Source: an uncultured Pseudomonadota bacterium | GTDB taxonomy: Bacteria; Pseudomonadota; Gammaproteobacteria; Burkholderiales; SG8-39 | Length of the DNA stretch: 64,000 nt | Direction: 5' to 3' | NCBI GenBank assembly: GCA_963817785.1 | Contig: CAWFPL010000007.1 | Coordinates: 338,598 to 402,597, forward strand | Shown: positions 1 to 64,000 of the stretch, one piece after another | How the letters are laid out: each line of letters begins with the position of its first letter | Position numbering within the stretch: position 1 is the first letter of the stretch | The notes under the pieces: model-generated | What the model saw: only the letters and a program-made list of their open reading frames with translations | Databases searched by the model: none | What the model was told of the DNA's origin: nothing | Program-made: the position numbers and the translations under genes

Positions 1-2
1 CG

Positions 3-428
3 GTGCTCGCCGCCATCGAGGCCGAGGTGCGTGCGCAGGAAGCGCGCCACCACGGCGAGCTGCGCTTCGCGGTCGAGGCGTCGCTGCCGTTGCGCGGTGT
101 GTTGCGCGGCAGCTCGGCGCGCGAGCGCGCGCTCGAGCTGTTCGGGCGGCTGGGCGTCGCCGGCACGCGCGCGCAAAGCGGCGTGCTGCTCTACGTGCTG
201 CTCGCCGAGCGCGCGGTAGAGATCGTCGCCGACAGCGGCATCGCCGAGCGCGTGCCGCAGGCCGAGTGGCAGCGCATCTGCGAGGCGATGCAAGAGCGCT
301 TTCGCGCGGGCAAGTTCGAGGAGGGCGTGATCGAGGGCTTGCGCGCGATCGGTGCGCTGCTCGCGCAGCACTTCCCCGCGGTGGGGGAGAACCCGAACGA
401 GCTGCCGGATCAGCCGGCGGTTCTGTAG
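3..428 (+). CDS. TPM-domain (YgcG/DUF477-like) protein, 5' end outside window
   Basis: ORF is open from the window edge. The segment GVLLYVLLAERAVEIVADSGI resembles TPM-domain proteins. Third codon positions are GC-rich. Confidence 0.5.
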   Translation: MLAAIEAEVRAQEARHHGELRFAVEASLPLRGVLRGSSARERALELFGRLGVAGTRAQSGVLLYVLLAERAVEIVADSGIAERVPQAEWQRICEAMQERFRAGKFEEGVIEGLRAIGALLAQHFPAVGENPNELPDQPAVL

Positions 429-464
429 GTCTTTGGCGCGGAGAGGTTTTGGGGCGCCTCAACG

Positions 465-513
465 TCTCGGGTTTTTGAGAGGGTCAGAAAGCGACCCTCT
501 CAAAAGCCCGAGA
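465..513. repeat. 49-bp palindromic intergenic repeat (REP-like), divergent member of the 7.4-7.7 kb family
   Basis: TCTCGGGTTTTTGAGAGGGTC-agaaagc-GACCCTCTCAAAAGCCCGAGA, read directly. It has the same outer/inner stem layout as the copies at 7423-7718. Confidence 0.7.
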
Positions 514-567
514 GCGGTTAAAAACCAAATCCTGCAGTCAGATTGAGGACCGAAGGGTTTCCCCCGA

Positions 568-594
568 TCTCCGCTTTTTGTCAAAAAGCGGAGA
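568..594. repeat. short palindrome carrying only the outer arms of the REP-like family
   Basis: TCTCCGCTTTTTG-tc-AAAAAGCGGAGA. The arms are identical to the outer arms of the 49-bp copies. Confidence 0.7.
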
Positions 595-642
595 CACTGG
601 AACGGTGGTGTACAGCCAAGCCCCACCAATCCTCCGACGCCT

Positions 643-969
643 TCAGTGCATATGCTTCGCCGCCAGCGTATCCAGCCGCAGTGTCTGCTCGTAGCTCTCG
701 GCGCCCGAGGTCACGCGCAGCGTGACGAGGTGTGAACCGGGAGTGTCGAACCTGAGCTCCGCGCGAAACAGACCCGGGCGAGCGAGCTTGCCGGACGCGA
801 GCTGCAGGCCGTCGCTGCCGGTGACGCGGCACTCGGCCTCGCCGCTGCCGTCGAGCAGCGCCTGTAGCGAGAACAGTTCTCCGGGCGCGCGCCGGTAGAC
901 TTGCGGGTCGCGGTTCGCGTTGAACTGCAGGCCGTTGAGCTTGACCATGCGCACGAGCGGTTTTTTCAT
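643..969 (-). CDS. hypothetical small protein (108 aa)
   Basis: Internal ATG (MKKPLVRMVKLNG...) of track ORF 643..1152. Codon bias looks coding. No family recognised. Confidence 0.5.
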   Translation of the reverse strand: MKKPLVRMVKLNGLQFNANRDPQVYRRAPGELFSLQALLDGSGEAECRVTGSDGLQLASGKLARPGLFRAELRFDTPGSHLVTLRVTSGAESYEQTLRLDTLAAKHMH

Positions 970-1022
970 TGGCGAGCCTCGTCTGCCGTGACCGGTACAA
1001 TCCACCATATTAGCGATCACTA

Positions 1023-1427
1023 ATGAACGGCACAATGCTGCGCGCGGATTTCGCCCGTATCGACGCGGCGATCGGGACCTGGGAGCAGCGCCTCGCCGCC
1101 GGCGAGGCGCTCGCGCTCGAGCCGGCGCTCGAGGCGGCGACCCACGCAGCACGCGGCCTGATCCGCGCCTATCTCGCGGCCGAGGGAAAGAAGCCCGTGC
1201 CGGAGGAGGACGCCGACCTGCTCGAGGCGTTCAAGGAGCTGGTGAAGGGGGATCCGACCTGGAACGCGGTGCGCGACAACCTGCGCGAGCTGGTCTATTA
1301 CCGCAACTGCCTCGCCGCGGATCGGGCCGACGCGCTGCCTGCGGCGCCCGAGAAGATGGCCATCCGTCTCGCGCGCCACGTGTATTTGTACGTCCGGACG
1401 CGCTGCGAGCGCGAGAGCCGCCTGTGA
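1023..1427 (+). CDS. hypothetical helical protein
   Basis: 134-aa ORF whose stop overlaps the start of the next gene by 4 nt (operon-like). Confidence 0.5.
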   Translation: MNGTMLRADFARIDAAIGTWEQRLAAGEALALEPALEAATHAARGLIRAYLAAEGKKPVPEEDADLLEAFKELVKGDPTWNAVRDNLRELVYYRNCLAADRADALPAAPEKMAIRLARHVYLYVRTRCERESRL

Positions 1428-2572
1428 GTCGCGCGTTGCCGCTGGTCGCGGGGCACGCTACGCGCCGCGGCACCGAGGCGTATGCGGCGAGCTTCGGCGA
1501 GCACTGCGGAGCCGGGCACTTCAGCGACTTTCTCAACCTCCATCTCAAGCTCTCTTCGCTCGGGCTGGGGACATTCCCCGGCGCGGCGGTCGACGAAGTG
1601 GACGTGGCCTACGCGGCTAACGTCGAGCGCGCGCTCGCGGGTGGCATCAACGTCATCGACACCGCGGCGCACTACCGCTACGGCCGCTCGCTTGTTGCGC
1701 TGCGCGCGGGCCTGGAGCGCGCTTTCGACGCCGGCGTCGGGCGCGAGCAGCTGTTCGTGGTCGCCAAGGGCGGGTTTCTGCTCTATCCCGAGGGGCCGCC
1801 GGCGGATCCGGCGGCCTGGTTCGACGCCAACATCGCGGCGCGCGGCCTGGGCACGCGCGCCGACCTCGCTGGCCACCACCTGATCTCGGCGGCGTACCTG
1901 TCCTGGCAGCTCGAGTTCGCCCGCGCCGCCCTTGGGCTGGAGACGATTGATGCGTTCCTGGTCGACCAGCCCGAGGTACAGGTCGCGGCGCTCGGCAAGG
2001 AGCCGGGCCAGCGCAAGCTCGCGCGCTGCTTCGCGGTGCTCGAGCAGGCAGTGAAGCAGAACAAGATCCGCGGCTACGGCGTATCGAGCTTCGAGAGCCT
2101 GCGCGCGACCACCGACGCGCCGCTGTTCCAGTCGATCGCGGCGCTGCTCGGCCTGGCGGAGGGCGCGGCGAAGCTGGTATGGAAGGACCAGCAGGCGCGC
2201 CACCACCTGCACATCGTGCAGCTGCCGTTCAACCCGGCGATGACCGAGGGCTTCACGCGCTTTTCGCAGGCCACCGGGCAGGGCAACGTCGCCTCGACGC
2301 TGCAGGCGGCGCATCAGCTCCGGGTGTACGTGATGACCAGTCACGCTCTCGGCAAGGGCCGCTTCGCGCACGACGATCCGCTTGCCGCCGCGCTTCCCGC
2401 GCTGGCCGATCCCGCGCAGCGCGCGCTGCAGTTCGCGCGCTCGACGCCCGGCATCGGCACTGCGCTCGCCGGGGTGAGCGCGCCTGCCCATCTGGAGGAT
2501 CTGCTCGCGGTGGCGCGCGCGAGCCCGATGCCGCGCGAGGAGTACCTGCGCCTGTATAAGCGCGCGGAGTAG
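1424..2572 (+). CDS. aldo/keto reductase family oxidoreductase
   Basis: 382-aa ORF. Segments GINVIDTAAHYRYGRS and VVAKGGF are typical of the AKR fold. Confidence 0.7.
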   Translation: MSRALPLVAGHATRRGTEAYAASFGEHCGAGHFSDFLNLHLKLSSLGLGTFPGAAVDEVDVAYAANVERALAGGINVIDTAAHYRYGRSLVALRAGLERAFDAGVGREQLFVVAKGGFLLYPEGPPADPAAWFDANIAARGLGTRADLAGHHLISAAYLSWQLEFARAALGLETIDAFLVDQPEVQVAALGKEPGQRKLARCFAVLEQAVKQNKIRGYGVSSFESLRATTDAPLFQSIAALLGLAEGAAKLVWKDQQARHHLHIVQLPFNPAMTEGFTRFSQATGQGNVASTLQAAHQLRVYVMTSHALGKGRFAHDDPLAAALPALADPAQRALQFARSTPGIGTALAGVSAPAHLEDLLAVARASPMPREEYLRLYKRAE

Positions 2573-2603
2573 GCGAGCGGCGGAAGACTTGCTTTTTCCG
2601 AAA

Positions 2604-2646
2604 GTAAGGCATTGCGTTGCGGCAGCATGCTGCTGCAACGCAATGC
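2604..2646. repeat. GTAAGGCAT-type hairpin repeat (copy 1), probable bidirectional terminator between convergent genes
   Basis: GTAAGGCATTGCGTTGCGGCAGC-at-GCTGCTGCAACGCAATGC. It is related to 21036..21078 in the opposite orientation. Confidence 0.6.
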
Positions 2647-2657
2647 AGTGTCGTACT

Positions 2658-3935
2658 TCAGGTGTGCTCGGCGCGCGCGATCTTGAGCAGCGCCTCGATC
2701 TCCGCGTGGTGCACGCGGAGGTTGCGCAGGTACCAGCGCTGCACCAGCGCCATGGTGCCGGCGACGAACAGCCCGAACAGAACGATCACGGTGTAGATCG
2801 ACAGCCCCGCCTCGAGCAGCAGCGAGTACAGCGCGATCATCACCAGCACCGAGGCGTTCTCGTTGAAGTTCTGCACCGCGATCGAGCGTCCCGCGCCCAT
2901 CAGGTTGTGGCCGCGATGCTGGAGCAGCGCGTTCATGGGCACCACGAAAAACCCCGCCAGCGCGCCGATCGCGATCAGCAGCGGGACGGCGATCCAGACG
3001 CTGCGCGCGGCGACCATGGTGATCACCACCAGGCCCATGGCGATTCCGAGCGGGATGACCCGCACCGAGCGATGCAGCGGCACGCGCACCGAGGCGGCGA
3101 CCGCGCCAAGGGCGATGCCGAGCGCGACCACGCCCTGCAGGATCGCCGCCTTGGACAGGTCGAAGCCGAGCGCTTCCTTGGCCCACACGATCACGATGAA
3201 CTGCAGCGTCGCGCCCACGCCCCAGAACAAGGTCGTCACCGCGAGCGAAATCTGCCCGAGCTTGTCCTTCCACAGGCGCAGCGAGCACAGGTAGAAGTCC
3301 GCCAGCGTGGCGAGCGGGTGCGGGTGCAGGTGACGCAGCCGCGCGCCGGTGCGCGGCACGTAGAGGTTGAAGATCGCCGCCACCGTGTATATCGCGATGA
3401 TCACCGCGATCGCTGCCCCGGCCGGGGTGTCGATGCCGGTGTCGATGAGCGGCACGTCGATCGCTAGCAGGCGGCCCGCGACCTGCCGGCTGATCAGCAC
3501 GCCGCCGAGCATGGTGCCCAGGATGATCGAGGTCACGGTGAGCCCTTCCATCCAGCCGTTCGCCACCACCAGCTTGGTGGGCGGCAGGTACTCGGTCAGG
3601 ATGCCGTACTTGGCCGGCGAGTAGGCTGCCGCGCCGAGTCCCACCAGCCCGTAGGCGAGCAGCGGGTTGACCCGGAACAGCATCAGCGCACAGCCGGCGA
3701 TCTTGATGGCGTTGGAAATGAACATCACCTGGCCCTTGGGCAGCCGATCGGCGAAAGCCCCCACGTACGGCGCCAGCACCACGTAGGACACGACGAAGAA
3801 GAACTTCAGGTAGGGCGTGAGCCAGGACGGCGCATTCGCCTGCATGAGCACCGCGATCGCGGCAACCAGCAGCGCGTTGTCGGCGAGCGACGAGAAAAAC
3901 TGCGCCGCCATGATGATGTAGAAGCCGAGGCTCAT
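2658..3935 (-). CDS. lplT: MFS transporter, lysophospholipid transporter LplT-like
   Basis: N-terminus MSLGFYIIMAAQFFSSLADNALL and a multi-TM profile. An alternative GTG start lies at 3950. Confidence 0.65.
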   Translation of the reverse strand: MSLGFYIIMAAQFFSSLADNALLVAAIAVLMQANAPSWLTPYLKFFFVVSYVVLAPYVGAFADRLPKGQVMFISNAIKIAGCALMLFRVNPLLAYGLVGLGAAAYSPAKYGILTEYLPPTKLVVANGWMEGLTVTSIILGTMLGGVLISRQVAGRLLAIDVPLIDTGIDTPAGAAIAVIIAIYTVAAIFNLYVPRTGARLRHLHPHPLATLADFYLCSLRLWKDKLGQISLAVTTLFWGVGATLQFIVIVWAKEALGFDLSKAAILQGVVALGIALGAVAASVRVPLHRSVRVIPLGIAMGLVVITMVAARSVWIAVPLLIAIGALAGFFVVPMNALLQHRGHNLMGAGRSIAVQNFNENASVLVMIALYSLLLEAGLSIYTVIVLFGLFVAGTMALVQRWYLRNLRVHHAEIEALLKIARAEHT

Positions 3936-4109
3936 CGCTCGCAATCGCACGCTGGTACCTGCATGGGGTTCGCGCCCTTCGTGGAATTCACGTGCCGGGT
4001 TGCCGCCACTCCCGCTCCCGGATCGGCCTGTCGCGGCAATCCGCCGTGGGCCGCGTTGCTTGCTTGGGCCGGGTTTATAGCACGGATGTGCCGCGCCGCC
4101 GCGCGCCGC

Positions 4110-4586
4110 TCAGCCTTCGGGCGGGCGGCGCCGGCGCTCGATCTCGGCGAGCAGGCGCTCCTGCTCGGCGAACGAGGGTGTTCGCGCCCTGGGCCGCGGT
4201 TCGTCCGCGTCGGTGAAATGGCCACGGAACCCGGGCGGGGCGCCCGGTGCGGGGCGCAGATACGCCTGCATGCGCAGGCGCTTGTTGAGCGCGACGACGC
4301 GGCGTTCGATCCAGAACAGGTCGAACAGCGCCCATCCCGCCAGCACCGCTCCGAGCGCGGCGCCGGCGCGCGCATCGATGGCGAGCAGTGCGAGCGCCGC
4401 GACCGTCAGCCCGCGGTAGATCCAGGCGCCGACCGGCTCGCGCAAATACACCCGGTGCGCGCCGAGCGGAAAGGCCAGCAGCAGCAGGTAGGCGGTGCGC
4501 CGCCGGCGCAGCGCCTGCGCGAGCCGCAGGTTCGCTTGCTGCAGGCCCTCGCCGCCGAGGTCGAGGTTTTTCCAGGCGTCGGTCAT
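4110..4586 (-). CDS. TM2-domain membrane protein
   Basis: LAFPLGAHRVYL resembles the TM2 GaHrFYlG motif. Two hydrophobic helices. Confidence 0.5.
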   Translation of the reverse strand: MTDAWKNLDLGGEGLQQANLRLAQALRRRRTAYLLLLAFPLGAHRVYLREPVGAWIYRGLTVAALALLAIDARAGAALGAVLAGWALFDLFWIERRVVALNKRLRMQAYLRPAPGAPPGFRGHFTDADEPRPRARTPSFAEQERLLAEIERRRRPPEG

Positions 4587-4651
4587 AAGCTATCGCAGGG
4601 CTTAAGTTTATGATTCAATAAGGGCATTCTCAACAGCCATTAATTGACCGC

Positions 4652-5557
4652 ATGGCCGATCGCCGCCTGCAAGTATTCCACGCCGTCGCCAAGCAGCTGA
4701 GCTTCACCAAGGCCGCCGAGGCGCTGTTCATGACCCAGCCCGCGGTGACCTTCCAGATCAAGCAGCTCGAGGAGCATTTCAACACCCGCCTGTTCGAGCG
4801 CGGCCACGGCCGCATCGCGCTCACGCCCGCGGGGCAGGTGGTGCTCGAGTATGCCGAGCGCATCCTGGGGCTTTCGGCCGAGCTCGACATCCGCTTGAAG
4901 GAGATGACCGGGCAGATCGCCGGGCCCCTGCTGGTGGGCGCGAGCACCACGATCGCCGAATTCCTGCTGCCGCAGGTGCTGGGCGAGTTCAAGTCGAAGT
5001 ACCCGCTGGTTCAGCCGCGCCTGCTGGTGGCGAACTCGGAGATCGTGGAAAACCGCGTCGCGGAACACACGCTCGACATCGGCTTCATCGAGGCGCCGTC
5101 GCACCTGTTGAACGTGAGCACCGACGTGTGCTGCGAGGACGAGCTGCAGGTGGTGTGCGCGCCCTCGCACCCGCTCGCCAAGCTCAAGTCCGCGAGTGCG
5201 AAGCAGCTCGCACAGCACGCGTTCATCAGCCGCGAGTCGGGCTCGGGCACGCGCGAGGTCACCGACCAGTACTTTCAACGCGCCGGGATCCAGCCGGATG
5301 CGCTGAACGTGGTCATGGAGCTCGGCAGCCCGGAAGCGGTCAAGGGTCTGGTGGCGAGCGGCCTGGGCTTCGCCATCATGTCGAGCGCGACCGTGGCGCA
5401 GGAGACCAAGTTCGGCGTGCTGGCGCGCGTGCCCCTCTCGCCGCGCCTGACGCGCGACCTCTCGGTGGTGTACCCCAAGGAGAAGTTCCGCTCGCGGCTG
5501 GTGAACTCGTTCGTGCAATTCGCGAAGGAGCGGCTCGCTGCGGCGCACGGCGCCTGA
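4652..5557 (+). CDS. LysR-family transcriptional regulator
   Basis: N-terminal HTH LQVFHAVAKQLSFTKAAEALFMTQPAVTFQIKQLE followed by a LysR substrate-binding-like C-terminus. Confidence 0.85.
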   Translation: MADRRLQVFHAVAKQLSFTKAAEALFMTQPAVTFQIKQLEEHFNTRLFERGHGRIALTPAGQVVLEYAERILGLSAELDIRLKEMTGQIAGPLLVGASTTIAEFLLPQVLGEFKSKYPLVQPRLLVANSEIVENRVAEHTLDIGFIEAPSHLLNVSTDVCCEDELQVVCAPSHPLAKLKSASAKQLAQHAFISRESGSGTREVTDQYFQRAGIQPDALNVVMELGSPEAVKGLVASGLGFAIMSSATVAQETKFGVLARVPLSPRLTRDLSVVYPKEKFRSRLVNSFVQFAKERLAAAHGA

Positions 5558-5562
5558 GCGCC

Positions 5563-6297
5563 ATGAAGCGCTTCCTCGCCGTCCAGCACACGTTCTCCGA
5601 GTTCTTCGGCGCGCTCGAGCCGCAGTTCGAGGCGCGCGATATCGGCTTCACCTACGTGCGCACGATCGCCGGGCAGGACGTCGCCGGCACGCCCTCGCAG
5701 TTCGACGCGCTGTGGCTGCTCGGCGGCGCACATCCGGCGAACGACCGCAAGCACTGCCCGTTCGTCGAACAGGAGATCAATCTGGTGCACGCCTTCGAAA
5801 AGGCGCGCCGCCCGGTGATCGGGCTGGGCTTTGGTGCGCACGTGCTCGCCGCGGCCCACGGGGCGGCGCTGTTCGCCGAGCCCGAGCACGACGCGCGCTT
5901 TGCGCTGGCGCGGGCGCTGGTCGCGGACGACCCGCTCGCGCGTGCGGTCGATGGCCGCAGCGTGCTGGTGATGGCCAACGGCCGCGCCGAGCTCGCGCCG
6001 GGGCTGGTGCCGCTGGTCGCCGACGAGACGGGCGGCTGGCTCGCGTTCCGCGCGGGCGAATGGTCCTACGGGCTGCTGTTCCGGCCGGAGCTCAAGCCCG
6101 GTATGCTCGAAGACATGGTGATGGAGGAGGACCGTCCCGTGCCCGAGAACATCGGCGAGCTGATCCAGGCCGCGCGCGAGAAGTGGCCGGCGCTGCAGGA
6201 GATCACCGACCGCGTGAGCGCGGCTCTGGTCGCGGCACTCGGGCTGATGGACGAGCGCCGCAAGGCGCCGGTGTTTCCGATCCTGGAGAGGCGCTGA
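5563..6297 (+). CDS. class I glutamine amidotransferase-like protein (nucleophile Cys apparently absent)
   Basis: Internal ATG (M146) of track ORF 5128..6297. The GATase1-like segment VIGLGFGAHVLA has F where the catalytic C is expected. Confidence 0.5.
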   Translation: MKRFLAVQHTFSEFFGALEPQFEARDIGFTYVRTIAGQDVAGTPSQFDALWLLGGAHPANDRKHCPFVEQEINLVHAFEKARRPVIGLGFGAHVLAAAHGAALFAEPEHDARFALARALVADDPLARAVDGRSVLVMANGRAELAPGLVPLVADETGGWLAFRAGEWSYGLLFRPELKPGMLEDMVMEEDRPVPENIGELIQAAREKWPALQEITDRVSAALVAALGLMDERRKAPVFPILERR

Positions 6298-6299
6298 CC

Positions 6300-7382
6300 G
6301 TGCCGCGCCCGATCCGCGCCACCATCAGCGCCGCTGCCCTCGCGCACAACCTCGAGCTGGCGCGACGCCGCGCCGGCACCGCCAGGGTGTGGGCGGTGGT
6401 CAAGGCGAACGCCTACGGCCACGGGCTGCTGCGCGCGGCGCGCGCGCTTGCGGCGGCAGACGGCCTGGCGGTGCTCGACTTCGAGGAGGCGATCCGCCTG
6501 CGTATGTCCGGCGACAAGCGGCCGATCCTGCTGCTCGAGGGCTTCTTCAACGCGCAGGACCTGACGCTGCTCGCGGAATACGGGCTCACCCCGGTGGTGC
6601 ACAACCCCGAGCAGCTCGAGATGCTCAGGAAGACGGCGCTCGCCGCGCCGATCGATGCCTATCTCAAAGTGAACAGCGGCATGAACCGGCTCGGCTTCAA
6701 CGTCGACAACGTGCGACTCGCCTACCAGACCCTGCGCGAGCATCCGCAAGTGCACGGCGTGACGGTAATGACGCATTTCGCCGACGCCGAAGGCGCGGCC
6801 GGTGTCGCGGCGCAGCTCGAATGGTTCAACCAGATGACCGATGCGCTCGCGGGTCCGCGCTCGCTCGCCAACTCGGCGGCGCTGCTGCGCTTTCCCGAAA
6901 CCTGCGCCCAATGGGTGCGCCCCGGGATCATGCTCTACGGCTGCTCGCCGTTCGGCCACGCCGAGCCCGTGCGCAGCGCGCTCGGCCTCGGCCTCGAGCC
7001 GGCGATGACGCTCGAAAGCGAGCTGATCGCCGTGCAGCACCTGCATCCGGGCGAGCGCATCGGCTACGGCTTCTCCTTCGAGGTCTCCGAGGAGATGACC
7101 ATCGGCGTGGTCGCCTGCGGCTACGCCGACGGCTATCCGCGCCACGCGCCCTCGGGCACGCCGGTGCTGGTCGCGGGGCAAAGGACCCGCACCGTGGGAC
7201 GCGTATCGATGGACATGATCTGCGTGGACATCAGCGACATCCCCGAGGCCTACATCGGCTCCGGCGTGACGCTGTGGGGCGAGGGCATGTCGGCCGACGA
7301 GGTCGCGGCCGCCGCGGGCACGCTCAGCTACGAGCTGCTGTGCGCGCTCGCGCCGCGAGTGCCGGTGGTGGAGGTGGGGTAG
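6300..7382 (+). CDS. alr: alanine racemase
   Basis: GTG start at V197 of track ORF 5712..7382. Contains the PLP-lysine motif VVKANAYGHG and C-terminal YELLC. Confidence 0.85.
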   Translation: MPRPIRATISAAALAHNLELARRRAGTARVWAVVKANAYGHGLLRAARALAAADGLAVLDFEEAIRLRMSGDKRPILLLEGFFNAQDLTLLAEYGLTPVVHNPEQLEMLRKTALAAPIDAYLKVNSGMNRLGFNVDNVRLAYQTLREHPQVHGVTVMTHFADAEGAAGVAAQLEWFNQMTDALAGPRSLANSAALLRFPETCAQWVRPGIMLYGCSPFGHAEPVRSALGLGLEPAMTLESELIAVQHLHPGERIGYGFSFEVSEEMTIGVVACGYADGYPRHAPSGTPVLVAGQRTRTVGRVSMDMICVDISDIPEAYIGSGVTLWGEGMSADEVAAAAGTLSYELLCALAPRVPVVEVG

Positions 7383-7422
7383 GGCTTTGGTCAGGCGCGG
7401 TGCGGGTTGGTTTTTTAACCAA

Positions 7423-7471
7423 TCTCCGCATTTTGAGCGGGTCGCGGTCTGACCCGCTCGAAAAGCGGAGA
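7423..7471. repeat. 49-bp nested palindromic repeat (REP-like), copy a
   Basis: TCTCCGCattttGAGCGGGTCgcggtcTGACCCGCTCgaaaaGCGGAGA, anchored on track ORF 7324..7575. Confidence 0.8.
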
Positions 7472-7559
7472 CAATGCAGCGCTCGTGATACACCGCTACC
7501 GGAAGAGGCTGCACGTTCTGCATGTATTGAGCTGCGGTGCAGGTATGGGGGTCGCAGTG

Positions 7560-7608
7560 TCTCCGCTTTTTGCATGGGTCAAAGGGCGACCCATGCAAAA
7601 AGCGGAGA
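7560..7608. repeat. 49-bp nested palindromic repeat, copy b (inner stem replaced)
   Basis: TCTCCGCTTTTTGCATGGGTC...GACCCATGCAAAAAGCGGAGA. Outer arms are conserved; the inner stem differs but is still self-complementary. Confidence 0.8.
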
Positions 7609-7669
7609 TCGGGGAAGAACCTGGTGACAGATGGCGATAGCGCGCGGTCCCGCTTTGCTTTTCAATCGA

Positions 7670-7718
7670 TCTCCGCTTTTTGAGCGGGTCGCCGTCTGAC
7701 CCGCTCAAAAAGCGGAGA
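7670..7718. repeat. 49-bp nested palindromic repeat, copy c
   Basis: TCTCCGCTTTTTGAGCGGGTCgccgtcTGACCCGCTCAAAAAGCGGAGA. Confidence 0.8.
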
Positions 7719-7762
7719 CACGCGATCGTCGTAATTCACTGAAGCCCGAAAGCATCCACCCG

Positions 7763-9121
7763 ATGGCCAAGACCAAATCCACCTACGTCTGCGCCGAGTG
7801 CGGCGCGAGCGCGCTGCAGTGGTTCGGTACCTGCCCGGCCTGCGGCGCGGTCGGCACGCTGACGGAGACGGTGGCCGAGCGCGCTTCGGCGCACCGCTAC
7901 GCGGGGCTGGCGCCCGCGGCGGCGCCGGTGCCGCTCGGCGAGATCGAGGCGCGAGAGCTGGAACGCATCCCGACCGGCCTCGCGGAGCTCGATCGCGTAC
8001 TCGGCGGCGGGTTGGTGGCGGGGCAGGTGACGCTGATCGGCGGCGACCCCGGGATCGGCAAGTCCACGCTTCTGCTGCAGGCGCTGGCGAGCCTGGGCAC
8101 GCAGCGCAGCACGCTTTATGTCACCGGCGAGGAGTCGGCCGACCAGGTGGCGCTGCGCGCGCGTCGGCTGTCGCTCGACGCGGGCGGCGTGCACCTGCTC
8201 GCCGAGATCCAGCTCGAGCGCATCGCCGCCGCGCTCGATGCACGCAAGCCCGAGGTCGCGGTGGTCGACTCGATCCAGACGCTGTACTCGGACGCGCTCA
8301 CTTCGGCGCCGGGCTCGGTGGCGCAGGTGCGCGAGTGCGCGGCGCAGCTCACGCGCCACGCGAAGAGGAGCGGCGCGGCGCTGTTCATCATCGGCCACGT
8401 CACCAAGGAAGGGGCGATCGCCGGCCCGCGCGTGCTCGAGCACATCGTCGACACGGTGCTGTATTTCGAGGGCGACCCGCACTCCGCTTTCAGGCTGGTG
8501 CGGGCGATCAAGAACCGCTTCGGCGCGGTGAACGAGCTGGGCGTGTTCGCCATGACCGAGCGCGGCCTGCGCGCGGTGAGCAACCCCTCGGCGCTGTTCC
8601 TGTCGCAGCACGAGCGCGCGGTCGCCGGCTCGTGCGTGCTCGCCACGCTCGAAGGCACGCGCCCGCTGCTGGTCGAGGTGCAGGCGCTGGTGGACGATGC
8701 GCACGCTCCCAACCCGCGCCGGCTCTCGGTGGGCCTGGAGCAGAACCGGCTCGCGATGCTGCTCGCGGTGCTGCACCGCCACGCCGGCATCGCGACCTTC
8801 GAGCAGGACGTGTTCGTGAACGCGGTGGGCGGGGTGCGCATCGGCGAGCCCGCCGCCGACCTGGCGGTGTCGCTCGCGGTGGTGTCCTCGCTCACCGACC
8901 GGCCGATCCCGTCCAAGGTGGTGGTGTTCGGCGAGATCGGCCTGGCGGGCGAGGTGCGCCCGGCGCCGCGCGGCCAGGAGCGGCTCAGGGAAGCGGCCAA
9001 GCTCGGCTTCGAGAAGGCGATCGTGCCCAAGGCCAACCAGCCCAAGGGTCGCATCGCGGGCCTCGAGGTAATCGCAGTCGAGCGCGTCGACCAGGCTGTG
9101 CAGGTACTGCGCGATCTCTAG
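7763..9121 (+). CDS. radA: DNA repair protein RadA
   Basis: N-terminal zinc ribbon CAECGASALQWFGTCPACG, Walker A GGDPGIGKST, KNRFG motif, Lon-like C-terminus. Confidence 0.95.
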   Translation: MAKTKSTYVCAECGASALQWFGTCPACGAVGTLTETVAERASAHRYAGLAPAAAPVPLGEIEARELERIPTGLAELDRVLGGGLVAGQVTLIGGDPGIGKSTLLLQALASLGTQRSTLYVTGEESADQVALRARRLSLDAGGVHLLAEIQLERIAAALDARKPEVAVVDSIQTLYSDALTSAPGSVAQVRECAAQLTRHAKRSGAALFIIGHVTKEGAIAGPRVLEHIVDTVLYFEGDPHSAFRLVRAIKNRFGAVNELGVFAMTERGLRAVSNPSALFLSQHERAVAGSCVLATLEGTRPLLVEVQALVDDAHAPNPRRLSVGLEQNRLAMLLAVLHRHAGIATFEQDVFVNAVGGVRIGEPAADLAVSLAVVSSLTDRPIPSKVVVFGEIGLAGEVRPAPRGQERLREAAKLGFEKAIVPKANQPKGRIAGLEVIAVERVDQAVQVLRDL

Positions 9122-9888
9122 CCGGCGCGTTGCGCGACAATGAACAGGCGACGGAAGGGGAACAGGGTGCGCCCGTCCGCCTCGGGCGGATAGGCGGCTT
9201 TCACCCGCGTGCGGTAATCGGCCTCGAAGGCGCTGCGTTCGGGCTCCTCGAGGCGATCGAGGAACTGCTTGAGCCAGGTGCCCTTGGTGAACTCGGCAAC
9301 CGGGTTGTCGCCCCGGAGCGCCTGCAGGTACTCGGTTTCCCAGATCTCCAGGGTAGCGGCGCGCGCCTGCAGCAGCCGCCAGTAGTGCTGCGGCTCGGCG
9401 ACCGGCTGGCGGCGCAGGTGCGGCTCGAGCCGGGCGCGCCACGGGCCCTGCTCGATCGCGTCGCTCACGCAGGTATGCGACGGCGCGCCGAAGTTGCGCG
9501 GCATCTGGACCGCAAGCCAGCCGCCGGGCTCGACGCAAGCGAGCAGGGCCGGGATGAGCCTATCGTGTCCCGGAAGCCACTGCAGCGTGGCGTTGCTGTA
9601 GAGCACGTCCACCGGCTGCCGCGGCCGCCAGCTCGCAACGTCGGCCTGGACGAATTCGACCCGCGGATGATCGGCGCGCGCCCTGGCCAGCATTTCCGGC
9701 GAGCTGTCCACGCCGATGAGCTTCGCCCGCGGCCAGCGCTCGAGCAGCAGCGGGGCGAGATTGCCCGCGCCGCAGCCCAGATCGACGACGGTCCCGGGCG
9801 CGGGCGCCGGTATGCGCGCCAGCAGATCGAGCGCCGGGTGGATGCGCTCGCCGGCGAATTTCAGGTATTGGGAGGGATCCCAGCTCAT
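9118..9888 (-). CDS. tam: trans-aconitate 2-methyltransferase-like SAM-dependent methyltransferase
   Basis: Start at M44 of track ORF 9118..10017 (MSWDPSQYLKF...). SAM motif VVDLGCGAGN. Confidence 0.7.
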   Translation of the reverse strand: MSWDPSQYLKFAGERIHPALDLLARIPAPAPGTVVDLGCGAGNLAPLLLERWPRAKLIGVDSSPEMLARARADHPRVEFVQADVASWRPRQPVDVLYSNATLQWLPGHDRLIPALLACVEPGGWLAVQMPRNFGAPSHTCVSDAIEQGPWRARLEPHLRRQPVAEPQHYWRLLQARAATLEIWETEYLQALRGDNPVAEFTKGTWLKQFLDRLEEPERSAFEADYRTRVKAAYPPEADGRTLFPFRRLFIVAQRAG

Positions 9889-10070
9889 GAGGGGGAGGGT
9901 AGCCGCGCCGCGCACCGGGAACAAGGCCGCGCGGTGCGCTGCCCGCTGTGCGAAATTGCACGGGCCGCGCGCGATGTCCCTGGAAAGATCGAACCGGCGA
10001 GGTGTAACGTCGGGCAAAGGTGACCGGCAAGCGCGGTGCCCCGTGCGTCGGCCGCCGACGGAGGCATGCG

Positions 10071-10430
10071 ATGACTGTCACGATCGATCCATTTCGCGAC
10101 GACGAGGGGCTGGAGACCTTTGCCGCCGGAGCCACGGTCTTCTCCGAGGGCGAGACGGGCGACCGGATGTACGTCGTGCTCCACGGCGAGGTGACGCTGA
10201 GCATCAACGGCCGGAGGGTGGAGACGATCGGATCCGGCGGCATCCTGGGCGAGATGGCACTGGTCGATAGCGGGCTGCGCAGCGCCACGGCGATTGCGAC
10301 TAGGGAGGCGCGCCTGGCCCCGATCACGGCGCAGCGCTTCATGCTCCTGGTTCAGCAAAAGCCCGAGTTCGCGCTGCAGATCATGCGCTTGCTGGCCGCG
10401 CGGCTGCGGCGCATGGACGCTCTGGTCTAG
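10071..10430 (+). CDS. cyclic-nucleotide-binding domain protein
   Basis: ATG preceded by GGAGG. cNMP-binding signature GGILGEMALVDSGLRSATA. Confidence 0.7.
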   Translation: MTVTIDPFRDDEGLETFAAGATVFSEGETGDRMYVVLHGEVTLSINGRRVETIGSGGILGEMALVDSGLRSATAIATREARLAPITAQRFMLLVQQKPEFALQIMRLLAARLRRMDALV

Positions 10431-10461
10431 GATCCGGCGCGCGGCCCGGCGGCCACGTCCG

Positions 10462-11397
10462 CTACGGCCGCAGCAGGAACGTCTGCACCGCGGCGATCTG
10501 CTCGGCGCTCATCAGTGCCGGCGCGTGGCCCACGCCCTCGAATTCGACGACTTCCAGGTCCGGCTTGCGTCGCCGCATCTCGCCCAGGGTCTCCGGCAAC
10601 AGCACCTCGGATTCTGCGCCGCGCAGCACGAGCATCGGGCACGCGACCTTGTCCCAGGTGCTCCACAGGTCGACGCCGCGTAGCAGATCGGGGCCGATCG
10701 GCAGCTCGGGATCCAGGCGGCCACGCATGTTGCGGCCGATATCGGGGTCGTATCTCAGCGCGTAACCGCCGTCCTCGATCGCGCGCGCGCCGTGGCGCGC
10801 GAGGTGCGCCCACTGCGCGTCGCTCAGGGAGCCGAACCCGACGCAGACCGTGCGCAGATAGGCCTCCACCTCGGCGAGCTCGCCGAAGCGCGGGGTGCGT
10901 CCGACGTAGCCCTTCATCCGGAACAGCGCGCTCCAGGGAACGAACGGGCCGACGTCGTTCAGCACCAGGCGGCGGATCGGCGAGCCCGCCTTGGCGGCGA
11001 GCAGGATGCCGATCAATCCGCCCATCGAGGTTCCAATCCAGTCGAGCTTGTGCGGCAGGCCCCGACGCAGCATTCTCGAGCGCAGGCCGTCGAGCCAGCC
11101 TCCGACGCCGGATCCCGTGACGCGCGCGAGCAGCGCGGCGGCGTCGGAGAGGTAGGTGGAGAAAGTGTATTCGGATTTGTCCTTGAGCCAGTCGCTTTCG
11201 CCGCGCCCGACCACGTCCATGCACACGACGCGGCAGTCGCCTGCGAGCTCGGCGGCGAGGAAATCGAAGTCGCGGCTGTTGCGCGCCAGCCCGTGCACGC
11301 ATGCCACGACGTGCGGGTTCAGGGGATCGCCCCAGTCGGTATAGGCGATGCGGTGAAATCCGCCTGTCCCGAGCGAGAGAAAGCTGTCTTGGCGCAT
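10462..11397 (-). CDS. alpha/beta hydrolase
   Basis: HG oxyanion motif VACVHGLARN and nucleophile elbow GTSMGG. Confidence 0.75.
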   Translation of the reverse strand: MRQDSFLSLGTGGFHRIAYTDWGDPLNPHVVACVHGLARNSRDFDFLAAELAGDCRVVCMDVVGRGESDWLKDKSEYTFSTYLSDAAALLARVTGSGVGGWLDGLRSRMLRRGLPHKLDWIGTSMGGLIGILLAAKAGSPIRRLVLNDVGPFVPWSALFRMKGYVGRTPRFGELAEVEAYLRTVCVGFGSLSDAQWAHLARHGARAIEDGGYALRYDPDIGRNMRGRLDPELPIGPDLLRGVDLWSTWDKVACPMLVLRGAESEVLLPETLGEMRRRKPDLEVVEFEGVGHAPALMSAEQIAAVQTFLLRP

Positions 11398-11461
11398 GCT
11401 GTTCTTTCCTTAGCAAGCGGCGTGCCTTGCGGCGCCGGCTTCCGTCCACGGCGTCCGAGGG

Positions 11462-12784
11462 CTAGGAGCGGTGCAGCACGCGCGCCGCGGCGCGCAGGCC
11501 ACTGCGCACGGCCGCTTCGAGCGTCGGCGGATACTCGGGATCGGTGTAGTCGCCGGCCAGATGCAGGCCGGCAAGCGGGGTGTCCGGCCCCGGGCGAGCG
11601 ACGTCGGGCACGGTGGTGATGGTGGCGCGCTTCTCTGCGATCACCCGCGACCAGATCGGGGCCGGCAGCTCGCCGAGCGCCTGCGCGAGCTCGCGGTGGC
11701 ATCGCGCGGCGAGCTCGTCGTGCGCCATCTGCTGGTGGTCGCCCTGCGCGCTGATGACGCATGCGATGCGCCCGGGCTCCCCGGTGAGCGCCCCGCGGTC
11801 GAAGGTCCATTGCACCAGGCCCCCGGCGAGCCCGAGCATCGGCGCGGGCAGGCGCACCGGCCGCGGGTACTGGAGATAGCAGGTGTAGATCGGCTGGTAG
11901 GTATAGCCGTTCGCCATCTGCGCGAGCGGGGCGAGCTCGGGCAGCGAGGCCGCGAGGGGCGCCAGCTGGTGGGGCGCGCAGGCGAGGATGACGCGCTCGA
12001 AGCGCTCGCCTTCGACGCGAAACGCGTCGCGGTCGCGCAGCAGCGCGCGCACGCGGCGGCCGGTGAGGACCGTGCCGCCGCGTGCCGCGACGTAGCGCGC
12101 CGCGGGCTCGGGAAACAGGCGCGACAGGTCCACGCGCGGCAGCAACAGGTCGGAGGCCGCGCGCGCGCCGCCGAGACTGTCGCGCAATACGGCGAGGAAC
12201 GCGTTGGCAGAGGCCTGCTGCGGCAGCGTATTGAGCGCCGCTACGCACAGCGGCACCCAGAGGTAACGCGCGGCGGGGCCATCCTGCGCGTGGCGCGCGA
12301 GCAGCGCGCCGACCGTCTCGTCGGTGGCGAGGCGGAAGCCGCTGCGGCGCATGGCGCGCATGAAGCGTATCGCGCCCAGCCGTTCGCGCCAGGACAGGCC
12401 GCGCGCGTTCACCAGCGCGCCGAACAGGTGCAGCGGTGCGCGCCAGCGCGGCGCGCGCAGATGAAAGCCGCGCGCGTAGCGCAGCTCGAGCGGCAGGCGC
12501 AGCAGCGCCTGCTCCGGATCGGCGCCGACCCGGCGCATGAGGGCGAGCAGCTCGCGGTAGGCGCCGACCAGGATGTGCTGGCCGTTGTCCAGCTCGTGGC
12601 CGTGGCTGCGCACGCGCCGCGCCCGTCCACCGGGCTCGGGCGCGGCCTCGAACACGGTGACCCGCGCGCCCGCGGCGGCGAGGGCGACCGCGGCGGCCAT
12701 GCCGGCGTAGCCCGCGCCGACCACGGCGACGCGCGCTGCGGATCCCGGCGCTACGCGGTCACCCAGGTCTGCCACGCGATCCAC
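11462..12784 (-). CDS. hpnE: hydroxysqualene dehydroxylase (squalene-associated FAD-dependent desaturase)
   Basis: Rossmann motif VAVVGAGYAGMAAA...FEAAPEPGGRA. Sits directly downstream of hpnC and hpnD. Confidence 0.8.
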   Translation of the reverse strand: MDRVADLGDRVAPGSAARVAVVGAGYAGMAAAVALAAAGARVTVFEAAPEPGGRARRVRSHGHELDNGQHILVGAYRELLALMRRVGADPEQALLRLPLELRYARGFHLRAPRWRAPLHLFGALVNARGLSWRERLGAIRFMRAMRRSGFRLATDETVGALLARHAQDGPAARYLWVPLCVAALNTLPQQASANAFLAVLRDSLGGARAASDLLLPRVDLSRLFPEPAARYVAARGGTVLTGRRVRALLRDRDAFRVEGERFERVILACAPHQLAPLAASLPELAPLAQMANGYTYQPIYTCYLQYPRPVRLPAPMLGLAGGLVQWTFDRGALTGEPGRIACVISAQGDHQQMAHDELAARCHRELAQALGELPAPIWSRVIAEKRATITTVPDVARPGPDTPLAGLHLAGDYTDPEYPPTLEAAVRSGLRAAARVLHRS

Positions 12785-13584
12785 AGCTTGCGCAGGGGCG
12801 TGAGCGAGGTGCGCCGCTCGAGCACGTCGAAGCCGCCGCGCTCGATTTCGCCCAGCAGCGCGCGATAGATCGCAGCCATGATGAGGCCCGGACGCTGCGC
12901 CCGGCGGTCGACCTCCGGCAGCAGCTCGAGCGCACGCTCGTAGAAGGAGCGCGCGCGCCGGGTCTCGAAGCGCATCAGCTCGACGAAGGCCGGGCTGCCA
13001 CGCGCGGCGAGGATATCGGCCGCGGGCACGCCGAAGCGCTGCAGATCCTCAAGCGGCATGTAGATCCGGCCCTTGCGCGCGTCCTCGCCCACGTCGCGCA
13101 CGATGTTGGTGAGCTGGAACGCGATGCCGAGCTGCTTGGCGTACTCGAGCGTGCGCGCATCGCGGTAGCCGAAAATCCCGGCCGCGAGCAGCCCGACCAC
13201 CCCCGCCACGTGGTAGCAGTAGCGCTCCAGCGCGGCGAAATCCGCGTAACGCGACTGGGTCAGATCCATCTCCATGCCGTCGATGATCTCGTTCAGCCGC
13301 TCGGCGGTGACGCCGAACGGCTCGAGCGCCGGCGCGAGCGCGCGCGTGACCGGATGCTGCGCGCGGCCGGCGAACAGGTTTGCCACTTCAGCGCGCCACC
13401 ATGCCAGCTTGCTGCGCGCCAGCTGCGCATCGCTGCACTCGTCGACCACGTCGTCGACCTCGCGGCAGAACGCATACAGGGCGGTGATCGCGCGCCGGCG
13501 CTCCGGGGACAGAAACAGGAACGCATAGTAGAAGCTCGAACCGCTGGCGGCCGCCTTGCGTTGGCAGTATTGGTCGGAGGTCAT
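12751..13584 (-). CDS. hpnD: presqualene diphosphate synthase
   Basis: Start at M17 of the track ORF. SSFYYAFLFL and DDVVDE Asp-rich motif of the squalene/phytoene synthase family. Confidence 0.8.
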   Translation of the reverse strand: MTSDQYCQRKAAASGSSFYYAFLFLSPERRRAITALYAFCREVDDVVDECSDAQLARSKLAWWRAEVANLFAGRAQHPVTRALAPALEPFGVTAERLNEIIDGMEMDLTQSRYADFAALERYCYHVAGVVGLLAAGIFGYRDARTLEYAKQLGIAFQLTNIVRDVGEDARKGRIYMPLEDLQRFGVPAADILAARGSPAFVELMRFETRRARSFYERALELLPEVDRRAQRPGLIMAAIYRALLGEIERGGFDVLERRTSLTPLRKLWIAWQTWVTA

Positions 13585-13615
13585 CGGGGAAAAATGCGAT
13601 CTGTCCCTGCTTCTG

Positions 13616-14419
13616 TCAAAGCGCGCGGCCAAGCAGCAAGGGCCAGTCGTACCAGCGCAGCACCGGGCGGCGGCGGAACATGTCGCCGCGTGCCGCGCGC
13701 AGCTTGGCGAGCACGCGCAGGCCGCCCTGCACGGTGGCGCGGACCTCCAATCCGATGCGGCCCGGCAGCGCGTGCCCGAGCGGGGCGCCGGATTCTAGCA
13801 GCGCGCGCGCGCGCTCGATCTGAAAGCCGATGAGCGCACGCCAGGCATCGTCGCAGCGCTGTTCGGCGATGTGGCGCTCGCCCACACCGAAGCGCCGCAT
13901 CTCGTCCTGCGGCAGGTAGATGCGGCCCTTGGCGTAGTCGAGCGAGACGTCCTGCCAGAAGTTGGCGAGCTGCAGCCCGGAGCAGATCGCGTCCGACCAG
14001 GCAAGTTGTTGCGCCTCGCCGCGCTCGAACAGGTGCAGCAGCAGCCGGCCCACGGGGTTGGCCGAGCGCCGGCAGTACTCGAGCAATTCGGGGAAGTCGG
14101 CGTAGCGCTGTTTGACGACGTCCTGTGAAAAGGCATCGAGCAGGTCGCGCAACAGCGGCACCGGCAGTGCGCGTTCGCTCACCAGGCGCGCCAGCGCGGC
14201 GAATAGCGGCGTGCGCGGCGCCTCGCCCCGCTCGATGCGGTCGAGCTCCCCGCGGTAGGCGTCCAGGCGCGCCAGGCGCTCCGCCGGCGGCAGCTCGCCC
14301 TCGTCGGCGAAGTCGTCCGCGCTGCGCGCGAAGCGGTAGATCAAGGCTACCGGCGCGCGTAGCGCCGCCGGCAGCAGCAGCGAGGCGACCGGAAAGTTCT
14401 CGTAGTGGCCGACAGACAC
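13616..14419 (-). CDS. hpnC: hydroxysqualene synthase
   Basis: GTG start gives VSVGHYENFPVAS...ARSADDFADEG (267 aa). The upstream part of track ORF 13616..15775 is an antisense artefact over tRNA-Leu and tig. Confidence 0.8.
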   Translation of the reverse strand: MSVGHYENFPVASLLLPAALRAPVALIYRFARSADDFADEGELPPAERLARLDAYRGELDRIERGEAPRTPLFAALARLVSERALPVPLLRDLLDAFSQDVVKQRYADFPELLEYCRRSANPVGRLLLHLFERGEAQQLAWSDAICSGLQLANFWQDVSLDYAKGRIYLPQDEMRRFGVGERHIAEQRCDDAWRALIGFQIERARALLESGAPLGHALPGRIGLEVRATVQGGLRVLAKLRAARGDMFRRRPVLRWYDWPLLLGRAL

Positions 14420-14510
14420 CGTTTGATTCTTAAGGAATTTTGCGCTTGCTCGCGGCGGGGAGAGCGGCGATCGCAGGTATAATAGTGTGCCTTTTATTCC
14501 CGCTTCACGC

Positions 14511-14595
14511 GCGAAGGTGGCGGAATTGGTAGACGCACCGGGTTTAGGTCCCGGCGCCGCAAGGCATGGGGGTTCGAGTCCCTTCCTTCGCACCA
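14511..14595 (+). tRNA. tRNA-Leu (anticodon TAG)
   Basis: Acceptor GCGAAGG/CCTTCGC, anticodon loop TTTAGGT, long variable arm, T-arm GGGGGTTCGAGTCCC, encoded CCA. A TATAAT box lies at 14478-14483. Confidence 0.9.
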
Positions 14596-14641
14596 TTCCT
14601 TGACGGGCAGCAGGCGGGACAACAGCGAGGACGCGATACGC

Positions 14642-15946
14642 ATGGCAGCAAACGTGGAAACGGTCGGCGCGCTCGAGCGGCGCGTGTCGATGTCGGTGCC
14701 GCTCGAGGAGATCGAGCGCCGGGTCGACGAGCGGCTCAAGCAACTCGCGCGCAACGCCAAGATGCCGGGCTTCCGCCCCGGCAAGGTGCCGATGAAGCTG
14801 GTAGCCCGGCAGTACGGCATGCAGGTGCGCTCCGAGGTGCTCGGCGACGCGGTGGAGAAGGCTTTCGGCGAGGCGGTGAAGGGGGCCAACCTCAGGGTGG
14901 CCGGTAACCCGCGCATCGAGAAGAAGGACGGCGCCGACGACAAGGCGCTCGAGTTCAGCGCCACCTTCGAGGTCTACCCGGAGGTGAAGCTCCGCGACGT
15001 CGCGAGCGCGACCGTGGAGCGGCCGCAGGTGAGCGTCGACGAGGCGGCCGTCGACAAGACCATCGAGATCCTGCGCAAGCAGCGCATCCAGTACGTGCCG
15101 GCGGTGCGCGGCGCGCAGGACGGCGACCGGGTGACGGTCGACTTCGAGGGCACGATCGATGGTCAGCCGTTCGGCGGCAACAAGGCCTCCGGGTTTGCGT
15201 TCGTGCTCGGCGAGGGCCGCATGCTGCCCGAGTTCGACGCCGCGGCGCGCGGCATGGCCGCCGACGAAAGCAAGAGCTTCGAGCTCGGCTTCCCGGCCGA
15301 TTACCACGGCAAGGAAGTCGCCGGAAAGATCGCCCGCTTCGAGCTCGCGATCAAGCAGGTCGAGGAGCCGAAGCTGCCCGAGCTCGACGCCGAGTTCGCC
15401 AAGGGTCTGGGGGTGGCCGACGGCGACCTGGCCAAGATGCGCGAGGAAGTGAAGGCAAACGTCGAGCGGGAGGTGAAGAAGCGCATCGAGGCGCGCACCA
15501 AGAGCCAGGCGCTGCAGGCGCTGCTCGACAGCACGCCGCTCGACCTGCCGAAGGCGCTGGTGCAGGAGGAAGCGCAGCGCCTCGCGCAGGCCGCGGCTGC
15601 CGACCTGCAGGCGCGCGGGCTGAAAATCGAGCAGGGGCGGCTCGATCCCGCGGCGTTCGATGCGAGCGCCAAGCGCCGCGTGGCGCTCGGGCTGATTATC
15701 GGCGAGCTGGCGCGCGCGCAGGGCCTGCAGCCCAAGCCTGACCAGGTGCGCGCCCTGATCGAGCAGGAGGCGCAAGGCTACGACAGCCCCGCCGAGGTGG
15801 TAAAATGGTTTTACATGCAGCCGCAGCGCTTGTCGGAAATGGAGGGCCTGGCCCTCGAGGGCAATGTCGTCAACTGGTTGCTTTCCAAGGCCAAGGTTGT
15901 CGACAAAGCGGTTTCCTTCGACGAACTGATGGGCAGCGGCGCATGA
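14642..15946 (+). CDS. tig: trigger factor
   Basis: [20 protein letters not shown]..., ribosome-binding loop GFRPGKVP. Located upstream of clpP. Confidence 0.95.
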
Positions 15947-16594
15947 GCGACTTCCTCTGGCAATTTCCTCCGGCAGCCTCGGGGCGCACCGAGCCGCAAG
16001 GGCTCGGCCTGATCCCGATGGTGATCGAGCAGATCGGGCGCGGCGAGCGCGCCTACGACATCTATTCGCGCCTGCTCAAGGAGCGGGTGATGTTTCTGGT
16101 CGGGCCGGTCACCGAGCTGACGGCGAACCTGATCGTGGCGCAGCTGCTGTTCCTCGAGTCCGAGAACCCGGACAAGGACATCTTCTTCTACATCAACTCG
16201 CCGGGCGGCTCGGTGTCGGCGGGCATGGCGATCTACGACACCATGCAGTTCATCAAGCCGGACGTGTCCACGCTGTGCGTGGGGCAGGCGGCGAGCATGG
16301 GCGCGCTCCTGCTCGCCGCGGGCGCCAAGGACAAGCGCTTCTGTCTGCCCAACTCGCGCGTGATGATCCACCAGCCGCTGGGCGGCTTCCAGGGCCAGGC
16401 CTCGGACATCGAGATCCACGCGCGCGAGATCCTGTACCTGCGCGCAGCGGCTCAACGAGATCCTGGCCAAGCACACCGGCCAGACGGTGGAGGCGATCGC
16501 GCGCGACACCGATCGCGACAATTTCCTGTCCGGCGAGGACGCGGTAAAGTACGGTCTCGTGGACAAGGTGCTGACGGCGAGGGAACCAGGCTAG
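15943..16594 (+). pseudogene. clpP: ClpP protease subunit, one extra base near 16441-16447 as written
   Basis: The N-terminal 166 aa are in one frame (…[11 protein letters not shown]…[25 protein letters not shown]). The conserved C-terminus [42 protein letters not shown] continues in the +1 frame. Confidence 0.85.
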
Positions 16595-16605
16595 GAGCAC
16601 AGAGT

Positions 16606-17878
<1,273 letters not shown>

Positions 17879-18109
17879 CAAGAACCGGCGCGCCGCCGGG
17901 GTGTCGAAACAGCGGGGCGGCCGATTGTCAGAAACGTCAAATCCGGCAGTATTTTGCGCGCCGGCGCGTTGCGGCGCACGGCGGGTACGTGTAGGCTAAC
18001 CCTCAGGGGTAGCGCCACGCGACGCGCGTTCCTCGCGGGGCAAATGCCCGTTGATTTTTGGCCTGGAGGCCGCATCTTCCAGGGAGCATCCACGCCTTAG
18101 AGGCCCGTA

Positions 18110-20544
<2,435 letters not shown>

Positions 20545-20556
20545 ACGCGAGGCGGC

Positions 20557-20595
20557 CTTGCCGGCGGCGCCGCCGCGGGCAAGACCCAACTTTTT
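20557..20595 (+). terminator. probable rho-independent terminator after lon
   Basis: GC-rich imperfect hairpin CTTGCCGGCGGC/GCCGCCGCGGGCAAG followed by a TTTTT run. Confidence 0.4.
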
Positions 20596-20634
20596 GGGAA
20601 AAGGGCAGCGAGCAGGTACGCGCAAGGAGGAACA

Positions 20635-20907
20635 GTGAACAAAGCGGACATGATCGAGCAGATCGCGCAGGCGGCGGAAATCTCGAAATCGGCCGCCGAG
20701 CGCGCGGTCGACGCGATGGTCGGGGCAATCAAATCGAGCCTGAAGAAGGGCGACAGCGTGACGCTGGTAGGGTTCGGCACCTTCTACGCCGGCAAGCGCG
20801 CGGCGCGCACCGGGCGCAATCCGCAGACCGGAGCGGAAATCAAGATCGAAGCCGCGCAAGTGCCGAAGTTCCGCGCTGGAAAAGCCCTGAAGGATGCGCT
20901 AAACTGA
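20635..20907 (+). CDS. hupB: DNA-binding protein HU-beta
   Basis: GTG start after [17 protein letters not shown]...GFGTF...[11 protein letters not shown]...[12 protein letters not shown]. Confidence 0.95.
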
Positions 20908-20947
20908 CGCGCTTTTTTTGCGGCGCGTTGCCGAACGGGTGGCCGGA

Positions 20948-21022
20948 GGGTGCTTAGCTCAGCGGTAGAGCGTCGCCCTTACAAGGCGAATGTCGGGAGT
21001 TCGACCCTCTCAGCACCCACCA
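20948..21022 (+). tRNA. tRNA-Val (anticodon TAC)
   Basis: Acceptor GGGTGCT/AGCACCC, anticodon loop CTTACAA, T-loop TTCGACC, encoded CCA. Confidence 0.9.
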
Positions 21023-21035
21023 AAGGATCAACGCT

Positions 21036-21078
21036 GCATCGCGACGCAGCAGCACGCTGCTGCGTCGCGATGCCTTAC
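21036..21078. repeat. GTAAGGCAT-type hairpin repeat (copy 2, inverted orientation) between two tRNA genes
   Basis: GCATCGCGACGCAGCAGC-ac-GCTGCTGCGTCGCGATGCCTTAC, a perfect 18-bp stem. Confidence 0.7.
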
Positions 21079-21112
21079 TTTCAGGAAAGCCGAAGGCAGT
21101 TCGTCCGGGCAC

Positions 21113-21189
21113 GGAGTGGTAGTTCAGTTGGTTAGAATACCGGCCTGTCACGCCGGGGGTCGCGGGTTCGAGTCCCGTCCACTCCGCCA
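21113..21189 (+). tRNA. tRNA-Asp (anticodon GTC)
   Basis: GGAGTGGTAGTTCAGTTGGTTAGAATACCGGCCTGTCACGCCGG...GGTTCGAGTCCCGTCCACTCCGCCA. Confidence 0.95.
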
Positions 21190-21216
21190 AATCTTTCAAG
21201 CACTTATCACCGAAGG

Positions 21217-22197
21217 CTAGACCAGCGCGCCGGTGGACTGTGCCGAAAGTGTGCTTGGGAGGGCAAAAACTCTCCCCGCTTCCTCGGCTTGCTGCTTCGC
21301 GGCACATACAGCCGCCGCCGCTTTCCACTGCTCCGCGAGCTTCTCAGCGGTGGGCCGCAGGTCTTCGATGTAGAGGTGGGTGTAGTTGTCCATCGCACCC
21401 AGCCCCCGCACCGACCAGCCGCCTAGACGCGCCCGCATCTCCGCGCTGACCCCCAACTGTGCCAACCACGAGTTGCCGCAATGGCGCATCGTGTGGAAGG
21501 TAACAGTGGGCATCTCCACCGCGTCGCGTGCGTCCCGCCACGTCTTCGTGAGGACCTGAGTAATCCTGCTGCCCCAGTAGTGGAACACGTACTCCGGGTG
21601 GCGATCCTTGGCGGCGTTGCGTCGCTTCAGGATCTCCAGCGCGACCGAGTTGAGGGGAACGTAGATCGGCTTGCCCGTCTTGGTGAACCGGCCAGCGATC
21701 TGTACTGCTCGCTTCTCCCAGTCGATCATCGACCACGTCAGGCCTGTCACGTTGCCGCGACGGTGGAGAGTCATTGCCGAATAAGCCGCCATGTCCGCCG
21801 AATGAGGTGGCAGCATCTCGCAAAGCCGTTGCACCTCATACGGGGTAGGGCAGGCGTCACGCGGTAGACCCACCTGGTACGTCTTGAGGACTGGGGCGCG
21901 GTTGCCCCATCCCCATTTGCGCTCGGCAGCGTTCAGGATCGTCTGGACCACCCGGACATACTTGTTGGCGGTCAAGTTGCACGAGGCGGGGCCGGATAGG
22001 TCCACCTTCCTGTGCTTCTCGATGATGCCCGCAATCATGTCTCGGGTGATCTCGTTCAGGTCCTTAACGTGCCGCAAGTGGTCATCCCACCAGCGCAACC
22101 GCTGCTGCTCATCGTTCCAAGACTTCATCGAGGCGGCGACTTCCTTGAACCGCATCTCGACCGCCTCTTGCCATGTCCGCTTTGGCTTGACGCCCAT
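21217..22197 (-). CDS. int: tyrosine-type site-specific integrase
   Basis: Catalytic C-terminus HTMRHCGNSWL...LGGW...MDNYTHLY. Adjacent to the tRNA gene. Confidence 0.9.
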   Translation of the reverse strand: MGVKPKRTWQEAVEMRFKEVAASMKSWNDEQQRLRWWDDHLRHVKDLNEITRDMIAGIIEKHRKVDLSGPASCNLTANKYVRVVQTILNAAERKWGWGNRAPVLKTYQVGLPRDACPTPYEVQRLCEMLPPHSADMAAYSAMTLHRRGNVTGLTWSMIDWEKRAVQIAGRFTKTGKPIYVPLNSVALEILKRRNAAKDRHPEYVFHYWGSRITQVLTKTWRDARDAVEMPTVTFHTMRHCGNSWLAQLGVSAEMRARLGGWSVRGLGAMDNYTHLYIEDLRPTAEKLAEQWKAAAAVCAAKQQAEEAGRVFALPSTLSAQSTGALV

Positions 22198-22253
22198 GTA
22201 CTCGCCGAGCCAGTGGTCATGCCGCTTCTTCGCTGTTGCTGCTACTGCCTGCT

Positions 22254-22613
22254 CTAGATCCTCAGTCCCAGTGCTCTCGCGTACCCCCTTGATACGGCAC
22301 CATCAGAGTTTCGTTCCGGGACGCCGAAAGAGGCCGTGCTTCTTCGCGAGTGCATACTCCTTGCCACCGAGTCCTTCGGCCCAAGCGGGCAGTCCTTCTG
22401 CTCCTGCAGCTGTTCCAGACTTCGGCATTGCTGGTCTCCTTGATCTCTCGTGGAGTCCGGCAGTGCCAGCCGTGGCAGATCATAGGGGAAGCGCCACAGC
22501 TTGCCAACCTTGATGCCACCTAACTCCTTGGCGTGTCGTCGCACCGTCTCCTCGCACACTGCGAGCTGTGCGGCCTTCTCGCGTAGGGAGAGGTGTTGCT
22601 GCGTTGTGGTCAT
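22254..22613 (-). CDS. xis: AlpA/excisionase-family HTH DNA-binding protein
   Basis: MTTTQQHLSLREKAAQLAVCEETVRRHAKELGGIKVGKLWRFP. Sits between the activator genes and int. The low-complexity tail makes the true length uncertain. Confidence 0.55.
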   Translation of the reverse strand: MTTTQQHLSLREKAAQLAVCEETVRRHAKELGGIKVGKLWRFPYDLPRLALPDSTRDQGDQQCRSLEQLQEQKDCPLGPKDSVARSMHSRRSTASFGVPERNSDGAVSRGYARALGLRI

Positions 22614-22624
22614 CTGCTTCCCCA

Positions 22625-23263
22625 TCACGGCCCCGCCGCATGCCGAGCGTTCGACGGCCGCACTGGATGCGCATCGCCGCGCTTCGTGGCCGAGACCCCA
22701 ATCGCCTTCGTGGCGGCGGGTGAACTGGCCGGTTTGTGTTTGCGGCCGGACTTGCCCCGCAGGCGCTTGGAGACTTCGAGGCTTCCCCGGCAGGCGGGGC
22801 AGGTGTAGCCCGTAGCCCCTTCGTGCGCCTGGACCAACGTGTATGCGCGGCAGCGCGGCGCACTGCAATGTGCTACGCGAATTGTGCCGTCGGCTTGCCT
22901 GAACAGCTGCAGCAGACGCCAGGCCCGATCGATCGGCATGCGCGGGTCGCCCCACAGGCCGCAGTAGTGAGCGTAGGCCGCAATAAACGCCTCTCTCGTT
23001 TCCTTGATCTGGGGCGCGAGACACTGGTAGAGGCTGATAAAGGTTGCGGCGTGCAGGCGCATCACGGGCGCGAAGTAGTAGTCGTTGCTTCTCGGTGTCT
23101 GCCCCGAGGGCGAGGAGCGTCCCGTGATCTCCTCATAGAGTTGTCGCGCTTGCGGCAGCGACATGTCGAGGATCGCGGCGATAAGGCTTGCGCGCATGCC
23201 GCGTCGGATCAGCTCAGAGGCGAGCTGGCGGTGATGCACCTGGATTGAGCGATTCTTGATCAT
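22625..23263 (-). CDS. FlhC-like transcriptional activator subunit (SetD-like)
   Basis: Layout follows FlhC: an N-terminal helix region, then a C-terminal Cys cluster CSAPRC...CPAC. ATGA overlap with the upstream FlhD-like gene. Confidence 0.65.
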   Translation of the reverse strand: MIKNRSIQVHHRQLASELIRRGMRASLIAAILDMSLPQARQLYEEITGRSSPSGQTPRSNDYYFAPVMRLHAATFISLYQCLAPQIKETREAFIAAYAHYCGLWGDPRMPIDRAWRLLQLFRQADGTIRVAHCSAPRCRAYTLVQAHEGATGYTCPACRGSLEVSKRLRGKSGRKHKPASSPAATKAIGVSATKRGDAHPVRPSNARHAAGP

Positions 23264-23583
23264 GGGGTGGGTTCCCTCGGAAGCGTCTTCAGGAACGCGT
23301 GGAGCATATGGTTTGCGTCCAGCGTGCCATCGGCTAGGCGCCGCCACGTTTGCTCGTCCGTGAACCGCAGTTGGGCGACCAAGCAATCGGAATCCACCAC
23401 GGTCTGGAGGCTGCTGTATGCAACCGTGCGTAGCGCCTCGACCACCGGCTGCTCGATTCCGAGGAGTAGGGATGCCGCCATGCAGCTTCTGGAGAGCCGA
23501 ATGGCGAGGGAGATATACTCGCGGTTGAGCTGGCGGATTCGTTCCCGATCGGGTTTCTGGAGATCCAAGTTTTGGAGGTCCAC
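23260..23583 (-). CDS. FlhD-like transcriptional activator subunit (SetC-like)
   Basis: GTG start 5 nt after AGGAGG. IRQLNREYISLAIRL...LGIEQPVVEALR...LVAQLRF parallels E. coli FlhD. Confidence 0.6.
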   Translation of the reverse strand: MDLQNLDLQKPDRERIRQLNREYISLAIRLSRSCMAASLLLGIEQPVVEALRTVAYSSLQTVVDSDCLVAQLRFTDEQTWRRLADGTLDANHMLHAFLKTLPREPTP

Positions 23584-23597
23584 TTGTGCCTCCTGAT

Positions 23598-24707
23598 CTA
23601 GCGCCGCTTGGCCGATTTGACCTGAGGCTTCGCCCGAGTTCCCTGCTCGATCTGCGCGGCCAGGGTACGCAGGTGTTCGGCAACGCGGCGGCACTCGGCC
23701 TCGATGCGAGCATCGTTGCCGGCCATCGACAGCATGAGTGCCGCGGTGTACTTCGAGGCGAGCGCTTGGATGTCGGTCCGGAAGTTGACGAGGGCCTCGA
23801 GACCTGACTGCGCTCGCGCGCGCTGATCCTGCAGGGCGGCAAACTCGCGCCGCGCCACCTCCACGCCGGTCTGGGCCTTGGCGAGCTCGCCATCGACCTG
23901 GCGCAGGCGCTTTTCCTTGTCCTTGATGGCCGCCTCGACGGAAGCGTACCCGGGCGGGATTTTCGGGACTTCCCGCTCGATCACCTGTGGGTTTGCCCGT
24001 AGCGCAGCGATCGTGTTTTGGAGCTCGGCGTGCTCCGCGCCGAGTTGCGTGAGCTCGTCCGTGGCGCTTTGCAGCGCCTGCGCAACGCGCTCGGACTGCT
24101 CCTTCTGGCGCAGCATGGTCAATTCGAGCTGCTCGTACTTGGCGGTGCCCTGCTGCACCGCTTTGCGCGATTCGGTCAAGTCGCTCGCCACGTCTTCCTT
24201 TTCCGCTTCGACCTGCTCGATCGTGGCTTCGAGGCGCTTGATGGCGTCGTTCAGATCCGCAGGGGTGACGCGCTTGCCCTCGGCTGCCTGGCCGATGATG
24301 TCCTCGAGCACGCGCTCGGAGGTCTTGCCTTCGCCGAGTTTGTACAGGAGCGTGGAAGAGATGTTCTCGAGCACCGTGTGCTGGTCGCCCAAGCGCTGCT
24401 CGGCGAACTGGGTCGCCGCGACGATGCGCCGCGCGATCCGCGGGTCGAGCCCGCACTCGTATTCGCACACGGCATCGTAGTAGCCCGCGAGCTTGGCCTT
24501 GATCTGCATGAGCTGGCGCCCGATCTCGATCACCTCGTAGGCCGTGCGGCGCATCGACTCACGCACGCGCTGCACGTGGCCGGTTACTTCCGCGCGTAGC
24601 TGCGGATCTTTGATCTGCTGCAAGCTAAAGCTCTGAGCCTGCGGCTTGGCGCTTGGCGCGGGCACCTCCGTTTGCGCCGATGTGATGCTCACTACTTTGC
24701 TTGCCAT
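23598..24707 (-). CDS. coiled-coil protein with DUF3102-like N-terminal region
   Basis: 369-aa ORF from M11 of the track ORF. Long heptad-like E/Q/A/L-rich segment. Confidence 0.5.
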   Translation of the reverse strand: MASKVVSITSAQTEVPAPSAKPQAQSFSLQQIKDPQLRAEVTGHVQRVRESMRRTAYEVIEIGRQLMQIKAKLAGYYDAVCEYECGLDPRIARRIVAATQFAEQRLGDQHTVLENISSTLLYKLGEGKTSERVLEDIIGQAAEGKRVTPADLNDAIKRLEATIEQVEAEKEDVASDLTESRKAVQQGTAKYEQLELTMLRQKEQSERVAQALQSATDELTQLGAEHAELQNTIAALRANPQVIEREVPKIPPGYASVEAAIKDKEKRLRQVDGELAKAQTGVEVARREFAALQDQRARAQSGLEALVNFRTDIQALASKYTAALMLSMAGNDARIEAECRRVAEHLRTLAAQIEQGTRAKPQVKSAKRR

Positions 24708-24813
24708 CTCATTCCCCCGATGTTGATGGAGTTCCAATTAAATGACCGTGCCGAACCGGGCGGTACGGCGAAAGAGGCACCTTTTTACACAGGTTTCGGT
24801 GATCAACTCGCAT

Positions 24814-24828
24814 CCCCCCCCCCCCCCC
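24814..24828. repeat. homopolymeric C15 tract (G15 on the minus strand)
   Basis: Counted via track ORF 24672..24908 (S-P-P-P-P-R codons). Lies about 107-121 nt upstream of the start of the 23598..24707 gene. Confidence 0.9.
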
Positions 24829-25434
24829 GCGCAAGCGCGCTTTTCGTAATTTGCGGCTCCCGATGGCGCGCCTCGTCTGCGCTTGTGCGCCGGCCTCCAG
24901 CGGGATGAGTAGCGAGCAGCACACCTTGCGAGGTGTGGACGATTGAACCGCGCTCGTCAGCCGTCGCGAATGCCACGATTCCTCCACGATGAGGAAGCCT
25001 CTAGGGCATAAGCGCAGCTTCGCGAAGAAGCGAATCTGGACTGACGGCCCGTGTTTCGGACCGGCGGCCCCGCTACCATGTGCCCAGGGGGCAGTTAGGC
25101 CGGGAGCTTTGCGTCGCCGCCTTTCGGCGGCTTTGCCCTTAGCGTTAATTCCAAAATATGAAACAACCCGGCCGCTGCGCAACAAGAATTTGACAGTTCT
25201 GACAAAAGTTCACACTACGCTTTCTATTCCGCAAGAATTCCGCATCATCGAGGCCCGGCCGATCGCGACTCGGATACGCGAGGATTTACTAGGGCGCCTC
25301 GCTCTAGGCGCTTGCGGGAGGCCCACCCTTTGTCTTGCTTTCGCGACGCTCGTCGAGTCGTTATTGGATAAGGCGCGCATTTAGGCAACGATTCGAGAAT
25401 CACTCGGGACCCGGGACGCGAACAATGGGTCCGC

Positions 25435-26643
25435 ATGCAATTCAGCACTCGTCAGCCGCGTGAGCTGGTCGCGGATCTCGAAGCAAGCAGCGGCCTGGTA
25501 AGCCTCGTACGCGAGGCCTCGAGCGCACATGAGGTGTTCGAGCGCGACTACGGGGCGCCGATCGAGGCGCTCGCGGACTGGGTGCAGGCGCTGCCGGCCT
25601 GTCGTGAGCATCACTGCGACCCGGGCGGGCTTCTGCGTTACGCCTTGCAGGCCGGCTACTACGCGTTGCGACTCGCAGACGGCGTGGTCTTCGGCGCCGA
25701 GAGCGGGGCGGAAGCCCGCAGAGTTATCGAAATCGAGAGCCGGCGCGCGGCATTTCTCGCGGCGCTCGGTTCGAGCGTCGTGCTTGCGCACCAGAACCTG
25801 GCGGTGTGCTCGCGCGACGGCGAGGTGTGGTCAGAGTTTTCTCGGCCCCTGGCACTCGCGCGCTGGGTGAGTGAGCGGGGTGGATCCTACTCATTCAATT
25901 GGCGTGACGATCGCACCGAGCTGCCGCGTGCCCTCATCCTATGGCTCGCGGGAAAGTTCGTCGCGCCCTTTTTGGGTGGCCTGAGGCGCGACGTGGCGTA
26001 TGCCACCATGGCGGCGCTGTGCCCACATAGCGCCCCGCAAGGTGCGCCGCCGCCGCTGGAGCGCATCGTGCGCCAAGCGCTCGCGAGTTCTGTGGAAGTC
26101 GCTCAACGGGCGCAACGCGCTCGCTATGCGCGGCCGACCCAGGTCGCGGTGCCGAGTGCGGCAGAGGTCGCGGCGCACGTGCCAGAAGGCCCAGCAGCGC
26201 CAATCCAGGACTCGTACCCTGAAGCGAAGCACGAAGCCCTGCGGCGCGCACGGCCCCCCGAACCCGCGGAGCGCCAGACAAGGCCCGACGGCGCGGCACC
26301 GGGAGCGCAGGGCGCAAAGCCGGGACCGGCGCAATCGGAGCTCCATCTCGAGGGCGGCGTGAGCGAGCCTCTGGCGCCGCTACCCGCGTCAATGCGAGAG
26401 CTGCTGGACGTGCTGGCAGAGGACATCCGCACGAAGGAGAACGTGCGCAAGCGCGTGCGCTGGGATGACAGCGGCTGGCTCGTGATCGACCAGAATCTCC
26501 TCGGCGGCTATGGCATGGGCCCTGCGGCGGGCGTGGCCGCGACGCTCAAAAAGGCCAAGCTCGCCCGCGAGGGCAACGGTCGTACGCTCCACATCGTGGC
26601 GAGGATCGGCGAGCTCATTTTGCCGCGCTCGGAGGCGGCCTGA
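25435..26643 (+). CDS. traI: MobH-family (TraI_2-type) conjugative relaxase
   Basis: LPACREHHCDPGGLLRYALQAGYYALRL matches the HD-like HHH/GGL signature of TraI_2 relaxases. Directly upstream of the coupling protein. Confidence 0.6.
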   Translation: MQFSTRQPRELVADLEASSGLVSLVREASSAHEVFERDYGAPIEALADWVQALPACREHHCDPGGLLRYALQAGYYALRLADGVVFGAESGAEARRVIEIESRRAAFLAALGSSVVLAHQNLAVCSRDGEVWSEFSRPLALARWVSERGGSYSFNWRDDRTELPRALILWLAGKFVAPFLGGLRRDVAYATMAALCPHSAPQGAPPPLERIVRQALASSVEVAQRAQRARYARPTQVAVPSAAEVAAHVPEGPAAPIQDSYPEAKHEALRRARPPEPAERQTRPDGAAPGAQGAKPGPAQSELHLEGGVSEPLAPLPASMRELLDVLAEDIRTKENVRKRVRWDDSGWLVIDQNLLGGYGMGPAAGVAATLKKAKLAREGNGRTLHIVARIGELILPRSEAA

Positions 26644-26644
26644 G

Positions 26645-28483
26645 GTGGCGCAGCGCATTCAAGACATGTGGCGTCCGGCCTACGAGCAGTGGGCGGCGCT
26701 GGGCTGGGCGGTCGCGGCCCTGGTCGTATGCGTCGCGACCATTCCCTATCGGCCGATCGTCGCCCTGGTGTGCGCGCTGTTTGCCGCTTGGCGCGGCGCG
26801 CAGGCCGCAGGGATGTACCGCTTTCGCCTTGCGATCAGCGGGCAGCGGCTCGCTCGTGTGCCGCCCGAGCAGATGCTGGAGAAGACCGCTATGGCGCTCG
26901 GCCGGCAGCGTGGCCTGTGGCTCGGCCGCGGCTTTGCGTGGACCCCGCAGCATGCGCAGCTCGCGCGCCAGTTTACGGATCGCAACCCGGGCGAGATTCC
27001 GATGCTCCCGGAATGGCTACCGCGCATCGTGCGTAAGCTCCTGCTGCCAAGCGACGCGATCCTGGATCCGCATGTGACGCAGGGCGCTTCCTGGCTCCAC
27101 GGATTGGGCAGCGAGCGGGACCTCTTTCTGCCTTTGTCCGCGCTGCCCGGGCACACGTTGATCGTTGGTACGACCCGCTCGGGCAAGACCAGGCTCTACG
27201 AGCTCTTGACCTTCCAGGTGATCCACGCCGAGGCGACCCTGCTCGTGATCGATCCGAAGGGCGACGCCGACTGGGAGCGGCGCCTGCGCGCCGAATGCGA
27301 GCGCTGCGGCAGGGACTTCCTGTATTTCCATCTTGCGTTTCCATCACAGTCGATTCGGATCAATCCGCTTGCGAGCTGGAACAATCCTTCCGAGATCGCC
27401 TCGCGTATTTCGCAACTGCTCGCGGGCGAAGCGGGCGGGGACGGCTTTGTCGACTTCGCCGACTCGACGATCTCCCGGATCGTGAACGGCCAGGTGATGG
27501 TCGGTGAACGCCCGAGCCTGAAGTCGATCAAGCATTACGTCGAGCACGGCGTGGGAGAGCTCCTTGAGCGGTGCTTTCAGAAGTGGTTCGTGCCGCGCGA
27601 GGGCCCGAACTGGGACGCAGCGCTTGCGCCATACATCCAGAAGGCACCCTCCAGGGTGCACGCGATGGCCGCGTACTACGCCGAGCGCTACGTGCGGGGC
27701 ACGGGCGATTCGGACGAGGCGATCGACGGCCTAATCACCATTCTGCACTACGACAAGGACTGGTTCTCGCGGGTCATCGTGAGGCTCGTGCCGCTGCTTC
27801 AGCGCCTCGCGACCGGAGAGCTCGGCGAGCTGCTCTCGCCGGACGTGGCCGACCTCGACGATGCGCGTCCAGTGTACACGATGGAAAAAATCGTGAGCGG
27901 CAGAAAGGTGCTCTACATCGGGGCCGATATGCTCTCGAACAAGCTGGTCGGTTCGGCCGTGCTCTCGATGCTCCTTGCGGATCTCGCCGCGGTGGCGGGG
28001 GCGATGTACAACTTCGGCGGCAAGCAGGACGTGTATCTGTTCGTCGACGAGGCGGCCGAGGCGGTGAACGAGCAATTGATCCAGATCCAGAACAAGGGCG
28101 GGATGGCCGGATTTCGCGTGTTCCTCGCGACGCAGACTTGTGCGGACTTCGAGGCACGATTGGGCAAGCGCGCGAAGGCCACGCAGGTTTTTGGCAACAC
28201 GAACAACGTCATCGCCTTGAGGCTGCGCGATCACGACACCGCAAAGATGATCTCGGAGCTCTTTGGGGAAACGACGCTCTCGAAGATGAACGTCTCGCAC
28301 AGCTCCGGATCACACACCGAGGCGCTCGCGATCGAGTTCAAGGGCACTGTGAGCCGCACACTCAAGGAAGAGCGCGCGGCGCTCGTGGGCGCGGATGTAC
28401 TGATGCGCCTTCCGAATCTTCAGTATTTCGCGATGGTTGCCGGGGGAAACATCGTGAAGGGGCGATTGCCCGTCATCACGTAA
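26645..28483 (+). CDS. traD: type IV coupling protein (TraD/VirD4 family)
   Basis: GTG start 9 nt after GGAGG (alternative ATG at 26666). Two N-terminal TM helices, Walker A GTTRSGKT, Walker B VYLFVDEAAE. Confidence 0.85.
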   Translation: MAQRIQDMWRPAYEQWAALGWAVAALVVCVATIPYRPIVALVCALFAAWRGAQAAGMYRFRLAISGQRLARVPPEQMLEKTAMALGRQRGLWLGRGFAWTPQHAQLARQFTDRNPGEIPMLPEWLPRIVRKLLLPSDAILDPHVTQGASWLHGLGSERDLFLPLSALPGHTLIVGTTRSGKTRLYELLTFQVIHAEATLLVIDPKGDADWERRLRAECERCGRDFLYFHLAFPSQSIRINPLASWNNPSEIASRISQLLAGEAGGDGFVDFADSTISRIVNGQVMVGERPSLKSIKHYVEHGVGELLERCFQKWFVPREGPNWDAALAPYIQKAPSRVHAMAAYYAERYVRGTGDSDEAIDGLITILHYDKDWFSRVIVRLVPLLQRLATGELGELLSPDVADLDDARPVYTMEKIVSGRKVLYIGADMLSNKLVGSAVLSMLLADLAAVAGAMYNFGGKQDVYLFVDEAAEAVNEQLIQIQNKGGMAGFRVFLATQTCADFEARLGKRAKATQVFGNTNNVIALRLRDHDTAKMISELFGETTLSKMNVSHSSGSHTEALAIEFKGTVSRTLKEERAALVGADVLMRLPNLQYFAMVAGGNIVKGRLPVIT

Positions 28484-28500
28484 CTGGAGCGCGAGGCACC

Positions 28501-29043
28501 ATGCGAGAGCAACACCGGGCAAATAGCAAAATTTTGGGGCAGGCCTTACGCGCCATCGGCGCGCACGCGAGCGCGCAGCGCGCGTTCACGCTGTACCCCA
28601 ACGTGGAGGCCGCGGCCGGGCGGCTCATTCAGTTCCTGACCGAGCGCTTCCCGGGCCGCAGCGAAGCCTTCGTGCACGAGTGCCTGAGGAGCGCGTTCCG
28701 GGCGCTTGCCGAGGCGAGAGCGGCGAACGGCGGCGGCGAAGCCCTGGCGTTTCTCACGGCGCTAGTGGCCGATGCGCATGAGGTGGTCAAAAAGCGCGTC
28801 GGCGTGGACAACGGCCACGGCTTCACCTTCTGGGTCCCGTTCGAGGAACCGTTTAGCGAGTTTCTCGCGCGCTTGGGCAAGCGCCCCGACACGGTGGAGC
28901 TCGTGGTGCTCGATGAGCCCGTGCCAGGCGCGATCAACGAACGCACGGCTGCCGCGATGCTGGCGGTGCGCATCATGCCAGCGGCCGACGCCGACCGAGT
29001 TTGCGAGACCTATCTCGCATGCCGCTCGCAAGCGGCGGCGTAG
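28501..29043 (+). CDS. hypothetical ICE protein (180 aa)
   Basis: ATG at M311 of track ORF 27571..29043. Coding-like codon bias. No family recognised. Confidence 0.45.
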   Translation: MREQHRANSKILGQALRAIGAHASAQRAFTLYPNVEAAAGRLIQFLTERFPGRSEAFVHECLRSAFRALAEARAANGGGEALAFLTALVADAHEVVKKRVGVDNGHGFTFWVPFEEPFSEFLARLGKRPDTVELVVLDEPVPGAINERTAAAMLAVRIMPAADADRVCETYLACRSQAAA

Positions 29044-29052
29044 AGGTTCACC

Positions 29053-29676
29053 GTGGCCGCGCAAAGCCGATTCGGGCAGCACGTGCTCCTGTGGCTGCTG
29101 CTTCCGGTGGTGCTGGTCGTCGCCGTGCCCGCTATTCCGGACCCTGGCATCGCGAGAATTGCGCCTGAGGAGATCGCGGGCAACACGCGCCTGCTTGGGG
29201 CCCAGGCGAATAACGCGGCGATGCTGCGGGCGCGCGCGCTCTTTCAACGCGTCGCCGTACGCTCGGGGCTGCTCGCCTGGTCGTTTGCGACCTTCGCACC
29301 AGTGAGCTCCAGCCGCGTGAGGATCGCCCCGGGGCGCCGCGCAGCGACCGCCTACCTGCGGCGCGTGTGGTGGACCGTGTACAAAGGGTGCTACCGCTTT
29401 GAGATTGCCACGAGCTGGTTGATGGCAACGGGATTGGTCGTCGCGGCTGCGTTTCTGGATGGAACGGTGCGCCGACGCATCAAGTCTTTTGAGTTTGGGT
29501 ACTCCAATCCCGTGGCGTTCCACCTCTCGGCCCACGGCCTGGTCGGCCTGTCCGGGCTGTTATTCGCGCTTCCGTTTGTTCCCTTCGGGATCCAGCAGTG
29601 GGCCTGGCCCCTTTTGATCGTGGGGCTCGCGTTCGGTGCGTGGAAGGCTGCGGAGTCCTACCAGGCGGGCGCCTGA
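29053..29676 (+). CDS. integrating conjugative element membrane protein (DUF4400/TIGR03747-like)
   Basis: Several hydrophobic helices. Its position immediately after traD matches other ICEs. Confidence 0.5.
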   Translation: MAAQSRFGQHVLLWLLLPVVLVVAVPAIPDPGIARIAPEEIAGNTRLLGAQANNAAMLRARALFQRVAVRSGLLAWSFATFAPVSSSRVRIAPGRRAATAYLRRVWWTVYKGCYRFEIATSWLMATGLVVAAAFLDGTVRRRIKSFEFGYSNPVAFHLSAHGLVGLSGLLFALPFVPFGIQQWAWPLLIVGLAFGAWKAAESYQAGA

Positions 29677-29699
29677 ACACTGCTGAAGGTCGGCGCGCC

Positions 29700-29729
29700 A
29701 CCGGACATTATGTCCGGTGCTGTGGATAA
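29700..29729 (+). promoter_or_regulatory. 30-nt motif: 19-nt palindrome ACCGGACATTATGTCCGGT plus GTGGATAA (reverse complement of the DnaA-box core TTATCCAC), copy 1
   Basis: Read directly. 29 of 30 positions are identical to 60078..60107, in the same orientation. Confidence 0.6.
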
Positions 29730-30161
29730 ATCACTCCTATTTGGATAGTGATGCACACAGAAACAAGGCATTAGTTTTTTGCGGAAGCTGACGCGCAGCC
29801 TACCAAGCGATGCTGTGCAGCGCAAAAGCGCGTCGGCGTGACAGCCTGCGCGAAGCTTGCGTTTGCGTGGGCCACGGGCCGGAGTGCGGGAAGTGTCGAG
29901 GTGGTGCCGCCAAAGGGGCGAGCTGCGCATCAAACCCGTTCCCACGGCCTCAGCAAGCTTCTGCTGCGCGCTCCCGAGCTTGAGGCCAACGGTCGCTCGA
30001 GCGCCCGGCGCGATGATCCCCTCCACCATGAATGAACGGGCTTCCCGCGCGATGGGGTGAACCGCGGAAAGTGCAAAAAAACACGCGCGATTCACAAATG
30101 AGGGCGCGGCGCCGACGGCGATCATAGCCCTGCGTCGAATGCACAACGGAACGCGCTCACG

Positions 30162-30827
30162 ATGCACGAATCTACGTCACCGAAGCCAAATGCCGCCCGC
30201 CGTCGCTGGTTCGAGGTGTTCGGTGGTGTCCAAGTAGCGAACACCCGCCTCACGATTATCGCGCTGCTGCTTGGCGCAATCGCGCTCGCCGAGGCAGGCG
30301 CCATCGCGATGATGGCGCCGCTCAAGACCGTCGTGCCGTACGTGATCCGCGTGGACAAGGCAGGGGGCGTGTCGGCGCTTGCCGCCGCGGCGCAGCGTTT
30401 TCGCCCCGATCAAAACCAAATCGCCTATGGGCTGGCGCGCTGGGTGACTAACATGCTCACGCTCGATCGCTATCTCACGGGCGATTCTAAGCACAACAAC
30501 GTGCTCGACGCCTACCTCGACACGCGCGGCCTGGCGGCGCGCGAGTTCGACCAGTGGTTCCGCCAAGCCCAGCCCCTCAAGTCCGTGCGCGAAGATCCGA
30601 GCCTCACGCGTGTCGTACACATTCGCAACTGGGCGCAGGTGCAAGACGGCGAAATGATTTTCCGGGTGGAAACCGTGAGGCGTTCGATGAAGGAAAAGCC
30701 CGTCACGAAGCACCTGCAGATCGCCATCCACTACATCGTGGTGCCGCCTCAAACGCAGGAGCAGATCATGGCGAATCCGCTCGGGCTTTACGTCACGGAC
30801 TTCGCCATCACGGAGGATCTGAGCTGA
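30162..30827 (+). CDS. virB8: T4SS protein VirB8
   Basis: Single N-terminal TM helix followed by an NTF2-like VirB8 body (VVPYVIRVD...YGLARWV...). Confidence 0.8.
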   Translation: MHESTSPKPNAARRRWFEVFGGVQVANTRLTIIALLLGAIALAEAGAIAMMAPLKTVVPYVIRVDKAGGVSALAAAAQRFRPDQNQIAYGLARWVTNMLTLDRYLTGDSKHNNVLDAYLDTRGLAAREFDQWFRQAQPLKSVREDPSLTRVVHIRNWAQVQDGEMIFRVETVRRSMKEKPVTKHLQIAIHYIVVPPQTQEQIMANPLGLYVTDFAITEDLS

Positions 30828-31684
30828 TGCGCGCCGTTTCAGTCCTCGCCGCACTAGCGCTTGGGCTCGCAGCCTCCGGCCCCACACTCGCTGCCGTGCA
30901 TCGCTCACATCGTGACGCGCCGCTGCCGGGCGAGGCACCTGTGGCGCTCTGGCCGCAGGCAGACACTTCCCTCGCCGAGCCCGGCAAGACGAAGCTGGTG
31001 ACGTTCGTCTTTGGTCCGAACGACACCTACACCATCCTGTGCCTGCCGGGGGCGGTCACCGACATCGACCTGCGCCCGAGCGAACGGGTCCTCGCGCTTG
31101 CGCTCGGAGACAGCGTTCAATGGCAAGCGGAAAAAAAGGGCTCGCATCTGTTTCTGCGCCCGCTTCGGGCAGGGCTATTCACCTCGGCCACGCTCGTCAC
31201 GAGCGAGCGTACTTACGAGATGACGTTGCACTCGAGCGGCCCGGGCGGCACGTGGTACCAGCGCGTGAACTGGCGCTACCCCAACCTCGTCGTGATCGAG
31301 AGAAGCCAGGCGGCGCTTGCGCTCGCGGAAGGGCAGGGGAAAGCGAAGCACGCGCACGCGCATGTCGACGTAGGCCCGGCGCCACAGGGCATCCCAGTGG
31401 CTCGGCTCAACTTCAACTACACCGTGACGGGCGAAGCGCCCTTTCGGCCGACGCAGGTCTTCGACGATGGCACCTTCACGTACATCCGCTTCGGGCACAA
31501 ACCGCAAGAGATGCCGGCGCTGTTCGTAGAAACTCCAGACGGGCGTGACGAGCTTGCCGTGTACAACTTCGAGCCAAGCGATCCCGCTAACCCGAGCAGA
31601 GCACTCATCAAGGTGCAGCGGCTGTTCTACCGAGCGGTACTCAAGCTGGGCGGCGAAGAAGTACGAATCGCGCGTAACCGGTGA
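30827..31684 (+). CDS. virB9: T4SS outer-membrane core protein VirB9/TrbG
   Basis: Signal peptide MRAVSVLAALALGLAASG. CagX-like segment VTDIDLRPSERVLALALGD...WQ. ATGA-type overlap with virB8. Confidence 0.8.
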   Translation: MRAVSVLAALALGLAASGPTLAAVHRSHRDAPLPGEAPVALWPQADTSLAEPGKTKLVTFVFGPNDTYTILCLPGAVTDIDLRPSERVLALALGDSVQWQAEKKGSHLFLRPLRAGLFTSATLVTSERTYEMTLHSSGPGGTWYQRVNWRYPNLVVIERSQAALALAEGQGKAKHAHAHVDVGPAPQGIPVARLNFNYTVTGEAPFRPTQVFDDGTFTYIRFGHKPQEMPALFVETPDGRDELAVYNFEPSDPANPSRALIKVQRLFYRAVLKLGGEEVRIARNR

Positions 31685-32937
31685 GCGCAATGCCAGGCAA
31701 TCTCGATTCGATCCGTGCCGGCAGAGGGTTGCTTCCGAAGAACCTGCATTGGTTCATCGTCGCAGCCGTGCTCGCCGGTATGGTCGTCGCACTCGCCCTC
31801 AATTCCAACCATCAGGGTGCGACGCAGGCGGCGAAGCGCTCTCAGGCGCGACGCAACGAGGCTGCGGCGCTCGCGAAGCAGGCCCCGGACGTGAACGCAA
31901 TGATCGACGAGGGTGCACAACAGCTCGAGCCGCCGAAGCCCAAGAAGCAGGCGCCAAATCTCACGGTACCGGCCCTCTCGCAGGGCAGGGTCGGCCAAGA
32001 GATCAACGCGGCATCCAACGGGGTGGCCCCTGGCGCCGCTCAAGGGTACGCCCAAGGGGTCCGGGCCACCAGCCCGATTATCGTTCTGAGCGCTGAGGAG
32101 AAGCCGAGCGCTCCGCCGCAGGCCTCGGAACGGAATCTCCTCATGCACCAACTTCTTCAGAAGCCCCAGCCGCCGGCGTTGTCACCAGAGGACAGGCAGG
32201 TCCTTGCCTCCGAGGGGCACGCCAACGCGCCGATGAGGCCCGCGGCGGCACGCGGCACACCAGGCTATCTGGGCCAGGCCGAGCGCAACGAGGCGTGGTA
32301 CAAGCGCGCGGCCGACGCGCAGCGCGATCAATCGCTCGTGCCGATCGGGCTCAATCCGGCGGTTGCGCCTTACACCATCGTCCAGGGTACGCCGATCCCC
32401 GCGGTCATCGTCAGCGGGATCGACAGCGATCTTCCGGGCCGGGTGATCGCGCGAACGACCGAGGACATGTACGACAGCGTGAGCGGGAACACTCTCCTTA
32501 TTCCGGCCGGCTCGCTCGTGTACGGCGAGTACAACAACTCCGTTGTGATGGAGCAGGATAGGCTCGCCGTGGCGTTCAACAGGATCGTGTTTCCGAACGG
32601 CGCGGGCGTGACGTTGGGGGCCATGCCGGGCATCGGCCAGGCCGGCAAGGCGGGTGTGCCGGGAGCGGTCGACAATCACTTCTGGAAGATCTTCGGTTCC
32701 TCGATGCTGATCGCCGGGGTCACGGCGCTCGTCGAGCCGCGCAACGTCACCAACAACATCTACCTCTCCGGGGGCTCCAGCCCAGACGCCGCGGGGCAGT
32801 CGCTCGTCGACATCACGCGCCAGATCGAGCAACGGAACACACTCATCCCGCCAACCGTGGAAGTCGCCGCTGGGCAGCGGTTCAACATCATCGTGCAACG
32901 GGATCTGACGCTTGCGCCGTACGGGGGCTCGAGATGA
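31681..32937 (+). CDS. virB10: T4SS protein VirB10/TrbI
   Basis: TM helix, Pro-rich linker, and conserved C-terminus IPAVIVSGIDSDLPG...LIPAGS...RLAVAFNRIVFPNG. Confidence 0.85.
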   Translation: MSAMPGNLDSIRAGRGLLPKNLHWFIVAAVLAGMVVALALNSNHQGATQAAKRSQARRNEAAALAKQAPDVNAMIDEGAQQLEPPKPKKQAPNLTVPALSQGRVGQEINAASNGVAPGAAQGYAQGVRATSPIIVLSAEEKPSAPPQASERNLLMHQLLQKPQPPALSPEDRQVLASEGHANAPMRPAAARGTPGYLGQAERNEAWYKRAADAQRDQSLVPIGLNPAVAPYTIVQGTPIPAVIVSGIDSDLPGRVIARTTEDMYDSVSGNTLLIPAGSLVYGEYNNSVVMEQDRLAVAFNRIVFPNGAGVTLGAMPGIGQAGKAGVPGAVDNHFWKIFGSSMLIAGVTALVEPRNVTNNIYLSGGSSPDAAGQSLVDITRQIEQRNTLIPPTVEVAAGQRFNIIVQRDLTLAPYGGSR

Positions 32938-33506
32938 TGCTGTCCGCGGTTTACCTCAGCGCCTATTACGCGGCGTGCGCGCCGCAAATCGGGCGCTCGA
33001 CGATCGCGGCGATCGTGCAGGTGGAGTCGGGCGGTGATCCATGGGCGATCAACGACAACACGGACAAGCGTCGTTGGCAGGCTCGGAGCTATGCGGAGGC
33101 CGTGGCGATCGCGCAAACGCTGGTTCGTCTCGGGCACAGCGTCGATATGGGCCTTGCCCAGGTCAATAGCCGCAACCTCGCGCACGTGGGCATGAGCGTG
33201 AGTGAAGTGTTCGAGCCATGCCGAAACCTGAGAGCCGCTGCACGGATTCTCGAGGACTGCTACATGCCGGCCGCGAACAGGTTCGGGCCCGGCCAGCGCG
33301 CGCTCGTGCACGCGCTCAGTTGCTACAACACGGGAAGCCTGTACGCCGGGAAGGGCTACGTTGGCCAAGTACTCGCGGCGGCGGGCGCCGCTCCCGTGCT
33401 GCGCAAACTCGCGCACGCGGAGCTGCGCGGCGCCACGCCGCGAGCGTGGATCTCTCGAGAGCCCGTTGTGCGCTGGAAGATGAAGAGGGATTGGAGGGTG
33501 TTCTGA
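32934..33506 (+). CDS. virB1: lytic transglycosylase (VirB1-like)
   Basis: SLT catalytic motif AIVQVESGGDPWAINDN. Confidence 0.8.
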   Translation: MMLSAVYLSAYYAACAPQIGRSTIAAIVQVESGGDPWAINDNTDKRRWQARSYAEAVAIAQTLVRLGHSVDMGLAQVNSRNLAHVGMSVSEVFEPCRNLRAAARILEDCYMPAANRFGPGQRALVHALSCYNTGSLYAGKGYVGQVLAAAGAAPVLRKLAHAELRGATPRAWISREPVVRWKMKRDWRVF

Positions 33507-34321
33507 TGGCTGAGTTACGGGAGCAGAGGAAAGCAATCGAACCCCCCGCGGCGAATGACGCCAACACCGCGACCCAGAAGGCACACGCGCGGGCGGAGCC
33601 GAGCGCACCCGATTCGCGTCGACGGCGCCTGATGTGGTTCGTGATGGGGAGCGCCGTCGCCGTCGCGCTTTTCATGACGGTCGCCGGACGCGTGATGAAG
33701 GGGCATCGGAGCCCGGCCGCGAGTGACCTTGACATGGCGCCGGCGGCGTTACCCGCACCCGGCGATCAAGAGCTACCGGGCCTCGCGCAGGGGCAGCCGA
33801 ACACCGGAGCGCACGCGAGTACGCGAGAAGCCCCACAGCCTAGTCCGGGGCTGCACGGCGCGAGTGCCCCGGCGCTGAATCAGGCGTACGACATGGGGCA
33901 GCTCCCCGCGAACGTGCCGGCAGGGGCAAGCACGCCGCCTGCGCCCGCTCGGCTTCAAAGCCTGCCCGGCCTAGGGCAGGTGCTTGGCTTGCCGGCGCCG
34001 GCCGGCCCCGCCACGCCGTCGAACGCGAAGGCTGCACTCGCCGCGGGGGCAGGGGGGCAGCAGCGTAGCGCTTCGCCCCCCAAAGCCGCTGCCAAGAGTG
34101 GCGCCACGGGCACAAGCGGCGCCGTGCGCGCGGGTGAGTACAACGCCCGAGCGAGACCCGCGCCGAAGGGTGAGGCAGAGGCAGACAAGCACCGCGTGCC
34201 CAAGGCACACGCGAGGCCAAGAATCAGACGTGTCGCTACGGCGCTGCGGCGGCATATCGATCGGAGCTCGCGCGGCAACCCCGTGACCAAGTTAGAGAGC
34301 ATCGGGATCAGCGAGGAGTAA
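33506..34321 (+). CDS. membrane-anchored Pro/Ala-rich protein
   Basis: ATG at M97 of the track ORF, overlapping the virB1 stop. One TM helix, then a low-complexity P/A/G-rich region. Confidence 0.45.
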   Translation: MAELREQRKAIEPPAANDANTATQKAHARAEPSAPDSRRRRLMWFVMGSAVAVALFMTVAGRVMKGHRSPAASDLDMAPAALPAPGDQELPGLAQGQPNTGAHASTREAPQPSPGLHGASAPALNQAYDMGQLPANVPAGASTPPAPARLQSLPGLGQVLGLPAPAGPATPSNAKAALAAGAGGQQRSASPPKAAAKSGATGTSGAVRAGEYNARARPAPKGEAEADKHRVPKAHARPRIRRVATALRRHIDRSSRGNPVTKLESIGISEE

Positions 34322-34326
34322 CGCAC

Positions 34327-35079
34327 ATGGCAGAGCAAAGCTACGCCTATGCAAAGCGGGCCGCGAAGGCCCTGATGGTGCTGCGAGGGCTTTCGATTCG
34401 GGGGGTGAGCGCGTCGACCGGGATCGGCGAACCCGTGCTCACGTGGTTTCGGGGCAACCGGGCAGACGCGGCGCTCTCGGAGGACTCGTTTGAAGGGTTC
34501 TTCGCGCACCTGGGCGTGGTCGCGACCGAGGAAGGGGCGCGGCTCGCGCCGACCCGGGTGCACTACCTGCACCTCAACGCGGGCATTTTCCGGCGCCACG
34601 TGGGGCTGTTTCGCCTGCTCGTGCCGCTCATGGACGGGTCGAAGGCACGGGTGCTACCCAAGCACCGCAAGTGCGTGCCGGTCCTCGTGAAGGGCAAAAG
34701 CGTGCGGCTTGTCCCGCTCGTGAAGGGCGGTGTGTTCGGCGCAGTCCTGCTCGCGAAGTTTGGCCTCACGCCTGCGGCGCCATCCGATGATCAAACGCGC
34801 TCGCCGCTACCTGCGTACTGCCTCGAGCTACTGCTCACTGCTCAGGCGAAGCGGCGCTACTTCGATCTGATTTGCAACGGCAAGACGCAGCACGAATCGG
34901 TCGAACTGCTTCGCATGGCGGCCCTTGAGCGCGACATTACGCTCACCGAAATCCTGGGCGCGGTGCTGCGGGGAAGGCGCGCCGATTCGGCGGACGATGG
35001 CGCGGGCTGCAGCCTGGACGCCCAACCGAGGCTTCTGCGCCTCGTGCCGGCTCATTTCGACGAGCGGGTGGCGGCATGA
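34327..35079 (+). CDS. hypothetical protein with possible N-terminal HTH
   Basis: 250-aa ORF within the T4SS operon. LRGLSIRGVSASTGIGEPVLTWFRGN looks HTH-like. Confidence 0.45.
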   Translation: MAEQSYAYAKRAAKALMVLRGLSIRGVSASTGIGEPVLTWFRGNRADAALSEDSFEGFFAHLGVVATEEGARLAPTRVHYLHLNAGIFRRHVGLFRLLVPLMDGSKARVLPKHRKCVPVLVKGKSVRLVPLVKGGVFGAVLLAKFGLTPAAPSDDQTRSPLPAYCLELLLTAQAKRRYFDLICNGKTQHESVELLRMAALERDITLTEILGAVLRGRRADSADDGAGCSLDAQPRLLRLVPAHFDERVAA

Positions 35080-35912
35080 AGGCAAATCGGCACCTGCGGC
35101 TCTGGGTGGCGCTCGCCGTGCTCGCCGCGCTTACGGATTGCGCCGGCGGGGGCCTGGAATCGGCTCCGGCGGGCTCGGCCGTCCAGGGCTACGACTTCAG
35201 CTACCAGATCCACGGTGGCGATACTGTGGGCCTAGTGCAGGTCTTCGACGATGGGAGCCGCACGTACTTCCAGTTCCGAGGGCTCGATCTGGCGCATGTG
35301 CCGGTGATCTGGGCCGAGCAGTCCGAGGCGCAGAAACGCGCGTTGCCGATCGAGGCGACGAGCCCGTATCTCGTGGTCCACGAGCTTGCGCGCAAGTTCG
35401 TTGTGGCCAGCGGCAAGCACAAGGCCTCGGTGGTCATGGTGGACTGGCAAGCGCGCGGGCTGAAGACGCAAGCACTGAGGCATGCGCAGGTGGCCACGCG
35501 CCCCGAAACCGCAACCCCGGCCCGACCTGCCGGAGAGCCTCTACGCGCTTCCGTGGACTGCGATCGCTCGGTCGCGTTCGGTCGCGCGAAAACCATCGAC
35601 GTGCCGTTCGTCTCGGGCGCAACCGAGCCCACCCGCCAGGCGCAAGCCGACCTCGTGGCAATCGCCAAACGCCTTGCCGAGAATGGGCCGCTCACCATCC
35701 GTGGGCGCCCCTCCCCGGGCGGGGGCGTCATGCAGGCCCGCTCGCGCGCGGAAAGCATCAAGGCGATACTTCTCGAGGCCGGAGTGCCCGCTTCGCACAT
35801 CCAGGTCGAGGTGTCGGGTACGCCCAAGACCGGCCGGGTCGAAGGGCTGTTCTTCTCCGAGATCGAATACGGCGCCCCCTCGAGCGGTTTCGTGGTGCTC
35901 GATGGGTGCTAA
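35076..35912 (+). CDS. lipoprotein with OmpA-like C-terminal region (VirB7/TrbH-position protein)
   Basis: Lipobox ALTDC. VQVFDDGSRTYFQF resembles the VirB9/CagX N-terminal strand. The C-terminus resembles OmpA-type peptidoglycan-binding domains. Confidence 0.5.
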   Translation: MKANRHLRLWVALAVLAALTDCAGGGLESAPAGSAVQGYDFSYQIHGGDTVGLVQVFDDGSRTYFQFRGLDLAHVPVIWAEQSEAQKRALPIEATSPYLVVHELARKFVVASGKHKASVVMVDWQARGLKTQALRHAQVATRPETATPARPAGEPLRASVDCDRSVAFGRAKTIDVPFVSGATEPTRQAQADLVAIAKRLAENGPLTIRGRPSPGGGVMQARSRAESIKAILLEAGVPASHIQVEVSGTPKTGRVEGLFFSEIEYGAPSSGFVVLDGC

Positions 35913-35923
35913 GGCGGCGCGCG

Positions 35924-36349
35924 CTACGCAATGATCCGAAGCGCCGTCACTTTCGAGAAATCCCGATCATGCGTCACCAGGGCATCGGCGTTGATGGCGA
36001 TGGCGCTCGCCACCTGCACGGCATCGGGGAGCCTCAGTTTCAGGCTCGCGCGCAGCCGCGCGGCACTTTCCGCGATGTCCGCCGACAACTCGACGACCTG
36101 CCAGGATTCGAGCACCGCCCGATAGCGCTTGAGGAGCGCCTCGTCGCCGGCATTGAGCGGTCCGGTGAGGACTTCCGCGATCGTGATGGTGGTGACGGCG
36201 AACGCGATTTCACCTTTCGCGTGCCGCTCGAAGAGCGGCTGGTAGCGCCGCGCGAGTCTGGGGTGGCCTTCGAGCACGTAGATGATGGGCGCGCTATCAA
36301 CGAGCAGAAGCGCCCCGTTAGGCAGCGCGCCCGCCTCTAGCGGCTCCAT
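35924..36349 (-). CDS. vapC: PIN-domain toxin VapC
   Basis: LLVDSAPIIY...IAEVL...PDAVQVASAI...LVTHDRDF carries the acidic PIN residues. Confidence 0.75.
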   Translation of the reverse strand: MEPLEAGALPNGALLLVDSAPIIYVLEGHPRLARRYQPLFERHAKGEIAFAVTTITIAEVLTGPLNAGDEALLKRYRAVLESWQVVELSADIAESAARLRASLKLRLPDAVQVASAIAINADALVTHDRDFSKVTALRIIA

Positions 36350-36588
36350 TCCTCGCGTAGCCGCCGTACGGTGCGTGTGCTGTCCCGGCCCCACATCCCC
36401 TTGCCTGACCCGGCCAACGCGGTCAGCGCCTTTTGGCGGGTGCTGGTCACGCTCTTCACAGGTACCAAGGCGGCAATTGAACGCCCGTGGCGTGTGATGA
36501 TGGTCGCGCGGCCCTGTTCGGCATCGGCAAGCAGGGCCGGCAGCTGGTTCCGCGCCTGTTCGGCGCCTTTACGTTGGAGTTTGACCAT
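36337..36588 (-). CDS. vapB: Phd/YefM-type antitoxin
   Basis: ARNQLPALLADAEQGRATIITRHGRSIAALVP is the typical antitoxin N-terminus. Overlaps the vapC start. Confidence 0.7.
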   Translation of the reverse strand: MVKLQRKGAEQARNQLPALLADAEQGRATIITRHGRSIAALVPVKSVTSTRQKALTALAGSGKGMWGRDSTRTVRRLREEWSR

Positions 36589-36821
36589 TCCAAAACTGTA
36601 CGGGCTGTACGGTCGGAAGTCAAGCGCGGTACATGGCTGGAAATTCTTGCCTTGGCTTCCATCGAGGCTCGCTTGAACGCTTACCACTGAGCGAGCCGCA
36701 CCTCCTCCCGAGTAGGCGAGACCACGGCACCGGCGTTACCGCCTAGGCCCGCCGGGAATGATGCGGAAAAACCCCCAGCATTCGACAACGTGGCCTGAGC
36801 GCGCCTGCCTAGACTTTCCGG

Positions 36822-37805
36822 ATGGACCGCGCCACCAAAGAACACGCCATCGGGATGCTTTCGGACATCCTGAAGCCGATCGCCCCATACCTGGGCTCGG
36901 CCGAGGTGCAGGAGATCATGGTGAACGGCCCGAATGAAGTCTGGATCGAGGAGCGCGGTCAGACGCGAAAGCTCGAGGTGCAACTCGATCACATTGCGAT
37001 CGCGAGCGCGATCGCGATGCTCGCGCGCATCGTCGGGAAAATCGCCGATACCGAGGGGGCCGGCGCGCTCATCGACGCGAGACTGGATGGCCTGCGCTTC
37101 GCCGCGGCGCTGGAATCGGTCTCGACCAAGGGGCCCTCGCTTTGCATCCGGCGCCACAGCCAGGTCCTGCTCACGCTCGAAGAGTACGTGGACATGGGAG
37201 CGCTCGATGAGGTCCGGGCACACGTCATCCGCGAAGCGGTCGAGAAGCGACGAAACCTTCTCGTTTCGGGCGGAACGAGCTCGGGCAAGACGACGGCGCT
37301 CAACGCGATGATCGCCCTGATCGGAGCAGACGAACGTGTCGTGTCGATCGAGGACACGCGAGAGCTCCGGGTCGAGGCACCCAACTGGGTGCCATTCGAG
37401 GCGAACGAAACCGCCGGGATCTCGATTCGACACCTGGTGCGCCACGCGCTGCGGTACCGGCCCGACCGCATCATCGTCGGCGAGGTCCGAGGGCCCGAGG
37501 CGTTCGACCTCATGCAGGCGATGAACACGGGCCACGACGGCGGCATGGCGACGATCCACGCCAACAGCGCGCGCGACGCACTCGCGCGTCTCGAAGGGCT
37601 CGTGTTGACCACGCCCGACGTGGACTGGCCGCTTGATGCCATTCGAGACCAGATTGGCCGCACGTTCGACTACGTCATCCATATGGAGCGCGGCAAGTTC
37701 GAGGGCAGGGCCGTGCGGCGCTTCGCGGAAATCGTACGCGTTGAGCGCTACGACCGCGATCGACATGACTACTGTTACACCGTCCTGAAGGAGGACACCC
37801 CATGA
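36822..37805 (+). CDS. virB11: T4SS ATPase VirB11
   Basis: Walker A LVSGGTSSGKTT, IVGEVRG, HDGGMATIHAN. Confidence 0.9.
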   Translation: MDRATKEHAIGMLSDILKPIAPYLGSAEVQEIMVNGPNEVWIEERGQTRKLEVQLDHIAIASAIAMLARIVGKIADTEGAGALIDARLDGLRFAAALESVSTKGPSLCIRRHSQVLLTLEEYVDMGALDEVRAHVIREAVEKRRNLLVSGGTSSGKTTALNAMIALIGADERVVSIEDTRELRVEAPNWVPFEANETAGISIRHLVRHALRYRPDRIIVGEVRGPEAFDLMQAMNTGHDGGMATIHANSARDALARLEGLVLTTPDVDWPLDAIRDQIGRTFDYVIHMERGKFEGRAVRRFAEIVRVERYDRDRHDYCYTVLKEDTP

Positions 37806-38149
37806 AACATCGCTTCTGTAGCAAAACCGTCGCGTGGCTCCACGTGGCGGCCCGGCACTTGCCGGTCATGCTGCTCATGTTCGTATGCGCGGACGCATAC
37901 GCGCAGGTGGCGGGCTCGGGCTGGCTTTCGGGCCTCGCCGGCATCGCCTGCAATCTGCAGCAGGCGGCGCGCTATTTCGCGCTCGCCGGCATCATCATGT
38001 TCGGGATTCTCGTCATGAAGATGGAAATCAAGGGCTGGATCCACGACCTGATGCTGCTGCTGTTCGGGATTTCGATCATCGTGTTTGCGAGCTCGTTCCT
38101 CCAGGGAATCTTCCCGAGCGCCGGGTTCTCGAGCATCAGCTGCGCTTGA
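37802..38149 (+). CDS. virB2: T4SS pilin VirB2/TrbC-like
   Basis: Long signal sequence ending ADAYAQ, then two hydrophobic helices. ATGA overlap with virB11. Confidence 0.65.
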   Translation: MKHRFCSKTVAWLHVAARHLPVMLLMFVCADAYAQVAGSGWLSGLAGIACNLQQAARYFALAGIIMFGILVMKMEIKGWIHDLMLLLFGISIIVFASSFLQGIFPSAGFSSISCA

Positions 38150-38268
38150 CGCGGTCACGCATCTACGCCGGTGTGAGCGGTGCTCGATCTCTCCCGACGC
38201 GGGGCTCGCCCGCTCGGGCGCCGGCGCTTGTGGTCTAAGCCGTTCGCTGCGCGTGAGTCTTTGAAACC

Positions 38269-38589
38269 ATGGAAACAGAGCCGCGTATCAGCCCGCTTCA
38301 CTATTCGCTGATGGAATCGGTGCCCACCTTCGCCGGCGCCGAGAAGAGCTTCGCGATTGTCAACATCTCCTTCACCGCCGCAATGGTCATGGCCGCGCAG
38401 GCCTGGCAGTTCGTGCTGCCTGGGCTCATCGCGCACGCGTTGCTCGCGTGGCTCACGAAGCGCGATCCGCTCATGCGGGTGATCTACTTCCGCTACGTGC
38501 GCCAAGGCGCTCGCTACGACCCCTGGCCGCGCGAACGGCAAAAGCTGAATGCTCGACCGAAGGGGTTTTGCCGGGGAGCGCCATGCTGA
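38269..38589 (+). CDS. virB3: T4SS protein VirB3
   Basis: 106-aa membrane protein. Its stop overlaps the virB4 start. Confidence 0.65.
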   Translation: METEPRISPLHYSLMESVPTFAGAEKSFAIVNISFTAAMVMAAQAWQFVLPGLIAHALLAWLTKRDPLMRVIYFRYVRQGARYDPWPRERQKLNARPKGFCRGAPC

Positions 38590-41105
38590 ATCTCAAGAAA
38601 AAAGCCGATGAGTTCCTGAATGCTGCGCGCGGCTACTCCGAGCTCATCCCGTGGATGCTTCAGGTCACCCCGGGGCTCGTGCTCAACAAGGACGGATCGC
38701 TCCTCGCGTGCTACGCGCTCGAGGGGCTGGATGCAGCCGACGCAAGCACCGACGCGATCGAGCAGGCCGTCAACACCATGGAGAACGCGCTGCGCGTGTT
38801 CGACGAGCGCATCACCTTGTGGTGGACCGTGGATCGGCGTCGCACGCGCGAGTACCCGGGCGGTGCGTTTCCCGATGACGTGAGCGCGTTCGTCGACCAA
38901 CAGTGGTCCCAGCGGTTCGTGGACGGAAGCTATTTTCGGAACAACCACTGGTTCGCGGTCCTTTACACGCCGCCCGGCGGGGTTGAGGGCTTCATGGGAC
39001 GTATCGGCCAGTTTGTACACGCCGGGCAGGGCACGCTCGATGCGATCGTATCGGCGGCGAAGACCTACCTCAGCATGGAATCGGCCTTTCACTTCGACAA
39101 CGCGAAGATCCAGGCAGAGATCGAGCGGTTCGAGGAAATGCTGGGCTCGTTCGAGCAATCGACGCGGGGCCTGTACCTGCGGCGAGTCTTCGGCCCGGAG
39201 GCACTGCGCCTGTTGCACGACCGCGCTAGCCCGGCGAGCTCGGGGCAGCCGGTCGCCGAGCCCAACGTCACCGAGTTTCTCGATTCGTGGATCGCGGACA
39301 ACACGCTGCGGGTGGGCTCGGATACGCTCGTGTTCGAAGGCAACGCGCCGGTGTTCGCGGCAGCCGCGACCGTGAAATCCTGGCCCCGATTCACCTCGCC
39401 GGGATTGCTCGACGCGCTGCTGGCACTGCCCGCCGAGATCACGCTTTCGCTTTGCTTTCGCTACGTCGAGATGCAAGCCGCTAAGAAGTACATCGAGGAA
39501 GTGCGCAAGAACAATCTCAACAGCGCCAAATCGATGCTCACGTACCTGCAGGAAGCGCTCTCGGGCAAGCCCTCGGATAAGGTGGACGCGGGCAAGATGG
39601 CTGCGGCGCAGGACGCCAACGACGCGCTCCTATCGATTACCGCGCAGAAGCGCTTCTTCGGCTACTTCAACATGACGGTGATCGCCTTTGGGGCGAGCCC
39701 CGAGCAGACGGAGGAGGGCATGCGCCTGGTCGCCCAGGCGATCAACAACCTCGGCTTTCTCACGCTGCGAGAGCGCCTCCACTTGCTCTCGGCATGGGCA
39801 GGAACGCTCCCAGGGCAGTGGGGCGAGCTCGTGCGTTGGTTCTTCCTATCGTCTGCGAACCTCTCGGACCTGGCGCCGATCCGCACGATCGCGATGGGCG
39901 AGGCGCAAAACGAGTACCTCTCGGAGCAGACCGGCCGGCCGTGCCCGGCGCTCACGGCGCTGCCTACCGAGTGGGGGGTACCGTTCTTTTTCAATCTGCA
40001 CCAAGGCGACCGGGCGCACACGCTGGTGATCGGCCCCACGCGCTCCGGCAAGTCGGTGTTCATGAACTTCCTCATCACGCAGTTCAGGAAGTATTACCCC
40101 TGCCGCGCGTTCATCTTCGACAAGGACTATTCCTGCCGGATCCCGTCGCTACTCATGGGTGGCTCGCACATCGACATGTCGGGCGACGATACGCGGGTGC
40201 GGGTGAACCCGCTCTCGCTCCTTGCCGATCGCGACGCGTGGCTGTGGGTCGCGAAGTGGCTCGAGCTGCTGCTCGCCGGGCGCGGGCGGCCGCTCTCGGC
40301 CGCGGACTCGGAGGTGATCTGGGAGGCGGTCGAGCGGACAGCCAGCATGCCGCCGGCGCAGTGGCGGTTGCTCTCGCTCGCGCAGTTTCTCGGGTCTCGC
40401 TCGAAGGACCTGGGCAAGGAGATCGAGGAGTGGGTCGGGCACGGTGCGCGCTCGCGCTACTTCGACCACGTGGAGGATGACTTCCAGCTTGCCGACCTCG
40501 CCTGTATCGAGGTCGGCAAGCTCTTCGAGGATACGCTCATTGCGCCCCTGTTTCTCGAATACGCTTTCCAGCGAGTGGGCATGACGCTCGACGGCACGCC
40601 CACGCTCATCTATGTGGAGGAGTGCTGGTACATGCTGATGTACGAGCGCTTTGCGGCGCGGCTGGACGACTGGCTGCGCACGCTCGGCAAGAAAAACGCG
40701 TTCGTGGTGCTCACCACGCAGGGACTCTCCGAACTCGCCAAGTCGCAGTATTTCGGCACGATCCTGGATAACGTCGCGAACACGATCTTTCTGCCGAACG
40801 CCAAGGCCTTCGCGCACGAGGCGCTGTACGTAGAGAAATTCGGGCTCAACACCGAGCAACTAGAGCGCATCCGGGACGCCGTGCCGAAGATGAACTACTA
40901 CATCGTCACGCCATCGATGGCGAGGATGGCCGTGGTGAGTCTGCCGCCGATGGTGCTCGCGTGCGTCCGAAGCGATTCCAGGGCGCAGAAGCTCTTCCTG
41001 AAGCACTACGCCACGCGGGGCGAGTGCGATGACTGGCGGGAACGCTATCTCAACGAGGCGGCGATAGGAAGGACCGAAAGCGCGGTGCCCGAGGTCGCGC
41101 CGTAA
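38583..41105 (+). CDS. virB4: T4SS ATPase VirB4
   Basis: Start at M46 of the track ORF. Walker A GPTRSGKS, Walker B LIYVEECW, 840 aa. Confidence 0.9.
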   Translation: MLNLKKKADEFLNAARGYSELIPWMLQVTPGLVLNKDGSLLACYALEGLDAADASTDAIEQAVNTMENALRVFDERITLWWTVDRRRTREYPGGAFPDDVSAFVDQQWSQRFVDGSYFRNNHWFAVLYTPPGGVEGFMGRIGQFVHAGQGTLDAIVSAAKTYLSMESAFHFDNAKIQAEIERFEEMLGSFEQSTRGLYLRRVFGPEALRLLHDRASPASSGQPVAEPNVTEFLDSWIADNTLRVGSDTLVFEGNAPVFAAAATVKSWPRFTSPGLLDALLALPAEITLSLCFRYVEMQAAKKYIEEVRKNNLNSAKSMLTYLQEALSGKPSDKVDAGKMAAAQDANDALLSITAQKRFFGYFNMTVIAFGASPEQTEEGMRLVAQAINNLGFLTLRERLHLLSAWAGTLPGQWGELVRWFFLSSANLSDLAPIRTIAMGEAQNEYLSEQTGRPCPALTALPTEWGVPFFFNLHQGDRAHTLVIGPTRSGKSVFMNFLITQFRKYYPCRAFIFDKDYSCRIPSLLMGGSHIDMSGDDTRVRVNPLSLLADRDAWLWVAKWLELLLAGRGRPLSAADSEVIWEAVERTASMPPAQWRLLSLAQFLGSRSKDLGKEIEEWVGHGARSRYFDHVEDDFQLADLACIEVGKLFEDTLIAPLFLEYAFQRVGMTLDGTPTLIYVEECWYMLMYERFAARLDDWLRTLGKKNAFVVLTTQGLSELAKSQYFGTILDNVANTIFLPNAKAFAHEALYVEKFGLNTEQLERIRDAVPKMNYYIVTPSMARMAVVSLPPMVLACVRSDSRAQKLFLKHYATRGECDDWRERYLNEAAIGRTESAVPEVAP

Positions 41106-41261
41106 AGTGATTTGACGAAATCATTTTACCGTGGCGCCGACTAAGACCCTGCAACCGACAATGAAGTTAGGGCGAATCGTGGCGCATTGGTGTCGCGTTT
41201 TGCTAAAAGACAGCCTTACCGCGCACGTACGATCAAAGACCCGTCGCAATGGAGGCAGCAC

Positions 41262-42101
41262 ATGGAACGGGCCGCAAAAGCCACTGTCGCCCGAGCGCGC
41301 GCCATGGTAGGAGTGGCCGCACTCGCGTTGGGCCTCCTTTACGTCGTGCCGGCGATCGCCCAATGGGCGGTGTTCGACGCCTCGAACTTCGCCAAAAACG
41401 CGCTCACCGCGGCGAAGTCCGCCGATGCCTACGCCCAGCAGATCGAGCAGTACAAGCTCCAAGGGCTGCAGTATCTGCTGCAGGTGCAGAATCTGCAGAC
41501 CGCCCCCTCGACGGTCTTCGACACCACGTTCGGGCGCGAGGCGCTGCAGATCGCCGGTCCAAACGCCAACGCCGCGGCGCTCGCCCAAGCGGGGGTGCAT
41601 CTGCTGAGCGTGTATTCCAGCACCCAGCAGTTGATGAACCAGGGGAATAGTCTCTATTCACAGGCGGCCGACTGGGGCTGGACACTGCAGAAATTCAGCG
41701 CTGCAAGCGGGATGACGCCGCAACAGATTTTTCAATACGAGCAGAGCCGCGGACAAGCACTGCAGGGCGCGAGCCAACTGCAATATCAACAGGGCGAGCA
41801 GCTCCAGCAGGACCTGCAGGCCTACCAGCAGCAGGCGGACGATGGCCTGCGAACTGCCCAGGGCGCTCAAGGAGCGGTGCAGGCCCTGCAGGGAATCGCG
41901 TTGCAGAACCACACCTTGACGGAGCAGCTCTCAGATTTGTCGGCGGCCGCGGCGACCAGGGACAAAGCCCAGGCCGTGCACGATGCGCAGGAGGCGCAGG
42001 ATAAACAGGAACAGGCCGAGCTCTACAACGAAGCGCAGAAGCGTATGCAGAGCTACTACGACAGCGCCGGAGTGGGTAATGGCATCCAGATCTCGCCGTG
42101 A
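41262..42101 (+). CDS. virB5: VirB5/TrbJ-like minor pilus protein
   Basis: ATG after GGAGG. Signal peptide, then AQWAVFDASNFAKNALTAAK, as in TrbJ. Q-rich helical body. Confidence 0.6.
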   Translation: MERAAKATVARARAMVGVAALALGLLYVVPAIAQWAVFDASNFAKNALTAAKSADAYAQQIEQYKLQGLQYLLQVQNLQTAPSTVFDTTFGREALQIAGPNANAAALAQAGVHLLSVYSSTQQLMNQGNSLYSQAADWGWTLQKFSAASGMTPQQIFQYEQSRGQALQGASQLQYQQGEQLQQDLQAYQQQADDGLRTAQGAQGAVQALQGIALQNHTLTEQLSDLSAAAATRDKAQAVHDAQEAQDKQEQAELYNEAQKRMQSYYDSAGVGNGIQISP

Positions 42102-42120
42102 CGCCTTGGGGTCTCCTGCG

Positions 42121-42378
42121 TTACTGGAGCGGGTATTCCTTGGCGCAGCGCTCACCATCCTTCGCGCCTTGTTGAGCAGACTCGTGTCTTGCGCTAACGG
42201 CCGCGATGCATTTGAGATAGTTCGTGCGCATCGCATCATTTTGGCTTTGGGTAGGCGCATCGCTGCGTGGCGCCTGGCTCGGAACGGCCGCCGCGGCCTT
42301 GCTGTCCGGGGCTTGCTTTCCGCAGCCGGCGCCTAAAAGCGTGACCCCGGCGACAAGGAGGATGGCAGTTGTTCTCAT
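42121..42378 (-). CDS. small lipoprotein (85 aa) on the opposite strand between virB5 and virB6
   Basis: Lipobox LLGAGC following a signal peptide. Confidence 0.55.
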   Translation of the reverse strand: MRTTAILLVAGVTLLGAGCGKQAPDSKAAAAVPSQAPRSDAPTQSQNDAMRTNYLKCIAAVSARHESAQQGAKDGERCAKEYPLQ

Positions 42379-42415
42379 TGATCTCCCCTATGCGTGATTT
42401 AGGAAGGACGGTGAG

Positions 42416-43771
42416 ATGATCCCACAGGCACACGGTTTGGCAAGTCCAGGCCAGGCAGCACAAGGAACTCGCTGCAAGCTTGCAGTTGCGATGGCGCAAA
42501 TCGTCGTGGCCGGGCTTGTGCTGTCGTTGCTTTCCGCGAGCGCGTGGGCGGCGGAAACCGGGACAGCGGCGACCGCAAGCAGCGGATTGCAAGCGGTGGA
42601 AGGGGCGCTGCAAAGCGTACAGGGCAACCTACAGGGTATCGGCTCGCAGCTATTCACTTATTTGGCGTTCATCGCAGTCGTATGGTGGGCTGCGCAACTG
42701 GTGCTGCTCGGCGGCGACTTCACGAATACCTTCGGCGGGTTCATGCGGACCGTGTTTATTTTGGGCTTCACTTACTTCCTCATGCTGCCGTATGCGGCCG
42801 GGCAAACGCCCCTGGTGTGGTTCGTGGACAAGCTCACCACCGCTGTCACGAGGACGCTCACGGGCAATCCCACCGGCGACGTCTCCGGCATTGCGAGCGG
42901 CGCCTTCAGCAATCTGTACGGGATGATCGGGCTGCTCATGCAAGCTCTGATGAAGCCGTTCAGCTCCTCGCACGGATTCCTGGCTGGAATGGAGGCGATC
43001 GGTGTGTTGTTCGCCAACCTCCCCATGGTGCTGTTCCTGGGCCTCGCGATCGTCTTTCTTTGGTTCGCTGGCATCACGCTTTTCGTGATGGCGACGATCG
43101 GGCTGATCATGTTCAAGGTCGCCGATGTGTTCGCGCCGCTCTTCGTCCCGTTTCTGGCCTTGCCCGTCGTCAGCTGGCTTTTCGATGGGTGGCTGCGGTT
43201 TCTGCTTTCGGCTTCGATGTACAAGATCGCCGGGGCCGTGATCCTGCTGCTAGGTAGTGCGGTCATGCAGAGCATGGTGCCGCTCCTGTTGTCGGGTACC
43301 ATGGATTGGGGCCAGGTGACGATAGGCGGCATGGTCGTGGCCGCGCTCGCGTTTTCCCTCCTGTACATCATGCTGCAACTACCAAACATCGCTCACGGCC
43401 TGATCAGCGGTCACGCCACGGTGCAGATGCAACGCATGATGGGCTCGGTCGCTCGCGGTGGACAGCTCGCGGCAGGGGCCACGCTCGCGGCGGCAGGCTC
43501 CGGGCCTAAGCTGATCGAGGCAGGAGTCAGTGCAGCGAAGGGCAGCATTGAAGCGGGCAGGGCCGCCGCCACGTACGCGCGCGGTGCCGTAACTGGGACG
43601 GCCATGGCCTATGCCGTCGGCGGGGTTGGGGGGGTGGCGAAGGCGACGGGCCAGTCCGGGCTGGACGGGACAGGACGCCTTGCAAGCGGCGCGCTGAGCA
43701 GCTATCGCAGGGCGAGCGAGGCGAGCCGGCGCACGGGCCTGAACATCATGTCGCGCGCGCGAAGAAGGTAG
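42416..43771 (+). CDS. virB6: T4SS inner-membrane protein VirB6/TrbL
   Basis: 451 aa with multiple TM helices and a Gly/Ala-rich C-terminus. AGGAAGGA lies 7 nt before the ATG. Confidence 0.75.
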   Translation: MIPQAHGLASPGQAAQGTRCKLAVAMAQIVVAGLVLSLLSASAWAAETGTAATASSGLQAVEGALQSVQGNLQGIGSQLFTYLAFIAVVWWAAQLVLLGGDFTNTFGGFMRTVFILGFTYFLMLPYAAGQTPLVWFVDKLTTAVTRTLTGNPTGDVSGIASGAFSNLYGMIGLLMQALMKPFSSSHGFLAGMEAIGVLFANLPMVLFLGLAIVFLWFAGITLFVMATIGLIMFKVADVFAPLFVPFLALPVVSWLFDGWLRFLLSASMYKIAGAVILLLGSAVMQSMVPLLLSGTMDWGQVTIGGMVVAALAFSLLYIMLQLPNIAHGLISGHATVQMQRMMGSVARGGQLAAGATLAAAGSGPKLIEAGVSAAKGSIEAGRAAATYARGAVTGTAMAYAVGGVGGVAKATGQSGLDGTGRLASGALSSYRRASEASRRTGLNIMSRARRR

Positions 43772-43817
43772 CCTCTAACTTGCGCCCCGGCCCCAAATCC
43801 GCTACGAGGAAAGCCAG

Positions 43818-44066
43818 ATGCGCCTCCCGCTCCCGATGCCAGAAGACCCTGAGCTCGGGTCATACATCGAGGCTCGCTACGCGAGCTCTCCGGAGCAATG
43901 GAGCGAGCTTGAGAAGCCCGCATTCCCGAGAACGCGCGACGGGTTCCTCGCGGCGCTGCACTTCTTCTACCAGAACAACCCGGTTTTTTTCATAGGCGGA
44001 TGGGTGATCACAGCGCTCGCGTTGGTGAACATCGCATATCGCGCGCTGAGCGCGGTCGTTGGCTGA
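43818..44066 (+). CDS. small membrane protein
   Basis: 82 aa, GC-rich third positions, one C-terminal TM helix. Confidence 0.45.
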   Translation: MRLPLPMPEDPELGSYIEARYASSPEQWSELEKPAFPRTRDGFLAALHFFYQNNPVFFIGGWVITALALVNIAYRALSAVVG

Positions 44067-44069
44067 GGA

Positions 44070-44270
44070 ATGTCGGGCCGCGCCGTGGCGAACGTGTTTG
44101 AACTGTGGGTCGACGAGAGCTGGCAACCGCGCATTACGCTGATGTCGGGCTGGGTCGTGCATGGTGTCTCGCTGATCGGTGGCACGGACGAGCGGCTTCG
44201 TGGCGCCGTCAACATGCTCGACGAGGTCAGTGCGCCTTCGCTTCGCATTCCGCCCGGGGAAGGGTGCTAG
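44070..44270 (+). CDS. small hypothetical protein
   Basis: 66-aa ORF starting 4 nt after the previous stop. Coding-like codon bias. Confidence 0.35.
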   Translation: MSGRAVANVFELWVDESWQPRITLMSGWVVHGVSLIGGTDERLRGAVNMLDEVSAPSLRIPPGEGC

Positions 44271-44636
44271 CGCGTCGCCATGCGTGCCTCGGGCAGCTTC
44301 AACATCCAGACACTGTAGGGTGTCATCTAAGACGTATCGCATCGCTACGGCTGTCTCATGCAGGGCTGCGATGGGTAGGCGCACGTAGTCAATAGGGCTT
44401 ACGAGTGCATCCTCAATCGCCACGGGTAACCACGTTTGCATTGGTTTGGGAGGCGCGACCAGCCGGTTTCGGCCACGAAGCGACGGTCGCCAGTGTTGCT
44501 TCGAACGACAGCCGTTCGGCCATTGCTGCCGCTTAGATCGGAAACATTGAGCGGCCGGTGTCCAGCTGCCTGCTGACGTTGGTTAAGATTGCAATTCGAA
44601 TTACCGCTTCTATGGAGCCGGAGGACGGCATCCGAC

Positions 44637-44858
44637 CGATACTGTTGAAAAAGTCCAAATCGGGAAGGCGCAAAAATGTCAGCGAATATTGATGCGATTC
44701 AAAATTCGGCGACGGTTGGCTCGTTGTGCTTATTAGAGGGCCCCAGGTCGAGATCTCGTACTGTCCGGGCATCCCCTCTAGCTGGACGCGCGCATCGTCG
44801 CCCATAACGGCTAGAAATTATCGACTCTCGGCGCAAGCACAGTTTTTCAACAGTATCG
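44637..44858. mobile_element. 222-bp miniature inverted-repeat element (MITE-like)
   Basis: Perfect 16-bp terminal inverted repeats CGATACTGTTGAAAAA / TTTTTCAACAGTATCG. The termini resemble those of the IS1182-like element at 56559..58168. Confidence 0.6.
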
Positions 44859-45027
44859 ACCTAGAGCTGACGTTCGGAGTATCAAGCCAGGCCCCAATAG
44901 TTCGATAGCTGGCTGCGCCGTCCGAGCGAGTTAGAAGGTCGGGGCACGCCACGACGGCACAGCCTTACGGTCGGACGGCCGCCGCACTATCATCCAGAGT
45001 AGACAACCGGCATAAGGCACCGGTCGG

Positions 45028-47718
45028 GTGTCTTTGCAGACGATGGGGGGAGACATGGGGAGCGCCAGGGAAGACTACGAGCACTTCGTGCGCTGGCTGC
45101 ACCAGCCCGACAGGCGCGTTCGAGAGGACGTTCTGCGCTTTGCCAACATGGTTCTGGCGGACTTCGAGCGTACCGCCGGGACCTTCCGCCAGCACAATAG
45201 CCGTTCAAACCATCTGGCGGTCCTCGCGCGCCGAGTTCTTGCCACGACATCTGCTGCTGTGCCAGAGGCACCGGCGCAGAACCCCGCACTACCTTGGCCT
45301 TGGAAGAGACTGCGGCAGCTCTCGGTTGGTCCGTTCAGGGGATTTCGACGAAACGAGTCGTTCGACCTGCAAAAGCGCGTGCTTCTTATCTACGGGCCGA
45401 ACGGCAGCGGTAAGAGCAGTCTGTGCGAGGCGTTGGAGCACACGCTCCTCGGAACGGTGCAGGAAGCTGAGGCCAGACGCATCGAGGCCCAGCAGTACTT
45501 CGCAAACATCCATGCCCGACGCTTCGTCGCGCCACGGCTCACGGCAACGGATCATGGCGACCAGGAAATCGTCGTAGCGGCGAATCCCGACACTTATCGT
45601 TTCTGCTTCGTCGAAAAGAATCGCATCGAAGCATTTGCGCGGATGGCTGCTCGGCCACCCGCCACGAGGACCGAGCTCATCGCCACGCTGTTTGGCATGG
45701 AGAAATTTAACGACTTTGCGAGTCACTTCAACGAATCGATGGATGCGGCGCTGGTTTGCGACGCCGAGAACGAGCGTGCATTGACCAGCCGCCGGCAAGT
45801 TCTCGCCCGCGACCAGCAAACCGTCGCCGCCGAGCAAGCGTCCTTGATGAAGCTCAACCAGGGGGAAGCGACATTCGCCGAGGGCTGCCGGCCAGGCACG
45901 TCCTATGTCGATCTCAAGGCGTGGATTGGTACTCCGGAAGCGCCCGGACGCCTGCAGGAGCTTGACGGCATCCTGAACGTCGTTCCGCCGGCGGTCGTGG
46001 GGATCACACGCGAGGGATTGGCCAATCGCTATACGGCAGCGGACGGCGCAGCGGACCGCTTGGGAACAGCGACCAGACAGCTCGAGGCAAGAAGCCACCA
46101 GGTTTCCTTCAAGGACCTTTACACCGCAGTGCTCGCCTTGCAAGCGGCCCATGAAGACCGATGCCCTGCGTGCGACACCCCGCTGAATGCCGTTACCACT
46201 GATCCGTACCAGAAGGCAACGGCGGGTCTACGGGATCTCCGCGATCTTGCCGCACTGCAGGAAGAGGCCGCGCGTTGTCGCCAACAGCTGGATGAGGCAT
46301 CACGATCCTTGCGTGTGGACCTCAATATCGCGTTCGCTTCGATGACTCAGAACGAGCAGAACACGACGCCCGTGGGGCGCTATATCGCCGGACTGGATCA
46401 AGCACCACGCGGTGATCGCTGGTGGCAGGACGTCTACGCTCCAATAAGAGGTGACGGCCGGGAAGTGGAGCCGGCGTCGCTGGAGCAAGTGCTGGAAATC
46501 GCGTCGCGCATCGAGCTACGGGATCAGGAGATTCAACGTCAGGTTCAGGAACGTCAGGCACTCGTCCAAGAACGGGATACGCTGCTATTGTGGCAGCGTC
46601 AGATTCTGGAGCGGGACCTCGCCCGCAAATCCGCTGTGGATGAGATCGCCGCGGCCCGAGGACGTATCGCGCGATTTGACGAAGAAAATTCGGGTCTTAT
46701 TCAGCGGGCTGCCCAAGAACGTCAGAACATCGAGCGGGATCGCCCCATTAAGGTGGCGTACGACCAGTTTCTACCGATGCTGCGGTGCTTTAGGAACGAA
46801 CTGCCCGGCTTGCTGATGGAGGGCCTCAACGATCTCGCGAGAGACCTTTACAACGAATTCAACCAGCACGATCCCGAAGCGGACAAATTCGCCTCGCTGC
46901 ACCTTCCCCTAACGGGCGAACAGCGCATCGATATCGCATTTCGTGGCGACCCACAGCGTCGCCTCGACGCCCTGGTGATTCTGAGTGAGGGACATATTCG
47001 ATGTCTCGGACTTGCAATCCTGATGGCGAAGGCGATCAGCACTGGCTGCTCGCTGATCATATTCGACGATGCGATCAACGCCATCGACCATGACCATCGG
47101 AGCGGTATTCGGCAGACTATTTTCGAGAGCGATCGTTTTCGGGAGATTCAGCTCGTCGTCACCTGCCACAGCGGTGAGTTCATCAAGGACATCCACAATC
47201 ATTTGCCGCAGTACAGCCGAAACGATTGGACGGAGTATGTCATCAGCCACCACGCCGGCGACTATCATCCACAGGTGGTCTCGAACACAATGAGCCGAAA
47301 CTACGTGGAGCGGGCGCGAGTCGCCAAGAACGCATTGGACGACCGCGAGGCGCTTTCCTGCGGTCGCAGAGCACTGGAAATGCTATCCAACAAGGTCTGG
47401 AAATGGCTCGCGTCCTTCGGCCGCGGCGAACTGCGATTGGAACTGAGAGGTCCGGGAGCCGAGCCGTCGCTGCGAGATCTCTGCGAAGCGCTGCGTACAA
47501 GATTGAACGACAATACCTTCGTGCATCCGGAGAAGGATTCGATTGTCGATGCCCTGAATCTCATACTGGGAATTCCGGCACAAAACCTTATTTGGACCTA
47601 TCTCAACAAGGGCACGCACGAACGCGCCGATCGCGACGATTTCGACGCAGCGCATGTCGAAAGCGTAATTGCCACACTTGAACATCTCAACGACCTTCGG
47701 CTACGTCGCGCTGCATAG
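45028..47718 (+). CDS. Rad50/SbcC-like ABC (SMC-type) ATPase with CxxC hook and extra C-terminal domain
   Basis: Walker A GPNGSGKS, long coiled-coil insert containing RCPACD, signature-like LSEGH, Walker B LIIFDDAINAID, H-loop VVTCHS. Alternative ATG starts at 45043 and 45055. Confidence 0.7.
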   Translation: MSLQTMGGDMGSAREDYEHFVRWLHQPDRRVREDVLRFANMVLADFERTAGTFRQHNSRSNHLAVLARRVLATTSAAVPEAPAQNPALPWPWKRLRQLSVGPFRGFRRNESFDLQKRVLLIYGPNGSGKSSLCEALEHTLLGTVQEAEARRIEAQQYFANIHARRFVAPRLTATDHGDQEIVVAANPDTYRFCFVEKNRIEAFARMAARPPATRTELIATLFGMEKFNDFASHFNESMDAALVCDAENERALTSRRQVLARDQQTVAAEQASLMKLNQGEATFAEGCRPGTSYVDLKAWIGTPEAPGRLQELDGILNVVPPAVVGITREGLANRYTAADGAADRLGTATRQLEARSHQVSFKDLYTAVLALQAAHEDRCPACDTPLNAVTTDPYQKATAGLRDLRDLAALQEEAARCRQQLDEASRSLRVDLNIAFASMTQNEQNTTPVGRYIAGLDQAPRGDRWWQDVYAPIRGDGREVEPASLEQVLEIASRIELRDQEIQRQVQERQALVQERDTLLLWQRQILERDLARKSAVDEIAAARGRIARFDEENSGLIQRAAQERQNIERDRPIKVAYDQFLPMLRCFRNELPGLLMEGLNDLARDLYNEFNQHDPEADKFASLHLPLTGEQRIDIAFRGDPQRRLDALVILSEGHIRCLGLAILMAKAISTGCSLIIFDDAINAIDHDHRSGIRQTIFESDRFREIQLVVTCHSGEFIKDIHNHLPQYSRNDWTEYVISHHAGDYHPQVVSNTMSRNYVERARVAKNALDDREALSCGRRALEMLSNKVWKWLASFGRGELRLELRGPGAEPSLRDLCEALRTRLNDNTFVHPEKDSIVDALNLILGIPAQNLIWTYLNKGTHERADRDDFDAAHVESVIATLEHLNDLRLRRAA

Positions 47719-47940
47719 GTAGCTACGAATCGAGCCACTACGTCGCGCCCTTTGCTGAATAGAGCCCTGGCTCAATTTCTCAAGTGTCGGCTTCTTGCCG
47801 GGAGCGCCCGTTGAGTAGAGCGCTGCAAAGCAGACCTACGTCAATCCACCTGTTTTGCCATCGTCCGCTCTCAGCGGATGCGGGGAACCGCCGCTTTCGG
47901 CCGTGAACGGACTTCCGAGCCGACCTTCGGCCATGAGAGA

Positions 47941-48179
47941 TTAGCCCTTGAGTATATGAGCAAGGACAAACTCCGGAAACTCCTGCAGCAGTGCGTCTAA
48001 GCGATCCTGCGCCCCCACACGGTAGTAGATGTCGTCGATCAGGGCGTCGAAACGCTCAACAGCTGTGGAGCTGGCCGCACCGAGAGAGAGAGAGCTCGAA
48101 CATCGATAATGTGAGCGCGCGTCACCGGCGCATTCTTGATCGATGGAAAGTTCTCAACGATAATTCGCGCAATTCGCAT
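47941..48179 (-). pseudogene. remnant of an ATPase gene (N-terminal and C-terminal stumps only)
   Basis: ATG lies 10 nt after the upstream stop. MRIARIIVENFPSIKN is the usual N-terminus of OLD/AAA_15-type ATPases but no Walker A follows. A (GA)n run sits at the junction, and the tail is in another frame. Confidence 0.4.
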
Positions 48180-49480
48180 AACAGCGTCCTAGTCGTCGAC
48201 ATCGCTAAATATGGATCGCCCCTTCGGCGCTGCAGCGACCTTTGCTGGTGAAATGTTCGACCAAAAACCAACATCTTCCTCGGGGGCTTTCTTATTGGAA
48301 ACGTCTGCTATGGCGTCGTCGATCTGGCCACTTAGTAAATCCAGCATGTTTTGAACAGTCGCGTCGTCCGAAAACGCTTCTTGCAATTGCTCAACAAAGT
48401 TCCGGACCTGGTCAAATTGGTTTGGTATATCAAACTCTGGATCAGCTTCATCTGCAAGTTCCGATATGCGGTCCGAAACAACGCTGTCGAGTGTGGCCAC
48501 CAGCTGGACTCCTAGTCGTATAAGTTGAGTGGGCCGAAGGAGCGCCAGGATGTCGTCGTCACTCAAGAAGGAGGCGTCAAGGTCGTTAAGCGCGGCCCGT
48601 TCGAGTTTGTCTGCCATTTCAAAGCGAATCTCCTCCGGCAGTCGGTGCAGATTGTGAACGCGTGCGAGAAAGCGCAGCCGCCGGTCACTGGCGATTCGCC
48701 AAAAGTGTTGGTGTTGAGCCTCACGTCGAAACAAAATTGAGTCTGCACCCAAAATGGCGGTGACCACTGTGTCTGATGCGCGGTTTGTTAAGAACTCAAG
48801 CAGAGGTCCATTGATTTCAGGCACGTCGGGCACCCCAATCAAACGACCAACTAAGTGCTCAAATGCCGACAGCGGAATAACAACAGCATCGCGAATCGAT
48901 TCGGCACCTTCGCATACGGCTTCGGCAAGCAATGTCTCGAGCTTCGCCCCCTGAACATATAGTTCCACTAGGTCGGAACGCGCGCTTAGCATGCTACTGA
49001 TAGCATCGGTGAACGTGGGGTGCACGAAGCCCCAGATCTGCTGAGAATCGTCTTGGCGAACCGATACAAATGACCCCTTCAACTGCGGTAGCGCATCAGC
49101 AATCGCGCGCGCAGTGACGCCGTACTTTTCGGCGACCAGGCTCGTCGAATCGCTAGCGAGGTCATGCGCCGGCAGCCTTCCTTGGCGAAGGAAGACAAGG
49201 GTCATGGCCGCTTGGTGCGGCTCGTCCAACTCTCGGATCGTTTGAACCAAGAACTCTGCCGGTTCTGCGACAAACTTGATCAAGTCATCAGGAAAGCTTT
49301 TCAGCGCTTTGGTATAGGTGCGATCGCCCAAGCGACGTGCAATCTCCGGCAGCAGCCGCGAATTTCCGGCTAATGCAGGTAGGTGGGCCTTTATCCGGCG
49401 CTTCCAAGCAGCTGTTTGATTCCCCGCCTTCAAATGGTTATAGATGATCTGCTCGCGTTCTTCTGGGCTTAATGAACCTA

Positions 49481-50583
49481 TTGAGTATTTCCTAACCTCG
49501 TGACAACCGAATTGTTCCTCATGCGTTACTCGGGTGTTGGCATAACATCGGAGTTTGCGCATGAAGACGAAGAACAAAATCGATGCCGGGGCGAAGCGCC
49601 GGGTGCGGGCGGCGCGGCTGCTTCAGGCCGGTCACGCTCCCGCGCAGGTGGCTGCTATGGTGGGCGCGCCGCGCCAGACGGTATACCGCTGGAAGGGCGT
49701 GCTGGAGTCCGAGGGAATCGATGCGCTTCGGAGCGTGAGCAAGGGCGGGCGTCCCGCCCGACTCGGTGCCGAGGAACTGTCCAAGCTGCAAGTAGCTTTG
49801 CTCGAAGGCCCGACGGCGCACGGCTTTGGCACGTCGCTCTGGACGATCAAGCGGGTGCGCGTGTTTATCGAGCGGCGCTTCGGCGTTCACTACAGCGAGG
49901 TTCATGTCTGGCGGTTGCTCGGGCAGTTGGGCTTCTCCAGCCAGAAGCCCGATCGGCGTGCGCTGGAGCGCGATGATGTGGCCATCGAGCATTGGAAGCG
50001 GCACACCTGGCCCGGGCTTAAAAAAAAGCCCGCCGCGAGGACCGGCTGATCGTCTTCATCGACGAATCGGGCCTGTCGCAGCGCCCCACACGGGTGCGCA
50101 CCTGGGCGGTGAGAGGCGAGACTCCGGTGCTCCAGTTCTGCTTCAACTGGGACCACGTCTCGGTGATCGCCGGAATGCACTATCGCGGCGTGTGCTTTCG
50201 GCTTCACGAAGGCTCGGTCAAGAAAGAGCAGGTCCTCGAGTTCCTCAAGGCGCTCAAAGCCCACTATCGCCGCCGGCTTCTCATCTTGTGGGATGGAGGC
50301 AGACCTCACCGCAGTCGCTTGGTGCGCGACTACGTGGACTCGACCGACGGCGACATCCAGCTCGAGTTCCTGCCCGGCTACGCCCCGGAACTCAACCCCG
50401 TGGAGTACCTCTGGGCTTGGCTCAAGCGCCATGCGCTGGCGAACTTCTGCCCCGAGACGTTGAGCGAACTCCAGCACACCGCTCGCGGCAAGCTGAAATC
50501 CGCCCAACGGCGCTCCGCCATCATCGCCTCCTGCTGGGAACAGGCTCAACTGTTCTAATGTCATGCGGTTAGGTAATACTCAA
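49481..50583 (+). mobile_element. IS630-family insertion sequence, copy 1 (1103 bp, TA target duplication)
   Basis: Imperfect terminal inverted repeats TTGAGTATTTCCTAACC... / ...GGTTAGGTAATACTCAA, flanked by TA on both sides. Confidence 0.9.
49561..50558 (+). CDS. IS630-family transposase, two frames joined by a -1 shift at an A8 run
   Basis: The HTH part ends just after CTTAAAAAAAAG. The DDE part (LIVFIDESG...LPGYAPELNPVEYLW) continues in the -1 frame. Confidence 0.85.
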
Positions 50584-52004
50584 TAGATCGACTACGGCCC
50601 TGTCATCTGCTAGAACGGGCAAATTCCTCGTACCCAGTTTCGGTTTCGCGCCATGCCAGATGTGGCTCCGAGAGGTCAGAATGAATCGGTTTCCGGACTC
50701 AATCGCCGCCTTCACCTTTGGCATCGCGTTGATCCAACAATCGACAAAATCCGATCTGAGTTGATTTGGTCCGAACGCATCGTCGACCCAGTAGAGTCGA
50801 TTCTTCTCGTGCGGATTCCATCGACTGGCTAGTTCGAGGGGGCCGTCACACTTCAGACATTGATGGTGCTCGCCGTCGATTGCAGTCGTTGACAGGATCG
50901 CGGCGAGCATGGACTTTCCAGTCGCGGGTGCCCCCAGAAGCAGAACGATCTTGTGTTCTGCCAACATACGGACGGCGGTGCGATGGGCGGCAGTTGGTAC
51001 GTAGACACGCAGGCCTGGTTGCAGGTGTCCCAGAAGGGCTTGCGTTTGCTGCGTGCATCTTTCATCAAGGATCGTCGATAAGTCCCCCAAGCCATATACA
51101 CATGGCACCAAGGCTCGCAATCGAGCGCTGCCTCGGATCTGTAGCGTCACCCACTCTCGACCGAGTACATGGGGCTCACGAACGCCCGCTTCGACAAGTT
51201 TGTCTCGGATTTGCGCAGCGACAGGGGCATCGACTCCCAAGCTCGTAATGAGATAGTACGTCTCTGCTCGTCTCGCGGCCACCAACTCGCGAACCGTAGC
51301 CAACTCTGCATCAATAGCAGTTGCACGCAGCCGCTGGTCGGCCTTGCCGCTAAACTTGCACTGAACGGTGGCTTCAGAGCCCGTTTGGTCAGAGCCTGCC
51401 TTTCGCAATTGGAAGACGGCGTCTTGCCCACCGTCCTGGGCCTCGCGGTAGATCGAGACTGTTGTACCCAATGTCTCCGCGCATACCTGCGCGCAGAGAT
51501 CTTGAAATGCCTTCCACCCAAGCGTGTGAATGGCTAGATCAACGTTGGCGCCTTGTACCTGCACTTCAGCCTCCGGCCTTCATGCTGGAATGGATGGACT
51601 AGAAATCTGCGTGTTTGCAATCTGGGACATAGGTCGCGGTACGCTCCGTGGGCAGGCAAACACAGCGCCGTTCAGCTAAATGGCCCTTCCAAGTCATTTA
51701 ATCACCGAACAGCCGAAACGCCCAGACCCTCTCGACCTGAATGTTCGCAGCCTGCAGCGCCAGGCGCACGGACTCGGCATCGGGCGCCCGGTAAAGGCTG
51801 ATCATTCGCCGGCGGTCGGACGACAGGTAGCGCCATAAGTGTGCCAAGGGCAATCAGCATTTTTCAGAGTGTCGCAATTTGCCTCCCCTGATCCCCGTAA
51901 AATCGCAAATGGCCGAATCAGCGGGGCGGATCGCCCAGTCACCGCCAACTGCGGCATTCTACTTTTCAGTGGCTCCTTTCTGGAAACGCGGCAGGCTACT
52001 TCGG

Positions 52005-52032
52005 GTCGCTATGCGGAGCTCCGCATAGCGAC
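52005..52032. repeat. perfect 28-bp palindrome
   Basis: GTCGCTATGCGGAG|CTCCGCATAGCGAC, anchored on track ORF 51839..52120. Confidence 0.85.
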
Positions 52033-52301
52033 CATTAGCGGCTCTTCAATGGATCCAAGCTTTAGAAAGCTTGACTCGCCTGAAAGTCAAAGCGGCGACA
52101 CCCCTCCCACCAGACCATAAAGTCAATTATCGAAACCCGGAGCGGTGGGTGCGAGGACGGTCTTGCTCTGCATGCCCCTCCATTTGCCAGGTGCGATGCC
52201 TTTCACTGGCTGCGGTTGCGACCAGAAGTCTGGTAGGGCCAGCTGCCGACGCCGCTTCCGGCTGTAGGCTGTCTCAGCACATGTGAAGCGACCAATGAAT
52301 C

Positions 52302-53132
52302 CTATTTTCGGTTTGGGCGGCGAACCACGCTCGTCCCATTCTCGTTGTAGCGCACCGGAAACGCATCAGGGTCATAGCGCGCGTCTAGCATCGAGGCCTC
52401 GGGCAATATCAGCGTCAGCACCTCACTCCCCATGGCCACGGAATGTTCGCGCACCTCGTATTCGCCGCCGTCGGCGTTCGTAAACCATGCGTCGGCTCCA
52501 GACTTTCGAAGCCCCGTTTCCTGCTTGCCGGAGATGAGCAGGTCGTACGCAAAGCTATCTTCGTCGAGTTCTTGCTTGAGATACCACCTGCGAGGGACGT
52601 CCGGCGTCCGTAAAAACCACCGCAGCCCACTGTCGTCGTAGCTGGTCAGGATGGCCGGCACGGTATTAACGTCGATAAGTCGAATCGCAGCACTCAAGAG
52701 TCCGCAGTCAAAATCTGCTGCGAGGAGAGCGAGGTCGTTTAGCGAAGGCGTCTTGATTTCCTTAATGCGCGGCTTAAACAGATGACCAGGCATTAGCAAG
52801 TGGGCCGCATAGTGATCCGCTTCGCGCTCCTTGGTTCGGTCTGCTGCAGCCAAGTTGACGGACACATCGTCGACGCGGCATCGGAAAGACTGTCCCCGAT
52901 GATGATGCCAGTGGCCGAGCTCGTGGCCGATGGAAAACCGCTGACGCGTCGGGCGGATGCCCTTCTGGATGGTCGCGATCGCGCGACCCCCTATGCCAAC
53001 GAGGGTCGCTTCGCACCCTTGCAGGCGCTCGTAGCGCACTTCCACGCCAGCCTCGAAGGCGATCGCTTCGACATCGATCTCCTTGGGTGCAGTGATGCCG
53101 AGCTCGGCGATGCATTCCTCGGCCGGGTGCAT
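52302..53132 (-). CDS. ImmA/IrrE-family zinc metallopeptidase with about 130-aa C-terminal domain
   Basis: HEXXH motif HELGHW with downstream E...HLLMP. Third gene of a tightly packed operon. Confidence 0.75.
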   Translation of the reverse strand: MHPAEECIAELGITAPKEIDVEAIAFEAGVEVRYERLQGCEATLVGIGGRAIATIQKGIRPTRQRFSIGHELGHWHHHRGQSFRCRVDDVSVNLAAADRTKEREADHYAAHLLMPGHLFKPRIKEIKTPSLNDLALLAADFDCGLLSAAIRLIDVNTVPAILTSYDDSGLRWFLRTPDVPRRWYLKQELDEDSFAYDLLISGKQETGLRKSGADAWFTNADGGEYEVREHSVAMGSEVLTLILPEASMLDARYDPDAFPVRYNENGTSVVRRPNRK

Positions 53133-53135
53133 GGG

Positions 53136-53537
53136 CTACTGAGGCTCGTCCGTGGGGGAGATTCCGAGCTCTCTCAACTGCCGATAGATGCGAAGCACAT
53201 CGTCGTCGGACATTTCCTTGAGGTCCCTCGCCGCTAGAGTGAATCGCGGATTGTTAACCGCTTCCGCGATGACGCGCCGAGCCTCGCCGACGTCGATAGG
53301 CTCCTCGACAGCCGGGACCATTGTACGGCGATCCAATGCCCGCCGGGCGGCCTGCAATCGGCGCTTTCCAGCCTCCTGCCGCGCGGCCTGCACAATTTCG
53401 GCAAACCGCGCGCGCTCGGGGGCTCCCGTCTGCGGAGCGCCAAGGATATCTTCCTCCGGCTGTTGCTGCAGGCTCTCGAGATAACCATCGATGAACGCCT
53501 GAAGTTGTTGTACGGCGTTCCCCTTGCTGTCGCTCAT
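53136..53537 (-). CDS. hypothetical 133-aa protein between the sigma-like and ImmA genes
   Basis: ATG overlaps the upstream stop (ATGA). Its own stop lies 3 nt before the ImmA start. No HTH recognised. Confidence 0.55.
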   Translation of the reverse strand: MSDSKGNAVQQLQAFIDGYLESLQQQPEEDILGAPQTGAPERARFAEIVQAARQEAGKRRLQAARRALDRRTMVPAVEEPIDVGEARRVIAEAVNNPRFTLAARDLKEMSDDDVLRIYRQLRELGISPTDEPQ

Positions 53538-54142
53538 TTTTGCCTCCAAGGTCTCGCCAACTCCTTGCACTTTCGGTGCATCCGCTTTCGGATCGTGTCG
53601 AGCTCAGACTCGGTCACGCGCAGCGATTCGCGAAGCTCATCGCCCCTCAGACCCTTGGCGAGCTCCTCGATCAGCACCGAAACGTCTACGTCGTCCTGAA
53701 ATAGAGCTTCGATCTTGCCTAAGGCCTGCCGGGCGGCGGCCAAGCGCTCGGGGTCGCGCAGCTCGACTGCTTCGGGCCCGCGCTCCTCTTCCTCCTCGGC
53801 GTCTTCCGGGTCGGAAAAAACGTCGATGCGTGACCGTCGGCTCGCCTTCGCAGCCGCGTTTGCGATGCTGCTCATCGCCTTCCATAAGAATGGCACGATG
53901 GCCAGGCCGCGGGGGCACCTGCGCTGGAGGGCAAAGGCGCGCACCAAGGCCTCCTGCAAGAGGTCCTCCGGAGATTCGAACCCATTGATGTAACAGAACA
54001 ATTCCGCCCCGCGCTGGAGGATGGCTTCCTCCTTCGCGGTGAGGGCAGCGATAGCCGCCTCAACCTCAGCACGCGACAGAGCATCTACAGCGTCCGGCGC
54101 ATCCAATTCCTGCAAGGTCGCCTCCTCTGAGACATGCTCCAT
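53534..54142 (-). CDS. ECF-type sigma-70-like protein
   Basis: Start at M98 of the track ORF. PEDLLQEALVRAF resembles region 2. LRGDELRESLRVTESELDTIRKRMHRKCKEL resembles the region 4 HTH. Confidence 0.5.
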   Translation of the reverse strand: MEHVSEEATLQELDAPDAVDALSRAEVEAAIAALTAKEEAILQRGAELFCYINGFESPEDLLQEALVRAFALQRRCPRGLAIVPFLWKAMSSIANAAAKASRRSRIDVFSDPEDAEEEEERGPEAVELRDPERLAAARQALGKIEALFQDDVDVSVLIEELAKGLRGDELRESLRVTESELDTIRKRMHRKCKELARPWRQK

Positions 54143-54444
54143 CGGCGCAGTTTGCGGACACGCCGAAAAAAATTCTTTGCATGTCCGGAGATGCCGAGCA
54201 TGGAGCCTTTCTATATGTAGGCGGCGGCGGCGGCCGGCTCGGGGATCTACAGCGGGCTGGAGCAATCGCGGGCTACGGAGCGGAAATGTAAGGGCATAAC
54301 CGATGGACGCACAAGCCGAGCAATTGCTTCTGGAGATTGGCATACAGCTCGACGCCGGGATATTTCCGAAAGTCAAAAACGGGGGATTCGTGATGCCCGG
54401 CGAGCCCTCCCGACCTCTACCTAATCGGGGCAAGGAGAAGTCAG

Positions 54445-55220
54445 ATGGAGAAGGACAAGAGCGAGAAGGACCGCGGGAAACAGGAGAATCCCGGCCATGG
54501 CGAGGAGATCCCAGGCCGCGGCCAGGGCAACTCGGGCGACCACGGCCGTCCGGACCACTCTGGGCGGCCGGTAAAGCCGCACCGGTCGTCAGCGCGCTGG
54601 ATCAGTACGAGCAGGAAGTAAGTGCGCTGCAAGCGATTTACCCAGACGCGCGGTCTTGGAGAACGCAACGGGGGGTATGGCTTGCCGTTAGAGCAAGGCT
54701 GCTCCCCGGGCTACGCGAGCACGCGCTCTTCCTCATGGGCGTGCCCGCCGTCACCGGCGTGGTCCGAAGCTGGGCGTTCTGGGTAGATCCTATCTTTCTT
54801 CCCGTTTGGATTGGTCCCCGTCACACAAACTTCGGCGACGGCTCCATCTGCGCCTTCGAGCCGGCCGATGGCACATGGAGCTTCGGGGATTCGCTCATCG
54901 AGCTCGTGGACATGTACGCGGTCTGGGCTTTGAGGCATCTGCACCTGCGGCATACCGGGCGGTGGCCGGGCCCCCAGGCCGTACATCGTCCCTACGAACG
55001 GCTCCTCGAAATAGGATCCGACGAGCGGTGTGGTTGCCCGACACCCCGGGGAACATACTCACGATGCTGCCGCAGTCGTGACCTCGGCCGCGACCGCATC
55101 GCTGACGCGGTGGACTTCCTGATCTTTTCGCGCTGGCAGCTCCGTCGTCCGCTGCCGGTCGTGGAGCAATTTGTCTCCACCGGCTTTCGAAACATCGAAA
55201 TGCTCGAAAGACTCATCTGA
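54445..55220 (+). CDS. UBC/E2-like protein with C-terminal SEC-C-like Cys motif; frame changes near 54575-54595 as written
   Basis: ATG at 54445 follows AGGAGA, and that frame has GC-rich third positions but stops at 54621. The E2-like body (RHTNFGDGSICAFEPADGTWS; CGCPTPRGTYSRCC) is in the frame of track ORF 54303..55220. Confidence 0.45.
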
Positions 55221-55499
55221 CGCCGGCATCGCAGTGGCGTAAGGGACCGCTTGCGGTTGCGTACTCAGTCGCGGCTAATCCAGCGTTGACGGCCGCGGAA
55301 GCGCACCCTCTTAACGATGTCGTCGGCGTCCCCCAAAAACCAGCTCCAGATGATGTGCGTGTTGCGGCCTTTCGCCTCGCGCGCGTTAGTATCCATAATT
55401 CGCATTATCGACGCTGAGCTCTCCGGCCGCACGACCGCTTGGGGTCGCATTCCGACCGCTGTACGCTCGCCTTGAGAGCTGGACGCAGGAGATCGAGTA

Positions 55500-56390
55500 G
55501 TGGGTAGCATTTTCGTCGTCGGAGCGGGCCTTTCCAAGACATGTGGGATAGCGACGGATTTGGAGATGCTCGATCAACTCAATCCGTTGCTACGGCGTAC
55601 GCCGTCAAAGGAAGATATCGCGTTCCGAGTCGCGCCGGAGAGGTGGAAAACGACGATCGAATCTCTGCGTGAGCAACTGTTCCATTATCGCGCAGGAGTC
55701 GGGTTCGAGTTGTTTATGTCAACGCTCTGGGCGGCGAAGTATTCGGCTTACTATCTAGAGCTCGACAGGAATATCTTTCGCGAAGAGGAGCGGGAGCTCC
55801 AGCGCGCTCTCAAGAGATACCTAAAGGACTGCGTGCGCCGAATTGATTGGGGTGAGTCGGGCGGGAGGACGATTCTAGAGCTTGTGCGGTCGATTAACTG
55901 GAATACAGACTTCGTAATAACGTTCAATTATGACCAACTGCTCGAGGCCGCTGCGGCTCGGTCGGGTCTTCGAACGGAAAATCGCATCCTCCATCTCCAC
56001 GGCGCAATGAACGAGCGGACGCTGGCTTGGCCGATCTATGCGAAGTTCGCCTATCGAACGACGAAGACTGCATTGGGTAAGCGCTGGAAGCGAGCTTTCC
56101 AGATACTTCGCGGACAGAGGGAAATCGATCGAGTGGATCGCCTTATCTTTATCGGCTATTCCATGCCGTCGTCAGATCTCGAAGCGTTGACCCTGTTTCT
56201 CTACACTGATTGGTACAACAGTCGCGACACGCACAACTATTCGGTAATGGTGGTAAACCCGAGCGACGTGCAGAACAACTATGCGTTTCTCCGAAAGGTC
56301 CCGGAGTACCGGCAACAGACTCTTGCCGATTGGTTGAGGAGTTCAAAGACACCTCCTGCGGGGCAACCGAATTTAGATCAAGCTACGTAA
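55500..56390 (+). CDS. stand-alone SIR2-like (SIR2_2 family) protein
   Basis: GTG start 8 nt after AGGAG. Motifs VVGAGLS, ITFNYDQLLE, LHLHG, LIFIGYSMPSSD. Confidence 0.7.
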   Translation: MGSIFVVGAGLSKTCGIATDLEMLDQLNPLLRRTPSKEDIAFRVAPERWKTTIESLREQLFHYRAGVGFELFMSTLWAAKYSAYYLELDRNIFREEERELQRALKRYLKDCVRRIDWGESGGRTILELVRSINWNTDFVITFNYDQLLEAAAARSGLRTENRILHLHGAMNERTLAWPIYAKFAYRTTKTALGKRWKRAFQILRGQREIDRVDRLIFIGYSMPSSDLEALTLFLYTDWYNSRDTHNYSVMVVNPSDVQNNYAFLRKVPEYRQQTLADWLRSSKTPPAGQPNLDQAT

Positions 56391-56558
56391 CGAAAGCGCT
56401 AGTAGTCAGTACTACCGGTCGGGGATGGCCGCTTCGGGTCTGGTGCCGTCCGTCGCCGCTGACGAACGCGGCCATTCACCCAGCGTAGCAAGTCAACGTC
56501 TGCAACCTGCGCGACACCAGTCATTCAACTGAGCCAACGCCACTGGCAGCAACGGCCG

Positions 56559-58168
56559 GATTCTGTTGAAAAACCTCGCCGGTGATCGAATCTTTGGTCC
56601 CATGAAGTGTCCGATCTTCCAGTGCATTGAGGGAGCACTTCAAGATGATGGGACAGCAATCGGGCGGGCAAGAGCGACTGTTCTATTCGTTCAATCTTGA
56701 AGATCACGTTCCGGCGAAGCACCTGCTGCGCGGCATCGACCGATGCCTCGATCTGAGCGGGCTGCGCGAACACCTGGCCAAGTATTACAGCCACACGGGT
56801 CGGCCCTCGGTCGATCCGGAACTGATGGTGCGGATGCTGATCATCGGCTACAGCTACGGCATTCGTTCGGAGCGCCGCCTGTGCGAGGAGGTGCATCTGA
56901 ACCTCGCGTATCGCTGGTTCTGTCGTCTTGGTCTGGAGGATGCCGTACCGGAGCATTCCACCTTCTCCAAGAACCGGCATGGGCGATTTCGCGAGAGCGG
57001 CGCGTTTCGCTGGGTGTTTGAGGAGGTGGTGCGTTGCTGCATGGCGGCGGGCCTGGTCAAGGCAGAGGGCTTTGCGGTGGACGCGAGTCTGATTGCTGCC
57101 AACGCAAGCCATCAGCACAGCGTTGCGCCCGGTGAGCATTGCGATTGGAACAATCCCCAGATCGACACGCGCGCGATGCGCGAGTATCTGGCGGCCCTGG
57201 ATGATGAGGAGCTTGCCGCGGCAGCGTCGCGCAAGCTATCGCTCAGCGACCCGCACGCGCGCTGGACGGCGGCGACCGGAGGCATCGCCTTCTTCGCCTA
57301 CTCGACCAACTATCTGATCGACGTGGCTCATGGGGTGATCCTCGACGTGCAAGCGACGCCTGCTCACCGTACGGCGGAAGTCGAATCCACCAAGACCATG
57401 ATCGAGCGGGTCGAAGAGCACTTCGATCTCAAACCGCAGCGGCTCATCGCGGACATGGCCTATGGCTCGGCGCCGATGTTGGGCTGGATGGTCGAACAGA
57501 AGGCGATCGAGCCGCATGTGCCGGTGTGGGACAAGACCGAGCGCAAGGATGGCACCCTAGAGCGCGACGCCTTTCAATGGGACGAAGAAGCCGACGAATA
57601 CCGCTGCCCGCAGGGCTACGCCTTGCGCCGCCAATGGCGTCCCTTCAAGAACTCGCGCACGCACATCACCCAAGGCGAAACCGTCATCTATCGCTCAAGT
57701 AAGCGCAGTTGCACCGTCTGTCCGATGAAACCCCGGTGCTGCCCGAATACGCCCTTTCGCAAGATTGCCCGCAGCACCCACGAGTCGGCGCGTGACGTTG
57801 CTCGACGCATCGCCACCACGGCGGCGTATCAACGATCGCGCTGCGAGCGCAAGAAGGTCGAGATGCTCTTCGCGCACCTTAAGTCCATCCTCAAGCTCGA
57901 TCGCCTACGGCTTCGCGGACTCAGTGGCGCCACGGATGAATTCACCCTTGCCGCCACCGCCCAGAATTTGCGGCGTCTGGCCAAGCTCGTCTCACCGGCA
58001 CCACCGCTTCACGGGATAGGTGCGCCCGCATGAGGTGAAACCCTCCGAATTAGCCGACAAGCAAGGCTTCAAAGCCCAGTGCCGGGCACCAAAGCCCATC
58101 ACCTCGCGTCATTACTGCCAATATCCAAGCGCCAGTTCAGCCGCAACGTCGAGTTCTTCAACAGAATC
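56559..58168 (+). mobile_element. IS1182-family (IS5-like) insertion sequence
   Basis: Terminal inverted repeats GATTCTGTTGAAaAAC / GTTcTTCAACAGAATC enclose a single transposase gene. Confidence 0.8.
56645..58033 (+). CDS. IS1182-family transposase
   Basis: InsH-type N-terminus GRPSVDPELMVRMLIIGYSYGIRSERRLCEEV...AYRWFC and DDE-type C-terminus. Confidence 0.85.
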   Translation: MMGQQSGGQERLFYSFNLEDHVPAKHLLRGIDRCLDLSGLREHLAKYYSHTGRPSVDPELMVRMLIIGYSYGIRSERRLCEEVHLNLAYRWFCRLGLEDAVPEHSTFSKNRHGRFRESGAFRWVFEEVVRCCMAAGLVKAEGFAVDASLIAANASHQHSVAPGEHCDWNNPQIDTRAMREYLAALDDEELAAAASRKLSLSDPHARWTAATGGIAFFAYSTNYLIDVAHGVILDVQATPAHRTAEVESTKTMIERVEEHFDLKPQRLIADMAYGSAPMLGWMVEQKAIEPHVPVWDKTERKDGTLERDAFQWDEEADEYRCPQGYALRRQWRPFKNSRTHITQGETVIYRSSKRSCTVCPMKPRCCPNTPFRKIARSTHESARDVARRIATTAAYQRSRCERKKVEMLFAHLKSILKLDRLRLRGLSGATDEFTLAATAQNLRRLAKLVSPAPPLHGIGAPA

Positions 58169-58197
58169 GCCGAGGAGCGGCTGCTCGCGACGTCTTA

Positions 58198-59300
58198 TTG
58201 AGTATTTCCTAACCTCGTGACAACCGAATTGTTCCTCATGCGTTACTCGGGTGTTGGCATAACATCGGAGTTTGCGCATGAAGACGAAGAACAAAATCGA
58301 TGCCGGGGCGAAGCGCCGGGTGCGGGCGGCGCGGCTGCTTCAGGCCGGTCACGCTCCCGCGCGGGTGGCTGCTATGGTGGGCGCGCCGCGCCAGACGGTA
58401 TACCGCTGGAAGGGCGTGCTGGAGTCCGAGGGAATCGATGCGCTTCGGAGCGTGAGCAAGGGCGGGCGTCCCGCCCGACTCGGTGCCGAGGAACTGTCCA
58501 AGCTGCAAGTAGCTTTGCTCGAAGGCCCGACGGCGCACGGCTTTGGCACGTCGCTCTGGACGATCAAGCGGGTGCGCGTGTTTATCGAGCGGCGCTTCGG
58601 CGTTCACTACAGCGAGGTTCATGTCTGGCGGTTGCTCGGGCAGTTGGGCTTCTCCAGCCAGAAGCCCGATCGGCGTGCGCTGGAGCGCGATGATGTGGCC
58701 ATCGAGCATTGGAAGCGGCACACCTGGCCTGGGCTTAAAAAAAAGCCCGCCGCGAGGACCGGCTAATCGTCTTCATCGACGAATCGGGCCTGTCGCAGCG
58801 CCCCACGCGGGTGCGCACCTGGGCGGTGAGAGGCGAGACTCCGGTGCTCCAGTTCTGCTTCAACTGGGACCACGTCTCGGTGATCGCCGGAATGCACTAT
58901 CGCGGCGTGTGCTTTCGGCTTCACGAAGGCTCGGTCAAGAAAGAGCAGGTCCTCGAGTTCCTCAAGGCGCTCAAAGCCCACTATCGCCGCCGGCTTCTCA
59001 TCTTGTGGGATGGAGGCAGACCTCACCGCAGTCGCTTGGTGCGCGACTACGTGGACTCGACCGACGGCGACATCCAGCTCGAGTTCCTGCCCGGCTACGC
59101 CCCGGAACTCAACCCCGTGGAGTACCTCTGGGCTTGGCTCAAGCGCCATGCGCTGGCGAACTTCTGCCCCGAGACGTTGAGCGAACTCCAGCACACCGCT
59201 CGCGGCAAGCTGAAATCCGCCCAACGGCGCTCCGCCATCATCGCCTCCTGCTGGGAACAGGCTCAACTGTTCTAATGTCATGCGGTTAGGTAATACTCAA
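58198..59300 (+). mobile_element. IS630-family insertion sequence, copy 2 (same orientation, TA flanks)
   Basis: Collinear with copy 1. I saw four mismatches. It lies 29 bp from the IS1182 end. Confidence 0.9.
58278..59275 (+). CDS. IS630-family transposase (copy 2), -1 shift at an A8 run
   Basis: Same two-frame organisation as copy 1. Confidence 0.85.
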
Positions 59301-59400
59301 TAGCAGAGACCGGCACAGAGTGGACCCAGACGTTCAGGCAAAAAATCGCCCCGCCGGTGACTATTCACCGGCACTGCTCGATGCTCGGGCGAGTGCTCGG

Positions 59401-59943
59401 TCAACGCCCGATCGGGCACACCGCGTCCCAGCACGCATGCATCGAATCGTGCGAGCCGGGCTCGGGGCCGCTGCACAGGGCAAAGGGGTTGGCCGTGCAG
59501 CTGTTGTAGTAGCCGCCGGCCGCCGCGCCGGCCGCGTTTGCGGCTGCTGCGGCGCCAGAGCCGCCGTGGTCGGCAACGGGTCTCGGCAGGTCGCCTATCG
59601 TACCGCCTACCACGTAGTAGGCGGGGTTGTACTCCTTCACCATGTTGACGATATGCTGCGCGTCGTTGTTCCAGCACTGGCGTTTGCCGAGCGCGATGGT
59701 GTGGGAGTCAACGTCGCTGACTTGGATTGTCACGATGCCGTCTGGGGGCCGCTCCGAGTCGGGCGGGCAGACCCACTGGTACTCGAGGATCTTCTGTGCG
59801 TCCCCAGGCATAGATTGGATCTCTTTGGCGTAGCCGGTGTTGGTACCCCGATCGCCGAGATCCACGATCATGCCGTCGGCAAAGGCCGGGGCGACGATGA
59901 ATGTCGCGAGGAGAATCCAAAGCGGTTTCGGGGGGCGTTTCAC
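59401..59943 (-). CDS. secreted Cys-containing hypothetical protein
   Basis: Signal peptide MKRPPKPLWILLATFIVAPAFA. 180 aa with a Gly/Ala-rich stretch and six Cys. Confidence 0.55.
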   Translation of the reverse strand: MKRPPKPLWILLATFIVAPAFADGMIVDLGDRGTNTGYAKEIQSMPGDAQKILEYQWVCPPDSERPPDGIVTIQVSDVDSHTIALGKRQCWNNDAQHIVNMVKEYNPAYYVVGGTIGDLPRPVADHGGSGAAAAANAAGAAAGGYYNSCTANPFALCSGPEPGSHDSMHACWDAVCPIGR

Positions 59944-60077
59944 GGTGCGCTCCTGGCATCGTACGGCCGTACGACGTTAGCGCCCCGTGCAGTGTGCGGC
60001 TGCCGGAATGCGGGGTGGTGTATGGGCGGTATTCACAAACACAGGCACGGCGAGACAAATCGAACGCCGCGACGGGT

Positions 60078-60107
60078 ACCGGACATTATGTCCGGTGCCG
60101 TGGATAA
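60078..60107 (+). promoter_or_regulatory. 30-nt palindrome plus DnaA-box-like motif, copy 2
   Basis: ACCGGACATTATGTCCGGTGCCGTGGATAA, anchored on track ORF 59901..60107. Confidence 0.6.
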
Positions 60108-61211
60108 CTGTCTCGACGCCGTGTCAATGCAAGTGGTTAAACGAAGACGCGTAGGTCGTCGCTGCGTGTTCATCTGACACTGGGATCAGTCCACGGCCCA
60201 GATTGGGCGCGCCTACGCGCCGGTTGATCGCGAAAGCGCATGCAGATCGTGCCTGTTTCCCGGCCAGAGCGCGCGCGCACCGGGGTTAGCATCGCGACGA
60301 GATTTCCCCCAAGCCGGTCTCGAACCGGTAGCGACGAGGCGCCTTCGTGGGAGGGCGCAGACGGGCCTTCGGGCCTGTGGTGAAAACCCGGCTCGCAAAA
60401 ACGAGCCGGTCCCCCTGGTCGTGCACCAGGTGAAGGTCTGCCACCGAGGTGGCGGATGATCCGTAACGCGCGCCCCGCACAGCGCGCATCGGGTAGGCGC
60501 ACGGCGCCTTCCGAGCGGGCCGGTTCGTGCCTGCTCAAAGTAAAAACCGTCCGAAGTCAGTCCGGTGTGGCGAGCGCTCGTGTAGAGCGCGCGCCCCGCG
60601 AGGCATTCGGCCGGCGTGAGCCTGCGTGAATGGAACCGACAGGAACCCGGGCCCCCGGAAGGGGCGCCGGGTTCCGCTAGCCATGCCGCAAGGCATGCCA
60701 CGCGCTCTCCGACAACGGAGGGAGGCCCAGTGGGAGTCTCCCGAATAGATTGGGCGACTATGAGCCAAGAGTACCGCGTCGCTGCGGTGATCTATCGGCT
60801 CCTCCTTCAGTGGAAGCCTGACGAATAGATGGGGCTTCGCGAAAACCCGCGCTCAGCAATGTCGTGCGGCTTTTTGCTTTCTGACCCTTCTACGTAATCC
60901 CAAGAAACGCCGCCGGCGAGGACGCGAGCACCCTCCGGATCCGTGAGGTCTGGAGCGCGCTGCGCCTTTTCCTAATGCGCGGCCGTGTTTACCTCCCTGT
61001 GGGTCTCACAGGAATCGAAAAGCGCTCCCACGCGGGAGCACCGAGTCGGCGCGATCGCACGAATCGCGCACCACGGCGTAAACAAACCGATCTTCGATCC
61101 CCCTCTGCGAGGGGGCGTCTGAACATGGATGCTCTGGGTCATGCCTGGAGATTCGCCATTCGTGTGTCCTACCGACGCCCCCTCGCGAATAGGGGGCCCA
61201 GAGATTCGACG

Positions 61212-61484
61212 ATGCAAACCACAAGAACAGTGGTGTCCGACGCCAAGGACACCGCGCGGAAAGTGTCGTTCGTGCGCAGCATGGCCGACGGCTACCGCGA
61301 CGGCAAGAAACTCGCGCAAGCGATCGCTGTGGACCCCACGCTTCTTCGGGGCCTTGCGGTGGTGCTGCGCAAGCTGGCAAGAAATCCCGAAGCGAGAACC
61401 ATCCTCGACAAGGTATTCGATCGCCATGCGAAGCAATTCCCAAGCGAGTATCGCGCGTACGCGCAAGCTCGCCTGACGCACTGA
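61212..61484 (+). CDS. small hypothetical protein (90 aa)
   Basis: Internal ATG (M80) of track ORF 60975..61484. The sequence upstream of it looks non-coding. Confidence 0.4.
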   Translation: MQTTRTVVSDAKDTARKVSFVRSMADGYRDGKKLAQAIAVDPTLLRGLAVVLRKLARNPEARTILDKVFDRHAKQFPSEYRAYAQARLTH

Positions 61485-62066
61485 AGCACGCGTAAAGGGG
61501 GCCGGCTGCAAGGCCGGTTACCCCTTTCGCACTGGACCGCTAGGTCCGCACGCCGAGGACCCATCGCCTTCGGGATCGACTCGTCCCGAACGCCGTGCGC
61601 CCTCAAGGGCCAAGCGGTTTCACCCCTCCCGGGGTCATACGGGAATCGAACGGACTCCCATCGGGGAGCTCTCCATCGCGAAGCCGAGCGAAAGCTGGGT
61701 GGATGCGGCATCTGTGAACGTTGCGGGCAACGCTTACGCCTGCAAGACGCATGGCGTCCCCGTCCTCACCTGAGACGGGAACGGCTCGGCGCTGATGTAT
61801 GCACTGGGCATCGCGCCTGTCGCGATGAGCGCGCTCTTCGGCATGCTCGTTTGGGCCAATGGCACCGAGCACAGTCGCATCGTCAAGCTGCAACAAGAGA
61901 TCGAGTTGGTCGGCACCGTGCACGCGATGCCAACTGAGTTCTGAAACGCAAGTCGTGACGAACGGGCGAGTGCCCGTGGCGCGCGGCACACGCAATCTTC
62001 GCGGGTAACGCTTTTGCGCCCGCGAGGGCCTGGCGTCCCGCTTTCACTTCGAAAGGGGAACGCCAC

Positions 62067-62204
62067 ATGAAAACCTGGATCGTCGTCCTGATCGCCATCG
62101 CTGTCGTGCAAGTCACCATTGGCAAGGCGCTTGTCACCAAGTTCGAGCACATCGCCACGGCCCACACGGTTTCGATGCAGAAGGCCGTCGACGCGGCGAA
62201 GTAG
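62067..62204 (+). CDS. possible 45-aa membrane peptide
   Basis: ATG follows AGGGGAA. Hydrophobic N-terminus MKTWIVVLIAIAVV. Too short for the ORF track. Confidence 0.3.
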   Translation: MKTWIVVLIAIAVVQVTIGKALVTKFEHIATAHTVSMQKAVDAAK

Positions 62205-62345
62205 GCTGCTCGCGCGCAAACGGAAATGTCCCCGGCGCATCGGGGGCGAGAGAACGCCGCCGCCTGGGTCAGCGAACCGGGATCTCACCGTCGGCCTTTT
62301 CAATTCGCCCCCTATGTGACCGGGGGCATGCAAATGGAGAACCCC

Positions 62346-62858
62346 ATGAAACCGTACATCATCGCCGCGCGGCTGAAGTTCGCTTGGCTGGCGACCGTGT
62401 TCACGATGCACATGCTCGCGTTAATCGCGCTCGCGCTGCTCCCGGTACCGGAAGTGCACTGGGGGCGCCGCCGCCGCGAGCTGCGCGTGATCGTCATGAA
62501 CGTCGGGAAAGCGAAGACGCTCCTGCGACACATCCGCAAGGCAAGACGGGATCTACGCACGTGGCGTGGGCACACGCTTCGGGCCTTGGCCGACCTGGAG
62601 AATCCGGGCGAAGTGTGGTTGAACGCACAGAATGCGCTGTTGTGGCCGTATGTGCAGCGCCAAATGAGGTCCCAGGGGCACGACACGACGAAAGACGGGG
62701 ACCAATCCTCGGTCCTGTACATGCCTGAGGCTCGGGTGGAACTCAAGCCGAACGCGCTCCAGCAGTTCCGGCTTCGGCTCAACCAACTCGTCCGAGAGGA
62801 AAACCTGCGGCATTGCCGTCGCCTCGATGTGCGCGACGGCCTGCGGGAAACGATTTAG
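62346..62858 (+). CDS. hypothetical membrane protein (170 aa)
   Basis: ATG (M41 of the track ORF) lies 6 nt after GGAG. N-terminal TM helix. Confidence 0.45.
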   Translation: MKPYIIAARLKFAWLATVFTMHMLALIALALLPVPEVHWGRRRRELRVIVMNVGKAKTLLRHIRKARRDLRTWRGHTLRALADLENPGEVWLNAQNALLWPYVQRQMRSQGHDTTKDGDQSSVLYMPEARVELKPNALQQFRLRLNQLVREENLRHCRRLDVRDGLRETI

Positions 62859-62907
62859 AAGGAAACGGGCGAATCGGCGATTCGCCCCGTCGCCGGGCGC
62901 CGGGTCC

Positions 62908-63288
62908 TCAGTGGACCTGGGCGCTCGGGGACGGCATTTCCTCCAGGCGCTGCCGTTGGATCAACGCAAGTGCGAGCCCCATTGCTTCGCGCGCGAACTT
63001 GTCCATCTGACCAGGTGCGGTAGCCGCATTGCGCCGCGCCCAATGGCCGACGCGGGTGGCCCGCGCCTCGGCGACAGTGGGGCTGATTTTGCCCGCCTGC
63101 ATTTGCTCCAAGATCTTCGTGGTCACGGCGCTCACGTCAATCAGTGCGTGCCGGCGAGTGCCAAGGGGCGTCAGTCCCTTCGGGGGCCACCGGCGATCTT
63201 TGACCTCCATCGCAAACCAAAACAGTAGCGGAACCACGGTGAACCAAGCGGCGATCCCGGCAAGGGTCCACTCCAGCCACGTCGGCAT
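62908..63288 (-). CDS. hypothetical membrane-anchored protein (126 aa)
   Basis: ATG (M51 of the track ORF) preceded by AAGGAGG. TM helix WTLAGIAAWFTVVPLLFWF. Confidence 0.5.
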   Translation of the reverse strand: MPTWLEWTLAGIAAWFTVVPLLFWFAMEVKDRRWPPKGLTPLGTRRHALIDVSAVTTKILEQMQAGKISPTVAEARATRVGHWARRNAATAPGQMDKFAREAMGLALALIQRQRLEEMPSPSAQVH

Positions 63289-63529
63289 TCGAACCTCCTT
63301 TCGTCTTCGCTGATTTCGCAGATGAATAGACCGTAGCACGCAAGCACGAATCGTCAAGCCCGAGACCCAGCGCCATCCGAACCGAAGGATCGCCTTGGGC
63401 CTTGCCCAGCACCTGTAACACCTCGCCCGTGGGTCCACGGGTATCGAGCATCGAAGCCCATAGGGGCTTCCTCAGGCCGCCCAGCAGGGCAGGCCGCGGA
63501 AAACCTTCTTCACCGAAAGGAGCCACACC

Positions 63530-64000
63530 GTGAAAATCGCACACAGGATGAAAGCCGTCTCCCGGCTGATCGTCACCATGGCCCTCGCGCTGTTCGCGAA
63601 TGCCGTCTTTGCCTGGGGACAGAACTCCCCGGACGCCGGCGTGTACGGCATGAACAACAGCATGATGCTCGGCAGCGTCTACGAGGGCACCGTGGTCAAC
63701 GTGCGCCCCGTGCACATTGAGTCCTCGAACACCGCGACCTACACGGGGCGCGCCACCGGCGCGGCCCTGGGCGGGCTGTTCGGTTCGCGCTTGGGCCAGG
63801 GTAACGGGCGCATCGCGGCGGGGATCCTCGGCGCGGTACTGGGCGGCGTCGCGGGCGATGACGTGGCCAATCAAGCAAGCGGCTACAACGGCACGGAGGT
63901 CATCATCGCGATGAAAGATCACCGGCTCGTCTCGGTTACGCAGGCCGGAGGCCCCGGGTTCGTTCCTGGAGAACCGGTGTATGTCGTTCAGTCGGGCGGC
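63530..64000 (+). CDS. glycine-zipper outer-membrane protein (SlyB / 17-kDa antigen-like), 3' end outside window
   Basis: GTG start 7 nt after AAGGAG. Signal peptide, then glycine zipper GAALGGLFGSRLGQGNGRIAAGILGAVLGGVAG. Confidence 0.6.
   Translation, partial: MKIAHRMKAVSRLIVTMALALFANAVFAWGQNSPDAGVYGMNNSMMLGSVYEGTVVNVRPVHIESSNTATYTGRATGAALGGLFGSRLGQGNGRIAAGILGAVLGGVAGDDVANQASGYNGTEVIIAMKDHRLVSVTQAGGPGFVPGEPVYVVQSGG

Follow-up and report, generated by a model that had tools for sequence, protein, structure and literature searches.

The sequence analyzed here, termed the window, is a 64,000-nt stretch of genomic DNA from an uncultured Pseudomonadota bacterium. An open reading frame at positions 45028–47718 of its plus strand encodes an ATPase with similarities to the RloC proteins. 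It is open without interruption when the window is translated, as an earlier note on this DNA had reported, and the gene is intact. The gene, its parts and its neighbors are listed below.

44516–44637, no strand assigned: short dispersed repeat upstream of the gene, with 3 other copies in the genome (84%–90% identical)
45028–47718, plus strand: RloC-like ATPase open reading frame, 896 codons from GTG
45055–45306, plus strand (aa 10–93): family-specific, all-helical N-terminal extension (from the model and conservation)
45307–45762, plus strand (aa 94–245): ABC/SMC-type ATPase head, N-lobe, with Walker A GPNGSGKS at 45394–45417
45763–46827, plus strand (aa 246–600): helical coiled-coil insert (from secondary structure and pLDDT of the model)
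46162–46173, plus strand: zinc-hook motif C379-P-A-C382, at the turn that joins the two helical arms, with C379, P380 and C382 invariant in homologues
46828–47205, plus strand (aa 601–726): ATPase head, C-lobe, with LSEGH at 46981–46995, Walker B/D-loop at 47050–47088 and the H-loop residue H714 at 47167–47169
47206–47715, plus strand (aa 727–896): HEPN-like helical C-terminal domain (from conservation, model, structure search and profile comparison)
47365–47379, plus strand: candidate active-site residues R780-x3-E784 (from conservation in homologues)
47605–47619, plus strand: candidate active-site residues N860-K-G-T-H864 (from conservation in homologues)
47783–47895, no strand assigned: a different short repeat downstream, with 1 other copy (87% identical)
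48189–51561, minus strand: convergent Mrr_cat-nSTAND3 gene, split by a 1,090-bp insertion sequence at 49482–50571; a homologue recurs beside other members of the family

Residue numbers of motifs follow the 896-aa form, which starts at GTG 45028. An ATG at 45055 is preceded directly by GGGGGGAG, and a start at this codon gives a protein of 887 aa. Homologues begin with MGSAREDY or MxSAK, which corresponds to M10 of the 896-aa form. By these sequence features ATG 45055 is likely to be the true start. (A database record uses ATG 45043, which gives 891 aa.) Promoter and terminator scans around the gene gave scores no better than those of shuffled sequences.

Because the likely start is ATG 45055, the extension that precedes the ATPase head is approximately 85 aa long rather than the 95 aa first proposed. 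The model shows helices at positions 11–24, 33–44, 46–50 and 55–73 with a pLDDT of about 95, and R59 is invariant in homologues. Searches of Pfam, PADLOC and the Atlas with the extension alone gave no usable match.

The Pfam SMC_N match spans aa positions 95–725. The ATPase and hook motifs pointed out previously are all present: Walker A (aa 123–130), RCPACD with C379 and C382, the signature LSEGH (aa 652–656), the Walker B/D-loop LIIFDDAINAID (aa 675–687) and the H-loop (TCH714). In an alignment of 95 diverse homologues (22%–54% identity) these are invariant or nearly so, and the conservation of the head and hook motifs far exceeds chance. Invariant in 95 out of 95 are Walker A, E196, C379-P-x-C382, S653/G655, D680/D681, D687, H714, R780, N860 and H864.

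The full-length model has a pLDDT of 89.8. A structure search shows its head to resemble Rad50, SMC, JetC and LmuB, and the helical arms flank the C379/C382 hook. The modelled helices of the insert encompass positions 247–596, with a lower-confidence joint at about 288–327 and 443–484. The insert is therefore about 350 aa in length and not the roughly 500 aa estimated before; the hook, which had been placed at its approximate midpoint, is present but lies somewhat N-terminal of the middle. Pfam and PADLOC scans of the coil segment alone gave nothing significant.

The approximately 170 residues that follow the H-loop (aa positions 727–896, as originally delimited) had been described as a domain of unknown fold. 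The model of this segment, a helical bundle with a pLDDT of 85.2 and a pTM of 0.79, together with the structure search and RloC-type motifs, points to a HEPN-like domain. With Foldseek, 11 of the 13 top PDB ranks are HEPN domains, with probabilities up to 0.99 and a target-normalised TM of 0.44–0.60, but with weak E-values (0.08–1). These include HepT/MntA, 2q00, 1o3u, 1ufb, 2hsb, 1wty, sacsin and 1wol, with Csm6 slightly lower. Sequence-based searches with this domain alone are negative: Pfam and PADLOC show nothing significant (one Pfam match, HHH_9, is below threshold at E = 0.19) and the domain profile has no significant match among PDB sequences. The Pfam model HEPN_RES_NTD1 (PF18870) has no match across the genome at E ≤ 1, and a Foldseek search against viral structures gave nothing informative.

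Conservation in the C-terminal domain is concentrated in two segments. R780 is present in 95 and E784 in 94 of the 95 homologues, and W791 is conserved in more than 90% of them; in the second segment T863 and H864 are invariant. Another pair, R816-x3-E820, has a spacing of 43 to the histidine and is lost in distant members. The arginine of the canonical HEPN motif Rx4-6H is absent, i.e. L859-N-K-G-T-H864 has no arginine at H-4 to H-6. An arginine 4–6 residues before the histidine is likewise absent in 15 of 18 sampled RloC-type proteins, e.g. in WVNDGSH.

RloC is an anticodon nuclease that excises the wobble nucleotide and belongs to Pfam AAA_13 (PF13166) (Davidov and Kaufmann, 2008; PMC2610378). 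Its C-terminal triad is Arg-x3-Glu-x36-52-His, often with a serine preceding the histidine (PMC2610378). The triad and the switch formed by hook, ATPase and DNA have been demonstrated by experiment (PMC2610378, PMC3458546, PMC3874168).

A comparison by hhalign of the family profile with 18 AAA_13/RloC-type proteins gives probabilities of 99.2%–99.9% (E = 1e-19 to 1e-31). The ABC motifs align with one another, and YLNKGTH of the family is paired with WVNDGSH of the RloC-type proteins. The motif in the latter is R[RK]xLE-x36-44-[WFY][VI]NxxSH, and that of the new family is R[QR]ALE-x79-YLNKGTH. When the C-terminal domain alone is compared with the RloC C-terminal domains, the match is weaker, with an hhalign P-value of only 0.006. 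The first half of this domain, which includes the R-x3-E helix, shows no significant alignment with them, and the equivalence of R-x3-E to that of RloC is for this reason one of motif only. For the C-terminal domain of P0052, a homologue with 57% identity, the nearest neighbors in a protein language model are clusters of AAA_13 proteins, which is taken as a lead only.

The new family and RloC share their overall plan. Both are single polypeptides with an ABC head interrupted by a coiled coil that carries a CxxC zinc hook, and both carry R-x3-E and N-x-x-[ST]-H motifs in a C-terminal domain, which is of the HEPN type in RloC and probably so in the new family. (CxxC is found in 19 of 19 AAA_13 proteins, in 18 of them at residues 255–301.) Both are also stand-alone, laterally transferred genes that only occasionally adjoin type I restriction-modification genes. 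There are several differences, however. The new family has a helical N-terminal domain of about 85 aa with an invariant arginine, and its signature is LSEGH as opposed to LSEGE. Its members exceed RloC in length by about 100 aa. Their HEPN-like domain has about 35 additional residues, and the insertion of a hairpin and a helix there accounts for the Glu-to-His spacing of 79, compared with 36–52 in RloC. By its sequence the protein is a distant, unnamed cousin of RloC. Judging from the motifs and the model, it most likely ends, as RloC does, in an RNase of the HEPN type. Given this assignment, the architecture would be of the RloC type, known since 2008, rather than a novel type of Rad50 sensor. 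In PrrC, too, an ABC ATPase regulates a C-terminal RNase of the HEPN type, which has an Arg-Glu-His triad, but PrrC lacks a coiled coil and hook and is always within, and silenced by, a type I restriction-modification locus (PMC3458546).

The gene had been called an orphan. Searches yield 1,486 matches at E ≤ 1e-3, and those at E ≤ 1e-30 form 290 clusters at 50% identity. Nearly all members are 870–900 aa in length (typically about 885 aa) and align over their full length; conservation runs from end to end and includes the N-terminal extension, the hook (CPxC) and the C-terminal domain. The family is widespread yet rare and very patchy: among 400 other genomes of the phylum 2 carry it, and none of 150 genomes from the same taxonomic family does. 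Its carriers are integrative and conjugative elements, conjugative plasmids, prophages and islands. Thirty plasmids carry it, 20 of which are conjugative, and the E. coli copies sit in prophage or island cargo. The gene in the window lies on a conjugative element.

There is no conserved neighbor in 50 homologous loci, and nothing is common to more than 4 of them. Type I restriction-modification genes adjoin the family in 3–4 of these loci. The absence of an SbcD/Mre11 partner, remarked on earlier, extends to all 50 loci, and a search for SbcD (TIGR00619) in the genome, estimated at 99.6% completeness, gave no match. The family is patchy mobile cargo and not a housekeeping gene with its SbcD located elsewhere. 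In the window itself, the supposed MITE neighbors are two unrelated short repeats, and the gene is thus not flanked by two copies of the same element. What had been described as a convergent, decayed defence-like operon is indeed convergent and disrupted, but it is a single Mrr_cat-nSTAND3 gene split by the insertion sequence.

The reading proposed here, given a probability of about 0.6, is that of a self-contained RloC-like defence protein in which the sensor (ATPase and hook) and the effector (RNase) are combined in one polypeptide. The earlier note had suggested a partner-less SMC-like ATPase, carried as mobile cargo and acting as a phage or plasmid sensor. The partner-less mobile cargo is borne out and sensing is likely, but the effector is probably fused, in the form of the HEPN-like domain. 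By analogy with RloC, a hook-linked dimer would hold the RNase silent in the resting state. When abnormal DNA (ends, breaks, phage DNA or incoming plasmid DNA) is bound, the head would bind and hydrolyse ATP and thereby activate the RNase, which may then cut tRNA or other RNA without metal ions. Translation would stop, and the infection would be aborted or the foreign element would fail to become established. The N-terminal helical domain, which contains R59, would probably contribute to sensing or to auto-inhibition. The gene would probably represent a one-gene suicide defence of the abortive-infection type against phages or incoming DNA.

A different possibility, considered doubtful, is that the C-terminal domain is non-catalytic and binds a regulator, a nucleotide or RNA, and that a DNA-sensing SMC-like ATPase kills in trans, e.g. 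through Mrr_cat-nSTAND3, with a logic similar to that of Lamassu. The missing HEPN arginine and the weak fold matches are consistent with this. An Mrr_cat-nSTAND3 homologue adjoins the family in 4 of the 50 other loci as well as in the window, in four different arrangements; however, about 90% of the loci have none, and in the window the insertion sequence has destroyed this gene while the ATPase gene is intact. A helical bundle with invariant arginine, glutamate, asparagine and histidine residues also has the appearance of a catalytic HEPN domain of the RloC/PrrC type.

Matches to defence ATPases bear on the same question. LmuB, PtuA, AriA, GajA and PDC-S06 resemble the new family as SMC/ABC-type sensor ATPases of defence islands, and PADLOC gives weak matches to such proteins (E = 1e-16 to 1e-5, P-loop or C-lobe only), the best of which are LmuB and mad3. 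The LmuB match is confined to the P-loop region, and an LmuA/LmuC operon is absent, there being no conserved neighbors in the 50 loci. These defence systems have separate effectors (LmuA, PtuB, AriB) or a fused Toprim domain, in contrast to the presumed fused HEPN-like effector here. Models of PDC-S06, a PADLOC candidate for which the papers that mention it report no functional test, match at E = 1.8e-12 to 4e-6, but each covers only 48–140 residues, either in the P-loop region or in the C-lobe, where one model extends to residue 791. DARNA/PD-T7-3 was rejected as a relative, its architecture being unrelated.

Other proteins in which an ABC ATPase is fused to a HEPN domain at the C terminus, APECO1_4465 and ERFG_01251, have been described from prophages and mobile islands (Anantharaman et al. 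2013; PMC3710099); the likeness to the new family was compared by description only. Strain APEC O1 is not among the 16 genomes found with E. coli members of the new family.

A more speculative and rather unlikely proposal is that the family forms a separate class of immune sensors, each made of a single protein, whose N-terminal domain with R59 and enlarged HEPN-like domain constitute a new gated RNase. One subclade might pair with Mrr_cat-nSTAND3, which lies beside it in five loci in differing orientations. Since copies sit on integrative and conjugative elements and in plasmid leading regions, such proteins might sense DNA that enters by conjugation and not phage DNA.

It is improbable that the gene is no defence gene and encodes a Rad50/SbcC-like protein for DNA repair or tethering that benefits the mobile element itself, e.g. 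by keeping it stable, by helping to partition it or by processing transferred DNA. A head of Rad50-like fold and an antiparallel helical arm with a CxxC hook at its apex would fit such a role. In addition, plasmid copies in RefSeq bear the GO term “double-strand break repair” by electronic inference, and on an F-type plasmid one copy has the partition genes on one side and the leading-region genes on the other. Against this, Mre11/SbcD is absent both from the 50 loci and from this genome, the arm is much shorter than that of Rad50/SbcC, and the conserved C-terminal domain, like the N-terminal one, is additional and has no counterpart there. The SbcC (TIGR00618) and Rad50 NCBIfam models score 11–18 bits compared with cut-offs of 478–1087 (SbcC 11 compared with 478). 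The position of the gene also differs between elements, and most related elements lack it.

It is very improbable that the protein is a true but diverged RloC orthologue that excises the wobble nucleotide from the same tRNA targets. The order of parts and the motifs are shared, but the AAA_13 threshold is missed (22.1 bits compared with a cut-off of 36, at residues 103–167 of the P-loop region only; 25.8 bits and likewise under the cut-off in the genome-level search), the N-terminal domain and about 35 nuclease-domain residues are extra, and the family is about 10 times rarer than AAA_13 proteins (2 compared with 19 genomes in the same sample of 400).

The gain in understanding is moderate, since the architecture and logic are already known from RloC. 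No solved structure of RloC was found, and a well-behaved relative could for this reason be useful. As a second lineage, independent of RloC, the family would allow tests of the gating of a HEPN nuclease by a zinc hook and an ABC head. Inspected plasmid and E. coli records name the copies only “AAA family ATPase”, and recognition of these proteins as RloC-like fusions of sensor and RNase would correct this annotation as well as that of double-strand break repair. If the proposed reading is true, the family would be one more in the short list of single proteins that couple Rad50-like DNA sensing to RNA cleavage.

The open reading frame at positions 45028–47718 (+) of the window is genuine. It is open for 896 residues from a GTG, and all of the motifs that the earlier note had named are present in its translation (protein P0001, termed here the zinc-hook ATPase; residues are numbered from the GTG):

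aa 123–130, Walker A, GPNGSGKS
aa 379 and 382, the cysteines of the hook motif RCPACD
aa 652–656, signature, LSEGH
aa 675–687, Walker B/D-loop, LIIFDDAINAID
aa 714, histidine of the H-loop TCH; about 170 residues lie beyond the motifs

Homologues begin at the position of M10 (MGSAREDY...) and GGGGGGAG is found immediately 5′ of ATG 45055. Thus the true product is likely to be 887 aa, starting at ATG 45055, with an N-terminal helical extension of about 85 aa before the ATPase head.

The protein was previously described as an orphan. This does not hold, as 1,486 proteins reach E ≤ 1e-3 in a word-seeded search; the top 120 of these all have a chain length of 854–953 aa with 96%–99% coverage. When 1.84 billion cluster representatives were searched exhaustively with HMMER, 516 matched at E ≤ 1e-10, of which 290 reached E ≤ 1e-30.

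Aligning 95 diverse members (22%–54% identity) reveals the following invariant residues: R59, the Walker A residues, E137 and E196 in the N-extension and N-lobe; C379, P380, C382 and P393 at and near the hook; N612, P627, S653, G655, D680, D681, N684, D687, H690 and H714 in the C-lobe; and R780, N860 and H864 in the C-terminal ~170 residues (727–896, the C-domain). E784 and W791 are kept in more than 90% of sequences (R780, 95/95; E784, 94/95; W791, 91/95). The ATPase, the hook and the candidate RNase residues are therefore conserved, and because the hook, N-extension and C-domain persist across the alignment they are family features and not accidents of the window's copy.

AlphaFold2 modelled the whole protein with good confidence (mean pLDDT 89.8, pTM 0.72). 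The model shows, in order, four N-terminal helices (residues 11–73, pLDDT about 95), an alpha/beta head, an arm, the head C-lobe and a helical C-domain. The helical insert, which had been put at ~500 aa, occupies about residues 247–596 of the model, or about 350 residues; its CPAC turn is flanked by long helices on each side, with a joint of lower confidence. Foldseek searches with the full model yielded Rad50, cohesin/condensin SMC heads, JetC, MukB and Lamassu LmuB (E-values down to 8e-11). In agreement with this, Pfam SMC_N covers residues 95–725, and the PDB sequence matches are SMC and Rad50 heads.

The C-domain (170 residues) was also folded alone from an alignment of 37 sequences, and the model (pLDDT 85.2, pTM 0.79) has six helices and two short strands. 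Domains of the HEPN RNase superfamily take 11 of the top 13 ranks in a Foldseek search of the PDB, with weak E-values of 0.08 to 1: HepT of the MntA-HepT toxin-antitoxin pair, SsR10 (2q00), TM0613 (1o3u), TT1696 (1ufb), AF_0298 (2hsb), 1wty, the human sacsin HEPN domain and ST0689 (1wol). The sequence of the first two helices (residues 740–790) also weakly resembles an archaeal MIT domain (2w2u, E = 0.16), probably a chance similarity of helical hairpins. Neither the C-domain alone nor the N-extension alone has a significant match in Pfam or PADLOC.

The gene lies just 3′ of type IV secretion genes, in a stretch poorer in G+C (about 0.53–0.62, versus about 0.63–0.70 upstream):

38448–41105, VirB4-like gene
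42416–43771, TrbL/VirB6-like gene
44516–44637, short dispersed repeat of about 110–120 bp, three other copies in the genome
45028–47718 (+), zinc-hook ATPase gene
47783–47895, short dispersed repeat of about 110–120 bp, one other copy in the genome
48189–51561 (-), Mrr_cat-nSTAND3 gene (restriction-endonuclease fold and STAND NTPase), downstream, convergent and split by an insertion sequence (IS)
49482–50571, the IS, 1,090 bp, present in the genome as at least eight identical full-length copies plus several half copies

The two flanking repeats, one on each side of the gene, are mutually unrelated, and their copies are 84%–90% identical. A perfect 16-nt inverted repeat is present at 44637–44652 / 44843–44858. 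The low-G+C cargo stretch also contains an open reading frame at 52302–53132 (-) whose product carries an IrrE/M78 peptidase domain (E = 1.5e-11); open reading frames neighbouring it there have no Pfam match.

Taken together, the two halves of the Mrr_cat-nSTAND3 gene (51561–50572 and 49481–48189) align with an intact 758-aa homologue over its entire length. This neighbour is found at 5 of 51 loci, i.e. the window and 4 of 50 others (L009, L021, L022, L035), all five belonging to a subclade at ≥50% identity, in upstream tandem, downstream tandem or convergent arrangement. The two genes could occupy a common slot in islands, or they could work as a pair. On a less likely rival reading of the zinc-hook ATPase, the C-domain would be non-catalytic, with the effector supplied in trans, possibly by Mrr-nSTAND3; this reading is weakened by the lack of the neighbour at about 90% of loci and by its destruction by the IS in the window.

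No flanking gene family is common to more than four of the 50 loci from other species. Type I R-M genes (HsdR, HsdM, HsdS) flank distant members at 3–4 loci (L027, L045, L047, and L030), and at L027 18 bp separate the end of an hsdS-like gene from the start of the ATPase gene. Linkage to R-M genes is likewise seen for prrC and some rloC genes, which encode anticodon nucleases with an ABC ATPase.

The family occurs in 2 of 400 other genomes of the phylum and in none of 150 genomes of the same taxonomic family; for comparison, AAA_13 proteins (PF13166, the Pfam family of RloC-type proteins) are present in 19 of 401 genomes in the same phylum sample. Members are carried by 30 plasmids, 20 conjugative and 7 mobilizable, and none was found in the phage records searched. 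They are present in 16 of 5,426 complete E. coli genomes, where a full-length, 37%-identical member is at a prophage edge; in a seventeenth, detected with a different probe, the member is in an integrase-bounded island adjoining other defence-like genes. The gene is stand-alone and horizontally mobile.

On the F-type conjugative plasmid of Kosakonia (NZ_CP040393.1, 5001–7667; locus L118) the member is located between parM partition genes and a leading-region-type run (DNA methyltransferase, DUF1380, antirestriction protein). In the integrase-bounded island of E. coli TB06053 (L121) it adjoins a "three component ABC system" (DUF3732), and the gene immediately downstream of it encodes a CHAT-domain protein.

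The idea that the protein serves the mobile element itself, in its repair or maintenance, is disfavored by the patchy distribution, the extra domain and the missing nuclease partner; a genome-wide search of the window's genome found neither an SbcD match nor an SbcC scoring above cut-off.

RloC has an ABC ATPase head broken by a coiled coil that bears a CxxC zinc hook, and its C-terminal anticodon-nuclease domain contains the triad Arg-x3-Glu-x36–52-His, where Ser frequently precedes His (PMC2610378). The nuclease domain was later assigned to the HEPN superfamily (PMC3710099). The 19 AAA_13 proteins from the 400-genome sample served as a comparison set. They are 722–793 aa long, except L088 (630 aa, shortened by a stop); CxxC is at residues 255–301 in 18 of 19, and L093 has a single CxxC at 372. 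The R-x3-E ... [ST]H pattern is present in 17 of 18 intact proteins, typically as R[RK]xLE-x36–44-[WFY][VI]NxxSH.

Profile-profile comparison of the 95-sequence alignment with the 18 intact AAA_13 proteins establishes a remote homology to RloC (global, probability 99.9%, E = 2e-31; local, 99.2%, E = 1.3e-19). Locally, the aligned region extends from the coil end through the head C-lobe into the C-domain and sets YLNKGTH (858–864) against WVNDGSH, with N/N, G/G, [TS]/S and H/H pairs. The C-domains alone match weakly (P = 0.006, probability 6%), with the His pairing unchanged.

The R780-R-A-L-E784 helix resembles R-R-V-L-E of RloC by eye and gives no significant alignment alone. Hhalign instead places the RloC helix on the third C-domain helix, which has a second pair, R816-x3-E820, at RloC-like spacing (43) that is missing in distant members. 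Because of their invariance, R780 and E784 may be the functional pair of the candidate RNase domain; the family would then have ~35 extra residues (hairpin and helix) between Glu and His. In a language-model search with a homologue's C-domain, the named neighbours that came closest were AAA_13 clusters (scores 0.85–0.88), which is a lead only.

The family is outside Pfam AAA_13 (22 bits, cut-off 36, the match confined to the P-loop region); this, the extra N-domain and the different motif spacing weaken the case for a plain RloC orthologue.

Fusion of an ABC/Rad50-like ATPase with a HEPN anticodon nuclease is a known kind, represented by RloC, PrrC and the ABC-HEPN fusions in PMC3710099. Judged by motifs, predicted fold and profile comparison, the zinc-hook ATPase family appears to be an unnamed, structurally distinct variant of it. 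In RloC, hook mutations switch the nuclease on, activation requires the ATPase and DNA, and double-strand-break inducers activate it in vivo (PMC3458546, PMC3874168). By analogy, the zinc-hook ATPase would be a latent RNase, released when the Rad50-like part meets abnormal DNA; the released RNase would halt translation, and phage growth or the establishment of foreign DNA would be stopped.

Follow-up and report, generated by a model that had tools for sequence, protein, structure and literature searches.

Three closely packed genes in the 64-kb stretch of DNA analysed here (the window) form a CapH+CapP-type cassette, and with a probability of roughly 0.58 this cassette has exchanged HTH repression for sigma/anti-sigma control. 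The product of the second gene (B) would sequester the sigma-like product of the first (A), the CapP protease encoded by the third (C) would cleave B once activated by ssDNA, and the freed A would drive two promoters. The first-pass annotation of this DNA had suggested a protease-gated sigma/anti-sigma switch, and this is the best-supported reading of the anatomy as it can be read from sequence. Synteny, the region 2.2 motif of A, a mirrored motif that co-varies with the sigma factor and a CapH-like tail on B all point in this direction.

Gene layout and the sigma-like protein

An ORF check on the window placed genes A, B and C on the minus strand, within positions 52302-54142. Gene A is open from an ATG as a 202-aa reading frame (53534..54142) and from a TTG as one of 193 aa (53534..54115). 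Gene B (53136..53537) encodes an all-helical protein of 133 aa, and gene C (52302..53132) a CapP-type ImmA/IrrE Zn-metallopeptidase of 276 aa. The stop codon of A and the start codon of B share an ATGA at 53537-53534, while the TAG stop of B is followed by 3 nt (ccc) and the ATG of C. The annotation had described exactly this overlap and gap, and both types of junction recur elsewhere. Of 17 non-redundant related loci, 15 keep the ATGA overlap, and in all but two B and C either overlap by 4 nt or are separated by 2-5 nt. Because the junctions recur in related loci, the tight packing is not due to chance.

One detail of the gene models needs revision. The start of A had been placed at ATG 54142, but the true start is probably TTG 54115, since a GAGGAGG (54127-54121) ends 5 nt before this codon and the starts of most homologues (193-195 aa) align with it. 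ATG 54142 itself abuts a conserved promoter-like GGAGC(A) block (GGAGC at 54136-54140).

In the 202-aa numbering, A comprises a sigma2-like domain (residues ~20-105), an acidic disordered linker (106-128) and a sigma4-like domain (~130-195). NCBIfam returned weak but collinear ECF matches, with TIGR02983 at E 2e-5 and TIGR02937 covering residues 56-194 (model positions 27-163 of 165). A profile of the A family matched M. tuberculosis SigH in the PDB (5zx2/6jcy; E 5e-5 to 3e-4), collinear over sigma2 and sigma4, and SigH was again top-ranked with a broader profile (E 7e-4). The AF2 model consists of two helical domains and the disordered linker, with neither sigma1.1 nor sigma3. When this model was compared with the PDB by Foldseek, the five best hits were all chains or models of sigma factors, and four of these were ECF sigma factors in RNAP complexes (prob 0.75-0.98). 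The Foldseek E-values were weak (at least 7e-3) and the TM scores low, the latter because of domain orientation. The invariant DLLQEA, which falls in the core-binding sigma region 2.2, is better conserved over all clades than any other part of the A proteins, and it aligns with DLLQET of SigH.

A nevertheless scores below every curated sigma cut-off (14.9 bits against 42.9 for TIGR02937, and 24.5 against 141.6 for TIGR02983). Pfam assigned no sigma family to the window protein, and Sigma70_r2 appeared below threshold in five of 25 A relatives, with a best E of 0.019. The description of the first gene as sigma-like in the first-pass annotation is borne out by the profile searches that reach SigH and by the agreement of AF2 and Foldseek, even though the curated cut-offs are not reached. 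The best explanation of these sequence and model comparisons is that A is a dedicated, very divergent ECF-like sigma factor.

The protease and its candidate substrate

Compared at the sequence level, gene C is a full-length CapP. The PADLOC capP model matches it end to end (residues 2-242 against model positions 7-239 of 242; E 8.9e-57), in line with its earlier assignment as an ImmA/IrrE peptidase of the CapP kind, and matches to Pfam Peptidase_M78 (E 1.5e-11) and to the Thauera CapP structure 7t5t (E 6.9e-9) agree. Its HELGH motif lies at residues 70-74 (52911-52925), and a GAF-like sensor region is found at the C-terminus. Cys85, in the sequence SFRCRVDD, is a candidate cysteine switch; this segment aligns with SFQCSDAD of Thauera CapP, which holds the Cys113 switch. 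By analogy with characterised CapP, the protease would be held off by this switch, and would be turned on by ssDNA arising from DNA damage or phage infection.

Protein B combines an N-terminal two-helix module (residues 8-72) with a C-terminal CapH-like module (~80-125). The AF2 model, of moderate confidence (pLDDT 68.5), places helices at residues 8-25, 35-72, 83-94 and 111-123. It shows no HTH bundle; moreover, Pfam gave no family for B at E<=1, and none of 19 homologues carries a precomputed Pfam domain. The view that the middle protein lacks an HTH therefore stands, while its CapH-like C-terminal module, revealed by the PADLOC capH model, had been overlooked. This model matches all 19 B homologues (best E 8.5e-7), and in the window protein the match is confined to the C-terminal portion (residues 68-125, corresponding to model positions 58-99 of 103). 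When 112 canonical CapH sequences were aligned profile to profile by hhalign with B, either whole or reduced to its C-terminal part, the similarity was not significant (E 0.23-0.39), so the link to CapH comes from the one PADLOC model. All 120 canonical CapH homologues listed carry the XRE HTH PF01381, usually together with PF12844 and PF13560.

The B family comprises 649 clusters at 50% identity (E<=1e-3). Among the best 150 of the 649 matches, the majority cover almost the full protein and are 125-150 aa long. One supposed representative, P0167 (5013 aa), was discarded as a repeat-protein false positive. Pfam, NCBIfam, PDB sequence and structure searches of B revealed no known anti-sigma domain (e.g., RskA/zf-HC2 with HxxxCxxC). 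Likewise, neither the profile of B nor that of its C-terminal domain matched a CapH or an anti-sigma sequence in the PDB, and Foldseek returned nothing below E 2 for the model.

B carries a T-L-A-A-R motif at residues 100-104 (53226..53240, minus strand), which is invariant in the B alignment (alignment A2) and in distant clades. Written as [T/S][L/M/I/V]AAR, it is shared by 164 of 167 B-family representatives and lies ~31 residues before the C-terminal end. Lau et al. (2022) showed that CapP cuts E. coli CapH at F82|R83, with R83 as the P1' residue, and that R83A blocks cleavage. In the hhalign alignment, which at E 0.23 is not significant, AA|R104 of B stands opposite FF|R83 of E. coli CapH. 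Ala103|Arg104 is our candidate CapP cleavage site, and a cut at this position would leave B ending in ...LAA. A protein in which B is fused to CapP also exists (P0228).

We propose from these sequence features that B is both a candidate anti-sigma factor and a CapP substrate. It would represent a new kind of soluble anti-sigma factor, translationally coupled to A, in which the N-terminal helical hairpin holds A and the CapH-like C-terminal tail is the part recognised by the protease. Active CapP would cleave B, with the invariant Arg of T-L-A-A-R as the most probable P1' residue, and the resulting ...LAA end, similar to those of ssrA and RseA, may open B to degradation by housekeeping proteases.

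CapP might instead act on A, for example by cutting its RRSRID/acidic linker, with B serving as a chaperone or adaptor. The first-pass annotation had raised this possibility, and the linker is indeed disordered and conserved within clade 1. Its sequence is not kept across clades, however, the CapH-like tail and the near-universal xAAR belong to B rather than to A, and the fusion to CapP is found for B and not for A. We consider cleavage of A very improbable.

An alternative explanation might be that control has two layers, in which B is a divergent CapH that represses through an unrecognised DNA-binding N-terminus formed by its long basic helix, and A is an independent sigma factor for the cargo promoter that makes no contact with B. 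Lau et al. entered the middle gene of such systems as capH, helix 35-72 of B is rich in Arg and Lys (GKRRLxxARRAL), and a sigma-like A would fit here too. Yet neither Pfam, the AF2 model nor Foldseek detects an HTH or other DNA-binding fold in B, and across clades there is no separate operator-like conserved block besides the two motif arms described below. Furthermore, the near-universal ATGA coupling and the unchanged A-B-C order suggest that A and B are stoichiometric partners. An arrangement of this kind seems quite unlikely to us, and sequestration of A by B remains the preferred reading.

The mirrored intergenic motif and the divergent cargo

The region between A and the divergent E2-like gene is 187 bp long. 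The pattern TGTCCG-N13-17-GGAGC has exactly two matches in the 64-kb window, both in this region, back to back and facing outward. The arm facing A (54136..54160, minus strand) consists of TGTCCG (54160-54155), a 14-nt spacer and GGAGC(A) (54140-54135), and is a conserved block in the clade-1 alignment. The arm facing the cargo (54182..54206, plus strand) consists of TGTCCG (54182-54187), a 14-nt spacer and GGAGC (54202-54206), and lies ~95 nt upstream of the E2-like gene. Between the arms is an A/T-rich centre (54161..54181), possibly a shared UP-like element, whose length differs between loci.

The two arms are mirror images of each other in each of three clades; such symmetry would equally be expected of a repressor operator. 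In nearly all non-redundant loci of the three clades the second block begins at arm position 21-23, the spacing within the arms is fixed at 14-16 nt, and the motif is ~40 nt before the start of A. Both blocks change with the sigma clade, from TGTCCG..GGAGCA to CGTCCA..GAGTCA and TGTCCG..CCGCATA. The motif is unlike the classic ECF GGAAC/CGTC consensus, and a sigma-70 promoter scan of the intergenic region gave no match. An Rfam scan of 51500-57000 found no RNA family, and the conserved cargo leader is therefore not a known riboswitch. The putative promoters could face outward or inward, an orientation that is not readable from sequence alone.

According to the proposed mechanism, free A and RNA polymerase would recognise two back-to-back promoters, each with TGTCCG as -35 element, a 14-nt spacer and a -10-like GGAGCA. 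One promoter would serve A-B-C, which would provide positive feedback and a built-in reset. The other would serve the divergent cargo, i.e., the E2-like gene and perhaps the SIR2-like gene behind it.

The same element could also be the binding site of a split repressor. A would then be the DNA-binding subunit of an A2B2 complex, contacting the inverted repeat GGACA..TGTCC through its sigma4 HTH and joined by the CapH-like dimerisation tail of B. The complex would repress both promoters until CapP cuts B, as with CapH except that the HTH acts in trans. Consistent with this possibility, the DNA element is an inverted repeat, the C-terminal domain of CapH is a dimerisation/tetramerisation module required for DNA binding, A falls under all curated sigma thresholds, and the characterised Cap regulators are all repressors. 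But the half-site centres (GGACA to TGTCC) are anywhere from 21 to 41 bp apart, depending on the locus, whereas the spacing within each arm is fixed at a promoter-like length. Each arm is moreover bipartite, its two blocks change together with the sigma clade, and the scan revealed no sigma-70 promoter on which a repressor could act. The best-kept motif of A is the RNAP-core-binding DLLQEA, for which a mere DNA binder would have no need. On balance, a split repressor is unlikely, and we favour the reading of the arms as promoters for A.

We propose that the switch controls the divergent defence gene, a point missed by the first-pass annotation. The gene (54303..55220, plus strand) encodes an E2/UBC-like protein of 305 aa in which the motifs HTN..GSIC and CGC..CC are invariant, and it matches the PADLOC CBASS E2 models at E 7.6e-5. 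Homologues that are 61-64% identical occupy the same divergent position beside the cassette in three other cases (L004, L005/L015 and L017). Located 3' of the E2-like gene is a gene for a SIR2_2/AbiH-like protein of 296 aa (55500..56390, plus strand; Pfam SIR2_2 7.6e-6 and AbiH 4.8e-6; PADLOC SIR2 1.5e-6). It is not conserved beside the cassette in the other loci examined, and the motif search of the window found no further promoter motif upstream of it. Possibly, the SIR2-like gene is part of the regulated cargo.

The A-B-C triad, in unchanged order, was found in every sampled locus with enough flanking sequence. This sample comprised ~25 non-redundant loci in three clades, five plasmids and three distant members of the B family; related-locus genes in low-GC islands were taken as plain ORFs. 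Degenerate loci occur as well, with C lost in L010 and A truncated in L045. The cassette always faces defence cargo, but this cargo is variable and includes CBASS, Bub, Bil, E2-like, Cap2-like and DUF3892 genes. We rejected the readings as a toxin-antitoxin system or a stand-alone protease in view of this constant orientation towards changing defence genes and of the full-length CapP encoded by C. A native cassette on plasmid pDE of Cereibacter sphaeroides 2.4.1 offers a tractable example.

Relation to known control systems

The first-pass annotation regarded the arrangement as undescribed. In fact, Lau et al. (2022, EMBO J; bioRxiv 10.1101/2022.04.27.489752) reported 24 CBASS-associated capH+capP pairs 'encoded alongside a predicted sigma70-family sigma factor' and tabulated them as 'Sigma-70 present' (figures from the preprint and its Table S1). 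One of these entries, Aureimonas sp. Leaf454, belongs to the same family as our related locus L009. The sigma-containing variant of CapH+CapP has thus been tabulated once, without analysis or explanation.

Our cassette shares with CapH+CapP an ImmA/IrrE-type CapP that has a cysteine switch and ends in a GAF-like domain, and about a third of CBASS CapPs have an internal cysteine-switch loop (Lau et al., 2022). It also shares a small partner gene directly upstream, here B, with a CapH-like C-terminal module by PADLOC match, and the divergent position next to a defence operon (CBASS, Bub and others). In contrast, canonical CapH is a 107-aa XRE-HTH repressor, whereas B has 133 aa, no HTH and, at its N-terminus, a two-helix module of another type. 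An ECF-like sigma factor, encoded by a third gene, is obligatory here, and a conserved xLAA|R would take the place of the FF|R site. The predicted logic differs as well, as it would be activation by release of a sigma factor instead of de-repression.

CapW/BrxR and CapK+CapS (PMC13373217) are likewise modular cassettes that control an adjacent pathway, located before diverse defence operons including Bub, and they respond to ssDNA or DNA damage. Their proteins are unrelated to ours, however (WYL in the former, a GHKL kinase and STAS-wHTH in the latter), and both are repressors. CapK/CapS merely resemble anti-sigma kinases and antagonists, and control no sigma factor (PMC13373217).

In Myxococcus xanthus, the ECF sigma/anti-sigma pair DdvS/DdvA controls a CBASS-CRISPR defence island (PMC11506125). 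This resembles our proposal that a dedicated ECF sigma factor and its anti-sigma factor govern adjacent anti-phage systems. DdvA is a transmembrane protein, though, and the DdvS/DdvA module has no ImmA/IrrE protease (PMC11506125). No sequence relation of A or B to DdvS/DdvA was detected.

A further parallel is the sigmaE/RseA system, in which DegS/RseP and then ClpXP act. In both cases an ECF-type sigma factor is co-transcribed (here, probably) with an inhibitor (a putative one here), and we propose that here, too, the signal passes through proteolysis of the inhibitor and the sigma operon is autoregulated. Another possible similarity is that cleavage bares a degron of two C-terminal alanines; RseA 1-108 has VAA at its end. 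Unlike sigmaE/RseA, the present system would be all cytoplasmic and soluble, without a membrane-spanning anti-sigma factor, its protease is of the ImmA/IrrE family and a presumed ssDNA sensor, B has no anti-sigma domain homology, and the regulon would be a single defence operon that lies next to the cassette on a mobile element.

In DdrO/IrrE of Deinococcus and ImmR/ImmA of ICEBs1 (Bacillus), an ImmA/IrrE-family metallopeptidase cleaves a small regulator upon DNA damage, much as we infer for B. In DdrO the cleaved bond precedes an Arg (L106|R107). The substrates in these two systems, however, are DNA-binding HTH repressors, and no sigma factor is involved.

To our knowledge, the characterised DNA-damage-responsive regulators of anti-phage operons (CapW/BrxR, CapH+CapP and CapK+CapS) are all repressors. 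The cassette may therefore be the first 'Cap' module with positive control. Its ssDNA-sensing protease would destroy a new class of soluble anti-sigma factor with a CapH-derived tail, and the cut at xLAA|R would unmask an ssrA/RseA-like LAA degron and free a private, highly divergent ECF sigma factor for a compact bidirectional promoter. The result would be a portable, orthogonal damage-to-transcription switch on conjugative elements and plasmids. This full claim is tentative, and we rate it somewhat below an even chance.

The proposed mechanism, if true, would account for the 24 systems that Lau et al. (2022) marked as 'Sigma-70 present'. It would also define a new class of soluble anti-sigma factors and a new, very divergent ECF group whose members annotation pipelines label 'hypothetical'. 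The module is compact and self-contained, with three genes and a promoter of ~70 bp, and could serve as an orthogonal damage-inducible expression switch. The same sensor protease would have been rewired to free a dedicated sigma factor, and regulated proteolysis as known from ECF sigma factors would thereby be connected with the ImmA/IrrE systems.

The three genes and their products

The three genes of the cassette lie on the minus strand: A at 53534..54142 (202 aa from its ATG), B at 53136..53537 (133 aa) and C at 52302..53132 (276 aa). The stop codon of A overlaps the start codon of B (aaaATGAgc at 53537-53534), and the B/C junction reads cagTAGcccATG with a gap of 3 nt, so the tight packing described in the first-pass annotation is indeed found in the sequence. 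The true extent of A is probably 53534..54115, with a TTG start. Homologues of A are mostly 193–195 aa long and their first residue aligns with residue 10 of the window protein, this TTG (54115) stands 5 nt after GAGGAGG at the aligned start position, and the ATG at 54142 abuts a conserved non-coding block (GGAGC at 54136-54140).

By its sequence matches, C is a genuine CapP. The PADLOC capP model aligns with it from end to end (E 8.9e-57), and C also matches Pfam Peptidase_M78 and the Thauera CapP structure 7t5t (E 6.9e-9), whose cysteine-switch loop aligns with SFRCRVDD of C. This agrees with its earlier description as an ImmA/IrrE-type peptidase with an HEXXH motif, which reads HELGH at residues 70-74. 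In three related loci, L001-L003 (about 9322-9813 / 11322-11813), public gene calls cut CapP to a 163-aa fragment, where tblastn gives a full-length match of 272 aa with 76-77% identity; a gene-calling or start-codon problem is probably the cause, not decay.

Protein A is sigma-like, though very divergent. No Pfam family was found for the window protein, and Sigma70_r2 was matched by 5 of 25 relatives, always below threshold. The earlier reading of this gene as sigma-like is nevertheless upheld by profile searches: the family profile matches Mycobacterium tuberculosis SigH across sigma2 and sigma4 (E 5e-5 to 3e-4), SigH again ranked first with a broader profile, and the NCBIfam ECF models gave weak collinear matches, all below cut-off. 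The AF2 model has an acidic disordered linker between two helical domains, and the five best Foldseek matches all are sigma-factor chains or models, including four ECF sigmas in complex with RNAP. Conservation within the family is highest at DLLQEA, which aligns with region 2.2, the RNAP-core-binding helix of sigma-70 factors.

A small protein with a CapH-like tail

B belongs to no family in Pfam or NCBIfam. Its AF2 model (pLDDT 68.5) is all-helical (H8-25, H35-72, H83-94, H111-123), contains no HTH bundle and returned no structural neighbour, in line with the original observation that the middle gene lacks a recognisable HTH. The alternative that B is a cryptic DNA-binding protein acting independently of a sigma factor A therefore has to do without such a bundle in the model, and we regard it as unlikely.

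The PADLOC capH model was matched by B and by 19 of 19 homologues, the window protein covering only model positions 58-99 of 103. Canonical CapH, recovered for comparison from genes adjoining canonical capP on plasmids of Thauera and E. coli, is an XRE-HTH protein of 107 aa, with HTH Pfam domains in 120 of 120 homologues among the matches listed. Since B lacks the HTH that defines CapH, the module should not be classified as a standard CapH+CapP pair. A profile comparison of the B tail with canonical CapH tails was not significant; its alignment pairs Ala-Ala|Arg104 of B with Phe-Phe|Arg83 of CapH, the mapped CapP cleavage site (Lau et al., 2022; bioRxiv 10.1101/2022.04.27.489752). The motif [T/S][L/M/I/V]-A-A-R is present in 164 of 167 representatives of the B family, which comprises 649 clusters (50% identity, E<=1e-3); among the best 150 matches, most span nearly the full protein length. 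In one 406-aa representative (P0228), a B-type protein and CapP are naturally fused. In another, of 212 aa (P0270), a sigma4-like segment is linked to the C-terminal half of a B-type sequence, which could reflect either a true fusion or a frameshift where the two genes meet in ATGA.

Two outward-facing arms and a proposed protease-gated sigma factor

A mirror-symmetric element common to all clades lies upstream of A. The motif TGTCCG-N13-17-GGAGC has exactly two matches in the 64-kb window, back to back and outward-facing: one arm faces A (54136-54160, minus strand) and the other the divergent cargo (54182-54206, plus strand). The element is compatible, on sequence alone, with an operator, as would suit a split repressor to which A contributes only an HTH. 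Yet a rigid dimeric operator is not expected to show the spacing and co-variation found here. The second block starts at position 21-23 from the first at nearly every non-redundant locus of the three sigma clades, whereas the inter-arm distance varies from 21 to 41 bp. Moreover, the sequence of each block depends on the sigma clade, and the two arms change together: TGTCCG and GGAGC(A/C)TTT in clade 1, CGTCCA and GAGTC(A/C)TA in clade 2, and TGTCCG and CCGCATA in clade 3. We therefore favour two promoters over such an operator, and consider the split repressor improbable, if somewhat less so than an independently acting B. The pattern is as would be expected of two independent back-to-back promoters for a private sigma factor, which on sequence alone may point outward or inward. 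At most loci about 40 nt separate the end of the A-facing arm from the A start. Clades 1 and 2 have an A/T-rich centre, and no sigma-70-type promoter was detected in the window's intergenic region.

The best-supported model, which we consider somewhat more likely than not, is that B sequesters A, CapP cleaves B, and the freed A reads both arms. A and B would be produced 1:1, with A held by B. By analogy with the CapP studied by Lau et al., the protease would respond to ssDNA and cut B within its CapH-like tail; free A would then guide RNAP to both arms, inducing the cargo and the cassette itself. That CapP instead targets A seems very improbable. Quite speculatively, a cut before the invariant Arg of B would leave a ...T-L-A-A-COOH end, resembling the ends of the ssrA tag (LAA) and RseA(1-108) (VAA), both of which recruit ClpXP. 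The proposed working resembles regulated proteolysis of the sigmaE/RseA type, but no anti-sigma domain is shared.

The idea of a protease-gated switch is well grounded. Its presentation as an undescribed arrangement needs qualifying. The cassette fills the CapH+CapP niche, and Lau et al. mention 24 CBASS-associated capH+capP pairs that have a predicted sigma70-family sigma factor next to them. In their Table S1 the mark 'Sigma-70 present' is given to Aureimonas sp. Leaf454, whose middle gene is entered as capH. This entry is our locus L009, and the window cassette therefore belongs to the subgroup that they noted. Our literature search found no paper analysing this subgroup, and the accessible text of later Bub and CapK/CapS papers treats CapH+CapP as a repressor pair only, the sigma-associated variant going unmentioned there. 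The existence of the variant is thus already on record; its mechanism is not.

Distribution and cargo of the cassette

Wherever a related locus has sufficient flanking sequence, the genes come in the order A-B-C; this holds for about 25 non-redundant loci, which form three clades between which A identity falls to about 25-30%. The order is kept on each of the five plasmids examined (Cereibacter sphaeroides 2.4.1 pDE, Polaromonas CJ2, Pseudoalteromonas KG3, Rhodoferax and Bradyrhizobium) and around three distant members sampled from the B-family representative search, whose upstream genes are of the A family (E 1e-35 to 1e-12). Of 17 non-redundant loci, 15 retain the ATGA overlap of A and B. 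Degeneration is seen in a few loci: C is missing from L010 (Duganella), and A is truncated in L045.

In the window, the cassette occupies part of a conjugative element's cargo region, among IS elements and other defence-like genes. T4SS genes (VirB4/TrbE-like, 885 aa; TrbL/VirB6-like, 451 aa) lie at 38448-43771 and an 896-aa SMC_N/AAA ATPase at 45028-47718; across 44-58 kb the GC content, otherwise about 0.70, drops to 0.57-0.60. A defence-like NTPase gene (48189-51564, minus strand) is split by an IS630-family insertion (49555-50558) into an N-terminal part with Mrr_cat nuclease and nSTAND3 P-loop (50569-51564) and a C-terminal part (48189-49577). A second, near-identical IS630-family copy (58272-59275) adjoins an IS5/IS1182-type transposase (56627-58033).

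The local cargo is a stand-alone E2/UBC-like gene (54303-55220, plus strand; 305 aa), with homologues in L004 (6898-7827), L015 (4877-5803) and L017 (3139-4065). The protein has an invariant PRHTNFxDGSICA(F/Y)EP (HxN...Cys) motif, a linker rich in Pro and Arg, and a CGC...CC motif resembling a metal site. Its gene has neither an E1 nor a Ubl gene as a neighbour, and in several loci it is the sole conserved cargo. In its leader (54210-54302, plus strand), a conserved block GCTACG(G/A)(A/G)GCGGAAATGTAA(G/A)GG precedes the start, with equivalents in L004 and L005; in L001 a related CTACGAAGAAATGGAG precedes the Bub Ubl gene. The block has no Rfam match, and may be an RBS context, a second regulatory site or an RNA element. 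Directly 3' of the E2-like gene is a 296-aa SIR2_2/AbiH-like protein (55500-56390, plus strand), not conserved beside the cassette in other loci; an unrelated 877-aa SIR2_2 protein occupies the equivalent place in L004, after IS remnants.

Elsewhere the divergent cargo is Type II Bub (Multi_ubiq + DUF6791/ThiF + DUF6527; L001-3), Multi_ubiq + Prok-E2_E (L032), CBASS with SMODS and patatin (Leaf454), CBASS with a SAVED effector (pDE, KG3), Cap2-like E2-E1-JAB (L027), Bil E1 (L045), or DUF3892, DUF2188 and unknown proteins. A portable cassette of the 'controller of adjacent pathway' kind behaves in this way. On pDE of the model organism C. sphaeroides 2.4.1, the cassette (NZ_CP030276.1, 59899-61684), whose three genes are all annotated as 'hypothetical' or ImmA/IrrE, is divergent from the CBASS operon with the SAVED-domain effector, and it would lend itself well to tests of the switch in a native setting.

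Follow-up and report, generated by a model that had tools for sequence, protein, structure and literature searches.

The window analysed here, a 64 kb stretch of DNA, carries five genes in two divergent groups, and the question raised by this locus is which of them form a conserved unit and how that unit is controlled. A sequence-only reading had proposed a single five-gene defence system. The layout itself was confirmed: a tightly packed minus-strand trio of regulators is transcribed away from the E2-like and SIR2_2 ORFs of the plus strand, in the geometry known from Cap regulators. We also recovered the genomic setting described before, with two flanking IS630 copies (49479-50589 and 58196-59306, with 7 mismatches between them), upstream Trb-type conjugation genes and a defence-like Mrr_cat-nSTAND3 neighbour. 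L081, a 3857-bp Logan contig assembled independently from another run, encodes sigma, E2-like and SIR2 proteins identical to those of the window, so the locus is not an assembly artefact. The spacer between the two groups had been taken as about 300 bp. With the E2-like start placed at ATG 54303 instead of 54445, the real distance is 160 bp (54143-54302), or 187 bp with a sigma gene starting at TTG 54115. Position 54445 belongs to another frame, and is the ATG of a separate conserved 58-aa ORF inside the linker region of the E2-like protein.

The E2/UBC-like gene (54303..55220, plus strand; 305 aa) encodes the N-terminal motif IGxQLDxxIFPxVKNGG, which is conserved in its homologues. The protein comprises an N-terminal module (residues 1-35), a disordered linker (about 38-92), a UBC-like core in which H174-T175-N176 and C183 are invariant, and a SEC-C-like CGC..Y..CC zinc motif (residues 243-256). 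None of 327 homologues showed a Pfam domain. The AF2 model (pLDDT 82, pTM 0.78), with pLDDT above 95 in the N-terminal module and core and below 50 in the linker, displays a helix, four strands, the HTN/Cys loop and a long helix. The top Foldseek matches (UbcH7, BilB and CdnG-E2, 8hsb) are E2s, with E-values of at least 0.2 (best 0.23). The case for a UBC fold comes from topology, motif and the ranking of matches; no Foldseek E-value is significant. The E2-like assignment made before holds, as does that of the SIR2 protein.

Among known systems, the protein can be compared with that of E2-only (type II-short) CBASS, CdnG-E2 (PMC12948482), where a UBC-like protein with a catalytic Cys also occurs with no E1. 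This locus, however, lacks any CD-NTase or effector gene, the protein adds an N-terminal module, a long linker and the zinc motif, and its sequence similarity is marginal (E=7.6e-5, PADLOC CBASS E2 model). We found no E1 or ubiquitin-like gene at the locus. An E1-independent bacterial E2 has been documented (PMC12948482) and, by analogy with E2-only CBASS, the protein probably acts without E1. Bub and Bil operons encode E2-like enzymes under CapH/CapP, CapW or CapK/CapS control (bioRxiv 10.1101/2024.11.21.623953; 10.1101/2023.09.26.559546), but the present locus differs from them in having no E1, Ubl or DUB.

Analysis of 80 loci carrying the E2-like gene revealed a divergent damage-type regulator beside it in nearly all of them, of kinds as different as CapP+CapH, HTH-M78 fusions, WYL, OmpR-type and the sigma trio. 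The trio lies beside the E2-like gene in the window and in L004, L072, L082 and L087-L090 (in L001 and L003 there are partial sigma matches at the contig end only). The same trio adjoins a Multi_ubiq+ThiF (Bub-type) operon in L083-L086, whose third gene shows no sequence similarity to the E2-like protein. The trio is thus conserved as a block beside two different payloads. At the level of sequence comparison, the conserved unit is the E2-like gene with swappable damage-type regulators, and not an E2-SIR2 pair.

The last gene of the trio (52302..53132, minus strand; 276 aa), previously called ImmA-like, is a true CapP. The PADLOC capP model matches over its full length with E=8.9e-57 (protein residues 2-242, model positions 7-239 of 242), Pfam Peptidase_M78 gives E=1.5e-11 and the CapP structure 7t5t gives E=6.8e-9. 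This CapP-type M78 zinc metallopeptidase carries HELGH at residues 70-74 and the conserved Cys85. CapP is reported to cut the C-terminal helix of CapH and to be activated by ssDNA (Lau et al. 2022, bioRxiv 10.1101/2022.04.27.489752).

The middle gene (53136..53537, minus strand) encodes a helical protein of 133 aa, the length given by the gene call in the identical public contig L081. A 4-nt overlap (ATGA) joins the ATG of this gene to the sigma stop codon, and 3 nt separate its end from capP, so that the sigma, 133-aa and CapP genes are translationally coupled. The protein is conserved in this middle position in L082-L089 and L004, with the conserved C-terminus N[DN][AP]R[FI]T[LM]AARxLxxM[SP]D[DE][DE]xxRxYxQ. 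PADLOC capH matches only this C-terminal part (E=1.9e-4), and hhalign aligned AARDLKEMSDDD with the cleavage helix of CapH, FFRSYKKLEPDD, at E=0.038 only. No relative was found in the PDB. The C-terminus is weakly CapH-like in sequence, and the protein is a candidate CapP substrate as well as, by its position, a candidate anti-sigma factor. Pfam and PADLOC domain searches of the trio proteins detected no HTH in it, which means that it cannot be a DNA-binding repressor.

The first gene of the trio (53534..54115, or to 54142, minus strand) encodes a divergent ECF-type sigma factor, in agreement with its earlier designation as sigma-like. Although NCBIfam ECF matches are weak and all under the cut-off, the family profile matches M. 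tuberculosis SigH over sigma2 and sigma4 (E=4e-5), and homologues carry the JGI label 'sigma24 family'. Two helical domains make up the AF2 model, whose top Foldseek matches are the ECF sigmas SigH, SigL, sigmaE/RseA (1or7 among the fold matches) and AlgU/MucA, with a probability of at most 0.93. The minus-strand operon had been started at ATG 54142, which would give 202 aa. The operon stands, but this ATG falls inside a conserved promoter-like motif. The most likely start, judged from sequence, is TTG 54115 (193 aa), which has GGAGG 5 nt upstream and is equivalent to the M/L/V-Q-E start of homologues. The pairing of UBC-like and SIR2 proteins under such a switch had also been considered not to be a described system. 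A sigma70-family sigma factor beside capH and capP, a variant uncharacterised to date, was already noted in 24 CBASS systems (Lau et al. 2022, bioRxiv 10.1101/2022.04.27.489752), and the five-gene E2-SIR2 arrangement is not conserved.

In our preferred reading, with a probability of about 0.55, a DNA-damage-triggered protease/sigma switch drives a two-in-one E2-like gene, the SIR2 gene being separate. On the regulator side, we infer that the ECF-type sigma factor would be kept inactive by the co-translated 133-aa protein, in which a sigma-binding N-terminus would replace the DNA-binding HTH of CapH, the CapH-like C-terminal helix being retained. The released sigma would then initiate at two outward TGTCCG-N17-GCMTTT-like promoters in the spacer, one amplifying the sigma operon and the other transcribing the payload. 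The single payload mRNA would give both the 305-aa E2/UBC-like protein (HTN...Cys active-site motif, zinc motif) and a 41-63-aa peptide, the latter read in the +1 frame within the linker, with a Shine-Dalgarno and an ATG of its own. Compared with CapH/CapP derepression, the whole switch would act by activation; co-translation of an ECF-type sigma with the middle protein points to sigma release and not to derepression. If this is true, it represents an activating variant of the CapH/CapP switch, uncharacterised to date.

This arrangement shares features with two known kinds of regulation. Like the CapH+CapP regulators of CBASS, Bil, Bub and DISARM (Lau et al. 2022, bioRxiv 10.1101/2022.04.27.489752), it has a CapP-type M78 peptidase, a divergent orientation from the regulated gene and a substrate candidate with a CapH-like C-terminal helix, but the middle protein is without HTH and an ECF-type sigma is co-translated. 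The other likeness is to ECF sigma/anti-sigma pairs. The sigmaE-RseA pair is under regulated proteolysis. Here too there are a two-domain ECF-like sigma, a translationally coupled downstream partner gene and a promoter-like motif common to the sigma operon and the target. In contrast to sigmaE-RseA, the candidate anti-sigma is soluble and has no recognisable anti-sigma domain or zinc motif, and the protease is cytoplasmic, of the ssDNA-activated CapP type, and encoded in the same operon.

The cassette could also be a general DNA-damage/stress module, or a mobile-element maintenance module travelling in islands, with no antiviral role. We consider this possible, if on the unlikely side. Every regulator type found beside the E2-like gene is of damage or stress type, the related Bub operons with the same regulators have no demonstrated anti-phage function, and only 1 match was found in 2.9 million viral contigs. 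Against it, the flanks in other genomes abound in known defence genes, among them type I and type IIG restriction-modification, MzaA, AbiH, AbiEii, ThsB, OLD and DruA, and the window copy lies in ICE cargo adjoining an nSTAND3 gene.

The spacer contains the promoter-like motifs TGTCCGCAAACTGCGCCGATGGAGC (54136..54160, minus strand), facing the sigma operon, and TGTCCGGAGATGCCGAGCATGGAGC (54182..54206, plus strand), facing the E2-like gene. A search for TGTCCG-N13-15-GGAGC in the 64 kb returned 2 matches where 0.27 were expected, both in the spacer and outward-facing. They form an inverted pair flanking an A/T-rich 21-bp core, conserved in position in L001, L081 and L087-L090, with variant copies in L082, L083 and L086, and are unlike the common ECF GGAAC/CGT consensus. 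The presence of the same motif at the sigma operon and at its target suggests autoregulation. Arms that are reverse complements around an A/T-rich spacer also have the shape of a classical operator, and the Cap systems studied to date act by repression. The inverted TGTCCG...CGGACA might then bind a dimeric repressor, the sigma-like protein not being a direct activator of the payload. This seems unlikely: the trio encodes no HTH repressor, and variants of the motif also accompany it at the Bub-type operon. Moreover, each arm is accompanied, 13-15 nt further out, by GGAGC(A/C)TT, so that the symmetry takes in a second element, and two -35/-10 pairs fit better than one operator.

The SIR2 gene (55500..56390, plus strand; 296 aa) encodes a minimal SIR2_2-type protein with intact catalytic motifs (GAGLS, FNYD, HLHG), which matches PADLOC SIR2 with E=1.5e-6. 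With the defence SIR2s (ThsA, DSR, SIR2-pAgo partners) and AbiH it shares GAGxS, NYD and HxHG and it reaches the SIR2_2 gathering score (26.5 bits, cut-off 24.5), but it is under the AbiH cut-off (27.3 against 30.9 bits) and has no sensor or partner domain. The proposal that all five genes are one system, with the E2-like protein sensing or regulating and SIR2 as the dedicated NAD-depleting effector, is less likely still. It draws on the intact catalytic motifs, on the position of the two genes on one strand, 280 bp apart with no terminator predicted between them in the window, and on other SIR2 or TIR genes after the E2-like gene (678 aa in L004, 877 aa in L082, a ThsB-like TIR of sphingomonads in the L036 group). 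The co-occurrence and synteny analysis does not bear it out, as the window SIR2 family was detected by tblastn at 0 of 80 E2-like loci and, among its 83 homologues of about 290 aa, the copies on four long contigs have no E2-like neighbour; no conserved partner gene of the family was found. Only about one third of the loci have a same-strand gene within 450 bp after the E2-like gene, and these are heterogeneous (OLD/GajA-like, PIN, DruA, HNH, Fic, methylase, resolvase, BrnA); at other loci the next gene is variable or convergent. The three SIR2 proteins have only the catalytic motifs in common, and the GC of the window SIR2 (0.535) is below that of the cassette genes (0.60-0.66, except 0.565 in a short N-terminal segment of the E2-like gene). 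The intact motifs and the lower GC, beside the absence from E2-like loci, indicate an independent neighbour, probably a defence gene of NADase type that belongs to the same island but stands apart from the cassette. In this strain, transcription from the payload promoter may extend into it. Because genes of SIR2 or TIR type come after the E2-like gene in several lineages, and because no terminator is predicted in the window, a subset of lineages may couple the payload functionally to NADase effectors.

The E2-like gene, previously unannotated, contains a conserved small gene inside its linker region. The overlapping ORF (54445..54621, plus strand; 58 aa, MEKDKSEKDRGKQ...GRPVKPHRSSARWISTSRK) lies in the +1 frame and is preceded by an AAGGAG Shine-Dalgarno (54432-54437). 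Its ATG is present in 79 of the 81 loci examined (78 fetched loci and the window), and an SD-like sequence occurs in 53 of 57 non-redundant loci, 4-14 nt upstream and mostly 7-9 by eye. Codon periodicity is in frame 0 for E2 residues 1-30 and 101-305 and in the +1 frame for residues 51-100, the blocks 31-50 being ambiguous. For the same nucleotides, amino acid identity is 50% in the +1 frame versus 27% in frame 0. In these 57 loci purifying selection moves to the +1 frame in the linker, while all 57 keep frame 0 open throughout the overlap (about 3 expected to do so). Comparative sequence analysis shows dual coding on the payload side, with both frames under selection and a small gene deeply conserved across several phyla. 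The conservation could instead reflect programmed ribosomal frameshifting (N-module-peptide or peptide-E2 fusions) or a constraint on the nucleic acid. In favour of this, frame 0 lacks a start codon close to where the conserved E2 core begins, the stop of the peptide always falls 63 codons ahead of WIGPRHTN, and +1 frameshifting can be stimulated by an SD-like sequence within a gene, as for prfB. It is the least probable of the alternatives, given the ATG and the SD-like sequence at initiation spacing, a periodicity and identity that mark a translated frame, no conserved slippery heptamer seen, no Rfam family matches, and an open frame 0 with a confident N-terminal module (pLDDT >95, pTM 0.78), consistent with one full-length frame-0 protein.

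In the dual-coding reading, the peptide (41-63 aa across loci, rich in Pro, Gly and charged residues, with the motif GRPVxPHRSSAQ) is probably a regulator or substrate of the E2-like protein. The arrangement resembles comS of Bacillus subtilis, a gene for a regulatory peptide of about 46 aa that has its own start and is embedded in srfAB in a different frame. It differs in that the overlap is conserved across several phyla and the host frame is a disordered linker, held open but otherwise unconstrained. In R. etli, the copy of the overlapping ORF is annotated in RefSeq as a 47-aa hypothetical protein.

The divergent layout described in the sequence-only reading was confirmed by our analysis: three tightly packed regulator ORFs on the minus strand, encoding a CapP-type protein of 276 aa (52302-53132), a protein of 133 aa (53136-53537) and a sigma-like protein (53534-54142 as the longest ORF), face an E2-like ORF of 305 aa (54303-55220) and a SIR2 ORF of 296 aa (55500-56390) on the plus strand. 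The locus is backed by an independently assembled public Logan contig from a different run (L081, 3857 bp), which is identical to it and on which the 133-aa ORF receives the same call. Position 54445, which had been proposed as the start of the E2-like gene, is off-frame and opens a separate overlapping ORF of 58 aa (54445-54621, plus strand) with AAGGAG ahead of its ATG. The E2-like ATG is at 54303, and therefore the spacer measures 160-187 bp rather than the proposed 300 bp or so. An ATG at the equivalent of this E2-like start, 47 codons ahead of the small-ORF ATG, is found in most loci.

As judged from sequence comparison, the payload facing the regulators belongs to an E2-like family that has not been described before and that has a conserved gene embedded in it. 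The E2-like protein matches no family in Pfam or NCBIfam, its profile found no relative among PDB sequences (the sole match was spurious and of low complexity), and it matches the PADLOC CBASS E2 models weakly (E=7.6e-5). The 327 homologues (typically 290-310 aa) share the N-terminal motif IGxQLDxxIFPxVKNGG, and the N-terminal module has no match in NCBIfam. An HPN-like motif and a candidate catalytic cysteine are both present: across 105 sequences, neither H174-T175-N176 nor C183 varies. The AF2 model (pLDDT 82, pTM 0.78) places a helix, four strands, the HTN/Cys loop and a long helix in the UBC order, and E2 proteins, including the bacterial BilB and CdnG-E2, lead the Foldseek list, with a best E of only 0.23 and a target-normalised TM-score of about 0.4. 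The core is followed by a SEC-C-like CGC..Y..CC motif. No E1 (ThiF-like), Ubl, CD-NTase or DUB gene was found in the 48-60 kb part of the window, and none recurs beside the E2-like gene across 80 loci; the operon composition of Bil, Bub or type II CBASS (E1, Ubl or CD-NTase substrate, DUB) was thus not observed. No similarity to the third gene of the Bub-type operon was found either. The family resembles Bil and Bub in its wiring to damage-responsive regulators, which was the signature by which those systems were discovered, and differs from them in having no E1 or Ubl. A bacterial E2 that functions without an E1 is known from E2-only CBASS (PMC12948482).

The embedded gene was revealed by comparing reading frames. 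Public gene callers split the E2-like gene into an ORF of 58-63 aa and a short E2 ORF, and all-frame translation shows that the long frame-0 ORF is also intact. Of 81 loci examined, 79 have in the +1 frame of the linker an ORF of 41-63 aa that begins with ATG, with the peptide consensus M.DKDREDPQPDHGKGPPDGKGRP.DHGRPV.PHRSSAQ and a stop usually 63 codons ahead of WIGPRHTN; an SD-like sequence lies 4-14 nt before the peptide ATG in 53/57 loci. We calculated codon-position entropy and frame-0 openness for 57 non-redundant loci. Variability peaks at the wobble position of frame 0 over residues 1-30 and 101-305. Over residues 51-100 it peaks at frame-0 position 1, the third codon position of the +1 frame (1.5-1.8 bits, versus 0.56-0.9 bits at the other positions save for 1.34 bits at frame-0 position 2 in block 51-60); blocks 31-50 are ambiguous. 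Translation of the same nucleotides in the +1 frame gives a mean pairwise amino acid identity of 50%, compared with 27% for frame 0 and 24% for the remaining frame. Frame 0 is nevertheless open in all 57 loci, versus about 3 expected from synonymous-codon resampling of the peptide (joint log10 probability about -105). In the AF2 model the frame-0 N-terminal module has a pLDDT above 95 and the linker one below 50. The simplest reading of these patterns is overprinting, in which the disordered linker of a full-length E2-like protein would have no requirement beyond an open frame and would also encode an independent peptide. Among comparative cases of a conserved same-strand overlapping gene in bacteria, this payload is one of the clearest known to us.

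The peptide has no match in Pfam or NCBIfam. A phmmer search with the window peptide against 1.84 billion representative proteins, which has little power for the commoner DREDPQPDHGKGPP variant, returned a single protein (P0230), and the NCBI record of this genome holds only the 161-aa ORF (P0232). In RefSeq, the R. etli plasmid NZ_CP020910.1 is annotated with hypothetical proteins of 47 aa (WP_157700430.1) and 155 aa, and no gene is listed at 9018-9848 of the Sulfitobacter plasmid NZ_CP045378.1. Current pipelines mis-handle the family, giving a truncated E2 ORF of 161 or 155 aa, a "hypothetical" of 47-58 aa, or nothing, and this mis-annotation makes the family invisible to neighbourhood-based defence discovery.

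The E2-like and SIR2 genes had been proposed to form a single defence system, a pairing that our data do not support. The SIR2 protein belongs to Pfam SIR2_2 (26.5 bits versus a cut-off of 24.5), and the Rossmann GAGxS, NxD and catalytic His motifs are seen in its translation as GAGLS, FNYD and HLHG. It falls short of the AbiH cut-off (27.3 versus 30.9 bits), and the window block has no TIR gene that would make it part of a Thoeris system (ThsA plus the TIR-domain ThsB); a ThsB-like TIR follows the E2-like gene in sphingomonad loci only. A co-occurrence check by tblastn with the window proteins found the SIR2 gene in 0 of 80 E2-like loci. We found 83 homologues of this minimal SIR2, about 290 aa in length; on four long contigs they are surrounded by DNA rich in integrases or transposases, and an E2-like gene is absent. 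Its GC content is 0.535, versus 0.60-0.66 for the cassette genes, although the short N-terminal segment of the E2 gene is at 0.565. From the absence at the 80 loci, the homologues without an E2-like gene and the lower GC, we conclude that the conserved unit is the regulator plus the E2-like gene, and that SIR2 is a neighbour in the island. We also considered the minimal SIR2 as a two-gene unit with a small upstream ORF and rejected it, since the upstream ORFs in four other SIR2 loci (L092-L095) and in the window are unrelated.

The 80 E2-like loci were collected from a scan of one genome per species and come from Alpha-, Beta-, Gamma- and Deltaproteobacteria, Acidobacteriota, Flavobacteriales and others; the viral collection held one E2-like locus only. 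Clustering of the neighbours showed that a divergent regulator almost always precedes the E2-like gene and that its type varies: CapP with a CapH-like XRE protein, HTH-M78 fusions, a shorter M78 peptidase with an XRE protein, WYL (CapW-like) proteins, OmpR-type regulators, or the trio of sigma-like, 133-aa and capP genes seen here. A widespread E2-like family for which no Pfam or NCBIfam model exists is almost always wired to damage-responsive regulators. On the other side, a same-strand gene follows within 450 bp in only about one third of the loci, and these genes are heterogeneous: a SIR2_2 protein of 678 aa in L004 (Propionivibrio sp.), ThsB-like TIR, OLD/GajA-like, PIN, DruA, HNH, Fic, C5 methylase, resolvase and BrnA. 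In L082 an Aga-type SIR2 (877 aa) lies on the same strand about 660 bp downstream, past IS (rve) fragments. Other loci have a convergent neighbour, often a defence gene (type I S subunit, type IIG/DrmMI enzyme, MzaA, AbiH, AbiEii). Six sphingomonad loci (L036, L040, L045, L049, L053, L071) carry a 239-aa TIR protein 17-27 nt after the E2-like gene, with a Ser-rich low-complexity N-terminus and a strong match to PADLOC ThsB1 (E=1e-113); the 262-aa gene that follows has no PADLOC match. In Rhodobacteraceae (L046-L062), about 850-2100 nt past the E2-like start, we observed a 94-aa protein with repeated GGSYRSA.SGR[YF]VT directly after the E2-like gene, followed by a DUF1778 and GNAT (TacA/TacT-like) toxin-antitoxin pair.

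Among Cap-family regulators, those of the window represent a variant that is new and has yet to be characterised. The CapP family combines an M78 metallopeptidase with a GAF-like C-terminal domain. The 276-aa protein is CapP, matching the PADLOC capP model over its full length (E=8.9e-57) with the HExxH motif of M78 peptidases as HELGH at residues 70-74, and matching the solved CapP structure PDB 7t5t (E=6.8e-9). It lies upstream of the putative target operon on the opposite strand, as in CapH/CapP systems, and the same layout occurs in related loci. Its 133-aa partner differs from CapH, which is an HTH repressor of the XRE type whose C-terminal domain serves dimerisation and cleavage, in that Pfam detects no HTH; only its C-terminus resembles the PADLOC capH model, weakly and over that model's own C-terminal part (E=1.9e-4). 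This C-terminus is conserved as N-D/N-A/P-R-F/I-T-L/M-A-A-R-x-L-x-x-M-S/P-D-D/E-D/E, and in an hhalign comparison of the 133-aa and CapH families the CapP-cleaved helix falls in register, at an E of 0.038 that is not significant. A profile search of the PDB found no relative of the 133-aa family, and neither this search nor Pfam recognised an anti-sigma domain. The gene is conserved and overlaps the sigma stop by 4 nt (ATGA). By analogy, we infer that ssDNA-stimulated CapP would cleave its partner and that DNA damage would be the inducer.

The sigma-like protein has several weak NCBIfam ECF matches, and all its NCBIfam and Pfam matches fall below the curated cut-offs, so that it is a divergent ECF member. 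A profile of 26 homologues aligns with M. tuberculosis SigH across sigma2 and sigma4 (E=4e-5). The AF2 model has two helical domains with an acidic disordered linker between them, and its fold matches almost exclusively ECF sigma factors (SigH, SigL, sigmaE/RseA, AlgU/MucA); sigma2 and sigma4 are the only domains, as in ECF (group 4) proteins. TTG 54115 is the likely start, giving 193 aa, in view of the homologue alignment and of a GGAGG located 5 nt ahead of it. In L004 the sigma gene is split into two ORFs (7234-7823), a sigma2 half and a sigma4 half, a frameshift or decaying copy, and the 123-aa middle gene and capP are intact. For CBASS, a sigma factor beside capH/capP is mentioned in one sentence (Lau et al. 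2022, bioRxiv 10.1101/2022.04.27.489752), and our literature search found no paper characterising it. Here such a factor is accompanied by a candidate promoter motif.

The motif TGTCCG-N13-15-GGAGC matches the 64-kb window twice, versus 0.27 expected, and both matches are in the spacer and face outward (54136-54160, minus strand; 54182-54206, plus strand). The pair recurs in the spacers of L001, L081 and L087-L090, with near variants in L082 and in L083/L086, where the same trio (sigma/132-aa/CapP) is divergent from a Multi_ubiq and ThiF (Bub-type) operon that takes the place of the E2-like gene. An ECF sigma factor that controls its own operon and a single target would be expected to leave such a pattern, with an outward pair that stays with the trio across payloads; the payload spectrum of the trio is based on about 10 loci and the literature. 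It is possible that the pair is an operator. Scans for sigma70 promoters and for terminators were at background level, and Rfam gave no match at E<=1. A 5'UTR element, GGGCTACGGNGCGGAAATGTAAAGG, was tried as a trait of the whole E2 family and rejected, being common to the sigma-trio subclade only. On L083-L086, which are soil and groundwater metagenome contigs, the operon opposite the trio comprises Multi_ubiq, DUF6791-ThiF and a 255-aa gene (Bub/6e-type), and in L083, L084 and L086 the capP frame is broken into calls of 80 and 163 aa.

At the level of sequence, the gene content, the coupling of the three regulator genes to one another, the conserved motif pair, the dual coding and the swapping of regulators are established. 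The mechanism that we propose from them would begin with ssDNA activating CapP, whose cleavage of the anti-sigma-like 133-aa protein would release the sigma factor. This factor would drive transcription from the two promoters, with joint production of the E2-like protein and its embedded peptide as the result, and in this strain transcription may continue into SIR2. The locus would be a positive-control form of the CapH/CapP switch, running from protease to anti-sigma to sigma. More speculatively, at a probability that we put near 15%, the overprinted peptide would be a dedicated partner of the E2-like protein, a disordered Pup-like tag or pseudo-substrate captured by Cys183 without an E1, attacked at the conserved GRPVxPHRSSAQ region with its variable tail discarded; together with the protease-released ECF sigma factor it would constitute a self-contained, previously unknown protein-modification module triggered by damage. 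If so, a peptide encoded in the enzyme's own linker would fix the stoichiometry, and the module would span Proteobacteria, Acidobacteriota and Bacteroidota. The interest of the locus lies in the frame-switching payload and the proposed sigma-release switch, and not in the cassette originally proposed.

The island setting assigned to the locus also stands. The block is ICE cargo, with Trb-type conjugation genes at 26-44 kb, and two IS630 copies (49479-50589 and 58196-59306, 7 mismatches) flank it in the manner of a composite transposon. The presence of a defence-like neighbour was likewise borne out by an Mrr_cat-nSTAND3 gene (PADLOC PDC-S73-like, 48189-51564), which is interrupted by the first IS630 copy; in silico excision of this copy restores a single ORF of 759 aa. 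In the 15700-21000 region, clpX and lon look frameshifted: in ClpX, the zinc finger is in a different frame from Walker A (GPTGSGKT), and in Lon the substrate-binding, AAA and protease parts are spread over three frames. The cause is either indels introduced by the assembly or decay of these core genes into pseudogenes. An SMC_N/AAA_23 ATPase ORF of 896 aa (45028-47718) closes the Trb block, immediately ahead of the interrupted nSTAND3 gene, and could be a further piece of defence-type cargo. A transposase-like ORF of 468 aa (56627-58033) separates the SIR2 gene from the second IS630 copy and is probably of the IS5/IS1182 family, as judged by eye from its translation.

Follow-up and report, generated by a model that had tools for sequence, protein, structure and literature searches.

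A SIR2 gene that stands alone raises the question of how an NAD-destroying enzyme with neither a sensor nor a partner stays silent until a phage arrives. Such a gene is present in the stretch of 64,000 nt analysed here (the window), where it follows a gene for an E2-like protein on the same strand. Immune SIR2 proteins form a clade of their own, termed 'SIRim' (10.1101/2024.09.18.613514), and lone members of this kind could be switched on by an adjacent gene or could act by themselves. The initial annotation supposed that a minimal NAD-depleting effector would need an external activator, and it implied a functional tie of the SIR2 gene to the E2-like gene and to the whole block at 52.3-56.4 kb. 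Here, the reading frame, the protein family, the predicted structure and the genomic neighbourhood of the SIR2 gene were analysed, and the loci of its homologues were compared with the window.

The SIR2 gene and its active-site motifs

The SIR2 gene (product P0001) is a real and intact gene. Its start codon is GTG, the first canonical start past an in-frame TGA at 55473, and the homologues share the aligned start position (MGTVY.. versus VGSIF..). The features of the locus are collected in Table 1. The ribosome-binding site AGGAG/GGAG agrees with the initial annotation, which had credited the gene with a site of its own; it had also placed the gene about 280 nt downstream of the E2-like gene on the same strand, and the gap was found to be 279 nt from the stop codon at 55220. 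All four hallmark segments quoted there were recovered in the translation, namely VVGAGLS (residues 6-12), TFNYDQLLE (141-149), LHLHG (164-168) and FIGYSMPSSD (217-226).

Table 1. Features of the SIR2 locus and its surroundings, in coordinates of the window.
Feature	Coordinates	Strand	Basis or remark
CapP (M78) peptidase	52302-53132	-	PADLOC capP 8.9e-57, Pfam M78
144-aa protein with weak CapH-like tail	53136-53570	-	PADLOC capH 1.9e-4
Sigma-70/ECF-like protein	53534-~54142	-	weak NCBIfam sigma matches
E2/UBC-like protein, 305 aa, with SEC-C-like CGC..CC knuckle	54303..55220	+	family, motif, structure, PADLOC; context, judged a separate module
Spacer between E2-like and SIR2 genes, 279 nt	55221..55499	.	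simple scans and similarity searches
Ribosome-binding site AGGAG/GGAG	55485..55491	+	read from sequence; 8 nt from its end to GTG
SIR2_2 ('SIRim'-type) gene P0001, 296 aa	55500..56390	+	ORF and translation, Pfam, 83 homologues, AF2 model, fold Z
GAGLS glycine-rich NAD-binding loop, residues 8-12	55521..55535	+	G8, A9, G10 and S12 at least 90% conserved (alignment, n=28)
TFNYD motif, residues 141-145	55920..55934	+	5/5 residues invariant (alignment, n=28)
HLHG motif, residues 165-168	55992..56003	+	H165, H167 and G168 invariant (alignment, n=28)
IGYSMP strand-loop of Rossmann core, residues 218-223	56151..56168	+	G219 to P223 invariant; model strand E212-218
IS5/IS1182-family insertion sequence	56553..58179	+	162 nt past SIR2 stop; transposase 56627-58033; Pfam DUF772/DDE_Tnp_1
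IS630-family copy splitting the Mrr-nSTAND3 gene	49479..50578	+	second direct copy 58196-59295

The cores of these segments (GAGxS, TFNYD, HLHG and IGYSMP) show little or no variation across 28 homologues. We take N143 and D145 to be the catalytic or NAD-ribose ligands, since sirtuins and ThsA/DSR2 have the comparable TxN(I/Y)D motif, and H167 is presumably the catalytic histidine. The conserved NAD-loop, Asn/Asp and His positions are, on this assumption, those which define sirtuin-type active sites. The protein contains only two cysteines (C15 and C110) and no CxxC pair, and therefore the Cys4 zinc module of sirtuins is missing. This module had been singled out in the initial annotation as the mark of a housekeeping deacetylase; in addition to its absence, the canonical Pfam SIR2 profile (PF02146) gave no match to the protein at E ≤ 1.

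A small SIR2 family with patchy distribution

The Pfam family SIR2_2 (PF13289) gave residues 138-250 a score of 26.5 bits, narrowly (by 2 bits) above its gathering score of 24.5. With this match above the gathering score and the NAD-site motifs intact, the earlier assignment to the defence-type SIR2_2 proteins was upheld. The next family was AbiH (PF14253), whose partial match to residues 89-176 scored 27.3 bits, below its gathering score of 30.9. NCBIfam yielded no match to the protein. The PADLOC matches were weak, the best being the SIR2 model of SIR2-HerA (1.6e-6); PDC-S21 and PDC-S25, which are likewise lone SIR2-like candidate defence genes, matched marginally (E 1.4e-3) and over the partial stretches 52-149 and 88-150.

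A word-indexed search returned 83 relatives with about 40-62% identity (closest non-self E = 4e-109), well outside what chance would give; all of them are unnamed proteins. Their lengths range from about 210 to 350 aa, with nearly all between 270 and 300 aa. The family comprises about 80 clusters at 90% identity and stems mainly from metagenomes and betaproteobacterial MAGs, the named hosts being a few MAGs of Burkholderiales, Betaproteobacteria, Gallionellaceae and Sulfuricaulis. In an exhaustive profile search of 1.84 billion representatives, two full-length clusters at 50% identity and fragments were obtained, followed after a large gap by remote SIR2_2 proteins of 300-400 aa. Fused or long relatives of 519-2000 aa were not found, which counts as weak evidence. 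The gene was present in 0 of 40 related genomes of the host, and no member of the family was found in the 'phages' and 'plasmids' collections (tblastn) or in IMG/VR. The distribution of the family is patchy and mobile.

A read-through reading frame of 561 aa was observed on a contig of a Gallionellaceae MAG (CAYZPM010000020.1; locus L010:7992-9677), where a SIR2 homologue with 40% identity runs stop-free into nadC. The NadC half is complete and carries both domains of quinolinate phosphoribosyltransferase (QRPTase_N and QRPTase_C). Read-through of this kind was not found beyond L010, and the MAG is co-assembled. The frame could be a true fusion of an NADase with NAD synthesis, the result of a lost stop codon, or an artefact of co-assembly.

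Predicted structure and self-association

The AF2 model, which was computed with the alignment of homologues, reached a pLDDT of 88 and a pTM of 0.86. According to this model and to Pfam, the 296 aa form a single domain, in line with the earlier statement that no sensor domain is fused to the protein. Foldseek and VIA-align both placed the model in the SIR2 fold, with Z 14-18 to solved SIR2 domains. The SIR2 domain of SIR2-HerA was matched with Z 18.1 (248 aligned residues, rmsd 4.0), KomC with Z 16.3 (226 aligned), ThsA with Z 16.0 (229 aligned), DSR2 with Z 15.7 (217 aligned) and canonical sirtuins with Z of about 14.5 (about 195 aligned). Sequence identity to all structural matches was 11-18%, and a sequence-profile search for a solved relative gave only chance-level matches (SENP1 at 0.0075). 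The nearest Atlas clusters belong to the SIR2_2 and AbiH families and have 290-350 aa. On account of the fold matches, the low identity, the missing profile match and these Atlas neighbours, we place the protein as modelled within the immune-type SIR2 branch, as a distant and compact member.

A homodimer of the protein was predicted with a median ipSAE of 0.78 versus 0.00 for the best control. Among solved structures, 20 of 30 homodimers and 1 of 23 monomers passed the mark applied. Between the runs, at least 68% of the contacts agreed, and the pLDDT of the partner was at least 82. The prediction supports self-association of the protein, with the reservation that resemblance to SIR2 oligomers of solved structure may account for part of this result. 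Conserved residues account for 11 of 40 positions at the predicted interface versus 73 of 296 overall; since this is no enrichment, interface conservation was dropped as support for the dimer.

Comparison with known SIR2 systems

In architecture, the protein resembles AbiH of Lactococcus lactis (PF14253), a one-domain SIR2-like protein of about 300 aa which is encoded by a single gene on integrative/conjugative elements. Known as an Abi protein since 1996, AbiH has lately been found to be SIR2-like (PMC13064643). The likeness, which concerns architecture only, includes the AbiH clusters among the nearest Atlas neighbours and the lack of a conserved neighbouring gene. The protein differs from AbiH in that it stays under the Pfam gathering threshold and in that its hosts are betaproteobacterial-type MAGs and not Firmicutes. 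To our knowledge, a mechanism for AbiH has been lacking ever since its description in 1996.

With Z 16.5-18.1 over 245-261 residues, the SIR2 protein of SIR2-HerA/Nezha (8w9l, 8sub, 8su9) is the closest in structure, and it is also the best PADLOC model, but identity is 12-18% and the protein described here is about 100 residues shorter; moreover, no HerA-type gene was found among the window neighbours or the called genes of 8 homologue loci. KomC of Kongming (9v12, 9xvc, 8zsf) is similar in size (264-277 aa) and fold (Z 14.4-16.3). KomC is described as a minimal SIR2 needing outside activation (PMC13454610). Kongming differs in that KomC acts with KomB (HAM1-like) and a dITP signal, and no KomA/KomB (HAM1-like) gene was found by the SIR2 gene in the window block or in the listed homologue loci. 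The SIR2 domains of ThsA (Thoeris) and DSR2 have the same fold and catalytic motifs (Z 14-16). Unlike the protein described here, which is a SIR2 domain alone, they are joined to SLOG/Macro domains or to a sensor domain of about 700 aa; DSR1 and DSR2 have a total of about 1000 aa with a long C-terminal sensor, compared with 296 aa. Among the listed neighbourhoods of the family, no TIR (ThsB) gene was found. In contrast to effectors of type II-short CBASS, the protein has no extra domain for sensing cyclic nucleotides, and no match to a CD-NTase/SMODS was obtained among the ORFs of the window block. A lone SIR2 does not occur in the paper on defence in Streptococcus thermophilus, which treats SIR2-HerA alone.

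Genomic setting

Upstream of the region lie genes for a relaxase, a coupling protein and VirB4/B6/B9/B10-type components (T4SS), and therefore the SIR2 region is regarded as cargo of a conjugative element. This cargo contains an SMC/LmuB-like ATPase, an Mrr-nSTAND3 gene split by an IS630 element, a CapP-sigma-E2 module, the SIR2 gene, an IS5-family element and a second IS630 element. The GC content of the genome is 67.3%, while that of the window between 44 and 58 kb is 54-62%, that of the E2-like gene 62.5% and that of the SIR2 gene 53.5%.

The IS630-family element has a length of 1100 bp and occurs in at least 10 genomic copies with 99.6-100% identity. Three contig ends (C3, C6 and C8) stop inside copies, which means that the element breaks the assembly. 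Two copies bracket a stretch of 8.7 kb that holds the SIR2 gene. A composite transposon carrying this gene was considered and is not needed, since at least 10 near-identical copies exist and the left copy just interrupts a gene already in place, the Mrr-nSTAND3 gene (PADLOC PDC-S73-like), which is divided into 50569-51564 and 48189-49577. The ends of the IS5/IS1182-family element were set by means of a second genomic copy with 93% identity.

Two further observations were made in the cargo. An element of about 104 nt (56437-56540), located 47 nt past the SIR2 stop codon, recurs on contig C8 with 86% and 77% identity; one of these copies adjoins the other IS5-family copy in a different relative orientation, and the element looks like a MITE or REP-type repeat. 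The SMC/Rad50-like ATPase (896 aa; 45028-47718, + strand) has LmuB (4.7e-16), mad3 and PDC-S06 as best PADLOC matches, and no gene for a Lamassu partner was found beside it.

Neighbours of SIR2 homologues

In order to identify a partner of the SIR2 gene, 25 loci with close homologues and the window region at 44-60 kb were compared, and all ORFs of at least 50 aa were searched all against all. Apart from the SIR2 gene, no ORF of the window region is related to an ORF of the 25 homologue loci. The clusters common to homologue loci outside SIR2 comprise overlapping frames within SIR2, integrases and a 331-aa ORF in three loci (L003, L006 and L032). By this comparison, no conserved partner of the family was found in the 25 loci. 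Small upstream ORFs in L001, L003 and L005 were also considered as partners and rejected, as they are related neither to one another nor to the spacer of the window. Because no neighbour recurred in these loci apart from integrases and the 331-aa ORF, and long forms were not found except for the read-through frame in L010, the family is regarded as a one-gene module.

Homologues were found next to integrases or ICE genes in L001, L003, L067 and L069. Each in a single case, homologues also lay near a Bub-type E1/E2 operon, a NERD protein, a DEAD/MZB helicase and a PDC-S15 (FRG) protein; the latter was the only PADLOC match (1/10) among the immediate neighbours.

Two of these loci deserve description. 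In L069 (2197-3196, - strand), the nearest relative (63% identity) adjoins a different SIR2_2 ORF (177 aa), which may be a fragment, as well as a 144-aa ORF; the group is located just downstream of a tyrosine integrase. In L067 (9117-13024), a Bub-type operon (Prok-E2_E, ThiF E1, BubE) is present at the homologue locus, and its M78 peptidase and HTH pair lies 1.2-5 kb away on the opposite strand. L067 is thus a second, independent instance of a lone SIR2 near an E2 and M78/HTH module, with an E2 family unrelated to that of the window.

The neighbours of the homologues are mostly not known defence genes, which together with the retained sirtuin-type catalytic residues and the read-through into nadC in the Gallionellaceae locus would fit a non-immune deacylase, an ADP-ribosyltransferase or an enzyme of NAD metabolism in the service of the mobile element or the host. 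However, the protein is set apart from canonical sirtuins (CobB/Sir2) by the missing zinc-binding Cys4 module and the missing PF02146 match, its structure is nearer to NADase-type immune SIR2 proteins than to deacetylases, its distribution is accessory, patchy, low in GC and tied to mobile elements, and the nadC link comes from a single locus in a co-assembled MAG. A non-immune role is accordingly considered quite unlikely.

The upstream E2-like gene and its CapP module

Pfam gave no match to the upstream 305-aa protein, which belongs to a family of at least 567 proteins. This family is characterized by an invariant WIGPRHTNF.DGS.CA motif, a CGC...Y..CC knuckle and the invariant residues H174, N176 and C183. 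The model of the protein has a pLDDT of 75, with residues 37-94 disordered, and in an unbiased search it matched only UBC, UEV and RWD folds. The best structural match was the E2 protein of a type II-short CBASS (CdnG-E2; Z 6.5, 127 residues, rmsd 3.6), and the PADLOC E2 model matched with 7.6e-5. The HxN...C motif, the UBC-fold matches and the PADLOC score give moderate support to the label 'E2-like' of the initial annotation.

Divergent from the E2-like gene lies the CapP/CapH-like/sigma block (52302..54142, - strand), a trio that also lies by the E2-like genes of L070 and L075. A divergent M78 peptidase, together with an HTH or a pair of small genes, accompanies the E2-like gene in 6 of 7 loci. 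In 4 of the 7 loci (L072, L074, L075 and L076), no gene follows downstream on its strand; in the window this place is taken by the small SIR2 gene, in L070 by IS (rve) fragments and then an unrelated 877-aa SIR2_2-TPR protein, and in L071 by SLATT and an IS-split SMODS. No match to the E2-like family was obtained in 400 genomes of the phylum. A CapP-gated lone E2-like protein would have no obvious substrate system, as an E1, a ubiquitin-like protein and a CD-NTase are absent.

The functional tie between the SIR2 gene and the E2-like gene or the 52.3-56.4 kb block, which the initial annotation had implied, was not borne out. No neighbour in the window is shared with the 25 loci, and none of these loci has a SIR2 homologue beside a CapP/E2-like module of the window's family. 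In 5 genomes carrying the SIR2 family, the E2-like family was not found, while the same query gave 2.5e-128 in the window's own genome. Owing to this lack of co-occurrence, the partners that the E2-like gene has of its own, the variable content downstream of it and the difference of 9 points in GC, we argue that the E2-like gene and the SIR2 gene are separate modules side by side in a cargo hotspot.

The same observations bear on the two-protein system implied by the initial annotation, in which the E2-like protein directly activates or modifies the SIR2 protein. Adjacency on the same strand, the retained HxN...C catalytic-type motif and the fact that related E2 proteins control a partner enzyme in type II-short CBASS (structural match 8hsb) are compatible with such a system. 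It is nevertheless judged highly improbable, as co-occurrence is absent in 25 loci and 5 genomes, the at least 567 members of the E2-like family mostly have no SIR2 neighbour, the GC of the two genes differs and the block is devoid of an E1, a ubiquitin-like protein and a CD-NTase.

Coupling at the level of transcription was considered separately. Simple scans revealed neither a terminator-like nor a sigma-70-like site in the 279-nt spacer, the promoter scan being low-powered in a genome with 67% GC, and the spacer matched neither the homologue loci nor any other part of the genome. As judged from these weak scans, read-through transcription from the E2-like gene into the SIR2 gene may occur. 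CapH/CapP-like pairs are found divergent from many defence operons, which they control, and CapH/CapP together with a sigma-70-type factor has been tabulated in 24 systems (Lau et al., 10.1101/2022.04.27.489752). The SIR2 protein could act as the effector at the distal end of a cassette under CapP/CapH-like/sigma control: CapP would be triggered by damage to the DNA or by phage infection, the sigma factor would be freed, transcription would proceed through the E2-like gene into the SIR2 gene, and the NADase would be controlled by its expression. Such coupling would be confined to this element and would not hold for the family. It draws on the shared strand, the distance of 279 nt without a terminator-like site and the presence of an effector-like gene 3' of the E2-like gene on the same strand in 3 of 7 loci (window, L070 and L071). 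On the other hand, the SIR2 gene has its own ribosome-binding site and a GC content 9 points below that of the E2-like gene, IS (rve) fragments separate the E2-like gene from SIR2_2-TPR in L070, the E2-like gene is the last on its strand in 4 of 7 loci, and no small-SIR2 homologue stands by a CapP/E2-like module of the window's family. This arrangement is possible and regarded as unlikely.

A more speculative extension, to which we assign a low probability, is that the CapP/CapH-like/sigma genes and the E2-like gene form a portable 'regulatory head' with interchangeable NAD- or membrane-targeting effectors (the small SIR2, SIR2-TPR in L070, SLATT with SMODS in L071). The minimal SIR2 of the window would then be an NADase without a sensor, restrained solely through transcription that damage switches on, perhaps with modification by the E2-like protein. 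If true, this would be a defence architecture without earlier description.

Discussion

The reading that we prefer, with a probability of roughly 0.55, is that the SIR2 gene is a horizontally acquired, single-gene, AbiH-like candidate for NAD-consuming defence or abortive infection, the product of which self-associates. Under this reading, the protein would be a homo-oligomerising enzyme that consists of one SIR2-fold domain and belongs to the immune ('SIRim', SIR2_2) branch. It would most likely bind and consume NAD+ as an NADase, or possibly act as an ADP-ribosyl-transferase. The gene would most likely constitute a self-contained cassette for abortive infection or defence, comparable to lactococcal AbiH, with a putative anti-phage role. 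A phage-derived cue might serve as trigger by acting on the helical insert of about 115 residues or on the oligomeric state. The gene probably arrived by horizontal transfer, would ride as cargo on the conjugative element and would be independent of the adjoining E2-like/CapP module.

The lone SIR2-like architecture as such is already known from AbiH, from lone candidates in PADLOC and from the 'SIRim' clade. New is a small, previously unnamed SIR2 family outside the current defence models (PADLOC v2 searched). The annotation of the locus is also corrected, in that the SIR2 gene and the E2-like gene are not one system. As the proteins of this family are compact (about 290 aa), model well, are confidently predicted to form a symmetric dimer and allow easy cloning, the family could serve as a minimal model for how a lone SIR2 is kept silent.
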